Source: a virus (taxonomy: Duplodnaviria > Caudoviricetes). Taken from it: 60,286 bases of DNA. Below are positions 1 to 60,286 of the stretch, one piece after another; positions within the stretch are counted from its first letter, which is position 1; each line of letters opens with the position of its first letter. The translations under genes and the position numbers were made by a program. The notes under the pieces were generated by a model. It searched no databases and was not told the DNA's origin. It saw nothing but the letters and a program-made list of their open reading frames with translations. Where the stretch lies: IMG/VR virus record IMGVR_UViG_3300031539_000028, positions 1-60,286 of that record; one strand, 5' to 3'.

Positions 1-406
1 AAACCCGAGCGGGAAGCTGGTCGAGTGGAACGGGACGGACGCGTGGGTAGAGAGGGCTCCTAAGCTCGGCGGAGAGACCCGCATCTACTCTCTCTCCGTC
101 TTCAACGAGAAGCTCTACGGCGGGACATATCCAAACGGGAAGCTGGTCGAGTGGAACGGGACGGACGCGTGGGTAGAGAAGGCTCCGAAGTTTGGACTAG
201 AGACCTACATCTACTCTCTCGCCGTCTTCAACGGCAAACTCTACGGCGGGACAAACCCGAGCGGGAAGCTGGTCGAGTGGAACGGGACGGACGCGTGGGT
301 AGAGAGGGCTCCTAAGCTCGGCGGAGAGACCCGCATCTACTCTCTCTCCGTCTTCAACGAGAAGCTCTACGGCGGGACAGGCCTTCTCGGGAAGCTGTAC
401 GAGTGG
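1..406 (+). repeat. 126-bp coding tandem repeat (42-aa propeller blades)
   Basis: gggaagctg starts at 11, 137, 263 and 389 (period 126); 1-127 is identical to 253-379. Confidence 0.95.
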
Positions 407-1132
407 GGGATACCAGTCCTGCTGGCTCCGACGATAACAGGCGTGTCAGCGGTGGAGAAGATCGTCACCGTGACGGTGGCAGGAGAGGTCGGCATAACCA
501 TCCGCGCGCGTCTTGCGGCCAGCAACGGCGAAGAGATCGACGAGCAGGAGCGCGTTGGATCGGGAGACATCACGCTCACAGGCGTCGAGTGGGGCGTCCA
601 CACCGTCGTGGCGTGGGCCACCGTGGGGGACTATCTCTCAGAGCCGTCGGCTCCGGTTCAGGTGACGATGGCAGCAACTCCGAGCCGGGAGGTTCCGACG
701 CGCAGGCTCAGCAACCGTGCTCAGGTCGCAAGGGCCTTCGCCGATGCACTCGCCAAGGTTCGCAACGGGGCCTATCGCGTCCACCGCGGACCCGTGACGT
801 GGGTCGCATTCGACTTCGACGCGCACCCGCTCGGAGCGGCCGTCATCCTGGCCGAGACGCCGCTGGAAGACTCCGGCGAGGCCACCGTCATCCTCGAACT
901 CTTCTCGAAGTGGCGCGAATCGCCGGTCGAAAGAAACCGTCCGCTGAGCGATTTGACGCTTGACGACCTGTACGAAGACGTTAGACTGTCTGTGATGGCA
1001 GTCCGAAGGATGAGACGCGGGGACGGAGAGGCGATGCTGGCGGGCGTGAAGACTCAGCGTTCTACCGTCGAAGAGGTCTACGTGCAGGGCATCATAATGG
1101 GGGTAGTGGCGACGATTCCAGTCGCCTTCTAG
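2..1132 (+). CDS. C-terminal part of a beta-propeller / Ig-like / putative tail terminator fusion protein (continues from 59864 across the contig break)
   Basis: Frame +2 is open from 2 to 1132 and includes listed ORF 443..1132; four GKL(V/Y)EW 42-aa repeats, then a beta-rich domain (APTITGVS...SEPSAPVQVT), then a ~150-aa domain in the syntenic slot of the tail terminator just before the tube gene. Confidence 0.75.
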   Translation, partial: NPSGKLVEWNGTDAWVERAPKLGGETRIYSLSVFNEKLYGGTYPNGKLVEWNGTDAWVEKAPKFGLETYIYSLAVFNGKLYGGTNPSGKLVEWNGTDAWVERAPKLGGETRIYSLSVFNEKLYGGTGLLGKLYEWGIPVLLAPTITGVSAVEKIVTVTVAGEVGITIRARLAASNGEEIDEQERVGSGDITLTGVEWGVHTVVAWATVGDYLSEPSAPVQVTMAATPSREVPTRRLSNRAQVARAFADALAKVRNGAYRVHRGPVTWVAFDFDAHPLGAAVILAETPLEDSGEATVILELFSKWRESPVERNRPLSDLTLDDLYEDVRLSVMAVRRMRRGDGEAMLAGVKTQRSTVEEVYVQGIIMGVVATIPVAF

Positions 1133-1150
1133 GGTCGTCGAAGGGAGCTC

Positions 1151-1957
1151 GTGATGGGCGTCACCGGATTTCAGGACTTCTGGATCGCGGGCTCTCGCAT
1201 GTACTTCAAGCGCGACCCCGTCCTCACCGTCGACCAGCCGCTCCTCGACCTGGGCGTGCTTCAGCAGGCGACGCCCGCGCTCGAGGTCACCGAGGTTGAG
1301 CTCAAGGACGCCGACTGCGGGCTCCGCAGGACCGTCGCCAAGCAGGTGACGGACATGACGGAGACGTTCTCCGTCGAGTGCTCCAACTTCAACCCGGAGA
1401 ACCTCTCGCTCCTCCTGATGGCGACTCCGGCGGAGGCCTTCACGCAGAGCGCGACCCCGCAGACCGACGTGACGCAGGACCCGGCTCACGTGGGCTACCT
1501 CCTGAAGATCAAGGACGCGGCCGGCGATCCGGTCTACAACCTGACGTCCTTCGACGCACTCAAAGACCCGACCGCCGTGACCACGTACGTCCTCGACACG
1601 GACTACGAGATCGTGAGCCTCGAGCGCGGCCTCATCCGCATCATCGGGGTGACCATCCCGGAGGGAGAGCTCGTCAAGGCGTCGTTCACGCCGGTCGCGC
1701 TCACCGGCAAGCGGATGGTGAAGCCGCAGACCACGAACAACATCGAGGGCGAGCTGTTCCTCTTCTACTCGCGCGAGGGCTGCGCCGAGCAGAGCGTGCG
1801 GCACGCGCGCTGCAGCATCACGCCGTCGGCCGCGGGGATCAGCTCAGAGGACTTCTCCTCTATGACGTTCAACGTCACGATCCTCGCCGACGCGACGGCC
1901 GACGTGCCGGCCGGCGAGATGCTCTACTTCGAGGGCACCGTCCCCGACGCGTCGTAA
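1151..1957 (+). CDS. Major tail tube protein
   Basis: 268 aa, acidic and beta-rich; lies before chaperones and tape measure; followed by a terminator. Confidence 0.8.
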   Translation: MMGVTGFQDFWIAGSRMYFKRDPVLTVDQPLLDLGVLQQATPALEVTEVELKDADCGLRRTVAKQVTDMTETFSVECSNFNPENLSLLLMATPAEAFTQSATPQTDVTQDPAHVGYLLKIKDAAGDPVYNLTSFDALKDPTAVTTYVLDTDYEIVSLERGLIRIIGVTIPEGELVKASFTPVALTGKRMVKPQTTNNIEGELFLFYSREGCAEQSVRHARCSITPSAAGISSEDFSSMTFNVTILADATADVPAGEMLYFEGTVPDAS

Positions 1958-1980
1958 CTGCGGCGCCGAGTGAATCAACT

Positions 1981-2016
1981 GGGGCTCGCGCCGCGCAGCG
2001 CGAGCCCCTGTTTTCT
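1981..2016 (+). terminator. Intrinsic terminator after the tail tube gene
   Basis: 10-bp stem ggggctcgcg/cgcgagcccc followed by tgttttct. Confidence 0.75.
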
Positions 2017-2036
2017 GAGGGGAGAGGGGAGACGAC

Positions 2037-2555
2037 ATGGCGGAGAAAGAGGCGAGACGAGACGCCGAGCCGGCGAACGTCAGGGAGGACTTCGCGGTCC
2101 TGTTCCCGGGGCAGCATGTCGAGATCGAGACTCAGAAGGGCAAGATCGGATGGACCGTGTACCCCGTGGCGTTCCGTCAGATGCAGAAGTTCTCGAACGA
2201 GGTGGGACGCGCCATCGTCGCGCTCAGCTCCATGCAGATCAGGCGCGGCTCCACCATCGAGGAGCACGCGAGGAGCATCCTGCCGGCGGTTATCCCCATC
2301 ATCCTCGAGGACGTGCTGGACCTGGTAGCGGACTGCTGCCAGCCGGATACCGGCATCAAGCTGGACGTCCGCGATCTACCGCACTGGCACATGGCGCCGA
2401 TAGTCGAGGCGTGGTTCGACCAGTCGTTCGGAGGGCCCGAAAAACTGCGCCCTTGGGTGGCGGCGTTCGAGCGCGCGGCGAGCAGGCTTACAGGGAGGCA
2501 CGTAGACCTGTGGGCCGAGCTCTCCAGACTCTCGTCGCCGCCGGCCACCGCCTGA
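2037..2555 (+). CDS. Tail assembly chaperone (gpG-like)
   Basis: Strong RBS (gagagggga); position between tube and tape measure. Confidence 0.7.
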   Translation: MAEKEARRDAEPANVREDFAVLFPGQHVEIETQKGKIGWTVYPVAFRQMQKFSNEVGRAIVALSSMQIRRGSTIEEHARSILPAVIPIILEDVLDLVADCCQPDTGIKLDVRDLPHWHMAPIVEAWFDQSFGGPEKLRPWVAAFERAASRLTGRHVDLWAELSRLSSPPATA

Positions 2556-2770
2556 GCGACATCCTTCACCGTCGCCAGCCAGGATTCCCGTATCGAGGGT
2601 GGAGCAAGCCGCAGTTCGACATGATGCTGCGACTCGCCCGAGCCGAGCACGAGCGCAGGCAGCGCAACTTCATCGCCGGCGTTCACCTCGGAGCCGCTGC
2701 CATCTTCGGCAAAGAGGCCGGGGCGCACTACAAGCGGGCCATGAAGGAGCTCGGAGGGGACGATGCCTGA
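2510..2770 (+). CDS. Tail assembly chaperone extension (gpT-like), -1 frame relative to the upstream gene
   Basis: Overlapping -1 frame reading ...TLVAAGHRLSDI...WSKPQFDMMLRLA... and ending at the tape measure start; GTG at 2510 follows GGAGG. Confidence 0.6.
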   Translation: MGRALQTLVAAGHRLSDILHRRQPGFPYRGWSKPQFDMMLRLARAEHERRQRNFIAGVHLGAAAIFGKEAGAHYKRAMKELGGDDA

Positions 2771-5690
2771 GCGAACGGTCAGCATCCTCGCCATTCTCAG
2801 GGACAAGCTCTCCCCAGGTCTCTCCAACATCAGCAAGAACTTCCAGGGGCTCCGCACAACCGTCGGCACGCTCGGAAAGCAGTTCTCGTTCCTGACCAGC
2901 ACGGCCGCACGATTCATCGGGGCCTTCGCAGGCATTCAGGGCATTCGCAGAGCGCTGGACCTGGCCGAGAAACAGGTCGAGGCCACCACGCAGCTCGCGT
3001 TCGCGCTCGAGGGCCTTCCGGACATCTACGCGGACATAAACAAGCAGGCCAACGAGTTTCAGCGGAACACGACCGTCGGGAACGAGGAGTTCCAGCGGCA
3101 GGCCGCGATCCTGAAGGCGTCCGGCGTGGCGGCCGAAGACCTGGCCGAAGCCACGAAGGCCGTCTTTCAGGCGGCGACCGCGCTCGGCAGGCCTGTCGAG
3201 TCGATCCGCTCGCAGCTCGTCGCGATCACCGCGACTGGCACCGCGCGAGGAGAGCTCAAGGGTGCGCTCAGCGGGATCACCAAGGAGGCGCTCCTGCAGG
3301 GCGCGGCGTTCAAGGTGCTTGGCGAGCGATACGCAGGCGCGGCCGAGAAGCTCGCCGAGACTCCGTTCGGCAGAGCGAAGCAGGAGGCGAACAAGCTCGG
3401 CGACACGCTGGAGGAGATCGGCAAGACGCTGATAACGCTCAAGGTCGTAATCCTCGAGGCGGCGAACGACGCGGTGGCGAAGCTGCTGGAGCTCTTCCAG
3501 TCATCGACGTGGAAGGTGTACTCCGCCATACTCTCAGAGGTCATCTCGTTCGCGATCAACATGCTCCCGACCATCCTGTCGCTCGTCGTCGCCTACAAGG
3601 CGTGGCGGCTCGCCGTGTGGGCCGTGGTCACCGCGAAGCTCGCTCTGCTGGCGGTGTGGAAGGCGCTCCTCGTGGTCGGGGCGCTGTTCGCCCCGCTGCT
3701 GGCTCCCTGGATTCTCCTCCCGGTTCTGGTCGGAGTGGCTCTCGTGGCCGTGAGAAGCTTCTTCGGCGTCTTCAGCGGAACCTCGAAGGCGTTCGAGGAC
3801 GCAGGCAAGAAGTCGGCGGTCCTGTGGGACGGCATCGCGTCCGGTGCCATAGGGGTGAGCGACGCGCTCGCGGTGGTCAAGAACACGTTCATCACACTGT
3901 TCCTCGAGATCGGCGTCGGATTCTTCGACCCCGTCGAGTCGGCGTTCAGGAAGCTGTGGGCGATCATCGTCGGTGGCTGGCAGAGGATCAAGTCGACTAC
4001 GAGCCTGATCTTCTTCGGGATGGCAAAAGTCATCGGCGACGCGTTCTTCAACCTCGTCACGTTCATCGCGGAGAAGCTCGACAACCTGACGGGGACGAAC
4101 CTCGCCAAGGCCACGCGTGGCGGCTTCACCGCTCTGGACTCCCAGCTAGAGGATTCCAAGCGCGCAGCCATCGACGCCGTCTTCGAAACGAGAGACGCAC
4201 TCGACAAGATCGACGCCGACATGGTCAAGTCTGCCAAGACGGCAGCGAGTGCAATCGCGATGCTCGCCGCCGAGACGGAGGCCATCCTCGACAAGGCTCG
4301 GGCAGGTGCCGGTGCCGGTGCCGGTGGCGACACGATCCCAGGCGTGTCCTCCGATCAGCTTCAGCGAGAGATCGAGCTCGCCGCTCAGATAGCGGCCGTT
4401 CGCACAGGGACGAACAAGGAGGCGCTGGACATCATCTCGGCGCAGGAGGCGGAGGCGCTCGACCGAGACCTCAAGCTCGGGCGAATCGGCGAATCCGAGT
4501 TCGCCGCCGAGCGTCTCAGGATCGCGAAGGAAACCGCGGACGCCGAGGCCGACATCGTCCGCGAGCAGATAGCTGCTCTGGCTGAACTCGCGCAGTCGAG
4601 GTTCGAGTCTGGACAGGCGTCGGGAGACGTACTGCAGAAGCAGCTAGTACTCGAGCAAGAGCTGCAGGCCATGCTGGGGGAGCAGGCGAAGGGCGTCAGG
4701 GCCATAAGCGACGAGATCAACGTGCTGTCCGCAGCGCTCTCCGGCAAGGCAGCGATCGCCCAGGGCGAGCTGAACGCCGAGCTGCAGAAGACGGCCGAGC
4801 TCGTCGAGAAGGGCACCGTCACGTACGAGGAGGCGGCGGCCCGCAACGCCGCGGCCGCGAACGTGTTCAGGGAGGCGCTCACGGATATCGAGGTCGAGCT
4901 GCTGGCTTTGCAGACTCAGGGCGGCGACACCGAGGCGTTCGAGCTCGCCGCCGAGAAGATCAAGGTGATATGGGGCAAGACCGCGGACGCCATCGGGAAC
5001 GCAAGCGACGCGCTCGCCAGGCGGTCGCGGTCCACATGGACGGAGTTCGGCGCCGCGTTCCGGCAGCAGCTCGTGGCTCCGCTGACCGAACTGATGGACG
5101 GCCTTGGAGCGAGCCTCGTCGGGGTAGTCGACGGAGCCAAGGACGCCAACGACGCCTTCAGGGACTTCGGCAAGCAGGCCATTCAGGTTCTCTTGAAGCT
5201 CATTCAGCAGTGGCTCATCGCGAAGGTACTCGGCCTTCCGACGTTTGGATCGAGGGCCGGTGCGAACGCCGGGGGGCTCGTTCACGGATCTGGGCTCGTG
5301 TTCGCCGGCGGCGGACACGTTCCAGGCCCAGCCTCCGTTCACCGCGACACCGTTCCAGCCATGCTGACTCCTGGCGAGTTCGTCGTCCGTGAGTCGGCGT
5401 CGTCCTACTACGGTGCCGGGATCATGCGCGCCATGAACAGGATGCTGTTCCCGCGGGAGCTCTTCGGCAACGTGCCCGGCGGCGCTTCGCGCTACGCGCT
5501 CGGGGGCTTTCAGGCCGGCGGTGAGATCGCGGCCGGATCGACGCGCGACGGCGCGGAGCCCCGCGAGGCAGTCGTCGTCGCCAACGAGGCGGCGTTCGCT
5601 CGACTCCTCACCGGAGGTTCTGGTGCCATGCTCAGGTTCTTCGAGGCGCACAGGAACGAGATCGGTGGCATCTTGGGAAGCCGAAGATGA
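2763..5690 (+). CDS. Tape measure protein
   Basis: 975 aa, Ala-rich and helical, with a central hydrophobic segment and a C-terminal DTVPAMLTPGEFVV motif typical of TMPs. Confidence 0.9.
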   Translation: MPERTVSILAILRDKLSPGLSNISKNFQGLRTTVGTLGKQFSFLTSTAARFIGAFAGIQGIRRALDLAEKQVEATTQLAFALEGLPDIYADINKQANEFQRNTTVGNEEFQRQAAILKASGVAAEDLAEATKAVFQAATALGRPVESIRSQLVAITATGTARGELKGALSGITKEALLQGAAFKVLGERYAGAAEKLAETPFGRAKQEANKLGDTLEEIGKTLITLKVVILEAANDAVAKLLELFQSSTWKVYSAILSEVISFAINMLPTILSLVVAYKAWRLAVWAVVTAKLALLAVWKALLVVGALFAPLLAPWILLPVLVGVALVAVRSFFGVFSGTSKAFEDAGKKSAVLWDGIASGAIGVSDALAVVKNTFITLFLEIGVGFFDPVESAFRKLWAIIVGGWQRIKSTTSLIFFGMAKVIGDAFFNLVTFIAEKLDNLTGTNLAKATRGGFTALDSQLEDSKRAAIDAVFETRDALDKIDADMVKSAKTAASAIAMLAAETEAILDKARAGAGAGAGGDTIPGVSSDQLQREIELAAQIAAVRTGTNKEALDIISAQEAEALDRDLKLGRIGESEFAAERLRIAKETADAEADIVREQIAALAELAQSRFESGQASGDVLQKQLVLEQELQAMLGEQAKGVRAISDEINVLSAALSGKAAIAQGELNAELQKTAELVEKGTVTYEEAAARNAAAANVFREALTDIEVELLALQTQGGDTEAFELAAEKIKVIWGKTADAIGNASDALARRSRSTWTEFGAAFRQQLVAPLTELMDGLGASLVGVVDGAKDANDAFRDFGKQAIQVLLKLIQQWLIAKVLGLPTFGSRAGANAGGLVHGSGLVFAGGGHVPGPASVHRDTVPAMLTPGEFVVRESASSYYGAGIMRAMNRMLFPRELFGNVPGGASRYALGGFQAGGEIAAGSTRDGAEPREAVVVANEAAFARLLTGGSGAMLRFFEAHRNEIGGILGSRR

Positions 5691-7564
5691 GCATACTCGT
5701 TCCGTCTTCGCTCGTCGACGTCGAGGACTCTCCGCTGTCAAGCGAGCTGTGGGCGCTGGCGTACCTGTTCCTCGCTGACTGGAAGCTGGAAGCGTCCCTC
5801 GAGACGGCCTACTCGACCGACGTCGTCTCAGCCGAGACGGTCTCCGAGAGCCGCGTCGGACTCATCAACCGTCCATACCGGACGATGGCCGTCAACCTGA
5901 TGGGGCTGAACCGCGACGAGGGCCTGTCGCTCAAGATGGTCGCTAGCAGGCTCGCGCAGGCCGCCAACCTGATCCCCGTCTATGTGGATTCGTCGAGGCT
6001 GCTCTCAGCCGCCGACGCCGAAGACACCGCGCTCGCCTGCGACACGACGAATCGACGCTTTCAGGCGGACGGGAGAATCGTCGTCGCCGAGCCTACGAAC
6101 GGCGACGGGATGTTCTCGCAGTTCGAGGTCGCTGAGATCGAGTCCCTGACGGACTCTGAGATCACACTCAAGGCACCGCTCTCCGGAGACTTCCCGGCCG
6201 GATCGAAGGTCATGCCGCTGATGGAGGCCAGGCTCAGCCTTCAGAACTCCGGCATTTACCTGACCGCCGACACCTTCGAGGCGCAGTTCGCGTTCATAGA
6301 GAGCACTGGCGAGCAGACGCTGACTCCGACCGTGGCGCCCGGCACAGACCCTGCCGGCTTCCCTCTTGCAGAAGACGGCATCCCGATCATGGATCGCCGG
6401 TTCAACTGGAATAGCGACGTCACCGGAGGCATCCAGCGCGAGGGGGGCTACTCTCAGCTTGGGCGTGACTCAGTCGTTCAGGCTCACGGAGAGAGGGCGC
6501 GCGCCGTAGTCGGCTTCGCGGTCACGTCTCTCAACCGCGACGACGCGTTCGAGCTGCTGCGGTTCTTCGAGTCTCGCGGGGGCCGCCTTCACCCCTTCTG
6601 GATCCTCTCGCCTATGTGCGACTATGAGGCGAGCGAGATCACGCAGACCACCGTCACGGTCCGCGCAGTCGGCCCGGAGTTCGATTGGGCGTTCAGGCCG
6701 CACGTCGGGATCACGCTCAGCAACGGCACGATATACGTCGCGGAGGTCTCCGGGACCACTCGCATCGGCTTGAACGACGTCGTGACGTTCGCGGACCCGC
6801 TCCCGTCAGCTCCTCTCATTGGAGACGTCCGAAGCGTCAGGATGGCACACAGGGTGCGCTTCTCATCCGACGCCATGCGAGAGGCGTGGATCACCGACGA
6901 GACCGTCAGCGTGTCCCTGTCTGTCGTCGAGGTGCTTCAGGAGAAGAGCGTCGAGGTCGAAGGACTCCTGTCTCAGCCGAGCGGCCTCAGAGACCTGCGA
7001 GTCGAGGGGCAGAGGATCGGCGGCGGATTCGTTTGGCCGGCGCGCCCGTGGGACACCGCGCAGGTCAGCTCCGGCAGCCCTGTCCTGAAACTGTCTGCGC
7101 CGGCAATCACGGAGTTCGTGAAGGGCGGCTCGTCCGACAGGATCGGGAACAGGGTCCTCATGCGGGCGTTCGGCGTTGTCGTGGTGCGAGGCGTGTGGGC
7201 GAAGTTCTACACGGACTACGCAGGCAGCTTCGACCTCACGTTCCGCCTCGAGCGCGAGGAGGACGACGAGGTGCTCGCGGAGGTCACGCTGGACGAGACT
7301 ATGCTGGGCGTGGCACACGGCACGGTGAACAAGGAGAACTTCGCCTACGTTCAGTTCGTGGCACCTGCCTTGATAACGCGTGACCGATGGTACAGGATAA
7401 CGGTCGAGGCGAACCCGTGGGCTGACCTTCACATGAGTCAGTGGGCGGACCGGGGCCGGGAGGAGTTCCACGCCGCGGAGCGCGCCTCTGGCGAGTGGGT
7501 CGACGTGCCAGACGACGTGCTGGCGCTCGCGCTGCTTCTGGACGCCGGGGACTCTAGTCCGTGA
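5687..7564 (+). CDS. Tail protein (distal-tail-like) with extra C-terminal beta-sandwich domain
   Basis: ATGA overlap with TMP; LLRFFESRGGRLHPFW segment resembles distal tail proteins of GTA-like tails. Confidence 0.6.
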   Translation: MSILVPSSLVDVEDSPLSSELWALAYLFLADWKLEASLETAYSTDVVSAETVSESRVGLINRPYRTMAVNLMGLNRDEGLSLKMVASRLAQAANLIPVYVDSSRLLSAADAEDTALACDTTNRRFQADGRIVVAEPTNGDGMFSQFEVAEIESLTDSEITLKAPLSGDFPAGSKVMPLMEARLSLQNSGIYLTADTFEAQFAFIESTGEQTLTPTVAPGTDPAGFPLAEDGIPIMDRRFNWNSDVTGGIQREGGYSQLGRDSVVQAHGERARAVVGFAVTSLNRDDAFELLRFFESRGGRLHPFWILSPMCDYEASEITQTTVTVRAVGPEFDWAFRPHVGITLSNGTIYVAEVSGTTRIGLNDVVTFADPLPSAPLIGDVRSVRMAHRVRFSSDAMREAWITDETVSVSLSVVEVLQEKSVEVEGLLSQPSGLRDLRVEGQRIGGGFVWPARPWDTAQVSSGSPVLKLSAPAITEFVKGGSSDRIGNRVLMRAFGVVVVRGVWAKFYTDYAGSFDLTFRLEREEDDEVLAEVTLDETMLGVAHGTVNKENFAYVQFVAPALITRDRWYRITVEANPWADLHMSQWADRGREEFHAAERASGEWVDVPDDVLALALLLDAGDSSP

Positions 7565-7583
7565 CGGATCGACGGGGTGAGCG

Positions 7584-8627
7584 ATGGGCGTGACCAAGGG
7601 CGGCATCCTCGTTCCGAGCCCGCTGTCGTATGACTACGATACCATCGGAACAGGTGTAGCAGGAAGTCTGACGTGCTCGGCCTCGTCCGTGATACGCATC
7701 GTGACCAGAGTTCCGTGCAATGCCAGGATAGACGACTTCGAGGCGTTCTACGCGATGCTGCGGGTGTCCCCGGCGCTCGGCTACATCACCTTCACGATCA
7801 AGGTGACGAACCTCAGGACGTCTCAGGTGCTGTCGACGTCGTCGCACACAGTGCTCGCTCCGATCTTCACCCCACATAGGTACGACATCTCGAAGGGCAA
7901 CGAGCTTCTGCCGGGCGATCCTATAGAGGTGCTGATCACCAGGACGATCGGAGACGAGCTCCGGATGATGGCCTGGCAGAATGGCGCGTTCTTCTCCAGC
8001 GCGGTGGTCGGACAGGCGTTCCCGTCAGCGTCGGATTCGTTCCAGAGATTCACCACGCCGGCGATGTTCTTCTCGTGGCTGGACTCCGACGACGCTGTGC
8101 TGGTCGAGTGGATGCCAGGGCTCCTGCCGGCATCCGCGCTTCACTATTCAACCACCGCCGCGCGCGCGTTCGTCGGAAACCTGATCACGATGCCGTTCGC
8201 CGACAGGCGGCCGTCCGGAATATGGCTCCGTCAAAATGGCGGCACCGCGCGCTTCAAGGCAAGCATCTATCGAGAGCCGACCGGCTCGAGCGACTTCACG
8301 GAGATGTACAGCATCTTGTACCCGGACGAGTACCCAGGGTTCGTGTGGTACAGGATATTATACCTGCCATTCGACGGTGCTCAGCCCATCCTGGAGCGAG
8401 GCAAACGCTACGTCGTGGGAGTCGGCGATGCCGTCGGGCCCCAGTACTCTGGCAGCGTATACTACAGTGAATGGATCGGCTCGTCGTTTCCATCACCGTT
8501 GGACCCGGTCCACAGCGGATTCAGCTTGCTGGCAGAGGCCCGCGAGGTTGTACCGTCCGGTGCGTGGATCGCCACGGCGCGGAAGAGGTTCGAGGTCGGC
8601 CTGGTGTTCGAGGAGAGCGAGACGTGA
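7584..8627 (+). CDS. Putative tail accessory protein with two beta-sandwich domains
   Basis: 347 aa within the tail operon; second half resembles the C-terminal domain of the previous gene. Confidence 0.5.
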   Translation: MGVTKGGILVPSPLSYDYDTIGTGVAGSLTCSASSVIRIVTRVPCNARIDDFEAFYAMLRVSPALGYITFTIKVTNLRTSQVLSTSSHTVLAPIFTPHRYDISKGNELLPGDPIEVLITRTIGDELRMMAWQNGAFFSSAVVGQAFPSASDSFQRFTTPAMFFSWLDSDDAVLVEWMPGLLPASALHYSTTAARAFVGNLITMPFADRRPSGIWLRQNGGTARFKASIYREPTGSSDFTEMYSILYPDEYPGFVWYRILYLPFDGAQPILERGKRYVVGVGDAVGPQYSGSVYYSEWIGSSFPSPLDPVHSGFSLLAEAREVVPSGAWIATARKRFEVGLVFEESET

Positions 8628-9454
8628 AGCAGAGCGAGCTCGACACATCCTCCGCGAGGCTGTACGCGACTCTCCTGACCTTCAAGTGGAGTGATCAGGT
8701 CAGGCGATACGCCGCGTTCAACGAGCGCGTGGTTCGAGCGACGTCCGATTGGGGCGGGCTCGTCACCACATGGGACGCGGCTCCCGCCGTCAAGGTCGAG
8801 TTCCAGCGACAGCACGGAGGCGCCGAGGACGCTCCCATCTCGATCCTGATGCCGGCCGCTCTCGAGCCCGCCGGTGCTCTCGTGACCGGGCTCCCGCACG
8901 CAGGCGTCGATGTGCTCGTGGAAGAGATCGAGCCCGGGAACGACGGCACGCTCAGGCCAGTCTTCTTCGGACGCGTGGTCGAGGCCACGTACAACGCCGC
9001 GGGGCTCGAGGGCGCTGTCAGGCTCCGCGTCGCCGGCCTCAAGGACAGACTCAGCGTCCAGTGCGGGATCGCCATCACGAACGCATGTGTGTGGACGTTC
9101 GGCGACGGGAACTGCGGCGTCGACGTGGAGTCCCTGAAGGTCTCTGCGACCGTCGACGCAATCGCTGGGAGCGTCGTCACGCTGGACGTCGCAGGACCGA
9201 GCGCGCGCTACTATCACCGCGGATGGATCATGCGCGATGGAGCTCGCATCATGATCAGAGAGTACACGACAGGGAACGACTACACGCTCGTCAGGCCGCC
9301 GCCGCCGGGGTGGAGCGGGCAGCAGGTGACGCTCGTGCCCGGCTGCGACAAGACCAGGGATGTGTGCGACACGCGATGGAGCAACCTCCTGCGCTTCGGT
9401 GGGGCTGGGCTCGGGATTCCAGCCTACAACCCTGTCTTCGAGTCGGCGTCCTGA
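8624..9454 (+). CDS. Tail hub protein, BR0599/DUF2163-like
   Basis: CVWTFGDGNCGV and PGCDKTRDVCDTRWSNLLRFGG Cys motifs; GTG at 8624 overlaps the upstream stop. Confidence 0.85.
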   Translation: MKQSELDTSSARLYATLLTFKWSDQVRRYAAFNERVVRATSDWGGLVTTWDAAPAVKVEFQRQHGGAEDAPISILMPAALEPAGALVTGLPHAGVDVLVEEIEPGNDGTLRPVFFGRVVEATYNAAGLEGAVRLRVAGLKDRLSVQCGIAITNACVWTFGDGNCGVDVESLKVSATVDAIAGSVVTLDVAGPSARYYHRGWIMRDGARIMIREYTTGNDYTLVRPPPPGWSGQQVTLVPGCDKTRDVCDTRWSNLLRFGGAGLGIPAYNPVFESAS

Positions 9455-9894
9455 CGGCTCTCGGCCGCGTCCTCGAGAGCTGGCGGGGAACCCGCTACAT
9501 GCACGGACAGTGCTGTCGCGGGGCCGCCGTGGACTGCATCCGGTTCGTCGTCGCCGTCCTGGACGAGCTCTACGGGATGAGCCCCGAGCCAGTTCCAGTG
9601 TTGCCACCGGACACGAGCTGGCACAACCCGCGCGGCGCCTTCGAGGTTGCAAGGATAGTCGAGAGACGATATCCTCACGACAAGGTTGAAGGCGACGTCG
9701 TGGAGCCAGGCGACGTGATAGTGTTCAAGATCGCTGAGAGCCCGGGGCACGTCGCAATCGTTGGGCCCAGGCCTGGCACCATCTGGCACTCGAATCCTGG
9801 CGTCGGCGTCGTCGAGGCGGGACTCGGCGAGGTCGGCACGATGCTGCTGCACGCGTGGCGGCTGAAGGGCAAGGATCAATGGCCAGCGTTCTAG
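9451..9894 (+). CDS. NlpC/P60 tail-associated peptidase (start uncertain)
   Basis: SWRGTRYMHGQ...VDCIRFV...PGDVIVF...GHVAIV...IWHS; standard position between hub and tip. Confidence 0.85.
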   Translation: MTALGRVLESWRGTRYMHGQCCRGAAVDCIRFVVAVLDELYGMSPEPVPVLPPDTSWHNPRGAFEVARIVERRYPHDKVEGDVVEPGDVIVFKIAESPGHVAIVGPRPGTIWHSNPGVGVVEAGLGEVGTMLLHAWRLKGKDQWPAF

Positions 9895-12323
9895 CCAGCC
9901 TCGTGGTGTCGGCTGGCATATCAGCCATCTCGAAGGCGCTCGCTGACCCCGAAGCCGCCTCTCCCTTCGACGACAAGCCCACTCCCAGCGTGCGTCACGG
10001 CTCGTTCATGCCGCTCGTGTTCGGGCGTGGCAGGATAGCTCCGCTGTTCGCGTGGGTCGGAGACAGGCAGGTCGTCATCACGAAGGAGAAGGCTCCCGGT
10101 GGGAAGAGCAGCGTGTTCGGGAGCGGCCCGATATCCGTCTCGAGCTACTTTGAGCGCGCGTGGCACGCGCTCTGCGTCGGACCCGGCAGCGCGGTCGAGG
10201 GCATCTTCTCCAACGGCGAGCTCGTCTACGGGACCAGGATCACGCCGACGTCTCACCCGTCAGGCACGACCATCAGCGTCGCCGACTACGGCAGCTTCAA
10301 GCCCTACTGGGGTGAGATCGACCAGCCGGTCGACCCGCTGATATCGGCGAAGGTCGCAGCGTCGCGCTTCCCGCATGTGATGTCACTGGTGTGGGGCGCA
10401 CCGGGCCCACCGGAGTTTGGCGTATGGGGTGGGGCGAAAGGCAAGTACCTGGGACAGTCCGCCAACTGGCCGGCGATGGAGTACACCGTCGAGGTGCGCG
10501 TGAAGGACTCGCCTCTCCTCGACTCGCCGGCGTGGCTCGACGAGACAGGCGTCGACAAGGGCGACGACGGAGTGAACCCGGCTCATGCGCTCTGGCAGCT
10601 CCTGACTCAGCCGTATCCACACGGGGCCGGGATCGGCGTCGAGCACGTAGACGTGGGGGCCTTGGAGCGGCTCGGCGCGCTCTGCGCCGAGGAGCATGTG
10701 CCCATGAATCTCGTCGCTGGCGGAGGCATCGCCATCAGCGGAGTGATCTCTGCGATTCTCACCGACCTGAGCGTGACGCTCCCTCAGATCGGAGAGGTGC
10801 TGAGCGTGAACCCCATCAGGGAGGACGACCCGGCGATCACGCTCCCGAGCGACATCGTGATCGCGCCGCTCCCTGAGGTCACGATCCAGCATGAAGGGAA
10901 GCGTGCGGACAGGGTCATCTTCATCTTCCGGGATCAGACGAACAACTACAACGAGCAGGACATCGCCGTCGACGACGACGGCTCCGCGGATCAGTACGGC
11001 GTCCCCAAGGTCCGCAAGATACCCATCGCCATCGTGACGCATCCTGAGGTCGCGGCCGCGGTCGTCGACAGGCGTCAGCAGGAGGAGCTCGTCAGCGTGG
11101 CGGTCGTCACCATCAAAGCCTCCCGCGCAGCGAGGGTGCTCGTCTCCGGCCAGCCCTTCGTGGTCGCGGGGGTCGGAAAGCTCCGGCTCATGAGCACCCT
11201 TCTGGACGACCTGTCGAACGAGGTCTCTCTCGAGGCGATGTTCGACAGGTTCTCTCCGTCGCCCACGGCCTATGAGCCGCCGGCGCCCGACATCAACATC
11301 CCTGAGTACGACGCCGAGGAGGACTTCGCGTTCACGTTCTTCGAGTTCCCACTCTCGGTGGTGCCGGAGCTGAGGATCGGCGTGTTCCGCATACGGGCGA
11401 ACAGCGCGATATCGAGTGCTCCGGTGTGGCTCTCTGCCACCGGCGCATCGTATCAGCAGAACCACATGCAGAACGCGGCCTTCGCCGGCGGCGAGCTCAC
11501 GTCCGAGTTCGACGTCGGGATCGACACAATCGTCGAGCAGGGGCCCACGATGGACGCCGCGAACGACGACATCGCGTACGTCCTGAACCTGACGGGCGAC
11601 GACGAGAACTGGCGGCTCGGACTTCAGGTGTGCATCCTTGAGGACGAGGTGTCAGGCGAGCACGAGATCCTGTTCCTTCGGAACGTGACCGCGCTCGGCG
11701 GCGCGTCCTACCGGCTGGACGGTCTCATCCGCTCGAGGTACGACACGCTTCGCAGGACGTTCCCTGTCGGGACGAAGGTCTACGTCTTCCGCTGGAACGA
11801 CGTCGAGCGGATCGAAGACCCGCTCGTCGCGCTCGGCATCGACCTGTGGCTCAAGACTCAGCCTGGCACGAGCCGTCGGATCGTCGACGTGTCGACCGTG
11901 ACTCCCGTGGTCAAGACGATTGTCGGCCGCGGAGCTCGCCCGCTCCCGCCAGACAACTTCAGGGCCAACGACGACGGATCGCATCCCGTCGACGAGTACG
12001 GAGCCGGAGGCGACGTGCTCTTCGAGTGGACATACAGGGTCAGGAGCGGCTCCGGGGCCGCGGCCGGCGAGCAGCGCGCCGGCATCGCGATCACTGGGAC
12101 TCCGTCTCACGACGGCGTGTTCAAGGTCGAGATCATCGACCCGTCCGGGCCCACCGTCGTCAGGACGTTCGAGATCGACTCGGACGTGACGCAGCAGAGC
12201 TACACCAACGCTCAGCTCGTGTCGGACTTCGGCGGCGAGCCTGCCACGTTCGACGCTCGGCTGACGAACGTCGACGGGGCCTACGTGTCAGACGACCGCG
12301 AGATCAGCGTAGTCAAGGTCTAG
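9879..12323 (+). CDS. Central tail tip / host-specificity protein
   Basis: 814 aa; PLVFGRGRI, HALCVGP, VNPAHALWQLLT and YRLDGLIRSRYDT motifs of gpJ/GTA-type tips. Confidence 0.8.
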   Translation: MASVLASLVVSAGISAISKALADPEAASPFDDKPTPSVRHGSFMPLVFGRGRIAPLFAWVGDRQVVITKEKAPGGKSSVFGSGPISVSSYFERAWHALCVGPGSAVEGIFSNGELVYGTRITPTSHPSGTTISVADYGSFKPYWGEIDQPVDPLISAKVAASRFPHVMSLVWGAPGPPEFGVWGGAKGKYLGQSANWPAMEYTVEVRVKDSPLLDSPAWLDETGVDKGDDGVNPAHALWQLLTQPYPHGAGIGVEHVDVGALERLGALCAEEHVPMNLVAGGGIAISGVISAILTDLSVTLPQIGEVLSVNPIREDDPAITLPSDIVIAPLPEVTIQHEGKRADRVIFIFRDQTNNYNEQDIAVDDDGSADQYGVPKVRKIPIAIVTHPEVAAAVVDRRQQEELVSVAVVTIKASRAARVLVSGQPFVVAGVGKLRLMSTLLDDLSNEVSLEAMFDRFSPSPTAYEPPAPDINIPEYDAEEDFAFTFFEFPLSVVPELRIGVFRIRANSAISSAPVWLSATGASYQQNHMQNAAFAGGELTSEFDVGIDTIVEQGPTMDAANDDIAYVLNLTGDDENWRLGLQVCILEDEVSGEHEILFLRNVTALGGASYRLDGLIRSRYDTLRRTFPVGTKVYVFRWNDVERIEDPLVALGIDLWLKTQPGTSRRIVDVSTVTPVVKTIVGRGARPLPPDNFRANDDGSHPVDEYGAGGDVLFEWTYRVRSGSGAAAGEQRAGIAITGTPSHDGVFKVEIIDPSGPTVVRTFEIDSDVTQQSYTNAQLVSDFGGEPATFDARLTNVDGAYVSDDREISVVKV

Positions 12324-12334
12324 GGGAGGGTGAG

Positions 12335-12937
12335 ATGGCGAAGCGAGCATTCAACCGTCTGAGCGTTGACCCGGGGCAGGCCGGGTGGGACGCCACGGTC
12401 AACACAGACTTCGAGCGCATCGAGGACCTGATCGAGACGTATCCGTTCCCAGTCTTCGAGACGACCGGCGCTCTCCCGGCCGCCGGCGACAACGACAGGT
12501 CGCTCGCGTTCAAGGACGAGGGCGCCGGCAACTGGTCGCTCTACTTCTCGAACGGCACGTCGTGGATCAGGCTGGCGTCGGGGGCCGACGACCTCATCCC
12601 TGCGCTCGCCGACATCACGAAGGGTGCGGAGTCGGCGGACAACATCGACTTCACGATCCAGGTGCAGAATCCTCGAGCCGAGAACATCGCACGCAAGATG
12701 CTCGTCGACGTGTGGATCGGCACCGGCAGCTTCGGAGCTCCGGCCGGCACTCAGACCGTGACGGTCACGACCGGCGTCCAGATCGACGCCCCGCTCGTCA
12801 ATCAGCGCCTCAAGGTGCTGACGGACGCGACCGGCAAGGCCGTCGTCAGGGTGAACGTCACGGGGGCCGGGACTCGGTGGGTCATGGCGGCCATCGCCGC
12901 GAGCTCGAAAAGCCTTGACGGGACGTGGGCCGCCTGA
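12335..12937 (+). CDS. Small tail fibre / distal tail protein
   Basis: RBS ggggaggg; N-terminal GQAGWDATVNTDFERIE and LYFSNGTSW motifs; last gene of the tail operon. Confidence 0.6.
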   Translation: MAKRAFNRLSVDPGQAGWDATVNTDFERIEDLIETYPFPVFETTGALPAAGDNDRSLAFKDEGAGNWSLYFSNGTSWIRLASGADDLIPALADITKGAESADNIDFTIQVQNPRAENIARKMLVDVWIGTGSFGAPAGTQTVTVTTGVQIDAPLVNQRLKVLTDATGKAVVRVNVTGAGTRWVMAAIAASSKSLDGTWAA

Positions 12938-12965
12938 TACTCTTCGGCTCTCTTCTCCCGTCTCA

Positions 12966-13007
12966 GCGGCCGGCCGGGGAGCGCGGCTCCGGCCGGCCGT
13001 CTTCATC
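12966..13007 (+). terminator. GC-rich hairpin ending the tail operon
   Basis: cggccggccgg...ccggccggccg stem followed by tcttcatct. Confidence 0.55.
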
Positions 13008-13113
13008 TCGGAAGCGATGCTGTATCTTTCTCAAGCGAAAATCGATCCCGGATTTTTCGCAAAGCCGCTACGGTTTCGCTAATGAACGAGTTTGCGCGGG
13101 AGGGTGGTGCTCA

Positions 13114-13599
13114 TTTTTTTTCAGGATTTCTGGCTGGCACGGAGCTTGAGTGCGCTCAAACGCTGTGCCGACGTAGCTGGCACGAGACGTGCTGCAGGAT
13201 GCCGAGCGTCACGACCCGCCAGACAGGTATAGCGATCCCTTCAAGGAATAGATTATCCTCCGCTGGCATTCACCGTGAACGCTGGAACGCCACGGATCGC
13301 AGCATCCGGCCCGAATACGTCATCGCAGAAAACTGCCCTCAGGATCGCCTCAGAGCGATGTGCGGCGAATAGCAGGGTGACAGCGCCTGGCCTGCCGGAT
13401 TCACGCCTCCGGGGGGCTCCGTGCGCGTTACCATGCGGTAGCAAAACGGCCTTGTACCCCATGACCGCATAATGCTCTCGTAGCGTAAACCGCGGCGGGA
13501 TACGCTTTTATTCCTGGTCGGAGTTATCCGATCACGGTACATCGCTCAGGATGGGCGATCCTGCCACGCGGATGCCCGAGAAAAAACCTGAAAAGAAAA
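13114..13599. other. Large structured non-coding element A (candidate ncRNA or ssDNA-folding site)
   Basis: Nested pairings 13118-25/13587-94, 13194-200/13558-64, 13244-52/13507-15, 13291-96/13418-23, 13304-10/13394-400, 13321-26/13355-60; its reverse complement is similar to 59476-59670. Confidence 0.65.
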
Positions 13600-13650
13600 T
13601 CGCTTTTTCTAGCGTTTCCGCTAGACATCGCGTGCGCCATAGTCTATATA
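13580..13650 (+). promoter_or_regulatory. sigma70-like early promoter with upstream A-tracts
   Basis: tttccgc-TAGACA (13622-27), 17-nt spacer, TATATA (13645-50); same layout as 17941 and 29351. Confidence 0.55.
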
Positions 13651-13677
13651 CAGGTAGACGGAGAGAGGGGCGCGGGG

Positions 13678-13974
13678 ATGACTCTGGATCAGATAGCGGC
13701 GGACGAGAGGCGCGGAGTGGTGGCGGCGCTCGCTGCCTTCGACCGCACGTTCGCGGACGCCGGGCCTGGCGCCGACGAGTGGGCGACGACTCGCAGCGCG
13801 GTCGTCGCCGCACGCGCCGCTCAGCGCGTTCACGGGTGGAAGAGCGAGGCGGACGTCAGCTCGGAGCGCGCGCGCCTCAACGCCGTTTACGGGCGACAGT
13901 CGGTCGCGGAGATCGCCGAGAGCCTGATGAGCGAGAGCCGGGCCGCCTCAGGGGCGGCCCACGGAGGACGCTGA
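13678..13974 (+). CDS. Hypothetical protein
   Basis: RBS gagagaggg; first ORF after the promoter. Confidence 0.6.
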   Translation: MTLDQIAADERRGVVAALAAFDRTFADAGPGADEWATTRSAVVAARAAQRVHGWKSEADVSSERARLNAVYGRQSVAEIAESLMSESRAASGAAHGGR

Positions 13975-14043
13975 AGATGCTGAGGGTCATCGGACTGCTG
14001 TTCGACTGGATTCACGGCGATGCAGCGCGCGCGGAGGGGCTGA

Positions 14044-14077
14044 AAGCGGGGCCGGCGCAGGGCCGGCCCGAGGAGGA
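14044..14077 (+). repeat. 34-bp hairpin+RBS direct repeat, copy 1
   Basis: aagcggggccggcgcagggccggcccgaggagga; one mismatch to 15097-15130. Confidence 0.85.
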
Positions 14078-14084
14078 CGAGGCA

Positions 14085-14468
14085 ATGCCGAGGTACGAAC
14101 AGCGGACGTTCACGGTTCGGGACGGGATTTTCGGGGAGCTGCGCGAGCTCAAGGTGAGGGACAGGATAGACTCCCGAGTCGCGCGCGTCGTCGATCTACC
14201 CGATTGGGATCTCGTCGTCATCTTCAATCACGGGTCGAGGACGCCGACGAACGTCTCCTGCAGCATTCAACACGAGATCAGGCGCGCGGTGTGGGCGCGT
14301 CAGGACGGGTACGGTCAGGCAGGGTACACCCCGGCGCAGGGGTGGGACTGGTCGGGAATCCGCGACTCGTCGCAGGAGGCGCGCGCCGAGATGGGGCGGG
14401 CGATCCGCGCGACGCTCACGGTCAATAACATCGCTGTGCTGGAGTGGGACGAGCGGTCGCAGGCGTGA
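14085..14468 (+). CDS. Hypothetical protein
   Basis: GAGGAGGA RBS before ATG 14085. Confidence 0.6.
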   Translation: MPRYEQRTFTVRDGIFGELRELKVRDRIDSRVARVVDLPDWDLVVIFNHGSRTPTNVSCSIQHEIRRAVWARQDGYGQAGYTPAQGWDWSGIRDSSQEARAEMGRAIRATLTVNNIAVLEWDERSQA

Positions 14469-14512
14469 GAGAGCGGGGCCGCGGTGGGCGCGGCCGCAGG
14501 CGTGAGTGCGGA

Positions 14513-14534
14513 GCCCTTCGGGGCGGAAAGGTGG
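14513..14534 (+). promoter_or_regulatory. Tetraloop-hairpin + CGGAAAGG leader motif, copy 1
   Basis: gccc-ttcg-gggc-ggaaaggtgg, 8 nt before ATG 14543. Confidence 0.8.
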
Positions 14535-14542
14535 GTGCCGCA

Positions 14543-14749
14543 ATGGTGGAAGTGCGCTTCGAGGTCGGCAATTCGTACTTCGAGGGCGACGAAGAGGGGA
14601 CTGTGCGCATGGATGTCATCGCGCAAACGCTGCGCACCGTTGCTGCCGCTATCGGCGGCAGGGGCAACCTCCGCCCCAACGCCACGGTCTCGGGCGACAT
14701 TCGTGACGGCAACGGGAACGAGATCGGCACGTGGGTAGTCAGGCTCTGA
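14543..14749 (+). CDS. Small hypothetical protein
   Basis: 68 aa ending in IRDGNGNEIGTW, a motif common in small phage proteins. Confidence 0.65.
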   Translation: MVEVRFEVGNSYFEGDEEGTVRMDVIAQTLRTVAAAIGGRGNLRPNATVSGDIRDGNGNEIGTWVVRL

Positions 14750-14823
14750 CCGCTTCCTGCGCCGCTCCCTGCAATGCGGGGGGCGGTCAGGACGCCGTTG
14801 GGGTGCCTGAAGGGAGGACGGAC

Positions 14824-15048
14824 ATGGAAAGCATCGAGAGGCCCGGCGTGGACATCTGGAAGACCGATGGTCGCAGCAAGACCGGGCGCGAAGCGATTCT
14901 CGAATTCGTCAAGACCTATTGGGCAGACACCCGAAGCGTCAAGACGGTGCATGGCGACGGGACTTTTACACTACGCGGAGGAATCGCCACGTATCTTCTG
15001 GTGAACACGGACCCGCGCTGGTGGATCGTTCGCCGACTGGACGCCTAA
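14824..15048 (+). CDS. Hypothetical protein
   Basis: GGGAGG RBS; 74 aa. Confidence 0.55.
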   Translation: MESIERPGVDIWKTDGRSKTGREAILEFVKTYWADTRSVKTVHGDGTFTLRGGIATYLLVNTDPRWWIVRRLDA

Positions 15049-15096
15049 CCGACGCGCCTCAAGGAGTGGCTCTCGGGAGAGGCATTCAAGGACTAG

Positions 15097-15130
15097 AAGC
15101 GGGGCCGGCGCGGGGCCGGCCCGAGGAGGA
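15097..15130 (+). repeat. 34-bp hairpin+RBS direct repeat, copy 2
   Basis: aagcggggccggcgcggggccggcccgaggagga. Confidence 0.85.
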
Positions 15131-15137
15131 TCGCGGG

Positions 15138-15422
15138 ATGAACATCGTACACGTCATGCGGGGTCTCGAGCGGTCGCGCAGGCTCGCCGAGTCGATGGTC
15201 GAGCTCATTCGGCACGCCGAGGTCGAGATCGGATGCGACGAGGAGCACGCCGACTGGCCCGAGGCCGACGCCTCGATCTCGCTCGCGCGCGGCGAGCTCC
15301 TCAAGCTCGCGGCCGTCACCGTCGGACAGCCTGATCCGACCAGCCTCACGCTCCACGACGTCCACCACGAGGTCATGCGGCGCGCCGTCGACGCGGCCGA
15401 CCCGGACGGCGAGCGGGGATGA
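15138..15422 (+). CDS. Hypothetical protein
   Basis: GAGGAGGA RBS; 94 aa. Confidence 0.6.
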   Translation: MNIVHVMRGLERSRRLAESMVELIRHAEVEIGCDEEHADWPEADASISLARGELLKLAAVTVGQPDPTSLTLHDVHHEVMRRAVDAADPDGERG

Positions 15423-15523
15423 GGGTGTCCAAGCGCGCGTCCGAGGAGGCCCGCACGGCCTTCAGGGAGTATGCTCAGGCGAGGAACGAACTCGAGGCCG
15501 CACGAAGGGAGAGGGGACGATGA
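15419..15523 (+). CDS. 34-aa small ORF
   Basis: MRVSKRASEEARTAFREYAQARNELEAARRERGR; ATGA overlaps at both ends. Confidence 0.5.
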   Translation: MRVSKRASEEARTAFREYAQARNELEAARRERGR

Positions 15524-15866
15524 GAGAGAAGCTGGTCGAGATCACGCCGGAAGTCGAGGCCGTCCTGATCGCCGCGAGGTGCGAAGGCGAACGCCTCACG
15601 CTTCAGGGCCAGCTCGACCGCGCGCTGTACGTCCAGGTCGACAAGGTCTTGCGGGCGTCTCGTGGCACGCGTTCACCGGATTCTCGTGGGGCTATTGCGG
15701 CGAGGGGCCACGCGGCCTGCGCATGTTCCTGTCGTCGGTGGGAGTCAAGATCACGTTCCAGCGGATCGCCACTATGTGGCGGAGCAAGCCCGGCACGGTC
15801 GCCGAGATCAACCGGCGCGGCAAAGGCTGGCACATGGCTGTCGAGGGGGAGGGGAGCGCGGCATGA
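15520..15866 (+). pseudogene. Chimeric remnant: methyltransferase-like N-terminus joined out of frame to a GFSWGY-motif protein fragment
   Basis: VEAVLIAARCEGERLTLQGQLDRALYVQVDKVL resembles the N-terminus of a common phage methyltransferase family and loses coherence near 15650; another frame then reads FTGFSWGYCGEGPRGL... to the stop at 15866. Confidence 0.45.
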
Positions 15867-15961
15867 GCAGTCTGAATAAGCGTCAGCGTGAGGCGCTCAG
15901 TTGGGTGGGACGAATACGCGCTGCGCGTCGCCTGCGGAGCGACGGAGGATGGGGTGACGAC

Positions 15962-17902
15962 ATGAAGAACGAGGTGATCCCCGTCGAGGCTGCCGATACC
16001 GTCCGGGTGCCCAACTTCGAGCACCTGGCGCTCGGGGCGTGGGTGTGGGTGACCGACGAGGACGACGAAGATGGCGGAGAAGCCGAACGCTGGTTCGGCT
16101 GCATCACGCACGTCGGATCGAACTACATCAGGGTGGAGTCGCCGGGAGGGTCTCGCGTTAGGATTCACTCCGACGACATCGCTGACTCCGTGAAGCTCGA
16201 GAAAGATCCTGACTCGATCATCGTCGGTGAATGCCAGAAGGCTCAGCTCATCGTCCGCACGCTGTTGCGGAAGGTCAGGAGCATCCTATCCAACCTCGGA
16301 ATCGAGGACAAGCGGATGCTTCAGCAGCAGGCTCCCGAGGAGACGACTGCGCTGGCCGTAGTGTCATCAGCGAAAGACCCGCGAGACCATGAGCGCGCTC
16401 TCGTCAAGGCGCAGGACAAGACGCTCCCCGAGCTGTTCAAGCAGGTGAAAGAGGCCAACAGGACGCTTGCTATGTGGGCCGGAGCGCGTGTGCTTGAGAT
16501 GACTGCGGCCGTCGAAGCGATCGAGGAGAAGGTCGGAGAGATCGCTGGACGCATCAGGACGGTGCGACTGTACGCCGGACTTGCGGAGGACATCAAGCTC
16601 GTCCTGAAGGGCGAGCCGGCCGCGGCCGACGAGAGGCTCCGCATCATGCAGCGAAGATGCTACATGGACGAGGAGAGCCTGCTCGACTACACGCACGGCG
16701 GGATGGAGTTCAAGAACATCGACGGCTTCGACAGGTGGCTGTCCAAGAAGCACAACCTCAACCGAATCCTCCCGTTCCCCAGGTGCATGGTCGCGTTCCG
16801 AGTTCGCAGGCACGTAAAGGAGCGCGATTGGGACGGCAGCTTCGCCGGAGTCTTCTGGATCATGCACCAGGAACAGGCGGACAAATTCACCTACATGTAC
16901 ATCAGGAACGGCGACAGGCTCCACCGGCTCACGACCGATCTAGAGTTCGGTCCTCGACTCTTTCCCAGCAAGACGGAGCTCGTGATCGGCGAGAAGATGT
17001 GGGGCTCAGGCTTCACCGGGATCGATGAGCTGATCACGGACCGCGAGTATCAGGAGATCGTGAGGGAGCGCAGGGAGGCGCAGAGAAAGGCGAAGGCGTG
17101 GGATCGAGCTCACCCGAAGAAAGATCACTGGCGCAATCCTCACAATGGACACCGCCGCGACGACGACCATCACCCGTACGACCCAAGCAGCGTCTACTTC
17201 GACGACATGGACAAGATCATGAAGGACCGGATCGTTGACTACAACCTCATAGCATACATCGTCCAGGGCCTGTTCGACAGGTCTGAGGTCCTGCACCCGC
17301 ATCCTCAGGCTCGACTCTGGACTCAGGATGGATTCGACGCGGCCGTCGAGCTGGTCCACGACGACGACAACGTGCTGGCTCCTTCGGCCGCGCCTCCGTC
17401 TTGGGAGGAGTACCGAGCCGCCTGCAACGTATCGCTGTGGATCGGCTCGGTCACCATCGGTCAGGAGCGAGCATGGCTTCAGCGCGAGGCCCGGAAGTAC
17501 AACGCTCTGGCTAGCAGGGATCGGAGGCACACCTCGGAGCGCGAGCTGGAAGAGTACAGTCCATACGGTGACCCGGGCCCAGGTCGAATCGGGACTGTCT
17601 CCGAATGGATGCCGAAGGCGAGGAATGCCGTCTTCCGCTGGCGTCGGGAGCGTAGCTGGCACTCGAAGCAGCGCGTGTGGGACGCGAGCGACTACATCGA
17701 TGAGAGCATCCGAGTGGGGGCGGATCAGCTCTTCAACGTAAGCGCGTACAGGCCGGGTGACTACCTTCAGTTCTTCCAGGACCCGCGCACGAGGTCTCAG
17801 TATCTTCGGTGGGCGAACTACCTGCTGTCGGCAGAGGAATACCACTCAGGCAACCCGAAGTTTCAGCCAGAGGCGACGCTGGGTTCCGGTGAGGGCAAAT
17901 GA
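15962..17902 (+). CDS. Large hypothetical phage protein (coiled-coil N-half)
   Basis: 646 aa with genome-like codon usage; RBS before 15962; in-frame upstream ATG at 15864. Confidence 0.8.
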   Translation: MKNEVIPVEAADTVRVPNFEHLALGAWVWVTDEDDEDGGEAERWFGCITHVGSNYIRVESPGGSRVRIHSDDIADSVKLEKDPDSIIVGECQKAQLIVRTLLRKVRSILSNLGIEDKRMLQQQAPEETTALAVVSSAKDPRDHERALVKAQDKTLPELFKQVKEANRTLAMWAGARVLEMTAAVEAIEEKVGEIAGRIRTVRLYAGLAEDIKLVLKGEPAAADERLRIMQRRCYMDEESLLDYTHGGMEFKNIDGFDRWLSKKHNLNRILPFPRCMVAFRVRRHVKERDWDGSFAGVFWIMHQEQADKFTYMYIRNGDRLHRLTTDLEFGPRLFPSKTELVIGEKMWGSGFTGIDELITDREYQEIVRERREAQRKAKAWDRAHPKKDHWRNPHNGHRRDDDHHPYDPSSVYFDDMDKIMKDRIVDYNLIAYIVQGLFDRSEVLHPHPQARLWTQDGFDAAVELVHDDDNVLAPSAAPPSWEEYRAACNVSLWIGSVTIGQERAWLQREARKYNALASRDRRHTSERELEEYSPYGDPGPGRIGTVSEWMPKARNAVFRWRRERSWHSKQRVWDASDYIDESIRVGADQLFNVSAYRPGDYLQFFQDPRTRSQYLRWANYLLSAEEYHSGNPKFQPEATLGSGEGK

Positions 17903-17910
17903 GCGACGCA

Positions 17911-17968
17911 GAAAAAAGCAGAATACTCCCGCTTTTTCGCTGGACATCGCATTCGCGGGAGTTAGTAT
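17911..17968 (+). promoter_or_regulatory. sigma70-like promoter
   Basis: A-tract, ttttcgc-TGGACA (17941-46), 16-nt spacer, TAGTAT (17963-68). Confidence 0.55.
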
Positions 17969-18024
17969 CTAAGGAAAGACGGGCGCCCGGGAGGGCCGGG
18001 CTCCCGCACGGAGGACGCAAGAAG

Positions 18025-19041
18025 ATGAGTCACGAGATCAGCACGGAGTCGGGACGCGCGGAGGCCGTCTACGCCGGGAGGCCGGCGTGGCACGGGCTCG
18101 GGACGGTCGTCGAGACTGCGCCGAACAGCCGCGAGGCGATCCGGCTCGCGGGGCTCGATTGGGAGGTCGAGCAGGAGCGGATGTTCCTCTTGTCGGGTGA
18201 CGGCGTCGCAGAGCAGGTTCCCACATTCCGCGCGAACGTCCGCACTGACACGCGCAGGGTGCTCGGTGTGGTGACCGAGAAGTACACGCCGGTTCAGAAC
18301 GCGGAGGCGTTCCGGTTCGTCGACGCGCTCATCGACTCCGGCGAGGTCAGGTACGAGTCGGCCGGCGCGCTCTTCAACGGTCAGACCGTGTGGCTCCTCG
18401 CGCGCCTGTCTGGCATCGACGGCGAGGTCGTCCAGGGCGACGAGCAGCGCAGCTACGTCCTGTTCGCCAACACGCACGACGGCTCCAAGGCCGTCAACAT
18501 CATCCCGACGAACGTCAGGGTGGTCTGCTGGAACACGCTGAACTTCGCGCTCAGCGACGGGAGCCCGGGCGAGCGGCGCTACTCCGTCCGGCACGTCGGC
18601 AACGTCATGCGGCGGATCGACGCCGCGCGGGAGGCGCTCGGGATGGTCCGCGATCACTTCGTCGACTACCTCCAGCTCGCCTCGCAGCTCGTCCGGCGCA
18701 GCATCCACGACGGCGAGTTCACGGCCTACCTCGATACGCTCTTCCCTGTCCCCGAGTTCAAGGAGGCGAGCAGGCCGCTCATGAAGACGCGCGCGACGGT
18801 GTGGAATAACTTCCACAACGACGAGCGCCAGAAGCTCGGCGGCCGGATCAGCGGGACGGCGTGGGCCGCCCTCAACGCGGTCACGCAGTACCACGACCAC
18901 GACCGCCGCGTGGTGGGGGCGGACGCGCGCGCCAAGCAGGAGTCGCGCGTCTACGGATCGTGGATGGGCGAGGCCGGCAAGGCGAAGGCGCGCGCGGCGC
19001 GCGTCGCCGTCGAGATGTTCGCGCCGGCGATGCTCGGCTAG
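18025..19041 (+). CDS. DUF932 / phage-plasmid-like protein
   Basis: PAWHGLG, YTPVQNAEAF, NTHDGS, VRVVCWNT and GTAWAALNAVTQY motifs. Confidence 0.9.
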   Translation: MSHEISTESGRAEAVYAGRPAWHGLGTVVETAPNSREAIRLAGLDWEVEQERMFLLSGDGVAEQVPTFRANVRTDTRRVLGVVTEKYTPVQNAEAFRFVDALIDSGEVRYESAGALFNGQTVWLLARLSGIDGEVVQGDEQRSYVLFANTHDGSKAVNIIPTNVRVVCWNTLNFALSDGSPGERRYSVRHVGNVMRRIDAAREALGMVRDHFVDYLQLASQLVRRSIHDGEFTAYLDTLFPVPEFKEASRPLMKTRATVWNNFHNDERQKLGGRISGTAWAALNAVTQYHDHDRRVVGADARAKQESRVYGSWMGEAGKAKARAARVAVEMFAPAMLG

Positions 19042-19068
19042 ATCGCGGAGCGCGTGGCGGGCGCCGGT

Positions 19069-19110
19069 GCCCGACGCCAGGGGCCGGCGCCCGACGCCAG
19101 GGGCCGGCGC
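19069..19110 (+). repeat. 20-bp tandem duplication in an intergenic hairpin
   Basis: gcccgacgccaggggccggc at 19069 and 19089. Confidence 0.85.
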
Positions 19111-19129
19111 TCGCCCAAGGAGGGTGACG

Positions 19130-19495
19130 ATGGGATTCAGGATCGCGACGCTGACACGAGTCAAGTCTATATCCATCGAGCTCAGCACGCTGCTCACCGT
19201 AGGATACGACGGAGACGACAACGAGATCGAATCGGCCGTCGTCGTCGCGCTCGACTGGCATCCTGCCGATCACGAGGCCGGTGTCAGTGTCGGCTCGTGG
19301 GAGATCAGCTCGGTCAGGTACGCAGGAGACTCTCGCAACGTCGCAGGCTATGGTGTTCCCAAGTGGCTCCTCCCCAAGTCACTCCTCGACGAGTGGAAGG
19401 ACGAGGCCGAGCGTGTCACGTTCGAGCGTGAGCGAGACGCCAAGGATGCGGCCGGCGACGACAAGGATCACGCACGAAGGGACGGGGAGAGATGA
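19130..19495 (+). CDS. Hypothetical protein
   Basis: AAGGAGGG RBS; 121 aa. Confidence 0.6.
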   Translation: MGFRIATLTRVKSISIELSTLLTVGYDGDDNEIESAVVVALDWHPADHEAGVSVGSWEISSVRYAGDSRNVAGYGVPKWLLPKSLLDEWKDEAERVTFERERDAKDAAGDDKDHARRDGER

Positions 19496-19758
19496 GGCTC
19501 GCATACGCCATGCACCCGGGGCCGGGCGAGGACGGGGGCCGCGTGATCGTGGTCACGGACGAGGAGCGCGGCTTCAGGTTCGTGACTGACTACGACTGTT
19601 CGCCACTGAAGCGTCGCCCTGGGATCGTCGAGCGCCTCAACGCGCGCGCAGGAGTGACGCCGAGGCAGGCCATCAGGCTCGTGGCGGCATCGATGAAGAG
19701 TGGGCCCGTGAGAGCGCGCTCAGGCGCGCAACCGAAGTCAGGGGAGAGGAGAGGCTAG
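19492..19758 (+). CDS. Hypothetical protein
   Basis: ATGA overlap; 88 aa. Confidence 0.6.
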   Translation: MRLAYAMHPGPGEDGGRVIVVTDEERGFRFVTDYDCSPLKRRPGIVERLNARAGVTPRQAIRLVAASMKSGPVRARSGAQPKSGERRG

Positions 19759-21189
19759 ATGGCGGCGAAGAGGGCGAAGACGAGGAGCGACGGAGACGAG
19801 ACGCTGAGCCTCACGAGCCTCGAGGTCGAGAACGTGCTCCGGATCAAGGCGGTCAAGCTCGTACTCGAGCCAGGCGGTGCGGTGCTCATCGAGGCCCGGA
19901 ACGAGCAAGGGAAGTCGAGCGTCCTGAAGTCGCTCGAGATCCTGCTCGCCGGGATGAGCGAGACGCCGGACGAGCCGCTCCACGGCGACGCGAAGAGCGG
20001 TGAGATCGTCGCTCGGTTCAACATGCTGGCGGACGAGGACGACCCTGACAGCGAGGTCGTCGAGAGCATCCTGGTCTCGAAAGTCTTCCGCAAGGGGCGC
20101 TCTCCGGCGCTCAGCATCCACCGCGAGGGGGAGAGGCAGACGGCTCCGCAGACTCTTCTCAATGATCTGCTCGACCACGTCTCGCTGGACCCGCTCAAGT
20201 TCATGGCGATGGACGATCACGAGCGGCTGCGGGCGCTCTCCGACCTGATGGGCTTCGACTCGGCTCCGTTCGACCTTCGCCACGATCAGCTCTTCGGCCA
20301 GCGCAGGGACGCGAACAGAGACGCGAAGCGGCTCGAGATCGAGCTCTCGGCAGTGCCGACACACAAGGACGCGCCGGCGATGCCGGTCAGCGTCGAGGAG
20401 CTGTCCAGGGAGCTCGCCGTCAGGAGGCGCGCGAACGCCGACGTGGACGAGCGTCAGAGGGCCGCCGCAGAGCTCTCGACGAAGGTCAAGAGTTTCGAGG
20501 ACGAGGTCCGAGACGCCGAGGAGGACGCCGAGGCGATCAAGGAGAAGATCGCCGAGCTGGAAGCTGCCATCGAGCTCGAGAGAGAGACGCTTGTGCGGGC
20601 CGTCGCAGTGGCGGCGAAGCATCGCGTGGAGCTCGCCAAGAAGCAGGTCGACGCGAAGGCCGCCGTCAAGGCAGCGTCCGCGCTGACGAGGGCCGACGAG
20701 GACGCCGTCGTGAGGCAGATCGGCGGCGCGGAGGAGCTCAACCGGAAGTACCGCGAGAACCTCAGGCACCACGAGCTCTCCGCTCAGCTCGTCGAGACCT
20801 GCGCGGAGGCCGCCAGGCTCGACGAGGCGCTCAAGGTCGTCGAGTCGGAGCGCGAGCAGGCGCGGCTCGCCGCGCGCGAGCGGCTCCCCGTCCCCGAGCT
20901 CGACATCACGGCAGACGCGGTCCTGTACCGCGGCTTGCCACTCTCGCAGGCCGGGAGCTCCGCGCAGCTCCGCGTCAGCGTGGCCGTCGCCATCGCGCTG
21001 AACAAGCGCAAGCGCGTCAAGCTCCTGCTCGTCGACGACGGCGAGAAGCTGGACGCCGACGGCGAGCGCATCGTCCTTGAGATGGCACGGAAGGCCGGCT
21101 TCCAGGTCATAATGACCCGGGTGATCAAGCGAAACGAGGACGCCGACAAGGCGAGCGTGCTCATCGAGGACGGGGAGGTGAAGGCGTAG
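19759..21189 (+). CDS. SMC/Rad50-like ABC-type ATPase with coiled coil
   Basis: Walker A ARNEQGKSS, long coiled coil, signature-like LSQAGSSAQ, Walker B/D-loop LLVDDGEKLD. Confidence 0.85.
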   Translation: MAAKRAKTRSDGDETLSLTSLEVENVLRIKAVKLVLEPGGAVLIEARNEQGKSSVLKSLEILLAGMSETPDEPLHGDAKSGEIVARFNMLADEDDPDSEVVESILVSKVFRKGRSPALSIHREGERQTAPQTLLNDLLDHVSLDPLKFMAMDDHERLRALSDLMGFDSAPFDLRHDQLFGQRRDANRDAKRLEIELSAVPTHKDAPAMPVSVEELSRELAVRRRANADVDERQRAAAELSTKVKSFEDEVRDAEEDAEAIKEKIAELEAAIELERETLVRAVAVAAKHRVELAKKQVDAKAAVKAASALTRADEDAVVRQIGGAEELNRKYRENLRHHELSAQLVETCAEAARLDEALKVVESEREQARLAARERLPVPELDITADAVLYRGLPLSQAGSSAQLRVSVAVAIALNKRKRVKLLLVDDGEKLDADGERIVLEMARKAGFQVIMTRVIKRNEDADKASVLIEDGEVKA

Positions 21190-21266
21190 GGTCAGGCGGC
21201 CGGTCGTCGACGGCCGCCGCCCGGCGCTCCGGCTCGGGGCGCCCGGCCGCGGTCGTGGGTGCGGTT

Positions 21267-21288
21267 GCCCTTCGGGGCGGAAAGGTGG
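21267..21288 (+). promoter_or_regulatory. Tetraloop-hairpin + CGGAAAGG leader motif, copy 2
   Basis: gcccttcggggcggaaaggtgg before ATG 21296. Confidence 0.8.
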
Positions 21289-21295
21289 TGACGCA

Positions 21296-21652
21296 ATGGA
21301 TACGCCCGCTGGAGTGCCGTGCTGGCACATTCACCATGATACGCTCCTGGAGTGGAGCACCGAACCGCTGTTGGAGCGCACGCATTATATCTACGCGAAC
21401 AAGCACAAATCCGAGCACGAGACCCGCCTGCGCCTCATGCGACCCGTGTCAGGCGAGCTGCCGAAGACCGTGGTCGCGGCCGGGGATAAGCTCTACGCGA
21501 CCCGGGAGGTGTACCACACGAACTGGAAGGTGTATGACGCGGCCCGAAGGGCGTTCGAGCTGTCCCTAAAGGCACACGAGACCGAAATCCAAGCCCTTCA
21601 CTCCCAGGAATGCCCCGACTGTCCCTGGGACGGTTACACGATCTTCCCGTAG
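21296..21652 (+). CDS. Hypothetical protein (His/Cys motifs)
   Basis: WHIHH...LHSQECPDCPWDG; 118 aa. Confidence 0.7.
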   Translation: MDTPAGVPCWHIHHDTLLEWSTEPLLERTHYIYANKHKSEHETRLRLMRPVSGELPKTVVAAGDKLYATREVYHTNWKVYDAARRAFELSLKAHETEIQALHSQECPDCPWDGYTIFP

Positions 21653-21664
21653 GGAATTGCCGGC

Positions 21665-21686
21665 GCCCTTCGGGGCGGAAAGGTGG
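21665..21686 (+). promoter_or_regulatory. Tetraloop-hairpin + CGGAAAGG leader motif, copy 3
   Basis: gcccttcggggcggaaaggtgg before ATG 21693. Confidence 0.8.
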
Positions 21687-21692
21687 GAAGCT

Positions 21693-21818
21693 ATGAGCGC
21701 AAAGGAACCACGGCATGGCAGAGAGTTCCGTCAATGCCACGCTAGGAGTTGTCCGCATCTCGTCGGGCGCTGGTGCAACAGGACACAGGGTTGCGTTATT
21801 TCTCGGGCGGGCAAGTAG
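21693..21818 (+). CDS. 41-aa four-Cys microprotein
   Basis: MSAKEPRHGREFRQCHARSCPHLVGRWCNRTQGCVISRAGK; fills the gap between two leader motifs. Confidence 0.55.
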   Translation: MSAKEPRHGREFRQCHARSCPHLVGRWCNRTQGCVISRAGK

Positions 21819-21840
21819 ACCCGAGAGGGCGGAAAGGTGG
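21819..21840 (+). promoter_or_regulatory. Leader motif, copy 4 (GAGA loop)
   Basis: accc-gaga-gggc-ggaaaggtgg before ATG 21847. Confidence 0.75.
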
Positions 21841-21846
21841 TGTAGG

Positions 21847-22752
21847 ATGTGTGAACACGCAGCTGCTATCGTGACGAAAACGAATGTCCACTGGTGCGAG
21901 ACGCCCTCGCATACGGACATGATCAAGAAGCTCGGCCTTCGCGACGACACGGAGTCGCCGGATTTCGTCCGGGTGCAGATCGTGCCGCCAGACGACCTCG
22001 ACTACCGCCTGCCGTGCGATCGGTGGCTGTTTCATCTCGACCAGGATTTCAGGCCGGACTGGTACAACCGCGAGGAGGTCGAAAGCGCCGTCAGGGCGAA
22101 ACTCCCTGAGTGGCGCACGCGATCCGTGGTCATGCCGGGCGAGCGCCGTGAGAAGCATGACGGCGGGCTGATCGTCGCTTGCTACGGCGAGATCGGCCGG
22201 GTCATCGGCAACGGGCGCGTGGACGTGGTCGTCGACAACGGGCGCGTGAACGGGGTCGTCGACAACGGGCGTGTGGGCGGGGTCTACGACAACGGGCGTG
22301 TAGACGGGGTCCACGACAACGGGAGCGTGGGCGTGGTCATCGACAACGGGCGCGTGGACTGGGTCTCCGACAACGGGCGCGTGGACTGGGTCTCCGACAA
22401 CGGGCGCGTGGGCGTGGTCTACGACAACGGGCGCGTGGACTGGGTCGCCGGCAACGGGCGCGTGGACTGGGTCGCCGGCAACGGGCGCGTGGTCCGTGTC
22501 GCCGGCAACGGGCGTGTGGACGTGGTCGACGACAACGGGCGCGTGGACGTGGTCGTCGACAACGGGCGCGTGGGCCGTGTCGCCGTCAACGGGCGCGTGG
22601 GCCGTGTCGCCGTCAACGGGCGCGTGGACTGGGTCTCCGACAACGGGCGCGTCACATCATACTGTGATTCCGGGTGCAGCGCAAAGCTCGCCGACAAGGG
22701 CCACATCATCGACATGCGCGGAGACAGGCCGAGGATCATCGTCGCGCAGTAG
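21847..22752 (+). CDS. Repeat-containing protein (predicted beta-solenoid)
   Basis: N-terminal MCE...SHTDMI domain followed by 17 nonapeptide (D/G/V)NGRVxxVx repeats. Confidence 0.8.
   Translation: MCEHAAAIVTKTNVHWCETPSHTDMIKKLGLRDDTESPDFVRVQIVPPDDLDYRLPCDRWLFHLDQDFRPDWYNREEVESAVRAKLPEWRTRSVVMPGERREKHDGGLIVACYGEIGRVIGNGRVDVVVDNGRVNGVVDNGRVGGVYDNGRVDGVHDNGSVGVVIDNGRVDWVSDNGRVDWVSDNGRVGVVYDNGRVDWVAGNGRVDWVAGNGRVVRVAGNGRVDVVDDNGRVDVVVDNGRVGRVAVNGRVGRVAVNGRVDWVSDNGRVTSYCDSGCSAKLADKGHIIDMRGDRPRIIVAQ
22207..22653 (+). repeat. 27-bp coding tandem repeat (about 17 units)
   Basis: aacgggcgYgt core repeated every 27 nt. Confidence 0.95.
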
Positions 22753-22770
22753 CCCGCGAGGGCGGAAAGG
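22752..22770 (+). promoter_or_regulatory. Leader motif, copy 5 (GCGA loop)
   Basis: gccc-gcga-gggc-ggaaagg before ATG 22781 (15-codon ORF). Confidence 0.7.
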
Positions 22771-22824
22771 ACGGGACGCGATGGCAGCGAGCAGGCTTCT
22801 CCCAGCTCAGGCGGAGGGCGCCGA

Positions 22825-23043
22825 GTGAACCTCACCGCTGAGCTCGCGCGCAGGCTCGACAGCTACCCTTGGCGGCCAGGCGACTGCATCGTCTGCCGCG
22901 ACCGCCCGGTGGCAGGCGGCGACTCCCCTACGTCGAGGTGCGCTCGCAAGATCGACCTGTGCGGGCGATGCTACAATGACACTCCGACGCGCACCGCGCG
23001 CAGGCGCGCGCTCGGGCTCTCGCCGACGAGGAGGAGACTATGA
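22825..23043 (+). CDS. Small Zn-finger-like protein
   Basis: CIVC...CGRC. Confidence 0.55.
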   Translation: MNLTAELARRLDSYPWRPGDCIVCRDRPVAGGDSPTSRCARKIDLCGRCYNDTPTRTARRRALGLSPTRRRL

Positions 23044-23438
23044 GCTGGATCACGCTCGAACACGGTGTCGTCAAGACCCGCAAGCCTCACGAGTGCCAAG
23101 GATGCAGGCGCACGTTCCCGGCTGGCGTCGAGATGGTCTCCACGGTCGGCATGTGGGAGGGCGATCCGCCTGGGAGGGCGCACCGCTGCATCGTGTGCGA
23201 GGACTTCATACGCGACGCTCGACTTCTGGAGGAGAGCGAAGACGAACTGCCGGCCGAGAACTGGGCCGCGTCACCCGAGTACCGAGATGGATACGCCGTG
23301 ACGGAGGCGCGGCACACTGGCTACATCCGCGAGGCAGGCGTGCCGACGCAGCGGCAGTGGATCGGTCTGCTGGACATGTACAGGGACCTGTGGTTCGGCG
23401 CTCGTCTGCGCGAGCTCCGAGGCGAGGTTCGCTCATGA
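23040..23438 (+). CDS. Zn-finger phage protein
   Basis: KTRKPHECQGC...HRCIVC; GGAGGAG RBS. Confidence 0.7.
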   Translation: MSWITLEHGVVKTRKPHECQGCRRTFPAGVEMVSTVGMWEGDPPGRAHRCIVCEDFIRDARLLEESEDELPAENWAASPEYRDGYAVTEARHTGYIREAGVPTQRQWIGLLDMYRDLWFGARLRELRGEVRS

Positions 23439-23740
23439 GTAAGCGCAGGATCGGAGACGGCATGGCGGCGTTTCAGGCCAGCGACGTCGGCCTCAGGCGC
23501 TTCAAGCCTCGTCGCCGGTCGATCCTTGAGCCTCAGCGCCACGTTCAGTGCGAGTTCTGCGGGCGGCAGTACATCGGATTCCGCGGGCACTGGCGCTGTC
23601 CGTGGTGTGGCGTCAGGAACGCTCCGCCGGACGGACGGACCCTGAACATGACCGTCGCCGAGTACAACGAGCAGCGACGCTTCACGACGGAGGAGTGGGC
23701 GCTCAGGAACGAGCGCGAGGACAGGATCGCGGGGGAGTAA
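23435..23740 (+). CDS. Zn-ribbon protein
   Basis: CEFCG...CPWCG; ATGA overlap. Confidence 0.65.
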   Translation: MSKRRIGDGMAAFQASDVGLRRFKPRRRSILEPQRHVQCEFCGRQYIGFRGHWRCPWCGVRNAPPDGRTLNMTVAEYNEQRRFTTEEWALRNEREDRIAGE

Positions 23741-23764
23741 CCATGCCCGACAAGGAGGCTGTCC

Positions 23765-24157
23765 GTGTCGCATGAATTCTCCGAAACGATGTACGCGGAA
23801 TACAGGCGCCTACTGGCGCTCGCCCGGCGTCGGGACTGGTGGGATCAGCAGTCGACAGAGCCCGGATGGGGCGTCGCGCATGTCCTCCGCGTGCTGGCCG
23901 CACGGCTGAGTGGTCCGTGCGCGCAGCCGGAGACGCATCGGCCATGCACGTGTGAGCGGGCGTGGCCCGGCCCGGATGGGGTCAGCGACCAGCGCCTGCA
24001 ATTCAGTCACGACGAGAGCACAGGCCTACATCACATGCTCAAGGTCGGATTCCGCGCGCTATACCAAGACGATGGATTCGGCAATGAGGGAATCAAGGGT
24101 GCCAGGAGTGGCCTGACGCACATTCGCGGCGGGAAAGAGATGCCAGAGCCGTGGTGA
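23765..24157 (+). CDS. Hypothetical protein
   Basis: AAGGAGG RBS before GTG. Confidence 0.5.
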   Translation: MSHEFSETMYAEYRRLLALARRRDWWDQQSTEPGWGVAHVLRVLAARLSGPCAQPETHRPCTCERAWPGPDGVSDQRLQFSHDESTGLHHMLKVGFRALYQDDGFGNEGIKGARSGLTHIRGGKEMPEPW

Positions 24158-24180
24158 GCAAAAGGCGAAGGGGGAGTGAG

Positions 24181-24537
24181 ATGGGCGATTGGAAATGGCA
24201 ACGAATGCATGTACTCAACCGGCGGAACTACGGCACGCTACCGGAAGGAGCGATCCCGGTTTCGCGCGGCACGCCGTTCGGCAACCCGTTTTTGATCGGG
24301 TGCGACTGCGACAGGGATGCGGTCATAGACAAGTACCGCGCCTGGTTCCATCGGCGGATCATGCGGGACAAGCAGTTCAAGAAGGACGTGATCCGTCTCC
24401 TGGGACACGACCTGGTGTGCTGGTGCGCTCCGCTCCCGTGCCACGCACAGGTTATCATCGACTGGCTGCGCTCGCGCGAGGAATCCGTCGCGCGGCTGGC
24501 ACGCGCGCACACGCAGGAGGAGACGAGCGATGGGTGA
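24181..24537 (+). CDS. DUF4326-like protein
   Basis: RGTPFGNPF...LVCWCAPLPCHAQVI. Confidence 0.85.
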   Translation: MGDWKWQRMHVLNRRNYGTLPEGAIPVSRGTPFGNPFLIGCDCDRDAVIDKYRAWFHRRIMRDKQFKKDVIRLLGHDLVCWCAPLPCHAQVIIDWLRSREESVARLARAHTQEETSDG

Positions 24538-25486
24538 CAAAAAGGGTGTAGACCTCATGCGTGAAGACGCAGACGTGCTCTGTGGCATTGCGGTGATGGC
24601 GACGCTCTCGGGCGACGATCAGGTGGCGTCGATAGTGCGACACATCGCAGAGCGGTTGCATGCAAGCGCCACGGAGAGCGTCGCCCTATTCGCGGCGCTC
24701 CGGCGCTCCCACGCACACAACGACGAGTTGCGGGGTCTGCTCCAACGCATCTTCGACGGGGACGCCTGTGCAGAGCATGGCCGGTTCTGTGCGCCAAATG
24801 ACGAGATCGGGGCACTCCTTGATCGCCAGACTCCTCCGGAGGCGAAGGATGCCGAGAACGCGCGGCTGACGCGCGCCATCGAAGCCAAAGACGCGAAGCT
24901 CGAAGATGCCAGCGACGCGTACTCCGCACAGAAGGATACCATCGCGCAGATGACCGCCGAACTCGAAGACCACAAGCGACGCCTCGCCGAGAATGGCGAG
25001 CGCACCGCGGAGCTGCTAACCGACCACGCCCTCAAGGACGCCGAGATCGCGGGGCTGAAGGCTGAACTTGCCAAACACATAGGCAGTAACGCAACAGAAG
25101 GTCCATCTCGGTTCTGGCTTGAAGGTCAACTAGAGAAGGCCGAGGCCCGCGTGGCGACGTTGAGGGTTTGCATAAAATCGCTGGATGGCACCTACATGAG
25201 GGCCGCGAGGGAGAGGGAAGCCGCCGAGGCCCGCGTCGCAAAGCTGGAAGAGGAACAGGAGCGTCGCTTCGATATATCCAAGAAGATAGTCGAAGAGCGC
25301 GAAACGCTCAAGCAGCGCATCGCCAAGATCGCTCCCGTGGTGAAGGCGGCGAAGGCGTGGTGGTGGAATGGCCTTGCGAGAGACAAGTGGGCCACACCAG
25401 ATGCGCTTCGCCCGATCAACACAGACTTGGCGAAGCTGGCCGAGGCGGTCATCGCGATGAAGACGAAGGAGGCGCCGGATGAGTAA
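24530..25486 (+). CDS. Coiled-coil hypothetical protein
   Basis: AGGAGGAG RBS; repeated AEARVA segments. Confidence 0.65.
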   Translation: MGDKKGVDLMREDADVLCGIAVMATLSGDDQVASIVRHIAERLHASATESVALFAALRRSHAHNDELRGLLQRIFDGDACAEHGRFCAPNDEIGALLDRQTPPEAKDAENARLTRAIEAKDAKLEDASDAYSAQKDTIAQMTAELEDHKRRLAENGERTAELLTDHALKDAEIAGLKAELAKHIGSNATEGPSRFWLEGQLEKAEARVATLRVCIKSLDGTYMRAAREREAAEARVAKLEEEQERRFDISKKIVEERETLKQRIAKIAPVVKAAKAWWWNGLARDKWATPDALRPINTDLAKLAEAVIAMKTKEAPDE

Positions 25487-25994
25487 GCACCAGCTGCACC
25501 TGCCGTGGCGCAAGGGATACTATTCTTGTCCGATGTCCATGGGCCCGAAGCGGGATATCCCCTACCAGCAGCTCGTGGACGCTGACGGGGAGGAAACCCT
25601 GTGCATTATTGATCAGGGGCCGAGCGAGTCCAGTGCCGAGCGCCACGAGATCATCGACGCGATGCTGGGCGTGCTCAACAGCAGAGCCGGCAAGAGGCGA
25701 GCGAGGGCCGAGCGTGAGTGGGACGATGCGGTGGTCGAGATCAAGAGTCTGACGGCCGAGCGCGACGCATTCCGGGCTGGTGTCGTGGCGCAGGCCGACT
25801 CGGCAGAGCAGAACCTGCGCGTAGTCTGCCAGGGTGACGCGGTCATCGCCGAGCTGCGCGCCGAGAACGCGCGGCTGACGCGCGAGCGAGACGAGGCGAG
25901 AAAGGCTGGCACGCCATACGCAGTCGAGAGGGACGCGATCAACGCCCTTGTGATTCGCGTGAAGGAGCTCGAGGCGCACGAGAGGGGGAAATGA
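25479..25994 (+). CDS. Coiled-coil hypothetical protein
   Basis: AAGGAGG RBS; shares AENARLTR with the previous gene. Confidence 0.65.
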   Translation: MSKHQLHLPWRKGYYSCPMSMGPKRDIPYQQLVDADGEETLCIIDQGPSESSAERHEIIDAMLGVLNSRAGKRRARAEREWDDAVVEIKSLTAERDAFRAGVVAQADSAEQNLRVVCQGDAVIAELRAENARLTRERDEARKAGTPYAVERDAINALVIRVKELEAHERGK

Positions 25995-26230
25995 TGCGCT
26001 GGCTCAAGGTGATCTTCCTGCCTTCGATGGACGAGAAGGAGCACCCAGACGTTCGGAGGCTGTACGTCAAGGGGGACTGTCTGAATGTCGAACTGCCCGA
26101 CATGGACGCGGACGGGCGGCCGAAGATCGTGTCATACCCGTTGTGCAACATCTTCTCCTTCTCGCGGCCACACATGGAGCATGATGGGGCGCAGCCTCGA
26201 GCCGACCTCGAGGCAGAGAGGGGCGAGTGA
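25991..26230 (+). CDS. Hypothetical protein
   Basis: ATGA overlap; 79 aa. Confidence 0.6.
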   Translation: MMRWLKVIFLPSMDEKEHPDVRRLYVKGDCLNVELPDMDADGRPKIVSYPLCNIFSFSRPHMEHDGAQPRADLEAERGE

Positions 26231-26246
26231 GATGGAGGGAGGCGCA

Positions 26247-27971
26247 ATGAAGGCAGTCATCACCGCCGACGACGGCGAGCTCATCGTCCGAACGCCATAC
26301 AGTGAGCGTGCCAAGGACGCCCTCAAGGCCGTCGACGGCCGCCGGTGGTGCATGGATCGCAAGGCGTGGGTCTACCCAGCCACGAGCGCGTCGGCCGCGA
26401 CGCTCGGGGACGTGGTCGAGTACCTCGGGATGGAGCTCGAGGGCGACGCCACGTTCGACCGGCTCCTGAAGCAGTGGGATCGAGGAGCCGCCGTCCTGTC
26501 CGAGGTCGTTCCGCTCGTACCCATCGACGAGCAGTGCAAGACGAAGTGCTTCGACCATCAGACGCTCGGATACAGGCTGATCGAGGTCCGCGACGGAGTG
26601 TACCTCGCGTGGGACATGGGCGTCGGGAAGAGCAAGACCGTCGTCGACGCCGTCTGCCTGCTCGGACTCCGTCGCACGCTGATCGCGTGCCCGCCAAACG
26701 TCATGTCGGTTTGGCCGGGGCAGTTCGCGGACCACGGCAGCTCCGACGTCCGCATCGTCGTGCTGGACTGCAAGTTATCCGTCGAGCGCAGGGCGGCGCT
26801 CCTGGTCGACGTGTTCGACAACGAGCCCCGCCCGGTCGTGTTCGTCGCGAACTATCAGGCCGTGTGGCTCCCGCCGCTCGGGCCCACGCTCAAGAAGACG
26901 GACACGAAGCGCAAGAAGCGCATCATCCTCGAATCCGGCGAGATACTCAGGCGGCGTTGGGACCTGGTCGTCGCCGACGAGGCCCACTGGATCAAGGGCG
27001 AGCAGAGCTCCGTCTCGTGGTTCTTCGGGCACCTCTGCAAGCGGACCACGCGTCGCGTCGCGCTCAGCGGGACTCCGACGGGGAACGGGCCGCTCGACCT
27101 GTGGGCGCAGATGCGATTCGTCGACCCGGGCCTGTTCGGGACGTCGTTCGTCACGTTTCGCTCGCGCTACGCGCTCATGGGCGGCTTTCAGGGCCGTCAG
27201 GTGCTCGGATTCCGCAACGTCGAGGTGCTGAACAAGAAGTTCTACATGGTCGCGCACCGCGTCGAGCGTCACGACGTCCTCGACCTTCCGCCGGTCATGC
27301 ACGAGAAGATCGAGGTGGAGCTCGGGCCTGAGGCGCGCAAGCTGTACGACGAGATGGCGGCCAGCTTCGTCACGCGAGTCGGAGACGGGACCATCACGAC
27401 GTCGAACATCCTGACCGAGCTCCTCCGCCTTCAGCAGCTCACGGGAGGAGCCGTCGGCACCGATCAGGGAGACGTCGTCGTGGTCGACCACGCCAAGGAG
27501 AACGCCGTCGAGGAGCTCCTGTCGAGCCTACCGCCGGACGAGCCCGCCATAGTCTTCGGTCGATACGTCCACGACGTCGAGACTCCATGCGCGCTTGCCA
27601 GCAAGCTCGGGCGAGGCGCGTTCAGGCTCCGCGGAGGGTGCAACCAGCGGGACGAGTGGGCGGCCGACGACGGTGGCTCTATCCTGGCGGTTCAGATTGA
27701 CTCTGGCGGAGAGGGGATCGACCTGACACGCTCGAGGTACTGCATCTACTGGTCGGTCGGCTTCAGCCTGCTCAAGTACGAGCAGAGCCTCGCCAGGACC
27801 GACCGGCTCGGGCAGACTCGGCCGGGGATATTCTACCACATCATAGCGCGCAACACCGTCGACGTGAAGGTGTACGCGTCGCTGCGCGCCAAGAAGCAGG
27901 TCTCGGACGCGATCCTCGACGACGTCGTGGCCGGCGGGATCGAGGCGCTTCACGGAGGGAGGATGGGATGA
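26247..27971 (+). CDS. SNF2-family (SF2) helicase
   Basis: WDMGVGKS, VVADEAH, ALSGTP, GGEGIDLT, YEQSLARTDRLGQ. Confidence 0.92.
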   Translation: MKAVITADDGELIVRTPYSERAKDALKAVDGRRWCMDRKAWVYPATSASAATLGDVVEYLGMELEGDATFDRLLKQWDRGAAVLSEVVPLVPIDEQCKTKCFDHQTLGYRLIEVRDGVYLAWDMGVGKSKTVVDAVCLLGLRRTLIACPPNVMSVWPGQFADHGSSDVRIVVLDCKLSVERRAALLVDVFDNEPRPVVFVANYQAVWLPPLGPTLKKTDTKRKKRIILESGEILRRRWDLVVADEAHWIKGEQSSVSWFFGHLCKRTTRRVALSGTPTGNGPLDLWAQMRFVDPGLFGTSFVTFRSRYALMGGFQGRQVLGFRNVEVLNKKFYMVAHRVERHDVLDLPPVMHEKIEVELGPEARKLYDEMAASFVTRVGDGTITTSNILTELLRLQQLTGGAVGTDQGDVVVVDHAKENAVEELLSSLPPDEPAIVFGRYVHDVETPCALASKLGRGAFRLRGGCNQRDEWAADDGGSILAVQIDSGGEGIDLTRSRYCIYWSVGFSLLKYEQSLARTDRLGQTRPGIFYHIIARNTVDVKVYASLRAKKQVSDAILDDVVAGGIEALHGGRMG

Positions 27972-28279
27972 GGTATCCGAGCGCGAAGCACGTCAGGGGC
28001 TCGCCCGACGTGGGTCAGGCGTACGTCTGTCCGGGCACGCCGTCCTATCCCAAAGGGATCAGGAGGATGATCATAGGCGTGCTCTCGCCGGCGTACCACA
28101 ACACGTACGGTGAGACGGCTCCGCGCGGCATCCGAATGACGCTCGGACAGGCGGAGGCGTTCGGCCGTGCGATCATCCGGAAGGTCCGCGAGGCCGAGCG
28201 GTGGAACAGGGAGGCGGAGCTGTTCTACTCCCCGTCGGACATCGGCGAGCGGAGTGCGAAGGGGAGGCGCAGGACATGA
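27968..28279 (+). CDS. Hypothetical protein
   Basis: ATGA overlap. Confidence 0.6.
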   Translation: MRYPSAKHVRGSPDVGQAYVCPGTPSYPKGIRRMIIGVLSPAYHNTYGETAPRGIRMTLGQAEAFGRAIIRKVREAERWNREAELFYSPSDIGERSAKGRRRT

Positions 28280-28515
28280 AGCGGCTCTGGCGACTGCTGA
28301 CGCGCGACTGGCTCACGCCGAGCACGGACAGACGTCCAGTCTGTCTCCTGCTCATGTTTCCTCTGATGATGGCCGGGAGCGTCGGAGGATCGCTCGCCCT
28401 CATGGCGGACGGCTGGGTCAGGCTCGTGGCGGTCATGACGGCCACGATCCTCGGAGCGTGGGTCGTGATCCTCTCGGAGTTCCCTGACAGGGAGGACGAA
28501 GACGGCGACGGCTGA
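28276..28515 (+). CDS. Small membrane protein
   Basis: Two hydrophobic segments; GGGGAGG RBS. Confidence 0.55.
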   Translation: MKRLWRLLTRDWLTPSTDRRPVCLLLMFPLMMAGSVGGSLALMADGWVRLVAVMTATILGAWVVILSEFPDREDEDGDG

Positions 28516-28994
28516 TGCGAACAACGGGTGACGAGATCATGAGAGGGGCTGTCATGGAAGGCGGACCACACGAGCCGATCACGGCGCAGCCGGCGGAGAC
28601 GTTCCCCAAGATAGTCGGACCGATCATCCAGCGCGCGATGCAGCGTGGGTGGGAGCTCGTTCAGGAGGGCGTCGACGGCGCGAAGCTCTTCAGGGACGAC
28701 CGTCAGCGGGCCTTGTCGGTCCAGGCGATAGTCTCCGCGGCCAGGGAGCTCGACGGCCGTCCGTGGGTTCACCTGAGCGTCTCCGTCATTCACGGCACGC
28801 CGAAGTCTGTGCTCCTCCCGCGGTGGAGCACGCTGGTGTGGGCGCGCGACGAGTTCCTCGGGCCCGCGGCGAAGTGTCTGCTGGTGATACCGCCGCATGA
28901 CGAGCACGTCAACATCGCGGAGGTTCACCACCTGTGGCACTGTCCTGAGGGCGACGGCCTGCCCGACTTCACTAGAGGGAGCGGGAGCCTGTGA
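28515..28994 (+). CDS. Conserved phage protein (WVHLSVS...HVNI...HHLW)
   Basis: His-motif pattern common in phage hypothetical proteins; start may be 28554. Confidence 0.7.
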   Translation: MRTTGDEIMRGAVMEGGPHEPITAQPAETFPKIVGPIIQRAMQRGWELVQEGVDGAKLFRDDRQRALSVQAIVSAARELDGRPWVHLSVSVIHGTPKSVLLPRWSTLVWARDEFLGPAAKCLLVIPPHDEHVNIAEVHHLWHCPEGDGLPDFTRGSGSL

Positions 28995-29212
28995 ACGGAG
29001 ACCCGAGGCGCGAGGAGTTCAAGCGGCGCGGACGGTGCGCAGTCTGCGGGGTCCGCAAGCCGGCGCCTGGCCGTGTGACGTGCCGGAAGTGTCTCGACCG
29101 TCAGGCGGGCTACAACTGCACATGGTTGCGGCGCAGGCTCGACGCCGAGGAGAGGATGCTGCACGATGCCAAAGATGAGAATGGGACGCAGGCAGCCGGA
29201 CCCGGTTCATAG
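28991..29212 (+). CDS. Zn-finger protein
   Basis: GRCAVCG...TCRKC. Confidence 0.65.
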   Translation: MNGDPRREEFKRRGRCAVCGVRKPAPGRVTCRKCLDRQAGYNCTWLRRRLDAEERMLHDAKDENGTQAAGPGS

Positions 29213-29316
29213 GTGCTGCCTGTGCGGCGTGCTCAAGCCGTCGCACGAGCTCGTCCAGCTGTACACCGGAGCTCGAGCCTGCGCGCACCACCCAGGCGTA
29301 AGGCGGAACGAGATCG

Positions 29317-29379
29317 AAAAGAAAAAGCCGGACCGTTAGGGCGTTTTCGCTGGACAAGCGAAGGCGCGGAGGATAGAAT
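29317..29379 (+). promoter_or_regulatory. sigma70-like promoter of the replication operon
   Basis: A-tract, ttttcgc-TGGACA (29351-56), 17-nt spacer, TAGAAT (29374-79). Confidence 0.7.
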
Positions 29380-29457
29380 CGGAGGCCTGGCGCGGGGAGG
29401 GAGGAGAGGGCTTCGGCGCCCCGGCGTAGTATATTCCAGGGGAGAGGAGAGACGACG

Positions 29458-29967
29458 ATGCCGAAAGACGCGACGGAGAAGACGGGAGAGGATGCGGAGG
29501 GAGGCGGGCTCGACTTCGACCGGCTCCGCGAGTTCGTCGCGATGAACACGCACGTCAAGGCGCTGGACGAGGAGCTGACGTGCGCCAAGGCGTCTCTCGA
29601 GGAGCTCAAGCAGGGCATCCTCGACAGGTTCGCCGAGGCCGGGGTCGGCTCAGTCAGGATCGACGGCAAGACCGTCTACACCCACAGGCAGCTGTGGGCC
29701 GGCAGGGCTGACGCGGTCGGCCCGAATGGCAGGCCCATCCTCGACGAGAAGGGGCGTCCGATGAAGGTCGGCGACGAGGAGTTCATCCCGGCGATCCGCG
29801 ATGCCGGGCTCGGGCACTTCGTCAGGGAGACGGTCAACACGCAGACTCTCTCCGCATGGGCCCGGGAGCTGGACGAGGACGAGGGCGGGATGCCTGTGCT
29901 ACCGCCCGAGCTCGTGGGCAAGGTGTCTGTCACGGAGAAGTTCGACGTCCGCGTACGCTCGAAGTGA
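29458..29967 (+). CDS. Phage replication-region protein
   Basis: Coiled N-terminus and ETVNTQTLSAWARE motif; typical neighbour of phage ssDNA-binding genes. Confidence 0.7.
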   Translation: MPKDATEKTGEDAEGGGLDFDRLREFVAMNTHVKALDEELTCAKASLEELKQGILDRFAEAGVGSVRIDGKTVYTHRQLWAGRADAVGPNGRPILDEKGRPMKVGDEEFIPAIRDAGLGHFVRETVNTQTLSAWARELDEDEGGMPVLPPELVGKVSVTEKFDVRVRSK

Positions 29968-30012
29968 CGCAGCTTCGGCACGACGGACAATGATCGAGGG
30001 GACCGACTGGAC

Positions 30013-30912
30013 ATGGCGAAGAGGACTGACGCAAAGCCGGTGGCCGAGGCAAAGCCGGCGACGGTGTCAAAGCCGGCGGCCGAGGCGAAGCCGGCCATCG
30101 ACGGGAGCTCCGCGAAGCTGCCGGCCGTTCGCAAGGACATGTCTCCGGTGCTCGCCGGCGAGTTCGGAGCGTTCGCCGTTGTGCGGGCTGACGCCGGTGC
30201 GCTCGCGGCCGTCCGCGAGAACATCGGAGACGGGCAGCTCACGAGGTTCGACCTGGACAGCGTGAAGATGCCGGCCGGCGGTGGGATCGCGTGGGAAATC
30301 CCAGGCGAGGCATCGGATGGCGGCCCGGACGTGTGCAAGGAGTTCGCCGCGCTCATCATCCACGCCGCCGACCAGAGGGCGTACTGGAAGAAGTCCATCG
30401 ACGAGAGCGGCGGCGGATCGCCGCCGGACTGCCAGAGCTCCAACGCCCGCGAGGGGCACGGCAATCCCGGCGGCGAGTGCGCTCTGTGCCCGTTCAGCAA
30501 GTTCGGGAGCGCGAAGCCGAAGCCGGGGCAGGACGAGGCGAAGGGTCAGGCCTGCCGGCAGATCAAGCTCCTGTTCCTGATGCGGCCAGTCGGCATCCTG
30601 CCCATCGCGCTCGCGCTCCCGCCGACGAGCCTCAAGCCGGCCAAGATGTACCTGCTCAGGCTGGGCTCGCGCGGGCTCCCGTACTACGGCACGCTGACGA
30701 AGTTCTCGCTGGCCAAGACGTCCAGCGGCGGGAACGACTACAGCGTCGCTCAGCTGACTCAGGGCGAGGTGCTCTCGGATGAGCAGCTCGCGTTCGTGCG
30801 GGGCCTTCGCGCTGAGATGCTCCGCACGATACAGACGGAGCCGATCAGGTACGAGGACTTCCTGGCCGGCGGCGACGTTCCGTCAGTGGAGGCAGAGCTC
30901 CCGGCGATGTAG
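30013..30912 (+). CDS. Putative ssDNA-binding/annealing protein
   Basis: KMPAGGG...RAYW...PPDCQS...CALCPFSKFGS...GQAC...LPPTSLK; acidic tail; precedes the primase. Confidence 0.7.
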   Translation: MAKRTDAKPVAEAKPATVSKPAAEAKPAIDGSSAKLPAVRKDMSPVLAGEFGAFAVVRADAGALAAVRENIGDGQLTRFDLDSVKMPAGGGIAWEIPGEASDGGPDVCKEFAALIIHAADQRAYWKKSIDESGGGSPPDCQSSNAREGHGNPGGECALCPFSKFGSAKPKPGQDEAKGQACRQIKLLFLMRPVGILPIALALPPTSLKPAKMYLLRLGSRGLPYYGTLTKFSLAKTSSGGNDYSVAQLTQGEVLSDEQLAFVRGLRAEMLRTIQTEPIRYEDFLAGGDVPSVEAELPAM

Positions 30913-30928
30913 CATCGCCCTCATCGGT

Positions 30929-30960
30929 GGGGCGCCCGCTTTGGGGAGGGCGGGCGCCCC
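30929..30960. other. 11-bp GC hairpin between SSB-like and primase genes
   Basis: ggggcgcccgc/gcgggcgcccc; no U-tract. Confidence 0.6.
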
Positions 30961-30985
30961 GGAGTCACCGTGACAGGGAGAGGCG

Positions 30986-32794
30986 ATGCCAGACTCAGTT
31001 CAGGCCGAGCAGTTTATCAGCTGGATGCACGGGCCGGCCGCTGCGCTCGGGCATCAGATCAGCGTGTGGTTCTTCCCAGGCAAGGACGTCATGTTCTGCA
31101 AGAGCTCAGACGACGCCGCCAGAGCTGCGGTCGCTCGCACAATCGACAAGGAGAACGCCTACGTCTGCATGGGGCAGTTCTCCAAGCCTCCTTTGTCTGG
31201 ACGCGGGAAGGCCGCCAACGTCACCGCCATCGGAGGGCTGTGGGCAGACGTGGACTTCGGACCGCCTGGCGAGTTCCACTCCAAGGGCAACCTTCCGCCG
31301 ACGGAGGACGCGGCACGCGATCTTCTGACGCACGTCGGTGCCATGCCTTCGGTGATAACCCACTCTGGACACGGGCTTCAGGCCTTCTGGCTCTTCAACC
31401 AGCCTCTCGTGTTCGAGGACGCTGCTGGCCGAGCTGACGCCGCGAAGCTCTCGAAGCGGTGGGTGGACACGATCAGGGCGATAGCTGGAAGGTTCGGATG
31501 GGACGTCGATTCCGTTCAGGATCTTGCCAGGGTGATGCGCATCCCGGGCACGACGAACTGGAAGGGCGAGCCCGTCGAGGCCAGCATCCTGTGGCCCAAG
31601 AAGACGGACGGCGTTCATGGATCGCCGCGGCGATGGACAGTCGACGAGCTCTCTGCGCTCGCCGTTCCGGAGGAGCTCGGGCCGTCCGCCACTGCGATGA
31701 AGCATGCGAAGGCCGCCATCACGCAGGTCGACCCCGTCACGCCCAGCGAGGACGGTTCGACGCCCGCGGCCGTCGCGGCTCTGGTGCAGAACGACCCCAC
31801 GTTCAAGCGGACGTGGGAGCGGAAGAGGACGGATCATCCTGAGTGGACAGGTCACGAGTACGACCTGTCGATAGCGTCCATGCTCGTGCAGGCCGGGTGC
31901 AAGGATCAGGTGATCGCCGACGCGATCCTGGCCAGGCGCGAGCTCCACGGGGAGAATCCTGAGAAGGCCCGGCGTCGAGACTACCTCATGCGCACCATCT
32001 CGCGTGCGAGAACGAATCAGGAGTCGGACGGTGCGCTGAACGTCGTCGCGTCGATGACTGACGCCCCGCAGCCTAACTCCCCCGAGGAGACGAGCGACGA
32101 GCGCGCGAGGGCCTTGGACAAGCTCAGCAAGGCCCTCAGGGTGAATCTCGTGAAGGTCATCAAGCACGGCCGCGAGAGCTCCATATACTCGCTCGAGCTC
32201 TCAGACGGAGGCGCGGTGAAGGACGTGCACCTCGGCGGCATCAGCTCGATATTGGATCAGATGAAGTTCAAGGCGGCGCTCGCGGACGCCACCGGCGTGG
32301 TCATAAGCAGGATCAAGAGCGACAGGTGGGACAAGGTATCGGAGCTCATGCTCCGCGTCGCCATCCTCGTGGAGAACGAGGACAGCGGTCGGTGGAGCAC
32401 CATCGTCTCGTGGCTCCGCGCCTACGTCGTCGAGGGTCACTCCGCCCTGTTCAAGGACAGCGACTGGAATCGTGCTCTCGTCAACAGCGACCCGTTCGTC
32501 AGGGACGGCAAGCTCGGGGTTCACGTCACGTCGTTCCGACGATTCTTGCGGTACACGGAGCCTGAGCGCGTGGACCGACCGATGGTGTTTCACCTGCTGA
32601 GAATCGCCGGCTTCGAGCCGGTCAAGATCACGGCCCGCGTCGACGAACGCAGGCTGTGCCGAAACTACTGGTGCGGGCCAGCTTCCGTTCTCGGCTCCGC
32701 GGACGGCGCGGAGAACCACAACGTGTTGGGGTCGGCTGCCGCCGCGGCACAAGACTCCGACGAAGAGGCGCCGGGGGCCTCAGAAACGGTCTGA
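30986..32794 (+). CDS. RepB'-type (AEP superfamily) DNA primase
   Basis: LWADVD, HSGHGLQAFW and DLARVMRIPGTTNWK motifs, followed by a helical primase C-terminal domain; no P-loop. Confidence 0.8.
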   Translation: MPDSVQAEQFISWMHGPAAALGHQISVWFFPGKDVMFCKSSDDAARAAVARTIDKENAYVCMGQFSKPPLSGRGKAANVTAIGGLWADVDFGPPGEFHSKGNLPPTEDAARDLLTHVGAMPSVITHSGHGLQAFWLFNQPLVFEDAAGRADAAKLSKRWVDTIRAIAGRFGWDVDSVQDLARVMRIPGTTNWKGEPVEASILWPKKTDGVHGSPRRWTVDELSALAVPEELGPSATAMKHAKAAITQVDPVTPSEDGSTPAAVAALVQNDPTFKRTWERKRTDHPEWTGHEYDLSIASMLVQAGCKDQVIADAILARRELHGENPEKARRRDYLMRTISRARTNQESDGALNVVASMTDAPQPNSPEETSDERARALDKLSKALRVNLVKVIKHGRESSIYSLELSDGGAVKDVHLGGISSILDQMKFKAALADATGVVISRIKSDRWDKVSELMLRVAILVENEDSGRWSTIVSWLRAYVVEGHSALFKDSDWNRALVNSDPFVRDGKLGVHVTSFRRFLRYTEPERVDRPMVFHLLRIAGFEPVKITARVDERRLCRNYWCGPASVLGSADGAENHNVLGSAAAAAQDSDEEAPGASETV

Positions 32795-33310
32795 GCTATG
32801 CGTGGCAGGGAAAAAACAGGCCCGAATCGCCCGAAAACGGCGTTTTGGGGGGAGCCTCGCGGAAAAAGCTATGATAAAAAAGCGCAACCTGTTGGGGGTG
32901 CGTCGGCGTTCACCGCAACATGTCGGGGTGGCCCTGAACGGAGAACCCCTATATATAAGGGGGGGGGACGCCCGATTTATAAAAACGTCCGAAGCAATAT
33001 GACAGTTATGACAAACCGAAAGATTCAGTTTATGCCGCCGGATCGGCTTACCTGGCCCTCAAACGTCATAACTCCAAGTTATGCTGTCATAACTTTTTCT
33101 ATGACAGGAATCCCCAAGTCCCGGGCGCCAAAGGACTTGCGGAAAACACGGTATTCTAGTGTGGTGGCCATTATCCTAGATTGGTCGGTCTCTAGACTAC
33201 GCGAGGATATCAAACGGCGTGTCAGACTCTCGCGTAAGATTCCACGGCTCGACGGAGCTCGGGACCGGCGCGACGACGAGACGCTCGAGCCACAACTGAC
33301 GATCATCAGC
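32795..33310. other. Putative replication origin
   Basis: Non-coding and AT-rich; several TATGAC/GTCATA repeats at 32998-33105; palindromes cccctatatataagggg and aagtcc...ggactt; lies between primase and helicase. Confidence 0.6.
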
Positions 33311-33409
33311 GAGGTTGCGACACGCTGTTACCGCTGCGACACTGAAAGTGCCGACGACCCGGCTTTTTCGTGTTCGAGAGAGGGCCACGCGCCCGCGCGC
33401 GTATAAGAG
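33311..33409 (+). promoter_or_regulatory. ~100-bp repeated regulatory element, copy 1
   Basis: Matches 44500-44599 at offset 11190: gttaccgc, aaagtgcYgacgacccggctttttc, cgcccgcgcgcgtataagag. Confidence 0.8.
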
Positions 33410-33428
33410 GGCGGAGAGGTTGTGGACG

Positions 33429-35156
33429 ATGGAACGCTACGAGGGACGGTTTGCGATATGGGGCCCGCCCGGGACCGGCAAGACCACGTTCCTGGCTCGT
33501 CAGGTCAAGGAGATAGCGGCCAACATTGGAGACCCTGACGCGAGCCCGTTCGAGCACGGCGCGGCTCCTGTCGCCGTGTGCTCGCTGACGCGGACGGCCG
33601 CCGCCGAGATCGCCGGACGCGGGCTCCCGATCCCGAGGGAACAGATCGGAACCCTTCACGCGCTGGCATACAGGCAGCTCGGTCATCCAGACGTCGCCGA
33701 GGGAGAGCTGCAGGACTGGTGCGAGTTCGCGCCGGAATACAGGATGTCATGCGACAGGAGCAAGGGGGGATCGAAGGAGAGCCTCGCGGATCAGATGGGA
33801 TGCGACTGGATGCCTGAACTGAACGGAGACATGCTCTACCAGGAGATGTGCCGCCTCAGGGCGCTCGAGACTCCGAGGCGGCTCTGGAACGAGTCGATAG
33901 TCGGATTCACGCAGAGGTGGGAGAGCTGGAAATCGAAGCGCGGGCTGATCGACTTCACCGATATGATCGAGTTCGCCCTGTCGAGCGTTGACGAGGCGCC
34001 GGGGTCTCCGAGCGTGATCATCGCGGATGAGGCGCAAGACCTGTCTAGGATGGAGCTGTCTCTTCTCATGAAGTGGGGCGACGCGGCTGGCGGTCTCATG
34101 CTCGCCGGTGACCCGTGGCAGGCTTTATACTGCTGGAGAGGAGCGGACCCGGGGGTGTTCACCGACGAGAGGATACCGCAGGATCACAGGCGCGTGCTCA
34201 GCCAGTCGTACCGCGTTCCGAGGGCCGTTCACCGCGCGTCGATGACGTGGATGCGCAGGTGGTACAGTGATTGGACTGAGCTCGCGTACGAGCCAAGAGG
34301 TGCAGACGGGATCGTCGAGAGGCACCCCGGGATGTGGCACGACCCCGGGTCGATAGTCGAGACCGCCGAGCGGATGGAAGCAGAGGGCAAGACGGTCATG
34401 ATCGCCGCGACGTGCGGCTTCATGCTCAAGCCTGTGCTGACAGAGCTTCGACGCCGCGGCGTTCCGTTCTCGAATCCGTGGCGGACGTCGCGCGGGGACT
34501 GGAATCCGCTCAGGGTCTCTCGTGGCACGTCCATATCCAGCAGGATCATGGCATTCCTGCGGATCGACAGCAAGACGTACGGCGCATCGTGGAAGGCTGG
34601 GCAGGCTCGCCTGTGGACGTGGGGCGAGCTCGCGGCGTGGACGGCAGTCCAGAAGACGAGCGAGTTTCTTCGCCGCGGAGCCAAGAAGACGCTCCAGATA
34701 GTGATGGAGAGCACGGACTCGGAGGATCAGGAGTGCAGGCCGCACGAGCTGGCTCAGCTCTTCGACGCGGAGAAGCTCTCCGAGATGCTGGCGATGGGAG
34801 AGCGAGGAGAGACGTCGACTCTGCTGAGACTGTTCGAGGGACGCCTTCAGGCGTCGCGGTCGGAGTCGGCTCGTTATCCTGTCGTGGTGGCGGGCCTGCG
34901 CGGGGCCGCGGCTCTGGCAGTCGAGCCGCGCGTTCACGTCGGCACCGTTCACTCATTCAAGGGTGCCGAGGCCGATGTCGTGATGCTGTTCCCCGACCTG
35001 TCGCCGGCCGCGTCGCGGGAGTGGGGCAGACATGGCCGGGCTCGTGACGGTGTGGTGCGAACGATCTACGTCGGGATCACGCGCGCCAAGGAATCGCTGT
35101 TTGTGTGCCAGCCGTCATCGCTGTCGGCGGTAAACCTCAACGTGCTGGCGAGCTGA
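33429..35156 (+). CDS. UvrD/Rep-like SF1 helicase
   Basis: WGPPGTGKTT, IGTLHALAY, IADEAQD, GDPWQALY, QSYRVP, TVHSFKGAE, YVGITRAK. Confidence 0.92.
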   Translation: MERYEGRFAIWGPPGTGKTTFLARQVKEIAANIGDPDASPFEHGAAPVAVCSLTRTAAAEIAGRGLPIPREQIGTLHALAYRQLGHPDVAEGELQDWCEFAPEYRMSCDRSKGGSKESLADQMGCDWMPELNGDMLYQEMCRLRALETPRRLWNESIVGFTQRWESWKSKRGLIDFTDMIEFALSSVDEAPGSPSVIIADEAQDLSRMELSLLMKWGDAAGGLMLAGDPWQALYCWRGADPGVFTDERIPQDHRRVLSQSYRVPRAVHRASMTWMRRWYSDWTELAYEPRGADGIVERHPGMWHDPGSIVETAERMEAEGKTVMIAATCGFMLKPVLTELRRRGVPFSNPWRTSRGDWNPLRVSRGTSISSRIMAFLRIDSKTYGASWKAGQARLWTWGELAAWTAVQKTSEFLRRGAKKTLQIVMESTDSEDQECRPHELAQLFDAEKLSEMLAMGERGETSTLLRLFEGRLQASRSESARYPVVVAGLRGAAALAVEPRVHVGTVHSFKGAEADVVMLFPDLSPAASREWGRHGRARDGVVRTIYVGITRAKESLFVCQPSSLSAVNLNVLAS

Positions 35157-35167
35157 AGGGGGATGCG

Positions 35168-35425
35168 ATGCGCGTCAAGAGGAGTCTCAAGCAGAGGTCG
35201 CTCATCCTCGCCGCGATCAAGGCGGAGCTCGAGCGGCGCGGGATGAGCGCGCTCTCGCTCGCGCGGAGGCAGCGCGGGGCGCACGAGGCCACCTGCCAGG
35301 CGTACCTCTACAGCGGCCGGGATGCCAGGGTGAGCACGGTCGAGTCTCTCATGAGAGAGCTCGGGCTCGTCGTCGTGTCGGCGGAGGAGCTCGAGAGGCT
35401 GCGGGAGAGGACCGGCACGCGATGA
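35168..35425 (+). CDS. Cro/XRE-like helix-turn-helix protein
   Basis: IKAELERRGMSALSLARR...YLYSGRDARVSTVESLMRELGL. Confidence 0.7.
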   Translation: MRVKRSLKQRSLILAAIKAELERRGMSALSLARRQRGAHEATCQAYLYSGRDARVSTVESLMRELGLVVVSAEELERLRERTGTR

Positions 35426-35967
35426 GCGTGAACAGCGGCATGTTCTCGTCCGCGCGCGACGATTGGGAGACGCCGGACGACCTCTTCACCGAGCTGAACG
35501 CGGAGTTCGGATTCACGCTGGACGTCTGCGCGACGAAGGCGAACGCCAAGTGCGCGCGGTTCATCTCGCCGGAACAGGACGCCCTGCACATGCGATGGGG
35601 GCGCGGAGAGGTCTGCTGGATGAATCCGCCATACGGTCGACAGATCGGGTGGTGGATGGACAAGGCGTGTGGGGAGGCGGCCGTGGGCCGCAACTGTGTG
35701 GTCTGCTTGGTGCCAGCGCGCACCGATACGTATTGGTGGCACACGTATGCCATGACCGGCGAGATCAGGTTCCTTCGCGGCCGTGTCAGGTTCAAGGGAG
35801 CGAAATCCGGTGCTCCGTTTCCAAGCGCGGTGGTGATCTTCGATGGAAGGAGTGGGAGACAGATGGCGAAGCCGATCAAGCGACGACGGCAGAAGCCGAA
35901 GCCGAAGCCGAGCGCCGGGGGGCGGTCGGACCCTGGCAGACTCCGGAGAGGAGCCGTGACGAAGTGA
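35422..35967 (+). CDS. Phage DNA N6-adenine methyltransferase (Dam_phage-like)
   Basis: DDWETP, FTLDVCA, WMNPPYGR, VPARTDT, APFPS. Confidence 0.92.
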   Translation: MSVNSGMFSSARDDWETPDDLFTELNAEFGFTLDVCATKANAKCARFISPEQDALHMRWGRGEVCWMNPPYGRQIGWWMDKACGEAAVGRNCVVCLVPARTDTYWWHTYAMTGEIRFLRGRVRFKGAKSGAPFPSAVVIFDGRSGRQMAKPIKRRRQKPKPKPSAGGRSDPGRLRRGAVTK

Positions 35968-36485
35968 AGGCTGGGCTGGTCGTGAAGGCGTCGACGCTCT
36001 ATCAGCCTTGGGCGACGCTCGTAGCCAAGGGGCTGAAGGTCGTCGAGACGCGGACGACGGATCGCTTCTGGCGGTCGATGCATGGGCGCCCCGTCGCAAT
36101 CCACGCAGGGCGAGCTCGCGTCGACGACGCGTGGGGTGAGATCGTCGATTGGGACCGGGGGACGGCGATCACCGTGAAGGAGCGCGCGCATGAGTGGCCG
36201 CGCGGGGAGGTGGTGGCGGTCTCCCGCGTGGGTCGGGTGTGGCGCTGCACGGGGGACGACGGGCCAGGTGAGCCTATGGGGTGGCGCACCGCGTCCGAGC
36301 TCGCGCTCTGCGACGCCAGGCAGCGCGTGTGCGTCGAGCTCGATAACACTCGCGAGCTCAAGGAGCCAGTGCCGGCTCGGGGCTATCAGGGCCTTTGGGG
36401 CTGGCGTGTGCCGGATCACGTTCAGGAGGAGCTCGCCGGGACGGGGCTCCTGGACGGGCTCGGCTTCGCCGGCGGGGTGCTGTGA
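35964..36485 (+). CDS. ASCH-domain protein
   Basis: TLYQPWATLVAKGLKVVETR, IHAG, PVPARGYQGLW. Confidence 0.85.
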   Translation: MKAGLVVKASTLYQPWATLVAKGLKVVETRTTDRFWRSMHGRPVAIHAGRARVDDAWGEIVDWDRGTAITVKERAHEWPRGEVVAVSRVGRVWRCTGDDGPGEPMGWRTASELALCDARQRVCVELDNTRELKEPVPARGYQGLWGWRVPDHVQEELAGTGLLDGLGFAGGVL

Positions 36486-36501
36486 GGAGAGGAGGCGCAG
36501 C

Positions 36502-36969
36502 GTGTCGGAAGAGGTCAGGGTGAAGGTGAAGGATGTCGAGGCCAGGTGCGCGGCGATCCACAGGGCGGCCAAGGCCGCAGGGATCACGCTGGATCACGTC
36601 TCGATCTCGGAGGAGCGCAGCGTCAGACTGTGCTCGCACTCGGGGCACGCGCCGGATGTCGCGAATCGCTGGCGCGTCGAGATGCAAGCGTGCCACTCCA
36701 CGGATCACGCTACGTGCGTGAAGGTGTCGGCGTCACGTCCGTCGTCCTCCACGCTCGACGGCGTCACGGTGCAGGCGATCAGTCTGTTCGTGGAGCTCTC
36801 CCCGGCGATGGCTGTCACTCCGCTCCCGACGGATGAGCAGTGCGCTCTCGGCGACGTCGACCCGGCCGACTTCGAGGCCGAGGCACTGGAAGCGGCGGCT
36901 GAGATAGCTGCCGGCGAGGCTGACGCGGCGGAAGAGGCCAGGGCTGACGCGCGAAGGGCCGGGGGATGA
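36502..36969 (+). CDS. Hypothetical protein
   Basis: GGAGG RBS before GTG. Confidence 0.6.
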   Translation: MSEEVRVKVKDVEARCAAIHRAAKAAGITLDHVSISEERSVRLCSHSGHAPDVANRWRVEMQACHSTDHATCVKVSASRPSSSTLDGVTVQAISLFVELSPAMAVTPLPTDEQCALGDVDPADFEAEALEAAAEIAAGEADAAEEARADARRAGG

Positions 36970-37283
36970 TGGCGACGCGTGGCTATATTCGCGACGTCTC
37001 GTGCTATCTCACGTGGAGGCATCGGCCCGCCTTTCCGCAGGCGTGTCCAGTCTGTGGTGCCGATACCCGGTGCATGACTAGTCATTACCGCGATGGCCGG
37101 GACTTCAACGAATACCTTTGCGGCAGTGCCTTCCGGTGGAAGCACGCGACGCAGCGACGTGGTATCTGGCGGTTCGTCCGCGAGTGCAATGCAGGGAAGG
37201 ACTCCAATGACAGGGCTCACCCTGATGCAGCCGTGGCCGTGGTGCATCGCTCGCGGGATCGCGACGGTGATCCCGATAGGTGA
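36966..37283 (+). CDS. Cys-rich hypothetical protein
   Basis: ATGA overlap; CPVCG...YLCGS. Confidence 0.5.
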   Translation: MMATRGYIRDVSCYLTWRHRPAFPQACPVCGADTRCMTSHYRDGRDFNEYLCGSAFRWKHATQRRGIWRFVRECNAGKDSNDRAHPDAAVAVVHRSRDRDGDPDR

Positions 37284-37689
37284 GACGCTCGCCGCCGAGT
37301 GGCGCGCGCGCGTCGAGAAGCGCAGGGTGGCGATCCGGTCCAGTGCGAGCGGGATAGACCACGCCGTGCTGGTCGCCATGAAGCAGCGCATGCCGTCAGC
37401 GGACTTCGACGCCTTCTGGCGGGACGTCCTCGAGGCTCCTCTCGGGGCCGTCATCGGGACGGCGCTTGCAGGCTGTCCGTTCGTGGGCGACGAGGTCAAT
37501 CAGCGTGCGGCGCTCGTCAGCGTTCCGAAGGGGACGTCCTGCGCGTCGCTCACTGAGTTCGAGGCGCTCGGCAAGCCGTGCTTCGTCGACGGTCCAGACG
37601 TTCACCTGTCTCTGTCGGAGTGGACGTCTGTCGGAATGATCGGAAGCGCTGCCGCGAGCGATGCCGAGCGGCAGACGACGCTCTTTTGA
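37207..37689 (+). CDS. Degenerate ASCH-like protein
   Basis: LTLMQPWPWCIARG...VAIRSS...PLGAVIGTA. Confidence 0.55.
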   Translation: MTGLTLMQPWPWCIARGIATVIPIGETLAAEWRARVEKRRVAIRSSASGIDHAVLVAMKQRMPSADFDAFWRDVLEAPLGAVIGTALAGCPFVGDEVNQRAALVSVPKGTSCASLTEFEALGKPCFVDGPDVHLSLSEWTSVGMIGSAAASDAERQTTLF

Positions 37690-37745
37690 GGGGGAGCCGT
37701 GGGACGCTCTGCTCAGGTGGCAGCGCGAGCTCGACAGTGCGATAG

Positions 37746-38801
37746 ATGTCTCGGAAGGAGAAGGGCACGGTGAAGTGGTGGGACGAGTCGTGGAATCCTG
37801 TGGTGGGATGCACTCCTGTATCGCCGGCGTGTGACAACTGCTACGCCGCGCGAGACGCCTTCAGGCTCGCACGCGCCGGTGGGAAGTGCTCGAAGTACGC
37901 CGGGCTGACCGAGCTATCGGAGGTCTCCCCGCGAACATCGCCCGCAGAGTATCGAGCGAGGTACAACGGCAAGATCAGGTCCGTGAACGAGGACTCGCCG
38001 ACGTGGACTCAGCCGACGCGGTGGCACAGGCCGCGCACGATCTTCGTCTGCAACATGAGCGACCTGTTCCACAGTGGGACGCCGGTGCCGGCTATCAGGC
38101 GCGTCTTCGAGTCCATCATCATGGAGGATCGGCACCTGTTCCTGCTCTGCACGAAGCGGATCGGCCGCGCGCTCCAATTCATTCAGGACGCCAAGATCGG
38201 ACTCCACGGACAGATCATCGGGGAGCAGCTCGCGGTGCATCGCAGGATTCCGAACGCTTGGATCGGGGCCACCGTCGAGGACGGGCGATGGGCGGCGGTG
38301 CGTCTCCCTGGACTCCGCGAGCTCGCTCCGTTCTTCGGCGGTGCGTTCGTGTCGTACGAGCCGGCGCTCGGGCCCGTCGATTGGGAGAGCCACGTCGGAC
38401 CGGCGGTCGACGACGTCAGACTGGTAGACGCAGGTGGTATCCGCACGCGCGAGCACTGGCTGAGCTGGATCGTCGCTGGCGGAGAGTCGGGAGCGCACGC
38501 GCGCCCGTCTCACCCGGACTGGATCAGGTGGACTCGCGAGTTCTGCAAGAGCTCTGAGGTCCGCTTCACCTTCAAGCAGTGGGGCAGATGGATGCCGGCT
38601 GACGTTCGCGGCGACACCGCTGCCATGTGGGAAGACGGAGAGATGCCGCTCAACGCGGACGGGACTGACTGCCGCGGGGTGGAGTCGCTCGTCTGCCAGG
38701 ACACTGAACTGATGCAGGCAGTCGGGAAGAACACCGCGGGGCGCGTGCTGGACGGAGAGGTTCACGAGTGGGTCCCCAGTGTCGAGGGGGTGCTCGGGTG
38801 A
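37746..38801 (+). CDS. Gp37/Gp68 family (DUF5131) protein
   Basis: WNPVVGCTPVSPACDNCYA, FVCNMSDLFH, TKR, SYEPALG, WIVAGGESG, FKQWG. Confidence 0.92.
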   Translation: MSRKEKGTVKWWDESWNPVVGCTPVSPACDNCYAARDAFRLARAGGKCSKYAGLTELSEVSPRTSPAEYRARYNGKIRSVNEDSPTWTQPTRWHRPRTIFVCNMSDLFHSGTPVPAIRRVFESIIMEDRHLFLLCTKRIGRALQFIQDAKIGLHGQIIGEQLAVHRRIPNAWIGATVEDGRWAAVRLPGLRELAPFFGGAFVSYEPALGPVDWESHVGPAVDDVRLVDAGGIRTREHWLSWIVAGGESGAHARPSHPDWIRWTREFCKSSEVRFTFKQWGRWMPADVRGDTAAMWEDGEMPLNADGTDCRGVESLVCQDTELMQAVGKNTAGRVLDGEVHEWVPSVEGVLG

Positions 38802-39373
38802 CCGACAGGCTAACGCGATACTCACGCCGAGTCGTGCTCATCGGGCAAGCCCCGTGTCGCAAGGGCGATCCGTCGAAGCCTCTGACTGGATCGTCGGGGC
38901 TGAAGCTCGCTCAGCTCGCCGGCGTCGAGTTCCCGGGCGAGTACGCTCGCCTGTTCGAGCGCGTGAACGTGCTCCGCGAATACCGTGGGCCGGCCGCCGG
39001 CGGCAAGGGTGACGCGTTCCCGCTGTCCGAGGCGCGAGCCGCCGCGAAGGCGCTGATGCCGGAGCTCCGCGGGAGAGTCGTCGTCGTGCTCGGGCGGAAC
39101 GTCGCGCGTGCGTTCGAGCTTCATGGACTCGGATGGACGACGTGGTGGCCTGCCTGCGGCGTCGTGTGGGGTGTCATCCCTCATCCGTCTCCGCTGGTCA
39201 GGTGGTGGAACGACTCCGGCAACAGGGCCCAGGCCGCGAGCTTCATGATGCAGGCCGCCGAGCTCTCCCGCGGGATGCACGAGCGGTGGGTCAAGGAGTG
39301 CGCGTGGCTGCGCGCGAGTGCTCGTGTGCCGGGCTACGTGACGAATGTGGGATTCGGGAGGGGGACGCAGTGA
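38798..39373 (+). CDS. Uracil-DNA glycosylase superfamily protein
   Basis: VVLIGQAP...PLTGSSG, VVVVLGRNVA, IPHPS. Confidence 0.75.
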   Translation: MTDRLTRYSRRVVLIGQAPCRKGDPSKPLTGSSGLKLAQLAGVEFPGEYARLFERVNVLREYRGPAAGGKGDAFPLSEARAAAKALMPELRGRVVVVLGRNVARAFELHGLGWTTWWPACGVVWGVIPHPSPLVRWWNDSGNRAQAASFMMQAAELSRGMHERWVKECAWLRASARVPGYVTNVGFGRGTQ

Positions 39374-39603
39374 GGCAGGATGAGCTGGAAGAGGCGGACG
39401 TGGCGAAGCCGGCGAAGCCGGCGAAGCCGGAGGAGCTGGACGCGGGCAAGGGGCGGTTCCTCGTGCTCTCGGCAGACGGGACGACGCTCCTGCAGTCTCA
39501 CTGCTGGCACATCGCAAAGATGCAGACCGGCAAGTCCGCTGGGGCGACGTGCTGGCGGCTGTCAATCTTCAAGGGCGGTGGATCTGTGCAGGTGCTGCCT
39601 TGA
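39370..39603 (+). CDS. Hypothetical protein
   Basis: GTGA overlap; KPA triplet repeat. Confidence 0.5.
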   Translation: MRQDELEEADVAKPAKPAKPEELDAGKGRFLVLSADGTTLLQSHCWHIAKMQTGKSAGATCWRLSIFKGGGSVQVLP

Positions 39604-40049
39604 GCGAGCGCGAGGTCATGTCTGCGGAGGAGCTCGAAGGGCTCCAACTCTTCAGGCCAGGGGAATCCCCCAATGGTGTCGAGCTGTGGGCGCCAGTCGT
39701 GACGCCTTCAGGCGACGTGCAGGGTAACTACATGGTCTCGACTCTCGGCAGGGTGGTGCGCATCGCCGGTGGATGCGGAACGCGGCCCGGAACGATCCTG
39801 CGCACTCCGCCGAGCAGGGACGGCTATCCAACCGTGTGCCTGACGCGCGGAGGAATATGCAAGACGTGGAACGTCCACAAGCTCGTCGCCTCGACGTTCC
39901 TCGGGAGGCCACCGGAGGACATGTACGGCCAGTTCCACGCGCACCACAAGAGCCTCGTCCGCTCAGACAACCGGGCCGTGAACCTCGAGTGGACGTCAGC
40001 GGAGGAGAACCTGAGCTCGTGGTGGCACAAGCATATGGGCGGGAGGTGA
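39600..40049 (+). CDS. NUMOD4-HNH endonuclease
   Basis: ELWAPV...YMVSTLGRV; VHKLVASTF...HHK...DNRAVNLEWTSAEEN. Confidence 0.85.
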   Translation: MSEREVMSAEELEGLQLFRPGESPNGVELWAPVVTPSGDVQGNYMVSTLGRVVRIAGGCGTRPGTILRTPPSRDGYPTVCLTRGGICKTWNVHKLVASTFLGRPPEDMYGQFHAHHKSLVRSDNRAVNLEWTSAEENLSSWWHKHMGGR

Positions 40050-40125
40050 CGCGTGCCTGCTGCGGCAGACGGGTGCATCAGGTTCGTGGACGTTCACCTT
40101 CGTCAGCACAAGTGATGGGAGCGTC

Positions 40126-40332
40126 ATGCTGGGATGGTATGCAGCCGCGGTGCTGTACTGGCTCGGGGTGGTCATGACGGGCGGGGCGCTGTCGATGAGC
40201 GGCAGGCGCACCATGCACCCGGCTCTCGGACTGCTGTGGCCGCTGATGGCGGCGTTCGCCGCCTTCATGTGGTTCAAGCAGACTGGCAGGAGAAGAGGCG
40301 GCAGGCTCCCGCCGGCGTCAGGCGAGGAATAG
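40126..40332 (+). CDS. Small membrane protein
   Basis: Two hydrophobic segments; LLWP motif. Confidence 0.55.
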   Translation: MLGWYAAAVLYWLGVVMTGGALSMSGRRTMHPALGLLWPLMAAFAAFMWFKQTGRRRGGRLPPASGEE

Positions 40333-40349
40333 CGAAGGGAGAGACGCGA

Positions 40350-40949
40350 ATGACACGGATGAAGATCGTGGGCGCAGACGGCGACGTGCCGACGGAGGAG
40401 CGTCCCCGAGAGCTGGGCCTGTTCGTCGACCCGGGGTCCATCGAGACGGGCTGGTGTGTGGCCAAGCCCACGCCTGACTTCGGCCTGTCCGTGATCGCCG
40501 CGGGGACAATCAAGCGTCCGAAGGGCATGTCCCCGCTGCTCAGGATCGACGGCATCCGGTGCGACATGATGAGCTTGATGAATAAGCTTCATCCTGACCT
40601 TGGCGACTTCGTGGTCGAGGTCACGTCTGGCAAGGTGAACCGGGCTCGCCACGGAGGGGGAGGGGCCGGGCTCGGAGTTCACGGGATGGCCGTCGGCACG
40701 CTCTGGACGATGGGGCTCATGTGGCGGCCGGCCGGAGGAGCCGGGCCCACCGTGACTCCCGTCCCCGAGAACGTGTGGAAGGCTGGCTTCGGGAAGCTGA
40801 AGAGCGCGCACGTAGCCAAGAGGTATTTCGAGCAGTACGACCCGTCCACCGACCCGGAGTTCAACATCGCAGATGCGGTGGCGTTGGCGGTCTGGTACTA
40901 CACCCTTTGGATGCGCAAGCGGGCGGAGAAGAGCGGGGGCGGCAGGTGA
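40350..40949 (+). CDS. RuvC-like Holliday junction resolvase
   Basis: FVDPGSIETGW, VVE, PENVWK, NIADAVALA. Confidence 0.75.
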   Translation: MTRMKIVGADGDVPTEERPRELGLFVDPGSIETGWCVAKPTPDFGLSVIAAGTIKRPKGMSPLLRIDGIRCDMMSLMNKLHPDLGDFVVEVTSGKVNRARHGGGGAGLGVHGMAVGTLWTMGLMWRPAGGAGPTVTPVPENVWKAGFGKLKSAHVAKRYFEQYDPSTDPEFNIADAVALAVWYYTLWMRKRAEKSGGGR

Positions 40950-41650
40950 TGGCGTCTGACGAGGTCCGCGGAGCGTACGACGCGCTGGCTCCGATCTACG
41001 ATCAGGCCTACTCTGACGCCGTGTCGCTCGCGGAGGATCACGCGCTCGGGCTCGCCCTCAGGGTGGCCGTCGATGCATTCCACATCCCCGTCGTGGTCGA
41101 CTTCGGATGCGGGACGGGGCACGCTCTCACGATCATCAAGCGATTCGGGGGGCTCCCGCACAGGTACACCGGGATCGACCTGAGCCGCGAGATGATCGTC
41201 CGGATGCTCCTGAAGCATCCAGAGGCCAGGTCCGTCTCCGGACCCGCTGGCCTGCGAGTGCTCCCGAGTGAGTCTGCCAACGTCGTCGTGTCGACGTTCG
41301 GGATGCTCAGCTACGTGTCGACTCCGCGCACGGTGATCGGGAACATGGCTGCGGTGCTCATCCCGGGGGGCCGGTTCGTGATTCAGGCGTACGGCAGACG
41401 ATACCACGACGGCAAGAGCCTGTGCTCGTCGCTCCCGTGCCGGCTCTACTCGGTGGCAGAGCTCGAGGGGATATGCAGCTCCGCGGGGCTCGAGGTGAGC
41501 CGCGCGTGGAGCACGGGGGCGATCCTTCGGCGGCTCCCGTCCAGTCTTCCGGCGGCGGCTCTGAGAGCCGCGGCCGTCGCTGAGCGTGTGGCAGGCAGGG
41601 CGCTGGCGGACCACGGCAGGTTCCTGACCGTCGAGGGGAGACGAGTCTGA
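40949..41650 (+). CDS. Class I SAM-dependent methyltransferase
   Basis: YDALAPIYD, VDFGCGTG, YTGIDLSREM, LIPGGRF. Confidence 0.88.
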   Translation: MASDEVRGAYDALAPIYDQAYSDAVSLAEDHALGLALRVAVDAFHIPVVVDFGCGTGHALTIIKRFGGLPHRYTGIDLSREMIVRMLLKHPEARSVSGPAGLRVLPSESANVVVSTFGMLSYVSTPRTVIGNMAAVLIPGGRFVIQAYGRRYHDGKSLCSSLPCRLYSVAELEGICSSAGLEVSRAWSTGAILRRLPSSLPAAALRAAAVAERVAGRALADHGRFLTVEGRRV

Positions 41651-42804
41651 TGGGGAGCAGAAACCTAGGCATGAACGTGTTCGACGCAGCCATGACGCGC
41701 ATGCGGGAGCTCTACGCCCGCGGCGACAGGGTGGTGGTGTCGTTCAGCGCCGGCAAGGACTCCGGCGTGTGCGTCGAGCTGTGCGTGATGGCGGCCCGCG
41801 AGGAGGGCCGTCTGCCGATCGACGTCGTGATGCGCGATGAGGAGATCATGTTCCCGGGCACGTTCGAGTACGCCGAGCGCGTCGCGGCCCGCCCTGAGAT
41901 CAACTTCCACTGGGTGATCGCCAATCAGCCCATCCTGAACGCGTTCAACCGGGCCGACCCATACTTCTGGACGTTCGACCCGGAGCTCTCGCCGGATGAG
42001 TGGGTCAGGCGCCCGCCCGACATCGCGAAGCAGATCGCGGAGAAGAACATCGAGGCGCTCGTGACGCCGGAGAAGTTCCCGATAAAGGACGGGCAGAGGC
42101 TCTTCGACGTCGTCGGACTCAGGACGCAGGAGAGCGTTCGTCGCAAGCTCGGCCTTCACTCCTCGGGAGGCTACCTCACGGGGGAGAATCGGTGGGGCAT
42201 CCGGAAGTGCCGGCCGATCTACGACTGGACGGACGGAGACGTGTGGCTCGCGCATCAACGATTCGGGTGGGACTACAACCACGCCTACGACGTGATGAAC
42301 AGGATGGGCGTGCCGAGGAACAACCTCAGGATCGCACCTCCCACGCTGAACGTGGCGGGGCTGAACACGCTGAAGGTGGCAGCCGCCGCATGGCCGAGGT
42401 GGTTCGAGCGCGTGTGCGCGCGGCTCGACGGGATTCGCTCCGCGGCTCAGTTCGGCCGTCGAGCGTGCTCCCCGATCAGGCGCAGCGGCGAGTCGTGGGA
42501 GGACTGCTATCGACGGACGTGCATCGAGGAGGCGCCCGACTGGATAGCCGAGCGTGCCAAGCACGCGGCCGACTACTACTCGAAGCGACATCCTGTCCAC
42601 TCGACGGAGCCGTTCCCGCAGGTGAAGGCGTGCCCCAACTGCCCGGGCGGACGCTCGGTCGCATCGTGGCGTGCTCTTGCCAGCGCCATGTGGAGCGGCG
42701 ATCCCTTCTGCATGAAGGTCACGGCGATAGGCCTGCCGTACATCGAGCCTGAGTTCTTCCGTCCAGGGGCCGGGACGTGGGGAGGCGGGAAACCATCATG
42801 GTAG
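41650..42804 (+). CDS. PAPS-reductase-family PP-loop protein (IbrA/YbdN-like)
   Basis: VSFSAGKDS, DEE, VGLRTQESVRR, PIYDWTDGDVW; C-terminal CPNC. Confidence 0.88.
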   Translation: MGSRNLGMNVFDAAMTRMRELYARGDRVVVSFSAGKDSGVCVELCVMAAREEGRLPIDVVMRDEEIMFPGTFEYAERVAARPEINFHWVIANQPILNAFNRADPYFWTFDPELSPDEWVRRPPDIAKQIAEKNIEALVTPEKFPIKDGQRLFDVVGLRTQESVRRKLGLHSSGGYLTGENRWGIRKCRPIYDWTDGDVWLAHQRFGWDYNHAYDVMNRMGVPRNNLRIAPPTLNVAGLNTLKVAAAAWPRWFERVCARLDGIRSAAQFGRRACSPIRRSGESWEDCYRRTCIEEAPDWIAERAKHAADYYSKRHPVHSTEPFPQVKACPNCPGGRSVASWRALASAMWSGDPFCMKVTAIGLPYIEPEFFRPGAGTWGGGKPSW

Positions 42805-43532
42805 TCGACCGCATGCCGGACGGCTCGTGGCGATACGGCGACGCCGGTGACCGCTTCCCGATCAGCCCAGGCGACGTGTGGGCATCGGGGGGCCATGTGC
42901 TCGCGTGCGGGGACATCGAGCGCGGCTCGGCGGATGAGCTGCTGAACAGGTTCGCCCCGCGCGGGCCAGCCTGCGCGTACACCGACCCGCCGTTCAACGC
43001 GGCTCAAGCGACGTCGTTCCGGACGAAGGCCGGGGTCAACCGGCGCGTCGACTTCGACGCGTTTCTGGACAAGCTCATGACAGCGGTCTTCAGGGTGTTC
43101 GGATTCTCGTGGGTCGAGACGGGGATCGAGAGCGAGGCGCAGCTCCTCGCCGCCGTCAGCAGGGTGAGCAGGGAGCCCGTCAGCGCCAGGCGCTTCGAGG
43201 TCACCTACTACGGCAAGGCTCCATCGCTGCTGTTCGCGTTCGCCCGCCCGGGCTTCGGAGATGCGCTCTTCTGGCTGCCAGACCTGAGAGGGATGGACGA
43301 CGAGCGCACGCCGCGGGAGGCGATCTTGGCGTCGTGCGTCGAGGGGGCCACCGTCTTCGACCCATGCCTGGGACGAGGTCTCACTTGCAGGACGGCTCAG
43401 GAGAACAACCGAAAGTGCATCGGGATGGAGCTCCATCCGCGCCGGCTGGCGTGCGTGCTGGCATGGCTGAAGGATGAGCACGGGCACTCGCCGAGCAAGG
43501 TCGGCGAGCTGGAAACCATGAAGGGGGCGTAG
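42798..43532 (+). CDS. Amino-methyltransferase-like protein (beta-class motif order)
   Basis: HVLACGD, YTDPPFN (motif IV) before VFDPCLGRG (motif I), GMELHP. Confidence 0.75.
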   Translation: MVVDRMPDGSWRYGDAGDRFPISPGDVWASGGHVLACGDIERGSADELLNRFAPRGPACAYTDPPFNAAQATSFRTKAGVNRRVDFDAFLDKLMTAVFRVFGFSWVETGIESEAQLLAAVSRVSREPVSARRFEVTYYGKAPSLLFAFARPGFGDALFWLPDLRGMDDERTPREAILASCVEGATVFDPCLGRGLTCRTAQENNRKCIGMELHPRRLACVLAWLKDEHGHSPSKVGELETMKGA

Positions 43533-43534
43533 CG

Positions 43535-44494
43535 ATGCCTGACGATCAGAAGCAGGGAGAGGCCGACGAGGTGAACGCGAAGGCGCAGCGCACGAAGCTG
43601 AGCGCCATGAAGCGCAAGACCAAGAAGGCTATCGAGCGAAAGGCCACAAAGCTCGAGAGACTTGAGATCGCCTACGTCAAGGTGGACGCTCTCAGGCCGA
43701 ACACGTACAACCCTAACAGGCAGAATGAGCACGACTTCGAGCTCCTGATGCGGTCGATGGAGGAGGACGGCTTCACCCAGCCTGTTGTCGCCCTCAGGGA
43801 CGGCGAGATCGTGGACGGCGAGCACAGGTGGCGGGCCGCGAAGCAGCTCGGATACGACGAGATCCCCGTCGTCTTCACCGACATGACGCCCGCACAGATG
43901 AAGATCGCCACTCTCAGGCACAACCGCGCCCGCGGCTCCGAGGACGTGGAGCAGTCCGCTCAGGTGCTCCGCGACCTCAGAGAGCTCGGCGCGCTAGACT
44001 GGGCCCAGGACTCTCTGATGCTCGACGACGTCGAGATGTCGAGGCTGCTCGAGGACATCGGCGCACCGGAGTCGCTCGCGTCCGAGGAGTTCGGGGAGGC
44101 GTGGGCTCCGGAGCGCGGGATCACGTCATCCGATGGATACGAGGTCGGCGTCGAGGTGGCGGCTCACGACGACGGGGCAGGAAGCATCAACGCATCCGCC
44201 GCGACGACCCGCGCCAAGGAGGATATCAGGGAGCGCGAGAAGCGAATCGCAGCCGCCAAGACCGAGGAGGAGCGGCAGATGGCATCCCGAGAGATGAAGC
44301 TCTTTCGCCTCTCGTTGACGTTCGCCGGTGAAGAGGCTACAGTGATCAAGAGGGTGCTCGGCAAGAGGTCAGCTGAGCGCCTCTTGGAGCTCTGCCATGC
44401 GGAACTCGACAGGCAGGGGCTCGGCGAGGAGCCAGCGACGGCTGCTCTGGAAACGGAGAGCGAGGCGCAGAGTTCGGATTCGCAAGAGCCATAA
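43535..44494 (+). CDS. ParB/Srx-domain protein (IbrB/YbdM-like)
   Basis: PNTYNPN, GFTQPVV, IVDGEHRW, ATLRHNRARG. Confidence 0.88.
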   Translation: MPDDQKQGEADEVNAKAQRTKLSAMKRKTKKAIERKATKLERLEIAYVKVDALRPNTYNPNRQNEHDFELLMRSMEEDGFTQPVVALRDGEIVDGEHRWRAAKQLGYDEIPVVFTDMTPAQMKIATLRHNRARGSEDVEQSAQVLRDLRELGALDWAQDSLMLDDVEMSRLLEDIGAPESLASEEFGEAWAPERGITSSDGYEVGVEVAAHDDGAGSINASAATTRAKEDIREREKRIAAAKTEEERQMASREMKLFRLSLTFAGEEATVIKRVLGKRSAERLLELCHAELDRQGLGEEPATAALETESEAQSSDSQEP

Positions 44495-44499
44495 GGATC

Positions 44500-44599
44500 G
44501 AGCGTTGTGACCACGAGTTACCGCACGGTTACGAAAAGTGCTGACGACCCGGCTTTTTCATGTTTGGGCGAGGAGCCTTCGCCCGCGCGCGTATAAGAG
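44500..44599 (+). promoter_or_regulatory. ~100-bp repeated regulatory element, copy 2 (before terS)
   Basis: Matches 33311-33409; TATAAG at 44592-97. Confidence 0.8.
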
Positions 44600-44613
44600 T
44601 GCGAGGTGCGGCT

Positions 44614-45276
44614 GTGGCAAAGAGCGATCACAAGAGCCGGGCAGTGAACAGGGCGCTCGGCGTCGCCCGAGTCCCGTGGGAGATTCAGGAGGGCGAGACG
44701 TCCAAGGCCTTCGAGGCATTCGTCGTCTACCGGGGGCTGCCACCGTCCGAGCGCAGCGTGGAGAAGGCCGGAAAAGTGCTCGGCAAGTCGACTGGCACTC
44801 TGGATCGCTGGACTGCCAAGTACGGGTGGGTCAGGCGTGCCCGGGCGTGGGACGACGAGCAGGACGCCGCGACTCGCAATGCCGAGCTGGAGTCACGGCG
44901 GAAGATGGGAAAGCGGCACGCGCAGCAGGCTCAGACCTTCGAGCGGCTCCTGATGGAGCCGGCTATGGCTCTCGCCGAGAAGCTCCGGGACAAGGAGTTC
45001 ACGGAAGGCTTCAGGAACAAGATATCGGTGCTTGAGCCTGGCGACCTGCTCGCTCTCGTGCGCGCCTGCGCGGGCGCCTATCCGTCGCTGATGCGTGCCG
45101 AGCGTCTCGCCAGCGGAGAGAGCACGGAGAACATCGAGGGGCGCGTCGCTGTGCATCAGGTCAAGGCGGTCGCTGCGAGGATCGCGGCGAGGGCGGCCAA
45201 GTACATACCTGACGAGAAGCTGCCTGCGTTCCTGAGCGACCTGAAGGCGGACCTTGCGAACGAGCTCGGCGAGTGA
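44614..45276 (+). CDS. terS: Terminase small subunit (putative)
   Basis: PWE...GETSKAFEAFVVYR...RWTAKYGWVRRARAWD HTH-type N-terminus; immediately upstream of terL. Confidence 0.75.
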   Translation: MAKSDHKSRAVNRALGVARVPWEIQEGETSKAFEAFVVYRGLPPSERSVEKAGKVLGKSTGTLDRWTAKYGWVRRARAWDDEQDAATRNAELESRRKMGKRHAQQAQTFERLLMEPAMALAEKLRDKEFTEGFRNKISVLEPGDLLALVRACAGAYPSLMRAERLASGESTENIEGRVAVHQVKAVAARIAARAAKYIPDEKLPAFLSDLKADLANELGE

Positions 45277-45303
45277 GGGACTCGCCGAGCTCCAGATGAG
45301 GGG

Positions 45304-45395
45304 AGGCCAGCGTGGCAGCGTGACACAACGGGGGAGGTCGCCCGGCACCCACCCCAGTGACAGGAGCGTGCCGGGCGATTCCGTTGACCAGGCCT
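45304..45395. other. Nested stem-loop between terS and terL
   Basis: aggcc/ggcct, caacgg/ccgttg and tcgcccggcac/gtgccgggcga nested stems. Confidence 0.6.
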
Positions 45396-45410
45396 GCGCG
45401 GGAGGCGCGA

Positions 45411-47066
45411 ATGTCGAAGACGTGGCCGAAGCCGCCGTCGAGAAGAGGACGGCCAGACACGCGGCCAGAGCAGGATCAGTTTGTCAACACGTCCGACGTC
45501 TTCGGAACGATGTTCGACGAGGTCGTGTCAGAGGTCGAGGGCTACATCGCTGGTCATCGAGAGTTCGATCTCGGATACGACAGCATCGAGGACTTCGCCG
45601 CGAGCAGGCTTCAGATCACCGACAAGCAGGCTCGTCTCGTGCCATTCGTCCTGAACGGAGTTCAGCGCAGGGTGATGGACGTGAAGCGGCGCACGGTCGC
45701 GGATGGGAGGCCGGCGAAGTTCCTGATTCTCAAGTTCCGGCGCGGTGGGATCACCACGCTCGAGCAGGCGCTGTCCTATCAGATGGTGGCCACGAATCAC
45801 AACGCCAAGGTGGTGACACTCGCGCACACGTCGACTGACACGGGGAAGCTCTTCGCCATCCCACTTCTCATGCACCAGAAGGACTCGCAGGCTCCGTCGA
45901 GTCACCGGCGCGGGAACAGGCACGCCCTTGAGTTCCCTGGCATGAACTCGGCGTTCTACTGCGGGACCGCGGGGGCGTCGGGCTTCGGACGTGGACAGAC
46001 GCTTCAGCGCGTTCACGGCTCAGAGGTCTCGCGCTGGCACGAGCGGAGCGGAGGCCGTCAGATCGACCTTCAGGACGAGCTGGTCGTGGGTCTCACTGAG
46101 GCCGCCTCTCACGGAGAGATCACGATGGAGACTACGCCGAAGGGAGAGGAGTGGTTCTCCACGACGTACCGAGAAGCCAAGCGCGGGCTGAACGACTGGA
46201 CTCCGATCTTTCTGCCGTGGTTCGTGGACGACGACAACCGCGTCGAGATCACGCAGGAGGAGCGGGAGGAGATCGCCAGCACGCTGTCGGACGAGGAGAT
46301 CGAGCTCGTCGCAAGGCACAAGCTGACTCCCGAGCAGATCATGTGGCGGCGCACGAAGAAGAGGGGCTCCCGGCTCTTCCCGCAGGAATATCCGGAGGAC
46401 GACGAGTCGTGCTTCATGCGATCCGGCACGTCATTCTTCGACGTCGAGAAAGTGATCGGGCTCCTGAAGAGCGTTCCTGACTACGACAGGAGGCACACGG
46501 CGGGGGGCTATCACGTCGAGTGGGAGGAGCCTCAGGATGGCGTCAGGTACGTGTTGGGGGCAGATACGTCTGAGGGGCTCCCGGGGTGCGATTACAACGG
46601 CTACGGGGTCTTGAGACGCGACACCGGAGCTCAGGTGGCGTCCCTTCATGGTCTGTTCCGTCCGAAGGAGCTCGCAACGAGAATCTACGCGGCGCACCTG
46701 CGCTGGAACAAGGCTCTGGTTGGCATCGAGCGGGAGAATCACGGGCACGCCGTGCTACTCGCGGTGGAAGAGCTCGGGCTCAGGAGCCCGCGCAGGCTCT
46801 ATCACTTCTCGAAGGATCGGTCGGGGTGGAGCACAAACGCTGAGACGCGTCCGGTCATGCTGGACGAGCTGGCTACGTGGATCGACGAGGCTGGGCCTGA
46901 CAAGATCAAGGATCGTGACATGCTGTCGGAATGCCTGACCTTCAGACTTCAGACTTCCGGGAAGTTCGAGCACGACCCGGGGTGTCACGACGACACCGTG
47001 TTCAAGTGGGCGATAGCTCTTCAGATGCGCAAGGTCAGGACCCGCTCTCCCGAACTCTGGACGTGA
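45411..47066 (+). CDS. terL: Terminase large subunit
   Basis: LNGVQ, ILKFRRGGITT, VHGSE, ETTPKG, FPQEYP, LGADTSEG, HDD. Confidence 0.93.
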   Translation: MSKTWPKPPSRRGRPDTRPEQDQFVNTSDVFGTMFDEVVSEVEGYIAGHREFDLGYDSIEDFAASRLQITDKQARLVPFVLNGVQRRVMDVKRRTVADGRPAKFLILKFRRGGITTLEQALSYQMVATNHNAKVVTLAHTSTDTGKLFAIPLLMHQKDSQAPSSHRRGNRHALEFPGMNSAFYCGTAGASGFGRGQTLQRVHGSEVSRWHERSGGRQIDLQDELVVGLTEAASHGEITMETTPKGEEWFSTTYREAKRGLNDWTPIFLPWFVDDDNRVEITQEEREEIASTLSDEEIELVARHKLTPEQIMWRRTKKRGSRLFPQEYPEDDESCFMRSGTSFFDVEKVIGLLKSVPDYDRRHTAGGYHVEWEEPQDGVRYVLGADTSEGLPGCDYNGYGVLRRDTGAQVASLHGLFRPKELATRIYAAHLRWNKALVGIERENHGHAVLLAVEELGLRSPRRLYHFSKDRSGWSTNAETRPVMLDELATWIDEAGPDKIKDRDMLSECLTFRLQTSGKFEHDPGCHDDTVFKWAIALQMRKVRTRSPELWT

Positions 47067-47068
47067 CT

Positions 47069-47106
47069 TATTTTCCGCTTGCGCTCTGACGCCTGCGCTG
47101 TATCAT
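47069..47106 (+). promoter_or_regulatory. Possible sigma70-like promoter
   Basis: ttttccgc-TTGCGC, 16-nt spacer, TATCAT. Confidence 0.35.
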
Positions 47107-47131
47107 TCTGCCAGGAACGGGGAGGTGGGCT

Positions 47132-47533
47132 GTGGGAGAAGAGACGACGCCCGAGGTTGTCGTGCACGCGCCCGGCTACAAGTCGACGGAGTTCTGGCTC
47201 TCGCTCGCGGCGGTGCTCGCCGGCTTCATCCTCGCCAGCGGGGCCGTCGTCGAGGGGTCGCTCGCCTCGACCATCGTAGGAGGGGTCCTGACCGTGCTCG
47301 GCGTGCTCGGCTACACGAACGGCCGGACGGCCGTGAAGATCGCCGAGGAGCAGTGCAAGCGCGAGGAGGCCAGGGGCACCTCATTCGTCGCCTACGCGGC
47401 CGAGAAGGTCAAGGGAATGGTCGAGAGCCGCAAGAAGTCCGAGGCTGATGCAGCCGCGGCCAGGCTCACGGCCGAGGCCAAGGCGAACGAGCTGCCGGCT
47501 GTCGAAGACGGCGCTAGCGACGTCCTCCCGTAG
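47132..47533 (+). CDS. Putative holin
   Basis: PGYKSTEFWLS followed by two TM segments and a charged tail. Confidence 0.7.
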   Translation: MGEETTPEVVVHAPGYKSTEFWLSLAAVLAGFILASGAVVEGSLASTIVGGVLTVLGVLGYTNGRTAVKIAEEQCKREEARGTSFVAYAAEKVKGMVESRKKSEADAAAARLTAEAKANELPAVEDGASDVLP

Positions 47534-47541
47534 GAGACTCC

Positions 47542-47736
47542 GTGGACACCGTCAAGGCCACCGTCCTGATGATCGTCGAGGTGCTCCTGAAGGCGATCCT
47601 TCAGGCGCTCCCGGCGATCATGCGGGACGAGGCCCGCACCATCGAGCCGGACGAGCGCGACGACGAGATGCGAGAGCGTGCGCTGCGGGCCTTCTCCGAG
47701 TTCGAGGGGGTGGACCTTGACACTCTCAATCCTTGA
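47542..47736 (+). CDS. Small hypothetical protein (lysis-associated by position)
   Basis: AGGAGA RBS; hydrophobic N-terminus and charged C-terminus. Confidence 0.55.
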   Translation: MDTVKATVLMIVEVLLKAILQALPAIMRDEARTIEPDERDDEMRERALRAFSEFEGVDLDTLNP

Positions 47737-48145
47737 AGCGGTGCCGACGTGGGCTCTGGTCGTGTCCCTGCTCGCGCTGGCTCTCCTCGGAGGCTTCGTG
47801 ATCGGAGCCGTCGTGTACCTGTACCACCGTCGAGGAGACCGGCGAGTCGGAACGCGTGACTATCGCTTCCCCAACGCGCACAGATTCTGGCCGTGGATGT
47901 TCTGCGGCGTTGCGCTGGCGCTCCTCCTCGGCGGTTGCATGGAGCGGGCGGTGATCGTTCCTCCCACCGTTCCGGTCCGCCTCGCACAGAAGCTGTACGG
48001 CGTTCACGTTTGGGTGAAGAGCCTGGACGGCAAAGAGGTCAAGGCCAGGGCAGACCTGTTCCCGGGCATGATCATCGTCACCGACCCGAGGGACTTTCCG
48101 ACCGAGGCACGCGCCAAGTTCATGAACCTGAGGGGGGACGAGTGA
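47717..48145 (+). CDS. Membrane protein / lipoprotein (spanin-like candidate)
   Basis: TM segment, then lipobox-like LLLGGC and VIVPPTVPVRLA. Confidence 0.55.
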   Translation: MTLSILEAVPTWALVVSLLALALLGGFVIGAVVYLYHRRGDRRVGTRDYRFPNAHRFWPWMFCGVALALLLGGCMERAVIVPPTVPVRLAQKLYGVHVWVKSLDGKEVKARADLFPGMIIVTDPRDFPTEARAKFMNLRGDE

Positions 48146-48489
48146 TGATCGGCGAGCGTAACGGCGTATGGCGGGTGCTCGCGGTCGCGCTCATCGGCGT
48201 GGTCGTGACCGGCGTCATCTCGTGGCTCGGCTTCGCCAAGGACACGCCTGGACGCACCGAGGTTGCGGCGATGATAGACCGAGGGGCCTGCCAGGAGCCC
48301 GAGGTCAAGCAGATCGTCGCCGAGACGTCGCCATACATTCAGGATCGCGCCGTGATCCGGAAGAGCATCAACAACCTTGAGAGCAAGGTCGTGGAGCTCG
48401 ACGGTAGCGTGGACGGACTTCGGATGGAGCAGACGAAGCTGGTGGAGCGCATTGACCGCGTGCTCGAGAGACTTCCGCCGCCTCGATAG
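48145..48489 (+). CDS. TM + coiled-coil protein
   Basis: N-terminal TM segment and C-terminal heptads. Confidence 0.65.
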   Translation: MIGERNGVWRVLAVALIGVVVTGVISWLGFAKDTPGRTEVAAMIDRGACQEPEVKQIVAETSPYIQDRAVIRKSINNLESKVVELDGSVDGLRMEQTKLVERIDRVLERLPPPR

Positions 48490-48498
48490 GGGATCGCC

Positions 48499-49836
48499 AT
48501 GGCACTCTCAGGACTCTTCGGGACGGCGATAGGGCAGGACGCTCAGGGCGGCGGCGGCGGCGGACTCCACGCCACGACGCATGAGAACGGCGGGGGCGAT
48601 GAGGTCGGAGTGGGCGGTCTGAGTGGAGAGCTCGCCGATCCACAGCCGCCCAAGGCGCACAAGACGTCGCATGAACCCGGTGGCGGCGACGCCATGACGG
48701 TTGATGCTGTTGCTGGTACGGGATCACTGCGCACGATTGGGACCGGCGCGCAGACCGCTTGCGCTGGGAATGACGCTCGGCTCTCCGATGCTCGCGCTCC
48801 GGTCTCCCATGAAAGCTCGCATAAGAATGGTGGGGCTGACGAAGTCGCGACTGTGACGGCTGCCTCCGGAGCGATCCCAAAGGCAGACGGTACTGGCAAG
48901 CTCCCCATCGAATGGATGCCTGCCGCCCTCATCGGCTCCATTAACTATCAGGGTACTTGGAACGCCAACACCAATACTCCGACGCTTTCCGACGCGACCG
49001 GCACGAAGGGTCACTACTATGTCGTGTCCGTCGCTGGAACACAGGATCTTGGCTCCGGTTCGGTCAGCTACAACATCGGAGACTGGGTCGTCCACAACGG
49101 AACCATCTACGAGAAGATCGACAACACCGACAGCGTGACTTCGGTCTTCAGCCGTACTGGCGCGGTGACGGCGCAAGCCAACGATTATACTCATGCGCAG
49201 CTTGCCAGCATCGGCGTGAATGACCATCATGCGCAAGTGCACGCCGCATCCCATCAGTCTGGTGGCGGTGACGCGATCAAGCTGGACGACCTCGCAACGC
49301 CGGACGACAACACTGACCTGGACGCGACGACCAGCATACATGGCCTACTCCCAAAGCTCGGCGGCGGCACCGCGAACTACCTGCGCGCGGACGGCACGTG
49401 GGCGGCTCCGCCGGGTGGTGGTGGTGGCGCGGTCACGCTCAACGAGCCTGCGGCTGATAACTCTGCAGGGACGCAGGCGATCTTCGACTCCGGGACCGTC
49501 GGCGAAGCAGTCGCACTCCCTGACCTGCTCTATCTGAAGAGCGACGGTAAGTGGTGGAAAGCCGATGCCGATGCGGCGGCATCTATGCCGGGCCTGCGGA
49601 TGGCGCTTGAATCCAAGACTGCGGACCAGATATGTTCCATGCTGGTGACGGGGCGTGTTCGCGACGATGATTGGGCCTGGACCGTCGGTGGACTGATTTA
49701 CGCCTCGACGACTGCGGGCGGCCTGACGCAGACCGCTCCCAGCGGTAGCGGGGACATCGTCCAGATAGTCGGCATGGCGTATCACGCCGACAAGATGATC
49801 TTCGATCCCAGCCCGGTGACAGCAGAGGTAGTGTAA
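48499..49836 (+). CDS. Fibre-like virion protein
   Basis: Four HxxxHxxGGxD motifs, YQGTWNANTNTP...GHYYVVSVAG, VTSVFSRTGAV, YLRADGTWAAP. Confidence 0.75.
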   Translation: MALSGLFGTAIGQDAQGGGGGGLHATTHENGGGDEVGVGGLSGELADPQPPKAHKTSHEPGGGDAMTVDAVAGTGSLRTIGTGAQTACAGNDARLSDARAPVSHESSHKNGGADEVATVTAASGAIPKADGTGKLPIEWMPAALIGSINYQGTWNANTNTPTLSDATGTKGHYYVVSVAGTQDLGSGSVSYNIGDWVVHNGTIYEKIDNTDSVTSVFSRTGAVTAQANDYTHAQLASIGVNDHHAQVHAASHQSGGGDAIKLDDLATPDDNTDLDATTSIHGLLPKLGGGTANYLRADGTWAAPPGGGGGAVTLNEPAADNSAGTQAIFDSGTVGEAVALPDLLYLKSDGKWWKADADAAASMPGLRMALESKTADQICSMLVTGRVRDDDWAWTVGGLIYASTTAGGLTQTAPSGSGDIVQIVGMAYHADKMIFDPSPVTAEVV

Positions 49837-49838
49837 AC

Positions 49839-50741
49839 ATGGCTAACATCGCTAAGCTGATGGGGGTCACCACCGCCAACATCGCGAAGGCGATGGGTGT
49901 CTCAAAATCTACACTCAGTAAAATCATGGGCCTTAGCCTTGCCAAGGCCACGGGTGGCACCATTAGTTACTCTGGTGGCTACACGATTCACACGTTTACG
50001 GCGGATGGGACTTTCACGGCTTTGGTTGCTATGAACGTGGAATATCTCGTCGTGGCTGGTGGCGGTGGTGGTGGTGAAGGTGCGGGTGGTGGTGGCGGGG
50101 CGGGTGGGTTTCGTACTGGGACAGGATTCGCCGTTACTCCTCAAGCCTACCCAATCACCGTTGGGGGTGGTGGTAACGGGGCTGTTGCGAATTCTGGATC
50201 AAACGGCGTCAATGGCGTAGATTCTTCTGCTCTTGGCGTCACTGCAACTGGTGGTGGTGGTGGCGGTAGTCGTAATGGTTCTAATGGAAGTGGGGGCGGT
50301 TCTGGCGGCGGTGCAGGAACTGATGGTTCTGCCTTAACTGGCGGTGCCGGTACCGGAGGACAGGGTAGCGACGGGGGCGATAATATCGCCTCTGGCAATT
50401 ACGGCAACGGCGGTGGCGGTGGAGCTTCTGCTGCGGGTGGTGATGCAACTTCGTCGGTTTCTGGAAATGGTGGTGCAGGCACCGCCAGTAGCATCAGCGG
50501 TTCTTCTGTAACCTATGCTGGTGGTGGTGGCGGCGGTGGACTGCATACTGGATCTACCCGTGGGACAGGCGGCGACGGCGGTGGTGGCGATGGTGGCGAC
50601 CACACTACGAGTTCGGTTGGTGAGAATGGGGACGCAAATACTGGTGGTGGTGGCGGTGGTGGATGTGCGTCCAATCCGGGAGATGTACGCAGAGATGGTG
50701 GCAACGGTGGCTCAGGCATCGTAAGCATCAGGTATCTGTAG
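49839..50741 (+). CDS. Glycine-rich-domain virion protein
   Basis: ATGGT...YTIHTF...VEYLVVAGGGGGG...GGSGIVSIRY; GGT-rich codon usage. Confidence 0.85.
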   Translation: MANIAKLMGVTTANIAKAMGVSKSTLSKIMGLSLAKATGGTISYSGGYTIHTFTADGTFTALVAMNVEYLVVAGGGGGGEGAGGGGGAGGFRTGTGFAVTPQAYPITVGGGGNGAVANSGSNGVNGVDSSALGVTATGGGGGGSRNGSNGSGGGSGGGAGTDGSALTGGAGTGGQGSDGGDNIASGNYGNGGGGGASAAGGDATSSVSGNGGAGTASSISGSSVTYAGGGGGGGLHTGSTRGTGGDGGGGDGGDHTTSSVGENGDANTGGGGGGGCASNPGDVRRDGGNGGSGIVSIRYL

Positions 50742-50762
50742 GATGGCGCAAGGAGCTGAACG

Positions 50763-51131
50763 ATGAGCAACGCAAACGGCGAGGTCACTCAGGCGGAATA
50801 CATCCGCTACCTCGAGATCGAGATACCGGTGACGGGTTCGCCCGCGACGCTGTGGTCTCTCATCGAGGGCCTTCTCGCCGACGCCGAGAAGAAGCGCGTC
50901 CTGCAGGTCGTGATCAAGGATCACGGCGCTTCGTTCGTCGTCGGAGACACCGACGACCTGAGCGGGAAGAACGAGACCGTCGAGGCGACTGGCATCTACA
51001 CGGAGCCGTGTCTCGGCGATCCTGACGGCTGGCTCGGCAGGACGTACGTCGCGGCCGTCGGTGCGGCTGTGCTGATACCGCTCTGCAAGGTCTACATCGG
51101 TCATGCGCCGAACACGTCGGCGCTGACGTAG
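50763..51131 (+). CDS. Hypothetical protein
   Basis: AAGGAG RBS. Confidence 0.65.
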
Positions 51132-51154
51132 TCGGACGAGAGAGGGGGACCGCG

Positions 51155-51961
<807 letters not shown>

Positions 51962-51974
51962 AGGCGAGGGGCAG

Positions 51975-54377
51975 ATGATCGACCGGAGTCGGGGAAGAGA
52001 CGGAGAGCGCGGCTCAGCCGGCGGTGCTTCCGTCATCCTGGATCATCGTGGTATCCCGTGGACGGGGGACGGGAACGGGAACGGCTATAAGACGGACCGC
52101 GCAACCGCTCTCGGGATGCTCAAGTCATTCTCGGGATACGTTCAGAGGCTCTACGGGCTCGACAGCGCGCCGATCATCAGGGCTCAGGAGCCGTACCACA
52201 ACCACGCGTGGGTCTACGCCGCGGCCACCGTCACCGCGAGGAACGTGGCGCAGGCTTCGCTCGGCGTGTGGATCGAGACCGAGGACGAGATCGCCTCGCG
52301 CGCTATGAGGGCGAAGCGCGCAGGCAGGCCGTGGACGGGACCGAGGGCCGGGCGGAACCGCACGGCCGTCGCTCGACACCTCCGGTGGAACGCCAGACGC
52401 CACGGCGTCTCGCTGTCGCGCAAGGGGCTGGAACAGGACCCCGAGCACGAGATATCGCTCCTCTTCGCAAAGCCAAACCCGGTCATGACAGGCCAGCAGC
52501 TCGTCGAGGCGACTGTGCTCTGGCTTCAGCTCAGGGGGGAGTCGTTCTGGATTCTCTCCGGAGAGGACGGGAAGAGGCTGAACGCGGGCGAGACGGCGGC
52601 CGAGATATGGCCGGTCAACCCGGACCGCTTCACGCCCATCAAGAAGAACGGCCGGCTTGTCGCCTGGAAGGTATCGAAGAGCGGCGACATATGGGGGCTC
52701 GGCGCTCACGTCGTCACGATCCTTAACCTCGACGAGGTGGTGCAGTTCAAGTTCACGAATCCCGACGATCCGATACGCGGGATGAGCCCCATCACCGCGG
52801 CAGCGGCCGGGATCACGATAGACATGCTGGCGACGTCTCACAATAAGTCGATCCTGTCGAACGGCGCGGAGCCGTCCGGTCTCATCGCGTTCGAGGGCGA
52901 CTTCGCCGACGAGGCCGAGGAGGAGCGTTTCAGGGAGCGATGGGAGAATCGCCACAAGGGTCCTGGCAACCGGGGACGGCTCGGAATCCTCCCCGGCGGC
53001 AACGCCAAGTATTTCCAGGTAGGACTCTCGCCGGCCGACATGCAGTACCTCGAACAGAGGCGGTGGGACCGCGACGAGATACTCGCCGTCGAGGGCGTGC
53101 CAAAGGCCATGCTCTCTATCACCGACGACCTGAACTATGCGACCGCGCTCGGGCAGAAGAGGACGTTTTGGGACGAGCTCCTCTTCCCGATCATTCGGAT
53201 GATGGAGGACGTGCTGGACGGCACGATGCTGCTGCCAGAGACGGACAACATAGTCGCGGCGTTCGACCTGTCGGGCGTGGAGGCTCTCAAGACCGGCCTC
53301 ACCGCGAAGGTTCTCGACGCGCGCGGGCTCGCCGGGAACGAGCTTCACATGCCGCCGTCGATGGCGTTCGAGCTCGTCGGGGTTGACGTGGGTGAGTACG
53401 AGGGCAGCGACATCGCTCTCGTCAGTCCGCTCCTCGCGCCGGTGGGTGACGTGATCGGAGGACTCGGGCCCGCGCCCGCTCCGGCTCCCGGCGAGCCCGG
53501 CGCAGACGACGACGAGGATGAGCCCGACGTCGACGAAGAACCTGACATGGTTAGGCCCAGCGCGAAGCAGTCGAGCCGAGGACGGAATCTGGCGCGGTGG
53601 AACGCGCTCATGCGCGGCGTGCAGGTTCCGCTCGAGCGTGTGTTCGCGGCGGCGTGGAAGAAGTGGCTGCGCGTCGAGCGCGCCGAGCAGCTCGAGCTCT
53701 TCGACGAGGTGGCCGGAGCTCGCCGGGCGATCATGGAGGCCGTCAAGCAGGACAAGCTCGACCTGCTGGCCGCGCTCGTCGACGTCGGAGACATGCAGCA
53801 TCGGCTCGGCGGGACTGTCCGTCCGATCTACGCTGGTGGGCTAGACGCGGTGTTCAGCTTCACCGTTCAGGAGCTCGGAGGCATACCAGTCTTCGGGATC
53901 GACGACCCGCGCATCATGGCGTTCTTCGACGCGCACCAGCGGAGGCTCGTCGGGACCACGCCCGTCACGATCCAGGCCAACCTCAGGCGGTCGCTGTCTG
54001 AGGGACTGCAGGAAGGCGAGACGCTCGGGCAGCTTCGCCAGCGCGTTGCAGAGGTCTACAACGTCGCCGGCTCCGACTGGAAGACGCTTCAGGTGGCTCG
54101 GACGGAGACGGCCGGCTTCATGAACGGTGTGCGCGAGTCGATGTTCGAGGCGCAGGGCTTCAGGTACGCAGATTGGGTGACGGCCGGCGACGAAGAGGTC
54201 AGGGTGAACCATCAGGAGTTCGGAAGGATCGGCTCACGTCCCTTGACGCACGACTACCTCGCGGACAGACTGGACTCGACGACCGGATTCGGACGTCTCC
54301 TGTATCCGAATGACCCGCTCGGGCCGTCTGCGGAGGTCATAAACTGCCGGTGCATACACATCCCGTCGGCCGAGTGA
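51975..54377 (+). CDS. HK97-type portal fused to a Mu gpF-like minor head domain
   Basis: WVYAA, KPNPVMTG, GMSPITAA, DMQYLEQR, GVP; C-terminal ARTET, WVTAGDEEVR-H and EVINCRC. Confidence 0.9.
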   Translation: MIDRSRGRDGERGSAGGASVILDHRGIPWTGDGNGNGYKTDRATALGMLKSFSGYVQRLYGLDSAPIIRAQEPYHNHAWVYAAATVTARNVAQASLGVWIETEDEIASRAMRAKRAGRPWTGPRAGRNRTAVARHLRWNARRHGVSLSRKGLEQDPEHEISLLFAKPNPVMTGQQLVEATVLWLQLRGESFWILSGEDGKRLNAGETAAEIWPVNPDRFTPIKKNGRLVAWKVSKSGDIWGLGAHVVTILNLDEVVQFKFTNPDDPIRGMSPITAAAAGITIDMLATSHNKSILSNGAEPSGLIAFEGDFADEAEEERFRERWENRHKGPGNRGRLGILPGGNAKYFQVGLSPADMQYLEQRRWDRDEILAVEGVPKAMLSITDDLNYATALGQKRTFWDELLFPIIRMMEDVLDGTMLLPETDNIVAAFDLSGVEALKTGLTAKVLDARGLAGNELHMPPSMAFELVGVDVGEYEGSDIALVSPLLAPVGDVIGGLGPAPAPAPGEPGADDDEDEPDVDEEPDMVRPSAKQSSRGRNLARWNALMRGVQVPLERVFAAAWKKWLRVERAEQLELFDEVAGARRAIMEAVKQDKLDLLAALVDVGDMQHRLGGTVRPIYAGGLDAVFSFTVQELGGIPVFGIDDPRIMAFFDAHQRRLVGTTPVTIQANLRRSLSEGLQEGETLGQLRQRVAEVYNVAGSDWKTLQVARTETAGFMNGVRESMFEAQGFRYADWVTAGDEEVRVNHQEFGRIGSRPLTHDYLADRLDSTTGFGRLLYPNDPLGPSAEVINCRCIHIPSAE

Positions 54378-54387
54378 GGAGAGCACG

Positions 54388-55644
54388 ATGAAGGTCACGA
54401 GGGAGTTGATGGAAGCCGCGCCCGGCACGTTTCGAGTCGCCGACACCGGCGAGCTAGTCGAGCGCGTGAGGCACGCGCTGGACCGCGCGAGGCTCCTCGG
54501 CATCCTGTCTCAGACGATGGTGCGCGATGGCGACGCCGGCCCGATGATCGTGAAGATGGGGACACGTCCGCTCTCCGTCAAGGAGCTGTCGGCCGAGCAG
54601 ATGATGGCGTGGGCCGACGAAGTCGGCATGCCGTGGCAGGAGGGGTACGAGAAGCGCGTCATCCAGGTGTGGGCGAGCGACGAGCGCGTCGACCGTGACG
54701 GCGACATCGTCGAGCAGTCGTGGCGGTTCGACAACTACGCTCGCAACCCGCTCGTGCTGTGGGGCCACGAGTGGGGGGCGCCGCCCATCGGCAGCTCGAT
54801 CCACTGGAGCGTCGAGGAACGCGCAGACGACGGCGACGACTACTCCGGCCCGGCTCTCCTGCTCGTGGAGCTCTTCGCCCCGGGCGACGTGTCGCCTCAG
54901 GCTGACTCAGTCCTCAGGCTTGCCAAGGCAGGATTCCTGCGCTCCGGCTCCGTCGGATTCTATCCGGGCAAGGTAGTCGTGCCTGAGAGCGACGAGGCGC
55001 GCGAGGAGCTCGGGATCCCGGAGGGCGGATACCTGTTGCAGGACAACGAGCTCATCGAGCACTCTCACTGCAGCGTCCCTGCGAACCCAGGCGCGCTGAA
55101 CATCCTTGTCGCTGCGAAGGCGGCCGGCGGGCTGCGACCCACTGACGTCATCGCCATCCGCGAGCTCGCCCGGCAGGACGCTCTCATCGTCGGCCGCGAG
55201 GACGTGTGGTCGCGGATGGACTCCGCGATGCGTCGCATGTGGCGGGGGCTCTACCCCAACGTGGCGATAGAGGATCACAAGTCGGTGGCTCACCCCGTCG
55301 AGCCTGACTCGGCGGTGGAGCGGAGCTGTGCGCCGGCGGCGAAGACGGTGACGCTGGACGAGGTCGCCGATCCGGAGCCGACCGAGCCCGCCGGAGACGA
55401 GGGCGGGCGCACGGGGCCCACGCTGGAAGAGCTTCAGATGGTGATAGCGACAACCGTCGACACGCTCGCCGTCGTGATACGCGACGTGGACGGCCTCAAG
55501 AGTGACGTGGCGGACCTCAGGAGCGATCTTGACGGGGCTCGCCGCGAGCACGAGCAGGACAGCTCTCAGGCGCTGTCGGCGCTCCTGAGCGATCTTAGGG
55601 AAAACACCGGAAAAGCTCTTGCAAAGCGGGCCGGTGGCGGCTAG
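54388..55644 (+). CDS. HK97-type prohead protease
   Basis: ASDERVDRDGDIV, NPLVLWGH, SVGF, ELIEHSHCSVPANP. Confidence 0.88.
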   Translation: MKVTRELMEAAPGTFRVADTGELVERVRHALDRARLLGILSQTMVRDGDAGPMIVKMGTRPLSVKELSAEQMMAWADEVGMPWQEGYEKRVIQVWASDERVDRDGDIVEQSWRFDNYARNPLVLWGHEWGAPPIGSSIHWSVEERADDGDDYSGPALLLVELFAPGDVSPQADSVLRLAKAGFLRSGSVGFYPGKVVVPESDEAREELGIPEGGYLLQDNELIEHSHCSVPANPGALNILVAAKAAGGLRPTDVIAIRELARQDALIVGREDVWSRMDSAMRRMWRGLYPNVAIEDHKSVAHPVEPDSAVERSCAPAAKTVTLDEVADPEPTEPAGDEGGRTGPTLEELQMVIATTVDTLAVVIRDVDGLKSDVADLRSDLDGARREHEQDSSQALSALLSDLRENTGKALAKRAGGG

Positions 55645-55693
55645 ATTCCAGTGGCTGATGCACGCTGACAAGGGCTGACAAGGAGGGCGTCAG

Positions 55694-57055
55694 ATGAACC
55701 TCAACGAGCAGGACGTGGCCGCTCTGCGCGAGGGCGTTTCGAGCATCAAGGGCATCGCGGAGAAGCTGCCGTCGCTCGAGGCAGACATCGCTGCCATCAA
55801 GATGGCCGTCGGCGAGATCGACGTCAAGGAGCTCGCGGCGCGCGTCGAGCGGTCCGTCGCTCAGCAGGATCAGCTCGTGAAGCGCATCCGCAACTGGAAG
55901 GGCGGCCTGTACGTCCCTGGGCTCGAGGAGGACGCCGACAAGTTCAGCATCCACCGCGCCGCAGTCGCGGTGGCTTCGAAGAACTGGGCCAAGGCCGGCT
56001 TCGAGAAGGAGATGTTCGACGCCGTTCGCGCGAAGGGTCAGACGATGGGCGTCGACTCCGAGGGCGGATACTTCGTGCCGGACCAGGTCATCCCCGAGGT
56101 GATCGGCGCGATCTACCGGCGCAGCGTGTTCATCGGACTCGACGCCGAGGGCACCACGCGCGTATCCGTGATCGACGGGCTCGTCGGCAACCCGGTCAAG
56201 ATCCCGGCCTTCGAGGGAGGGATGGTCGCGTTCTGGCTCGGCGAGCAGGACCCGTACGTCGAGTCGATGGTCAAGGCCGGCAACATCAGCCTGGTCCCCA
56301 AGAAGCTGACGGTGCTCGCCAAGCTGACGGAAGAGATGCGGAAGTTCAGCTCGTTCGGCTACGAGACGCTCATGCGGAACGACATGATCCGCGCGCTCGC
56401 CGCCGAGCTCGACCGCACGGTGCCCTACGGGAAGGGCAACGAGAACGAGCCCCGTGGCCTCATGAAGATGACGATGGGGACGGGCCCGAGGGACATCCAG
56501 TTCTTCAGCGCCGAGACGGGCAAGCTCGTCACGGAAGCTCCGGCCGACGCTGCCGGCGGGGAGCTCGACTACGACGGCCTGATGGAGATGCAGGGCGCGC
56601 TCGAGGACGCGAACGTCACGCCCAACGAGTCGTTCGCGACGATCAGCGCGCCAAGGTACTTCCGGCGCCTCAAGCAGCTCAAGATACAGAACTACTCGGC
56701 CCAGGTCGACCAGAGGCCGTACCTTATCGGTGCGCCGATGCTCAGCGACGCGCGGCTCGCCGAGCTCATCGGGGCGTTCGACAAGTCGACGATGGTCCCG
56801 ACGTCTGGCGTGCCGGGTGCGAGCGCCGGCTGGCCGACCACGGAGACGGACGGCTCCTACGGCGACGTCTTCATGGGCAACTGGTCGGAGGTCATCCTCG
56901 GCCGGTGGGCGGGCATCGAGATCGCCGACGACGATGGCAAGGGGCTCGGCTTCGCCACCGACAACATCTTCGTCAAGATCAGGATGTGGGCCGACATCCA
57001 GAAGCGCCAGGGCAAGGGCATCGTCGTGTGCCCCGACGTTCAGATGCGCGACTAG
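55694..57055 (+). CDS. Major capsid protein (HK97 fold, with delta domain)
   Basis: Coiled N-terminus, GGYFVP, LVPKKL, GKGNENEPRGL, GNWSEVILG. Confidence 0.93.
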   Translation: MNLNEQDVAALREGVSSIKGIAEKLPSLEADIAAIKMAVGEIDVKELAARVERSVAQQDQLVKRIRNWKGGLYVPGLEEDADKFSIHRAAVAVASKNWAKAGFEKEMFDAVRAKGQTMGVDSEGGYFVPDQVIPEVIGAIYRRSVFIGLDAEGTTRVSVIDGLVGNPVKIPAFEGGMVAFWLGEQDPYVESMVKAGNISLVPKKLTVLAKLTEEMRKFSSFGYETLMRNDMIRALAAELDRTVPYGKGNENEPRGLMKMTMGTGPRDIQFFSAETGKLVTEAPADAAGGELDYDGLMEMQGALEDANVTPNESFATISAPRYFRRLKQLKIQNYSAQVDQRPYLIGAPMLSDARLAELIGAFDKSTMVPTSGVPGASAGWPTTETDGSYGDVFMGNWSEVILGRWAGIEIADDDGKGLGFATDNIFVKIRMWADIQKRQGKGIVVCPDVQMRD

Positions 57056-57148
57056 ACTGCATAGCCGCATAGCGCGCGCCGGTCAGCATGAGTGGGCCCG
57101 ACCAGCCAGGCGAGGACGAGGGAGCCGTCGGACACGGAGGAGCCTACA

Positions 57149-57637
57149 ATGGACCGCACGTTCCACGAGAAGGTCGTGCAGGCGCTCGCGCTCATGCCGC
57201 AGAGCATCGCGGGCAACGGAGTCGCCGTCGACGGCGTGGCGGTCGTGCCGGGCGCGAACGGGCGCGCGCTCGTCATCGAGGTCGCCCACGGCGATCCGGG
57301 AGCCGCGGCCACGTCCGAGCTCTCCATCGCCGTCGAGGGCTCCGAGGACGGCGGCACGACCTGGGAGGCCGTCGAGGACGTGGACGGGAACGACCTCGTC
57401 TTCGACACCATCACCGTGACGGGGACGGCAGACGAGTCGGGCGCCGGCGTCGTGCTCGGGACGCTGCCGATCGAGCGCCTCAAGTACAACGCCTATCGCC
57501 TGAGCATCACGAACACGAACGGGCAGGACGCGGTGATCGTCGGCGCGACCGCGCTCGTCGTGGACGTGATGGACAAGCCGACGGCGCAGCTCGACGGGCT
57601 GCTCGCGAAGATGTTGCCCGTCGGGACCGTGCTCTAG
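57149..57637 (+). CDS. Putative head decoration protein
   Basis: GGAGGAG RBS; directly after the capsid gene; EGSEDGGTTW motif. Confidence 0.65.
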   Translation: MDRTFHEKVVQALALMPQSIAGNGVAVDGVAVVPGANGRALVIEVAHGDPGAAATSELSIAVEGSEDGGTTWEAVEDVDGNDLVFDTITVTGTADESGAGVVLGTLPIERLKYNAYRLSITNTNGQDAVIVGATALVVDVMDKPTAQLDGLLAKMLPVGTVL

Positions 57638-57671
57638 CGAGCCGTGCTGGACCGGACTCGCCTCTCTCTGT

Positions 57672-57712
57672 GCGGGCTCGGCGGGCCACGGCCCGTCGAG
57701 CCCGTAGCTTTC
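57672..57712 (+). terminator. Terminator after the capsid/decoration genes
   Basis: gcgggctcggcgggc/gcccgtcgagcccgt stem followed by agctttc. Confidence 0.6.
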
Positions 57713-57724
57713 GGGGGATGAGGG

Positions 57725-57895
57725 ATGCCAGACTTCAGCCGCGGCCCGCGCGCCGGATTCGACGGGCCCATGCTGTTCGACTCACCGGCCGATCCCATTC
57801 AGACCGATCCTGATGAGCCGGCCGAGGTCCGCGTTGCACTCGCGCGCACTCGTAGCGTGCGAGCCAGGCTGTCTCACAGGAGGCTCGCGGAATGA
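57725..57895 (+). CDS. 56-aa small ORF
   Basis: MPDFSRGPRAG...HRRLAE; ATGA overlap with the next gene. Confidence 0.45.
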   Translation: MPDFSRGPRAGFDGPMLFDSPADPIQTDPDEPAEVRVALARTRSVRARLSHRRLAE

Positions 57896-58251
57896 GCTAC
57901 GCTCCCGAGACGATCCCCGACGCGCTCTCTCTCGTGAAGGGTGGGGCCCGCGTCGTTCGCCTGTATCTTCTCGACGAGAATGACGCCCCCGAGGATCTGT
58001 CCGGTGCCAGCGTTCCGAAGGTCGACATCGCGGAGGCGGCCGGAGAGACGCCCATCATAACGAAGTCTGGAGTCGAGGTGACAATCGAGCCGGGCGGCGA
58101 CAAGGGCGTGCTTCAGTTCACGCTCTCCGCTGTCGATACCGCGAAGCTCTCCGTCGGCAGCTACGTCGCTCAGGCTCAGGTCACAATCGGAGGCAACGTC
58201 TACGTCACCGACAACATGTACGTGAAGGTGACAGGAAAGGTGACAGCGTGA
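57892..58251 (+). CDS. BppU N-terminal-like virion protein
   Basis: LVKG...PEDLSGA...GVLQFTLSAVDT...GSYVAQAQVT. Confidence 0.6.
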   Translation: MSYAPETIPDALSLVKGGARVVRLYLLDENDAPEDLSGASVPKVDIAEAAGETPIITKSGVEVTIEPGGDKGVLQFTLSAVDTAKLSVGSYVAQAQVTIGGNVYVTDNMYVKVTGKVTA

Positions 58252-58814
58252 TCAGCCTGAAGGAGCTACGCGACAGGCTGAAGCTGAGCCCTACTGACGA
58301 CGACCAGCTCTCGATCATCAGGGCGAACGTGATCGGGCTATGGGAGGTGCGGACGAATCGCCTCTGGAACTACCGTGCGGGGCACGTTCAGACGTTCATG
58401 CTTGACGAGAGTTGGCAGAGGTTCGCTCCGGCGTGGCTCTCGCTGACTCCTGTCGACGAGACCGGCACGGTGACGGTGGAGGATTGGGACGACGGTGACG
58501 ATCCCGAGGCGCTGGACGAGGATGAGTTCACGCTCCTGGCGAGCAGCGGGAAGCTCGTGAAGCTCCCGCGCGTGACGCCTTGGCTCATGAACGTCCGTGT
58601 CACGTACTCCGGTGGATTCGACGAGAGCTCCTGTCCCGAGGACGTCCGCGAGGCGCTCGCGATTCAGTGTCAGTACGCGCTCCTCAGGCATCGTGGCGAG
58701 AAGTCGATCCTGAGCGGGATCACGGGGCCGGCCGGCGGGGTCTCGTTCATGGTATCGGCGGACGTCCATCCGCACTTCAAGGCTCAGGCCGCGCTCCACA
58801 GGAGGCACCGCTGA
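58248..58814 (+). CDS. Head-tail adaptor
   Basis: ISLKELRDRL...DDDQL; VRVTYSGGF...CPEDVREA. Confidence 0.8.
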   Translation: MISLKELRDRLKLSPTDDDQLSIIRANVIGLWEVRTNRLWNYRAGHVQTFMLDESWQRFAPAWLSLTPVDETGTVTVEDWDDGDDPEALDEDEFTLLASSGKLVKLPRVTPWLMNVRVTYSGGFDESSCPEDVREALAIQCQYALLRHRGEKSILSGITGPAGGVSFMVSADVHPHFKAQAALHRRHR

Positions 58815-59482
58815 TGTACGAGGTTCGCCTCACGGAGGAGTCGATCCGAACGCTCGACGAGCTCGAGCGCAGATGGACTCCTGAGCGGTTCGCCGCCGAG
58901 CTCATGACCGAGCTCTCCCGTCTTGCGACTGAGGCGGCGGGGGCCGTTCAGCGTGGGATGGCGGGCCAGTTCATCGCCACGCGGACCGGCAACCTTCGCC
59001 GGTCTATCGTCGGGCGCGCCGAGCAGACGCGGTTCGGCCCGGCGATCAGGGTCGGAGTATTCAGCGGCCCGGCTCTCCCGTATGCCGGCGTTCAGGAGTT
59101 CGGCACGCGTGGATACAACGCGGCATCGCCGTATCCGACGATCAAGCCGAAGACGGCCAAGGCTCTCGCGATCCCGACCGACAGGGCAAAGACTGCCGCC
59201 GGCGTCGCTCGCACGGCAGGCTTCGGGCCGCGTCAGTTCACCGGCGGAGAGCTCGTGTTCATACCGTTCCGCAAGGGGAAGCTGGTCGGTGGCCTGTTCC
59301 TGAAGGAAGAGATCAAGAATGGGGTGCGCGGGGGGGCCATGTTCCTCCTGGCGACTGAGGTCGACCTGCCGGAGAGGGCCTATCTCAAGCTCGGCTTCGA
59401 GGGCTACCTCCCGACGCTCGTGGACCGCTTGGGGTCATCCATAGCGCGGTGGGTGGCGGGGGCCGCGCGAGACACGCATTAG
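58814..59482 (+). CDS. Neck / tail completion protein (HK97 gp10-like)
   Basis: RTGNLRRSI, YAGVQEFGT, IKPKTAKALAIP, PERAYL. Confidence 0.8.
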   Translation: MYEVRLTEESIRTLDELERRWTPERFAAELMTELSRLATEAAGAVQRGMAGQFIATRTGNLRRSIVGRAEQTRFGPAIRVGVFSGPALPYAGVQEFGTRGYNAASPYPTIKPKTAKALAIPTDRAKTAAGVARTAGFGPRQFTGGELVFIPFRKGKLVGGLFLKEEIKNGVRGGAMFLLATEVDLPERAYLKLGFEGYLPTLVDRLGSSIARWVAGAARDTH

Positions 59483-59850
59483 TGGCGCGTGGATGCCCTG
59501 AGCTGCGTGGAATCGACAGGAGAGGTGTGGCGGGGCTTGGAACTGTCGCGCATCGCTCTGAAGCGATCTGTGAGGCCGTTTTCTGGAAGCCAGTATTGTG
59601 GCTTCTGTGGCCGATCCTGCTGGATATATTCTGCACGGGTTTGCCGTAGCGGGATATGTGCCACTTGGGAGTAAAGATGTCCATTCGTGAGGTCCTCTGC
59701 CACTCAGAGCCAACCCGGCTCGTCGGCGAGACGAGCGAGGTCACGCCCGCGCACAACGACGACACGCAGTCGGGCGCGCCGGCGGGGCAGGTCGTGACGC
59801 TTGTCACGGGCGGGCTAGGGACAGCCGACGCATGGAAGGGTACGCGCCAC
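59476..59850. other. Large structured non-coding element B (candidate ncRNA or ssDNA-folding site)
   Basis: Closed by gtggcgcgt (59482-90) / acgcgccac (59842-50); inner stems 59503-09/59763-69, 59514-19/59543-48, 59586-92/59599-605, 59614-21/59648-55, 59718-24/59730-36, 59793-98/59803-08; homologous to element A on the opposite strand. Confidence 0.65.
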
Positions 59851-59863
59851 CTTGACCGATAAT

Positions 59864-60286
59864 ATGTGGGAGGAGAAGGCTCCGCAGCTCGGCGCGGAGA
59901 CCATCATCTACGCTCTCACCGTCTTCAACGACAAGCTCTACGGCGGGACATATCCAAACGGGAAGCTGGTCGAGTGGAACGGGACGGATGCGTGGGTAGA
60001 GAAGGCTCCGAAGCTCGGAGCGGAGACCTCTATCCTCTCTCTCGCCGTCTTCAACGGCAAGCTCTACGGTGGGACAGGAGTTCTTGGCGGGAAGCTGGTC
60101 GAGTGGAACGGGACGGACGCGTGGGTAGAGAGGGCTCCTAAGCTCGGCGGAGAGACCGGCATCTACTCTCTCGCCGTCTTCAATGGCAAGCTCTACGGCG
60201 GGACATATCCAAACGGGAAGCTGGTCGAGTGGAACGGGACGGACGCGTGGGTAGAGAAGGCTCCGAAGTTTGGACTAGAGACCTAC
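59864..60286 (+). CDS. N-terminal part of the beta-propeller fusion protein (runs off the contig end)
   Basis: MWEEKAPQLGAETIIYALTVFNDKLYGGT...; repeat cores at 59960, 60089 and 60215; alternative TTG start at 59852. Confidence 0.8.
   Translation, partial: MWEEKAPQLGAETIIYALTVFNDKLYGGTYPNGKLVEWNGTDAWVEKAPKLGAETSILSLAVFNGKLYGGTGVLGGKLVEWNGTDAWVERAPKLGGETGIYSLAVFNGKLYGGTYPNGKLVEWNGTDAWVEKAPKFGLETY

Follow-up and report, generated by a model that had tools for sequence, protein, structure and literature searches.

The window, i.e., the whole stretch of DNA that was analysed, is a 60,286-nt IMG/VR virus record with a G+C content of 65%, which is classed as linear and has a completeness of 73% as estimated by CheckV. 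Its first ORF continues a gene with 126-nt repeats that runs off the end of the window, so the contig is probably a circular or permuted genome which was broken inside this repeat gene. The contig ends fall inside kelch-like repeats, and another public assembly of the flanking genes has a length of 60,516 nt.

Nearly all genes in the window are carried by the plus strand. The gene order, which was assigned with PHROGs and Pfam, leads from the terminase (45357) via the portal (51975), the major capsid protein (55694) and the adaptor (58248) to gene 58814-59482, which is followed by gap B. Downstream of gap B, a 61-aa gene (59677-59862, plus strand), the repeat gene crossing the contig ends, the tape measure gene (2763) and GTA-like tail genes up to 12937 were found. 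The tail genes are followed by the 740-nt gap A, and the early genes start at 13678, among them genes for an SNF2 helicase (26085), a primase (30986-32794) and a UvrD-like helicase (33315). Based on this order, gap A is the late/early boundary and gap B lies inside the late operon. Directly after the last tail gene, a G+C-rich inverted repeat with perfect arms of 11 bp (12962-13000, plus strand) was identified, a hairpin in the left part of the intergenic region A at which the late operon likely ends.

In the early region, short intercistronic G+C hairpins lie directly before ribosome-binding sites and belong to two repeat families, D9 (14507-14545, 21261-21299, 21659-21697, and 22746-22784) and D13 (13928-13968, 14037-14077, and 15090-15130). 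In-frame tandem repeats are present within gene 21715-22752 (22114-22734, at least 16 copies of a 27-nt unit) and within gene 51155-51961 (51292-51569, with a 12-nt unit rich in Pro-Glu). The early ORF 15662-17902, coding for 746 aa, has no match in Pfam, PHROGs, NCBIfam or PDB sequences. Neither tRNA nor tmRNA was found in the window, no DNA polymerase family was recognized among the ORFs scanned with Pfam, PHROGs or NCBIfam, and no lysogeny genes were recognized in this phage.

The major capsid proteins of the closest cultured phages are at most 26% identical, and a capsid-protein profile led to relatives at 44-50% identity. A search with the J-like tail protein returned one distant relative (G001) and a search with the 58814 gene two weak matches. 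No relatives were obtained with 5687-7561 in metagenomes, nor with 13678-13971, 12320-12934 or the major capsid protein, each alone, in viral_contigs. Parts of 12300-15300 are contained in 16 sequencing runs, with no RNA run among those listed, and public soil and sediment runs contain nearly identical DNA in the same arrangement. The contigs of four runs (X1, X4, X7, and X8) show the reference arrangement over 11500-15500 without joints; in region A they differ only by 13058 C>T and 13568 G>A, which are too few to gauge conservation. One X4 contig is ~84% identical over 12605-12939, the end of the last tail gene, and is unlike the window right after the stop codon, which may point to a related phage whose region A differs.

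Inverted homology of the two regions and the repeated core

In the initial annotation, the ranges 13114-13599 and 59476-59850 were described as two homologous, self-folding non-coding elements on opposite strands, which align along one ungapped diagonal of about 135 nt. This diagonal (position sum 72911) exists and extends over ~156 nt. Without gaps, the reverse complement of block A1 (13271-13426, minus strand) is identical to block B (59485-59640, plus strand) at 87 of 156 positions (55.8%), and the space from the stop codon of gene 58814-59482 to the ribosome-binding site of gene 59677-59862 is taken up by block B. Across 20,000 random diagonals of the window, the identity is 27.1 ± 4.1% and at most 43.6%, which corresponds to z = 7.0 for A1/B. 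The flanks without the core still reach 48.7% over 113 nt, a value matched by none of 20,000 random diagonals. The best local alignment between A and B has a score of 42 and lies far above that of 300 dinucleotide shuffles (19.4 ± 2.1, maximum 30; z = 10.5). The pair is the longest inverted repeat (I1) of the window, and a weaker homology with indels of 1-2 nt seems, on reading the sequence, to go on to about 59658. A1 and B are a genuine, ancient and diverged inverted duplication of non-coding DNA. The homology is confined to these ~156 nt and does not comprise the whole ranges first proposed; moreover, the range at B is non-coding only in part, as 59476-59482 is the end of the upstream gene and 59677-59862 is a gene (GC3 0.81).

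The matches are clustered, with an 11-nt run and 20 of 22 positions identical in the core compared with ~49% in the flanks, and the conserved islands and the 18/20 core which had been listed are indeed present in both copies. Core copy 1, ACATCGCTCTGAGGCGATCCTG, is located at 13340-13361 on the minus strand and forms an imperfect palindrome, ATCGC-N6-GCGAT, and the copy in B, GCATCGCTCTGAAGCGATCTGT, at 59550-59571 on the plus strand. The 16-mer ATCGCTCTGARGCGAT has two matches in the window at up to 2 mismatches, namely in A1 and in B, where 0.12 are expected. A third copy (core copy 2, ACATCGCTCAGGATGGGCGATCCTG) was identified at 13539-13563 on the plus strand by local alignment and as part of the inverted repeats I4 and I12. 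Compared with core 1, which lies 177 nt away, it has an inverted orientation. Its gapped local alignment has z = 4.2, with at least one of 200 shuffles scoring higher (maximum 27.0 versus 25.5 observed), and its neighbourhood has nothing but the core in common with A1 or B, the identity outside the core being background. The pattern ATCGC-N4-10-GCGATC occurs six times in the window with 1.5 matches expected, and three of the six are the cores. The other three matches, ATCGC-N4-5-GCGATC, lie inside the primase gene (31620-31634 and 31912-31927), two of them being both strands of one palindrome, and may be due to chance. The spacer between the palindrome arms is 6 nt long in two cores and 9 nt in the third.

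Seven nucleotides 3′ of the 22-nt core, the island GTTTTCTG is located at 13326-13333 on the minus strand and again at 59578-59585 on the plus strand. The window contains three copies of it, the third of which follows the strong terminator hairpin 1981-2008; the island could be a weak U-tract after an imperfect hairpin. A sigma-54 site, for which GGCAGTTTTCTGC was considered by eye, was rejected, as A lacks one base of the required spacing and B has no GC element. Neither A nor B is enriched in GATC, and GCGATCC shows only a modest enrichment with four copies in 738 nt of A versus 0.8 per kb genome-wide.

The shared 12-mer GGTCGTGACGCT, which had also been pointed out, occurs at 13205-16 and 59790-801 as reported and can be extended to a 15/16 match, GGCGGGTCGTGACGCT, between 13205-13220 (minus strand) and 59786-59801 inside gene 59677-59862. 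About 1% of 500 shuffles reach its score, and 60 of 3000 random region pairs have a 12-mer in common. The match may stem from the same duplication as a further remnant, shifted by ~95 nt, but is suggestive only. A MITE-like element with a 26-nt terminal inverted repeat (13114-13139/13573-13598, 77% complementary) was considered and dropped, since the arms are A/T runs, no target duplication was seen and B does not have the arms.

All four relatives that cover the locus lack gap B, the 61-aa gene and the kelch-like portion of the repeat gene. In each of them, the homologue of gene 58814 directly precedes that of the repeat gene's C-terminal part, which identifies B as the 5′ edge of an insertion in the tail operon that is specific to this lineage. 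The stretch 59483-60286 plus 1-1132 comprises the 61-aa gene and kelch-like repeats of 42 aa, which are fused before a conserved tail-module protein of ~150 aa, and is a lineage-specific insertion or N-terminal extension. At the protein level, no remnant of the 61-aa or the kelch-like gene was found in region A (all E > 0.05).

No orthologue of the element was found in the collections searched. A blastn search of 12900-13700 against 50,697 phage records gave no match, the exact core pattern had none in viral_contigs and the extended pattern none in metagenome_contigs. The 18-mer searched in genome_contigs had 61 matches where ~69 are expected by chance (17 fixed bases, 596 Gb), and none of them extends beyond ~28 nt. 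The element is likewise absent from the 80 loci returned for relatives of the major capsid protein (632,641 nt; blastn and fuzzy core search) and, by blastn, from the distant relative G001.

The inverted copies bracket the tail genes, given closure of the contig through the repeat gene, and the imperfect core palindrome has a spacer of 6 nt, so that A1 and B could be viewed as crossover sites at which a site-specific recombinase inverts the tail module. This reading is scarcely credible. Among the ORFs scanned, none matched a recombinase family, the spacers of the two copies differ in one base, and an inversion would uncouple ~14 kb of tail genes from the late operon. Furthermore, the contigs of the four runs show only the reference arrangement over 11500-15500, where rare forms could escape contigs.

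Folding, coding capacity and priming

The elements had been described as extensively self-folding, with stems that differ between the two. For the full ranges, an excess of folding was confirmed, with z = -4.96 and -3.14 in A (0/100 shuffles) and a milder signal in B (z = -2.2 and -2.8), but the homologous blocks taken singly fold like shuffled sequence (z = +0.41 to -0.78), and windows of 120 nt over 13220-13459 range from z = +1.45 to -1.42. Sliding windows place the signal at 13460-13660 and 59520-59679, in parts that are non-homologous or differently folded between the copies, and in region A it partly originates from long-range pairing of inverted repeats. The local structure that is present lies in the non-homologous parts and is unlike between the copies. 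The only hairpin common to A1 and B is the 5-bp stem ATCGC-N6-GCGAT. The RNAalifold consensus (plus strand in B, minus strand in A) has an energy of -24.9 kcal/mol compared with -24.4 ± 4.1 kcal/mol in 300 column shuffles (z = -0.13) and contains 12 compensatory pairs compared with 10.7 ± 2.8, and the other strand has z = -0.83; this covariation test is based on two paralogous copies and has low power. Both consensus energy and compensatory pairs thus stay at shuffle level, which speaks against a large structured ncRNA.

A cis-acting or small RNA, read from the plus strand at B and from the minus strand at A, would be either an attenuator, consisting of a hairpin and GUUUUCUG, or an antitermination-type element in the manner of nutL/nutR of lambda or putL/putR of HK022. 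Besides the relic discussed below, this is one of the two main rivals to the reading as a control module, and it has to be regarded as rather improbable. It is favoured by the core hairpin with GTTTTCTG shortly after it in both copies, as the only other GTTTTCTG of the window follows a strong terminator hairpin. Provided that the late operon is one unit, transcription of B is certain, and on the plus strand the windows over 59520-59679 have folding z-values of -2.2 to -3.05. However, the part of B that is locally structured lacks a structured equivalent in A, and the common structure is missing, as shown by the consensus values given above. The imperfect hairpins before GTTTTCTG in A1 and B (-13.2 and -12.7 kcal/mol) rank only 47th and 55th of 183 T-rich tracts, and neither is listed by the terminator scan. 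Both promoter scans found no minus-strand promoter upstream of A1, from which such an RNA could be transcribed there. In the Rfam search over the whole window, no family matched at the gathering thresholds and only noise was obtained at E ≤ 10, in agreement with the earlier assignment to no recognized family.

A small paralogous protein gene was considered for the same DNA. ORF 13253-13462 (minus strand, 69 aa) and ORF 59449-59649 (plus strand, 66 aa) share one open frame as well as AHRSEAI..AVF, with a BLASTP E-value of 2e-7 for the single comparison of the two ORFs, and as read from the sequence both differences in the 20-nt core are synonymous in that frame. Nevertheless, a coding origin of the homology is most improbable, since the conservation is not of the codon type: the identities by codon phase are 33/52, 25/52, and 29/52 with the second position being the least conserved, synonymous differences are not in excess in any frame (p 0.44-0.99), and the BLASTP positives equal the identities (18/38). 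In addition, the ORFs of A1 and B show no GC3 signal and no family match, no homologue of the B ORF was obtained among proteins with 36-116 residues, and none of the 8 ORFs of the two regions that were looked up is present in a collection of 15 billion proteins, which contains the products of both flanking genes. The 61-aa gene directly downstream of B belongs to no known family, as its product has no match in PHROGs, Pfam or NCBIfam, and exactly this protein is present in a public collection.

The initial annotation had further suggested a pair of single-strand initiation (ssi) sites, as the phage encodes a RepB′-like primase. For the primase gene 30986-32794, Pfam matches were obtained to RepB_primase_C (E = 2.8e-4) and RepB_primase (E = 0.016), and no PDB sequence matched. 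Both domains match below the curated cut-offs only, so this context is weakly supported. In RSF1010, ssiA and ssiB are two highly similar inverted repeats of 40 nt inside oriV, the ssiA hairpin spans nt 7-27 and initiation takes place at T32 of a GTG (Banchenko et al., 2021; PMC8567376). The likeness to the present case consists in two similar hairpin-containing sequences on complementary strands of a replicon with a RepB′-type primase (PMC8567376): the copies with their 18/20 core lie on opposite strands, cores 1 and 2 are divergent and 177 nt apart (z = 4.2), the phage primase is weakly similar to both RepB′ domains, and no DNA polymerase family was recognized among the ORFs given to Pfam, PHROGs or NCBIfam.

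Whereas the RSF1010 sites lie together in oriV with a hairpin of 21 nt each within 40 nt (PMC8567376), the stem shared by A1 and B has 5 bp and is unstable, the conservation extends over ~156 nt, and the two sites are at least 14 kb apart and not in one origin. As single-stranded DNA, the core hairpin (45-48 nt) has energies of -6.0 to -8.1 kcal/mol with z = -0.30 to -1.21, and 23-72 of 200 shuffles fold at least as well. A GTG 3′ of the hairpin is present in B only. Sites of the RepB′ type would be expected beside iterons; region A contains no tandem repeats, and no origin features lie alongside the cores. A better origin candidate is found by the primase gene: directly after it lies the stretch with the lowest G+C content of the window (32801-33200, GC 0.517), and all three exact copies of TATGACAG in the window fall within 32998-33107, together with inverted GTCATAAC copies within ~110 nt. 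The segment 32795-33314 also has AT-rich runs beside these repeats. This iteron-like cluster is likely a replication origin or an operator array. It is thus very unlikely that A1 and B are priming signals for the RepB′-like primase on opposite strands, and the extended version has an equally slim chance, in which all three cores would be putative sites of this primase, the pair in region A an RSF1010-type strand-displacement origin, and the copy in the tail operon an extra priming site. If this were true, a tailed phage without a polymerase of its own would replicate with plasmid-style ssi signals. Of the earlier proposal of a duplicated non-coding element of no recognized family, the duplication and the missing Rfam match stand, and the structured-ncRNA and ssi readings are not supported.

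Promoter-like sites at equal distances from the cores

At the 3′ end of A1, a leftward sigma-70-like site, TTCACG-16-GATAAT, was identified on the minus strand (13252-13279), which matches the consensus at 9 of 12 positions. A rightward site with the same score, TAGACA-17-TATATA, is located at 13622-13650 on the plus strand and was found in the relaxed scan. Its end lies 28 nt ahead of the ATG at 13678, with which the first early gene starts, and its -35 is overlapped by the palindrome CTAGCG-N4-CGCTAG. In region A (12940-13700, both strands), these are exactly the two sites with 9/12 in the relaxed scan, they are divergent, and 15 such sites exist in the whole window. The stricter scan lists the leftward site but not the rightward one. 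Neither scan lists a promoter-like site in B, where the position homologous to the A1 site reads TGCACG-15-GATATG (59632-59658, plus strand), i.e., 6/12 with a spacer of 15 nt. Taking three scans together, 10 sigma-70-like matches were obtained over 1-60000 with ~4.9 expected from shuffles, which is not clearly above chance.

The distance from the start of the core to the start of the -35 hexamer is 82 nt for core 1, 82 nt in B and 83 nt for core 2, and the orientation matches in each case. As the surroundings of core 2 have no other sequence in common with A1 or B, its spacing of 83 nt is an independent observation. Both this regularity and the call of the early promoter were noticed after the fact. 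In addition, the -10 region of the A1 site contains the 10-mer GCGGAGGATA, whose only other exact copy lies in the -10 region of the intergenic site 29351-29379, the top-scoring sigma-70-like site in the window (10/12). The leftward site has no convincing gene downstream of it. An ORF of 37 aa (13156-13269) starts upstream of the -10 of this site, has no good ribosome-binding site and does not align with the 61-aa ORF.

A direct repeat of 100 nt, whose copies are 76% identical, was found in two gene-boundary gaps (33314-33413 and 44504-44603). Each copy has a small hairpin, then TTTTT, then CGCGTATAAGAG. From its sequence, we read this repeat as a probable duplicated unit of terminator plus promoter ahead of the helicase and packaging modules.

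The equal spacing also bears on the other main rival, in which A1 and B are a sequence relic without present function, i.e., a decaying old intragenomic duplication or a recombination scar from the insertion at B. The identity of only 56% fits such a decay, as do the position of B exactly at the edge of a lineage-specific insertion, the missing homologues in the collections searched and the possible 15/16 remnant displaced by ~95 nt. A relic is nevertheless unlikely, while deserving more weight than the RNA reading, as the matches are clustered in an 11-nt run and a 20/22 core between flanks of ~49%, and the third core keeps the same spacing to a promoter-like site. Phage genomes moreover tend to lose useless DNA.

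A putative transcription-control module

Short conserved islands and a fixed spacing in the absence of covariation form the pattern which is expected of recognition sites for proteins or RNA polymerase. We therefore favour, tentatively and with slightly less than even confidence, the reading that A1 and B are diverged copies of a putative transcription-control module which lies upstream of promoters and acts at the DNA level, and are neither an RNA gene nor a priming site. Such a module would consist of an upstream part, the core of ~22 nt, the fixed distance of 82-83 nt and a -35/-10 pair. The core palindrome ATCGC-N6-GCGAT would be the putative binding site of a regulator, centred near -105. 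Region A would then contain two modules back to back, A1 directed leftward and the module of core 2 directed rightward toward the early genes, and B would be a third module inside the late operon, heading the insertion of the 61-aa gene and the kelch-like repeat extension. We infer from the sequence that the hexamers may serve as promoters, that a protein may bind the core and that transcripts may result.

For the module, the third core, the two divergent 9/12 sites, the equal spacing, the distance of 28 nt to the early ATG and the shared GCGGAGGATA were counted, as well as the 100-nt repeated intergenic unit and the position of B at the insertion edge, as judged from 4/4 relatives. Against it, we counted that the B hexamers reach 6/12, that the total of sites is not clearly above chance, that the spacing and the early promoter were noticed post hoc and that no convincing gene lies downstream of the leftward site. 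Furthermore, the arm spacers of 6 and 9 nt are awkward for a single dimeric binding mode, no regulator was recognized among the ORFs scanned, and no orthologous element was found in any collection searched.

In lambda (nutL/nutR) and HK022 (putL/putR), homologous cis-acting elements occur in pairs, one on each strand of the phage genome. They follow closely downstream of divergent early promoters and function as RNAs whose stem-loops are conserved. A1 and B resemble them in being paired homologous elements on opposite strands, and CGCTCT in the core resembles the start of boxA. However, no shared RNA structure is detectable here, and core 2 is located upstream, not downstream, of the predicted early promoter.

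A parallel may also be drawn with the PeSL regulatory cassettes of T4-type phages, which are described as strong sigma-70-like promoters joined to effective terminator stem-loops and present in many copies of closely similar form (Arbiol et al., 2010; PMC2839356). In both cases, short composite non-coding motifs are repeated at several intergenic places of one phage genome; PeSLs are tied to variable non-essential genes and to insertion or replacement events (PMC2839356), and B lies at the edge of such an insertion. In contrast to PeSLs, there are two long copies and one core-only copy here, with 56% identity and one of them inverted relative to all genes, the stem-loop is weak, and the promoter-like score is 9/12 in A1 and 6/12 in B.

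Similarly, morons are described as differing in G+C content and carrying their own promoter and terminator for prophage expression (Cumby et al., 2012; PMC3594210). Like them (PMC3594210), the 61-aa gene and the kelch-like extension after B, absent from 4/4 relatives, are extra genes between conserved genes of the tail operon with putative upstream control DNA of their own. Unlike morons, they occur in a phage in which no lysogeny genes were recognized, no clear promoter or terminator is present at B, and A1 has no associated gene.

As a general caution, the paired hairpin/ssi and the large-ncRNA readings, which an inverted intergenic homology of this kind readily invites, failed the shuffle controls. 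If the reading as a control module is true, a single upstream control module is employed repeatedly by this orphan soil phage, at three promoters in all, two of them divergent at the late/early boundary and the third ahead of an inserted gene of the tail operon. Control DNA would here have moved along with a newly inserted gene or have been copied to it, and the case would provide a testable handle on gene timing in an uncultured phage lineage.
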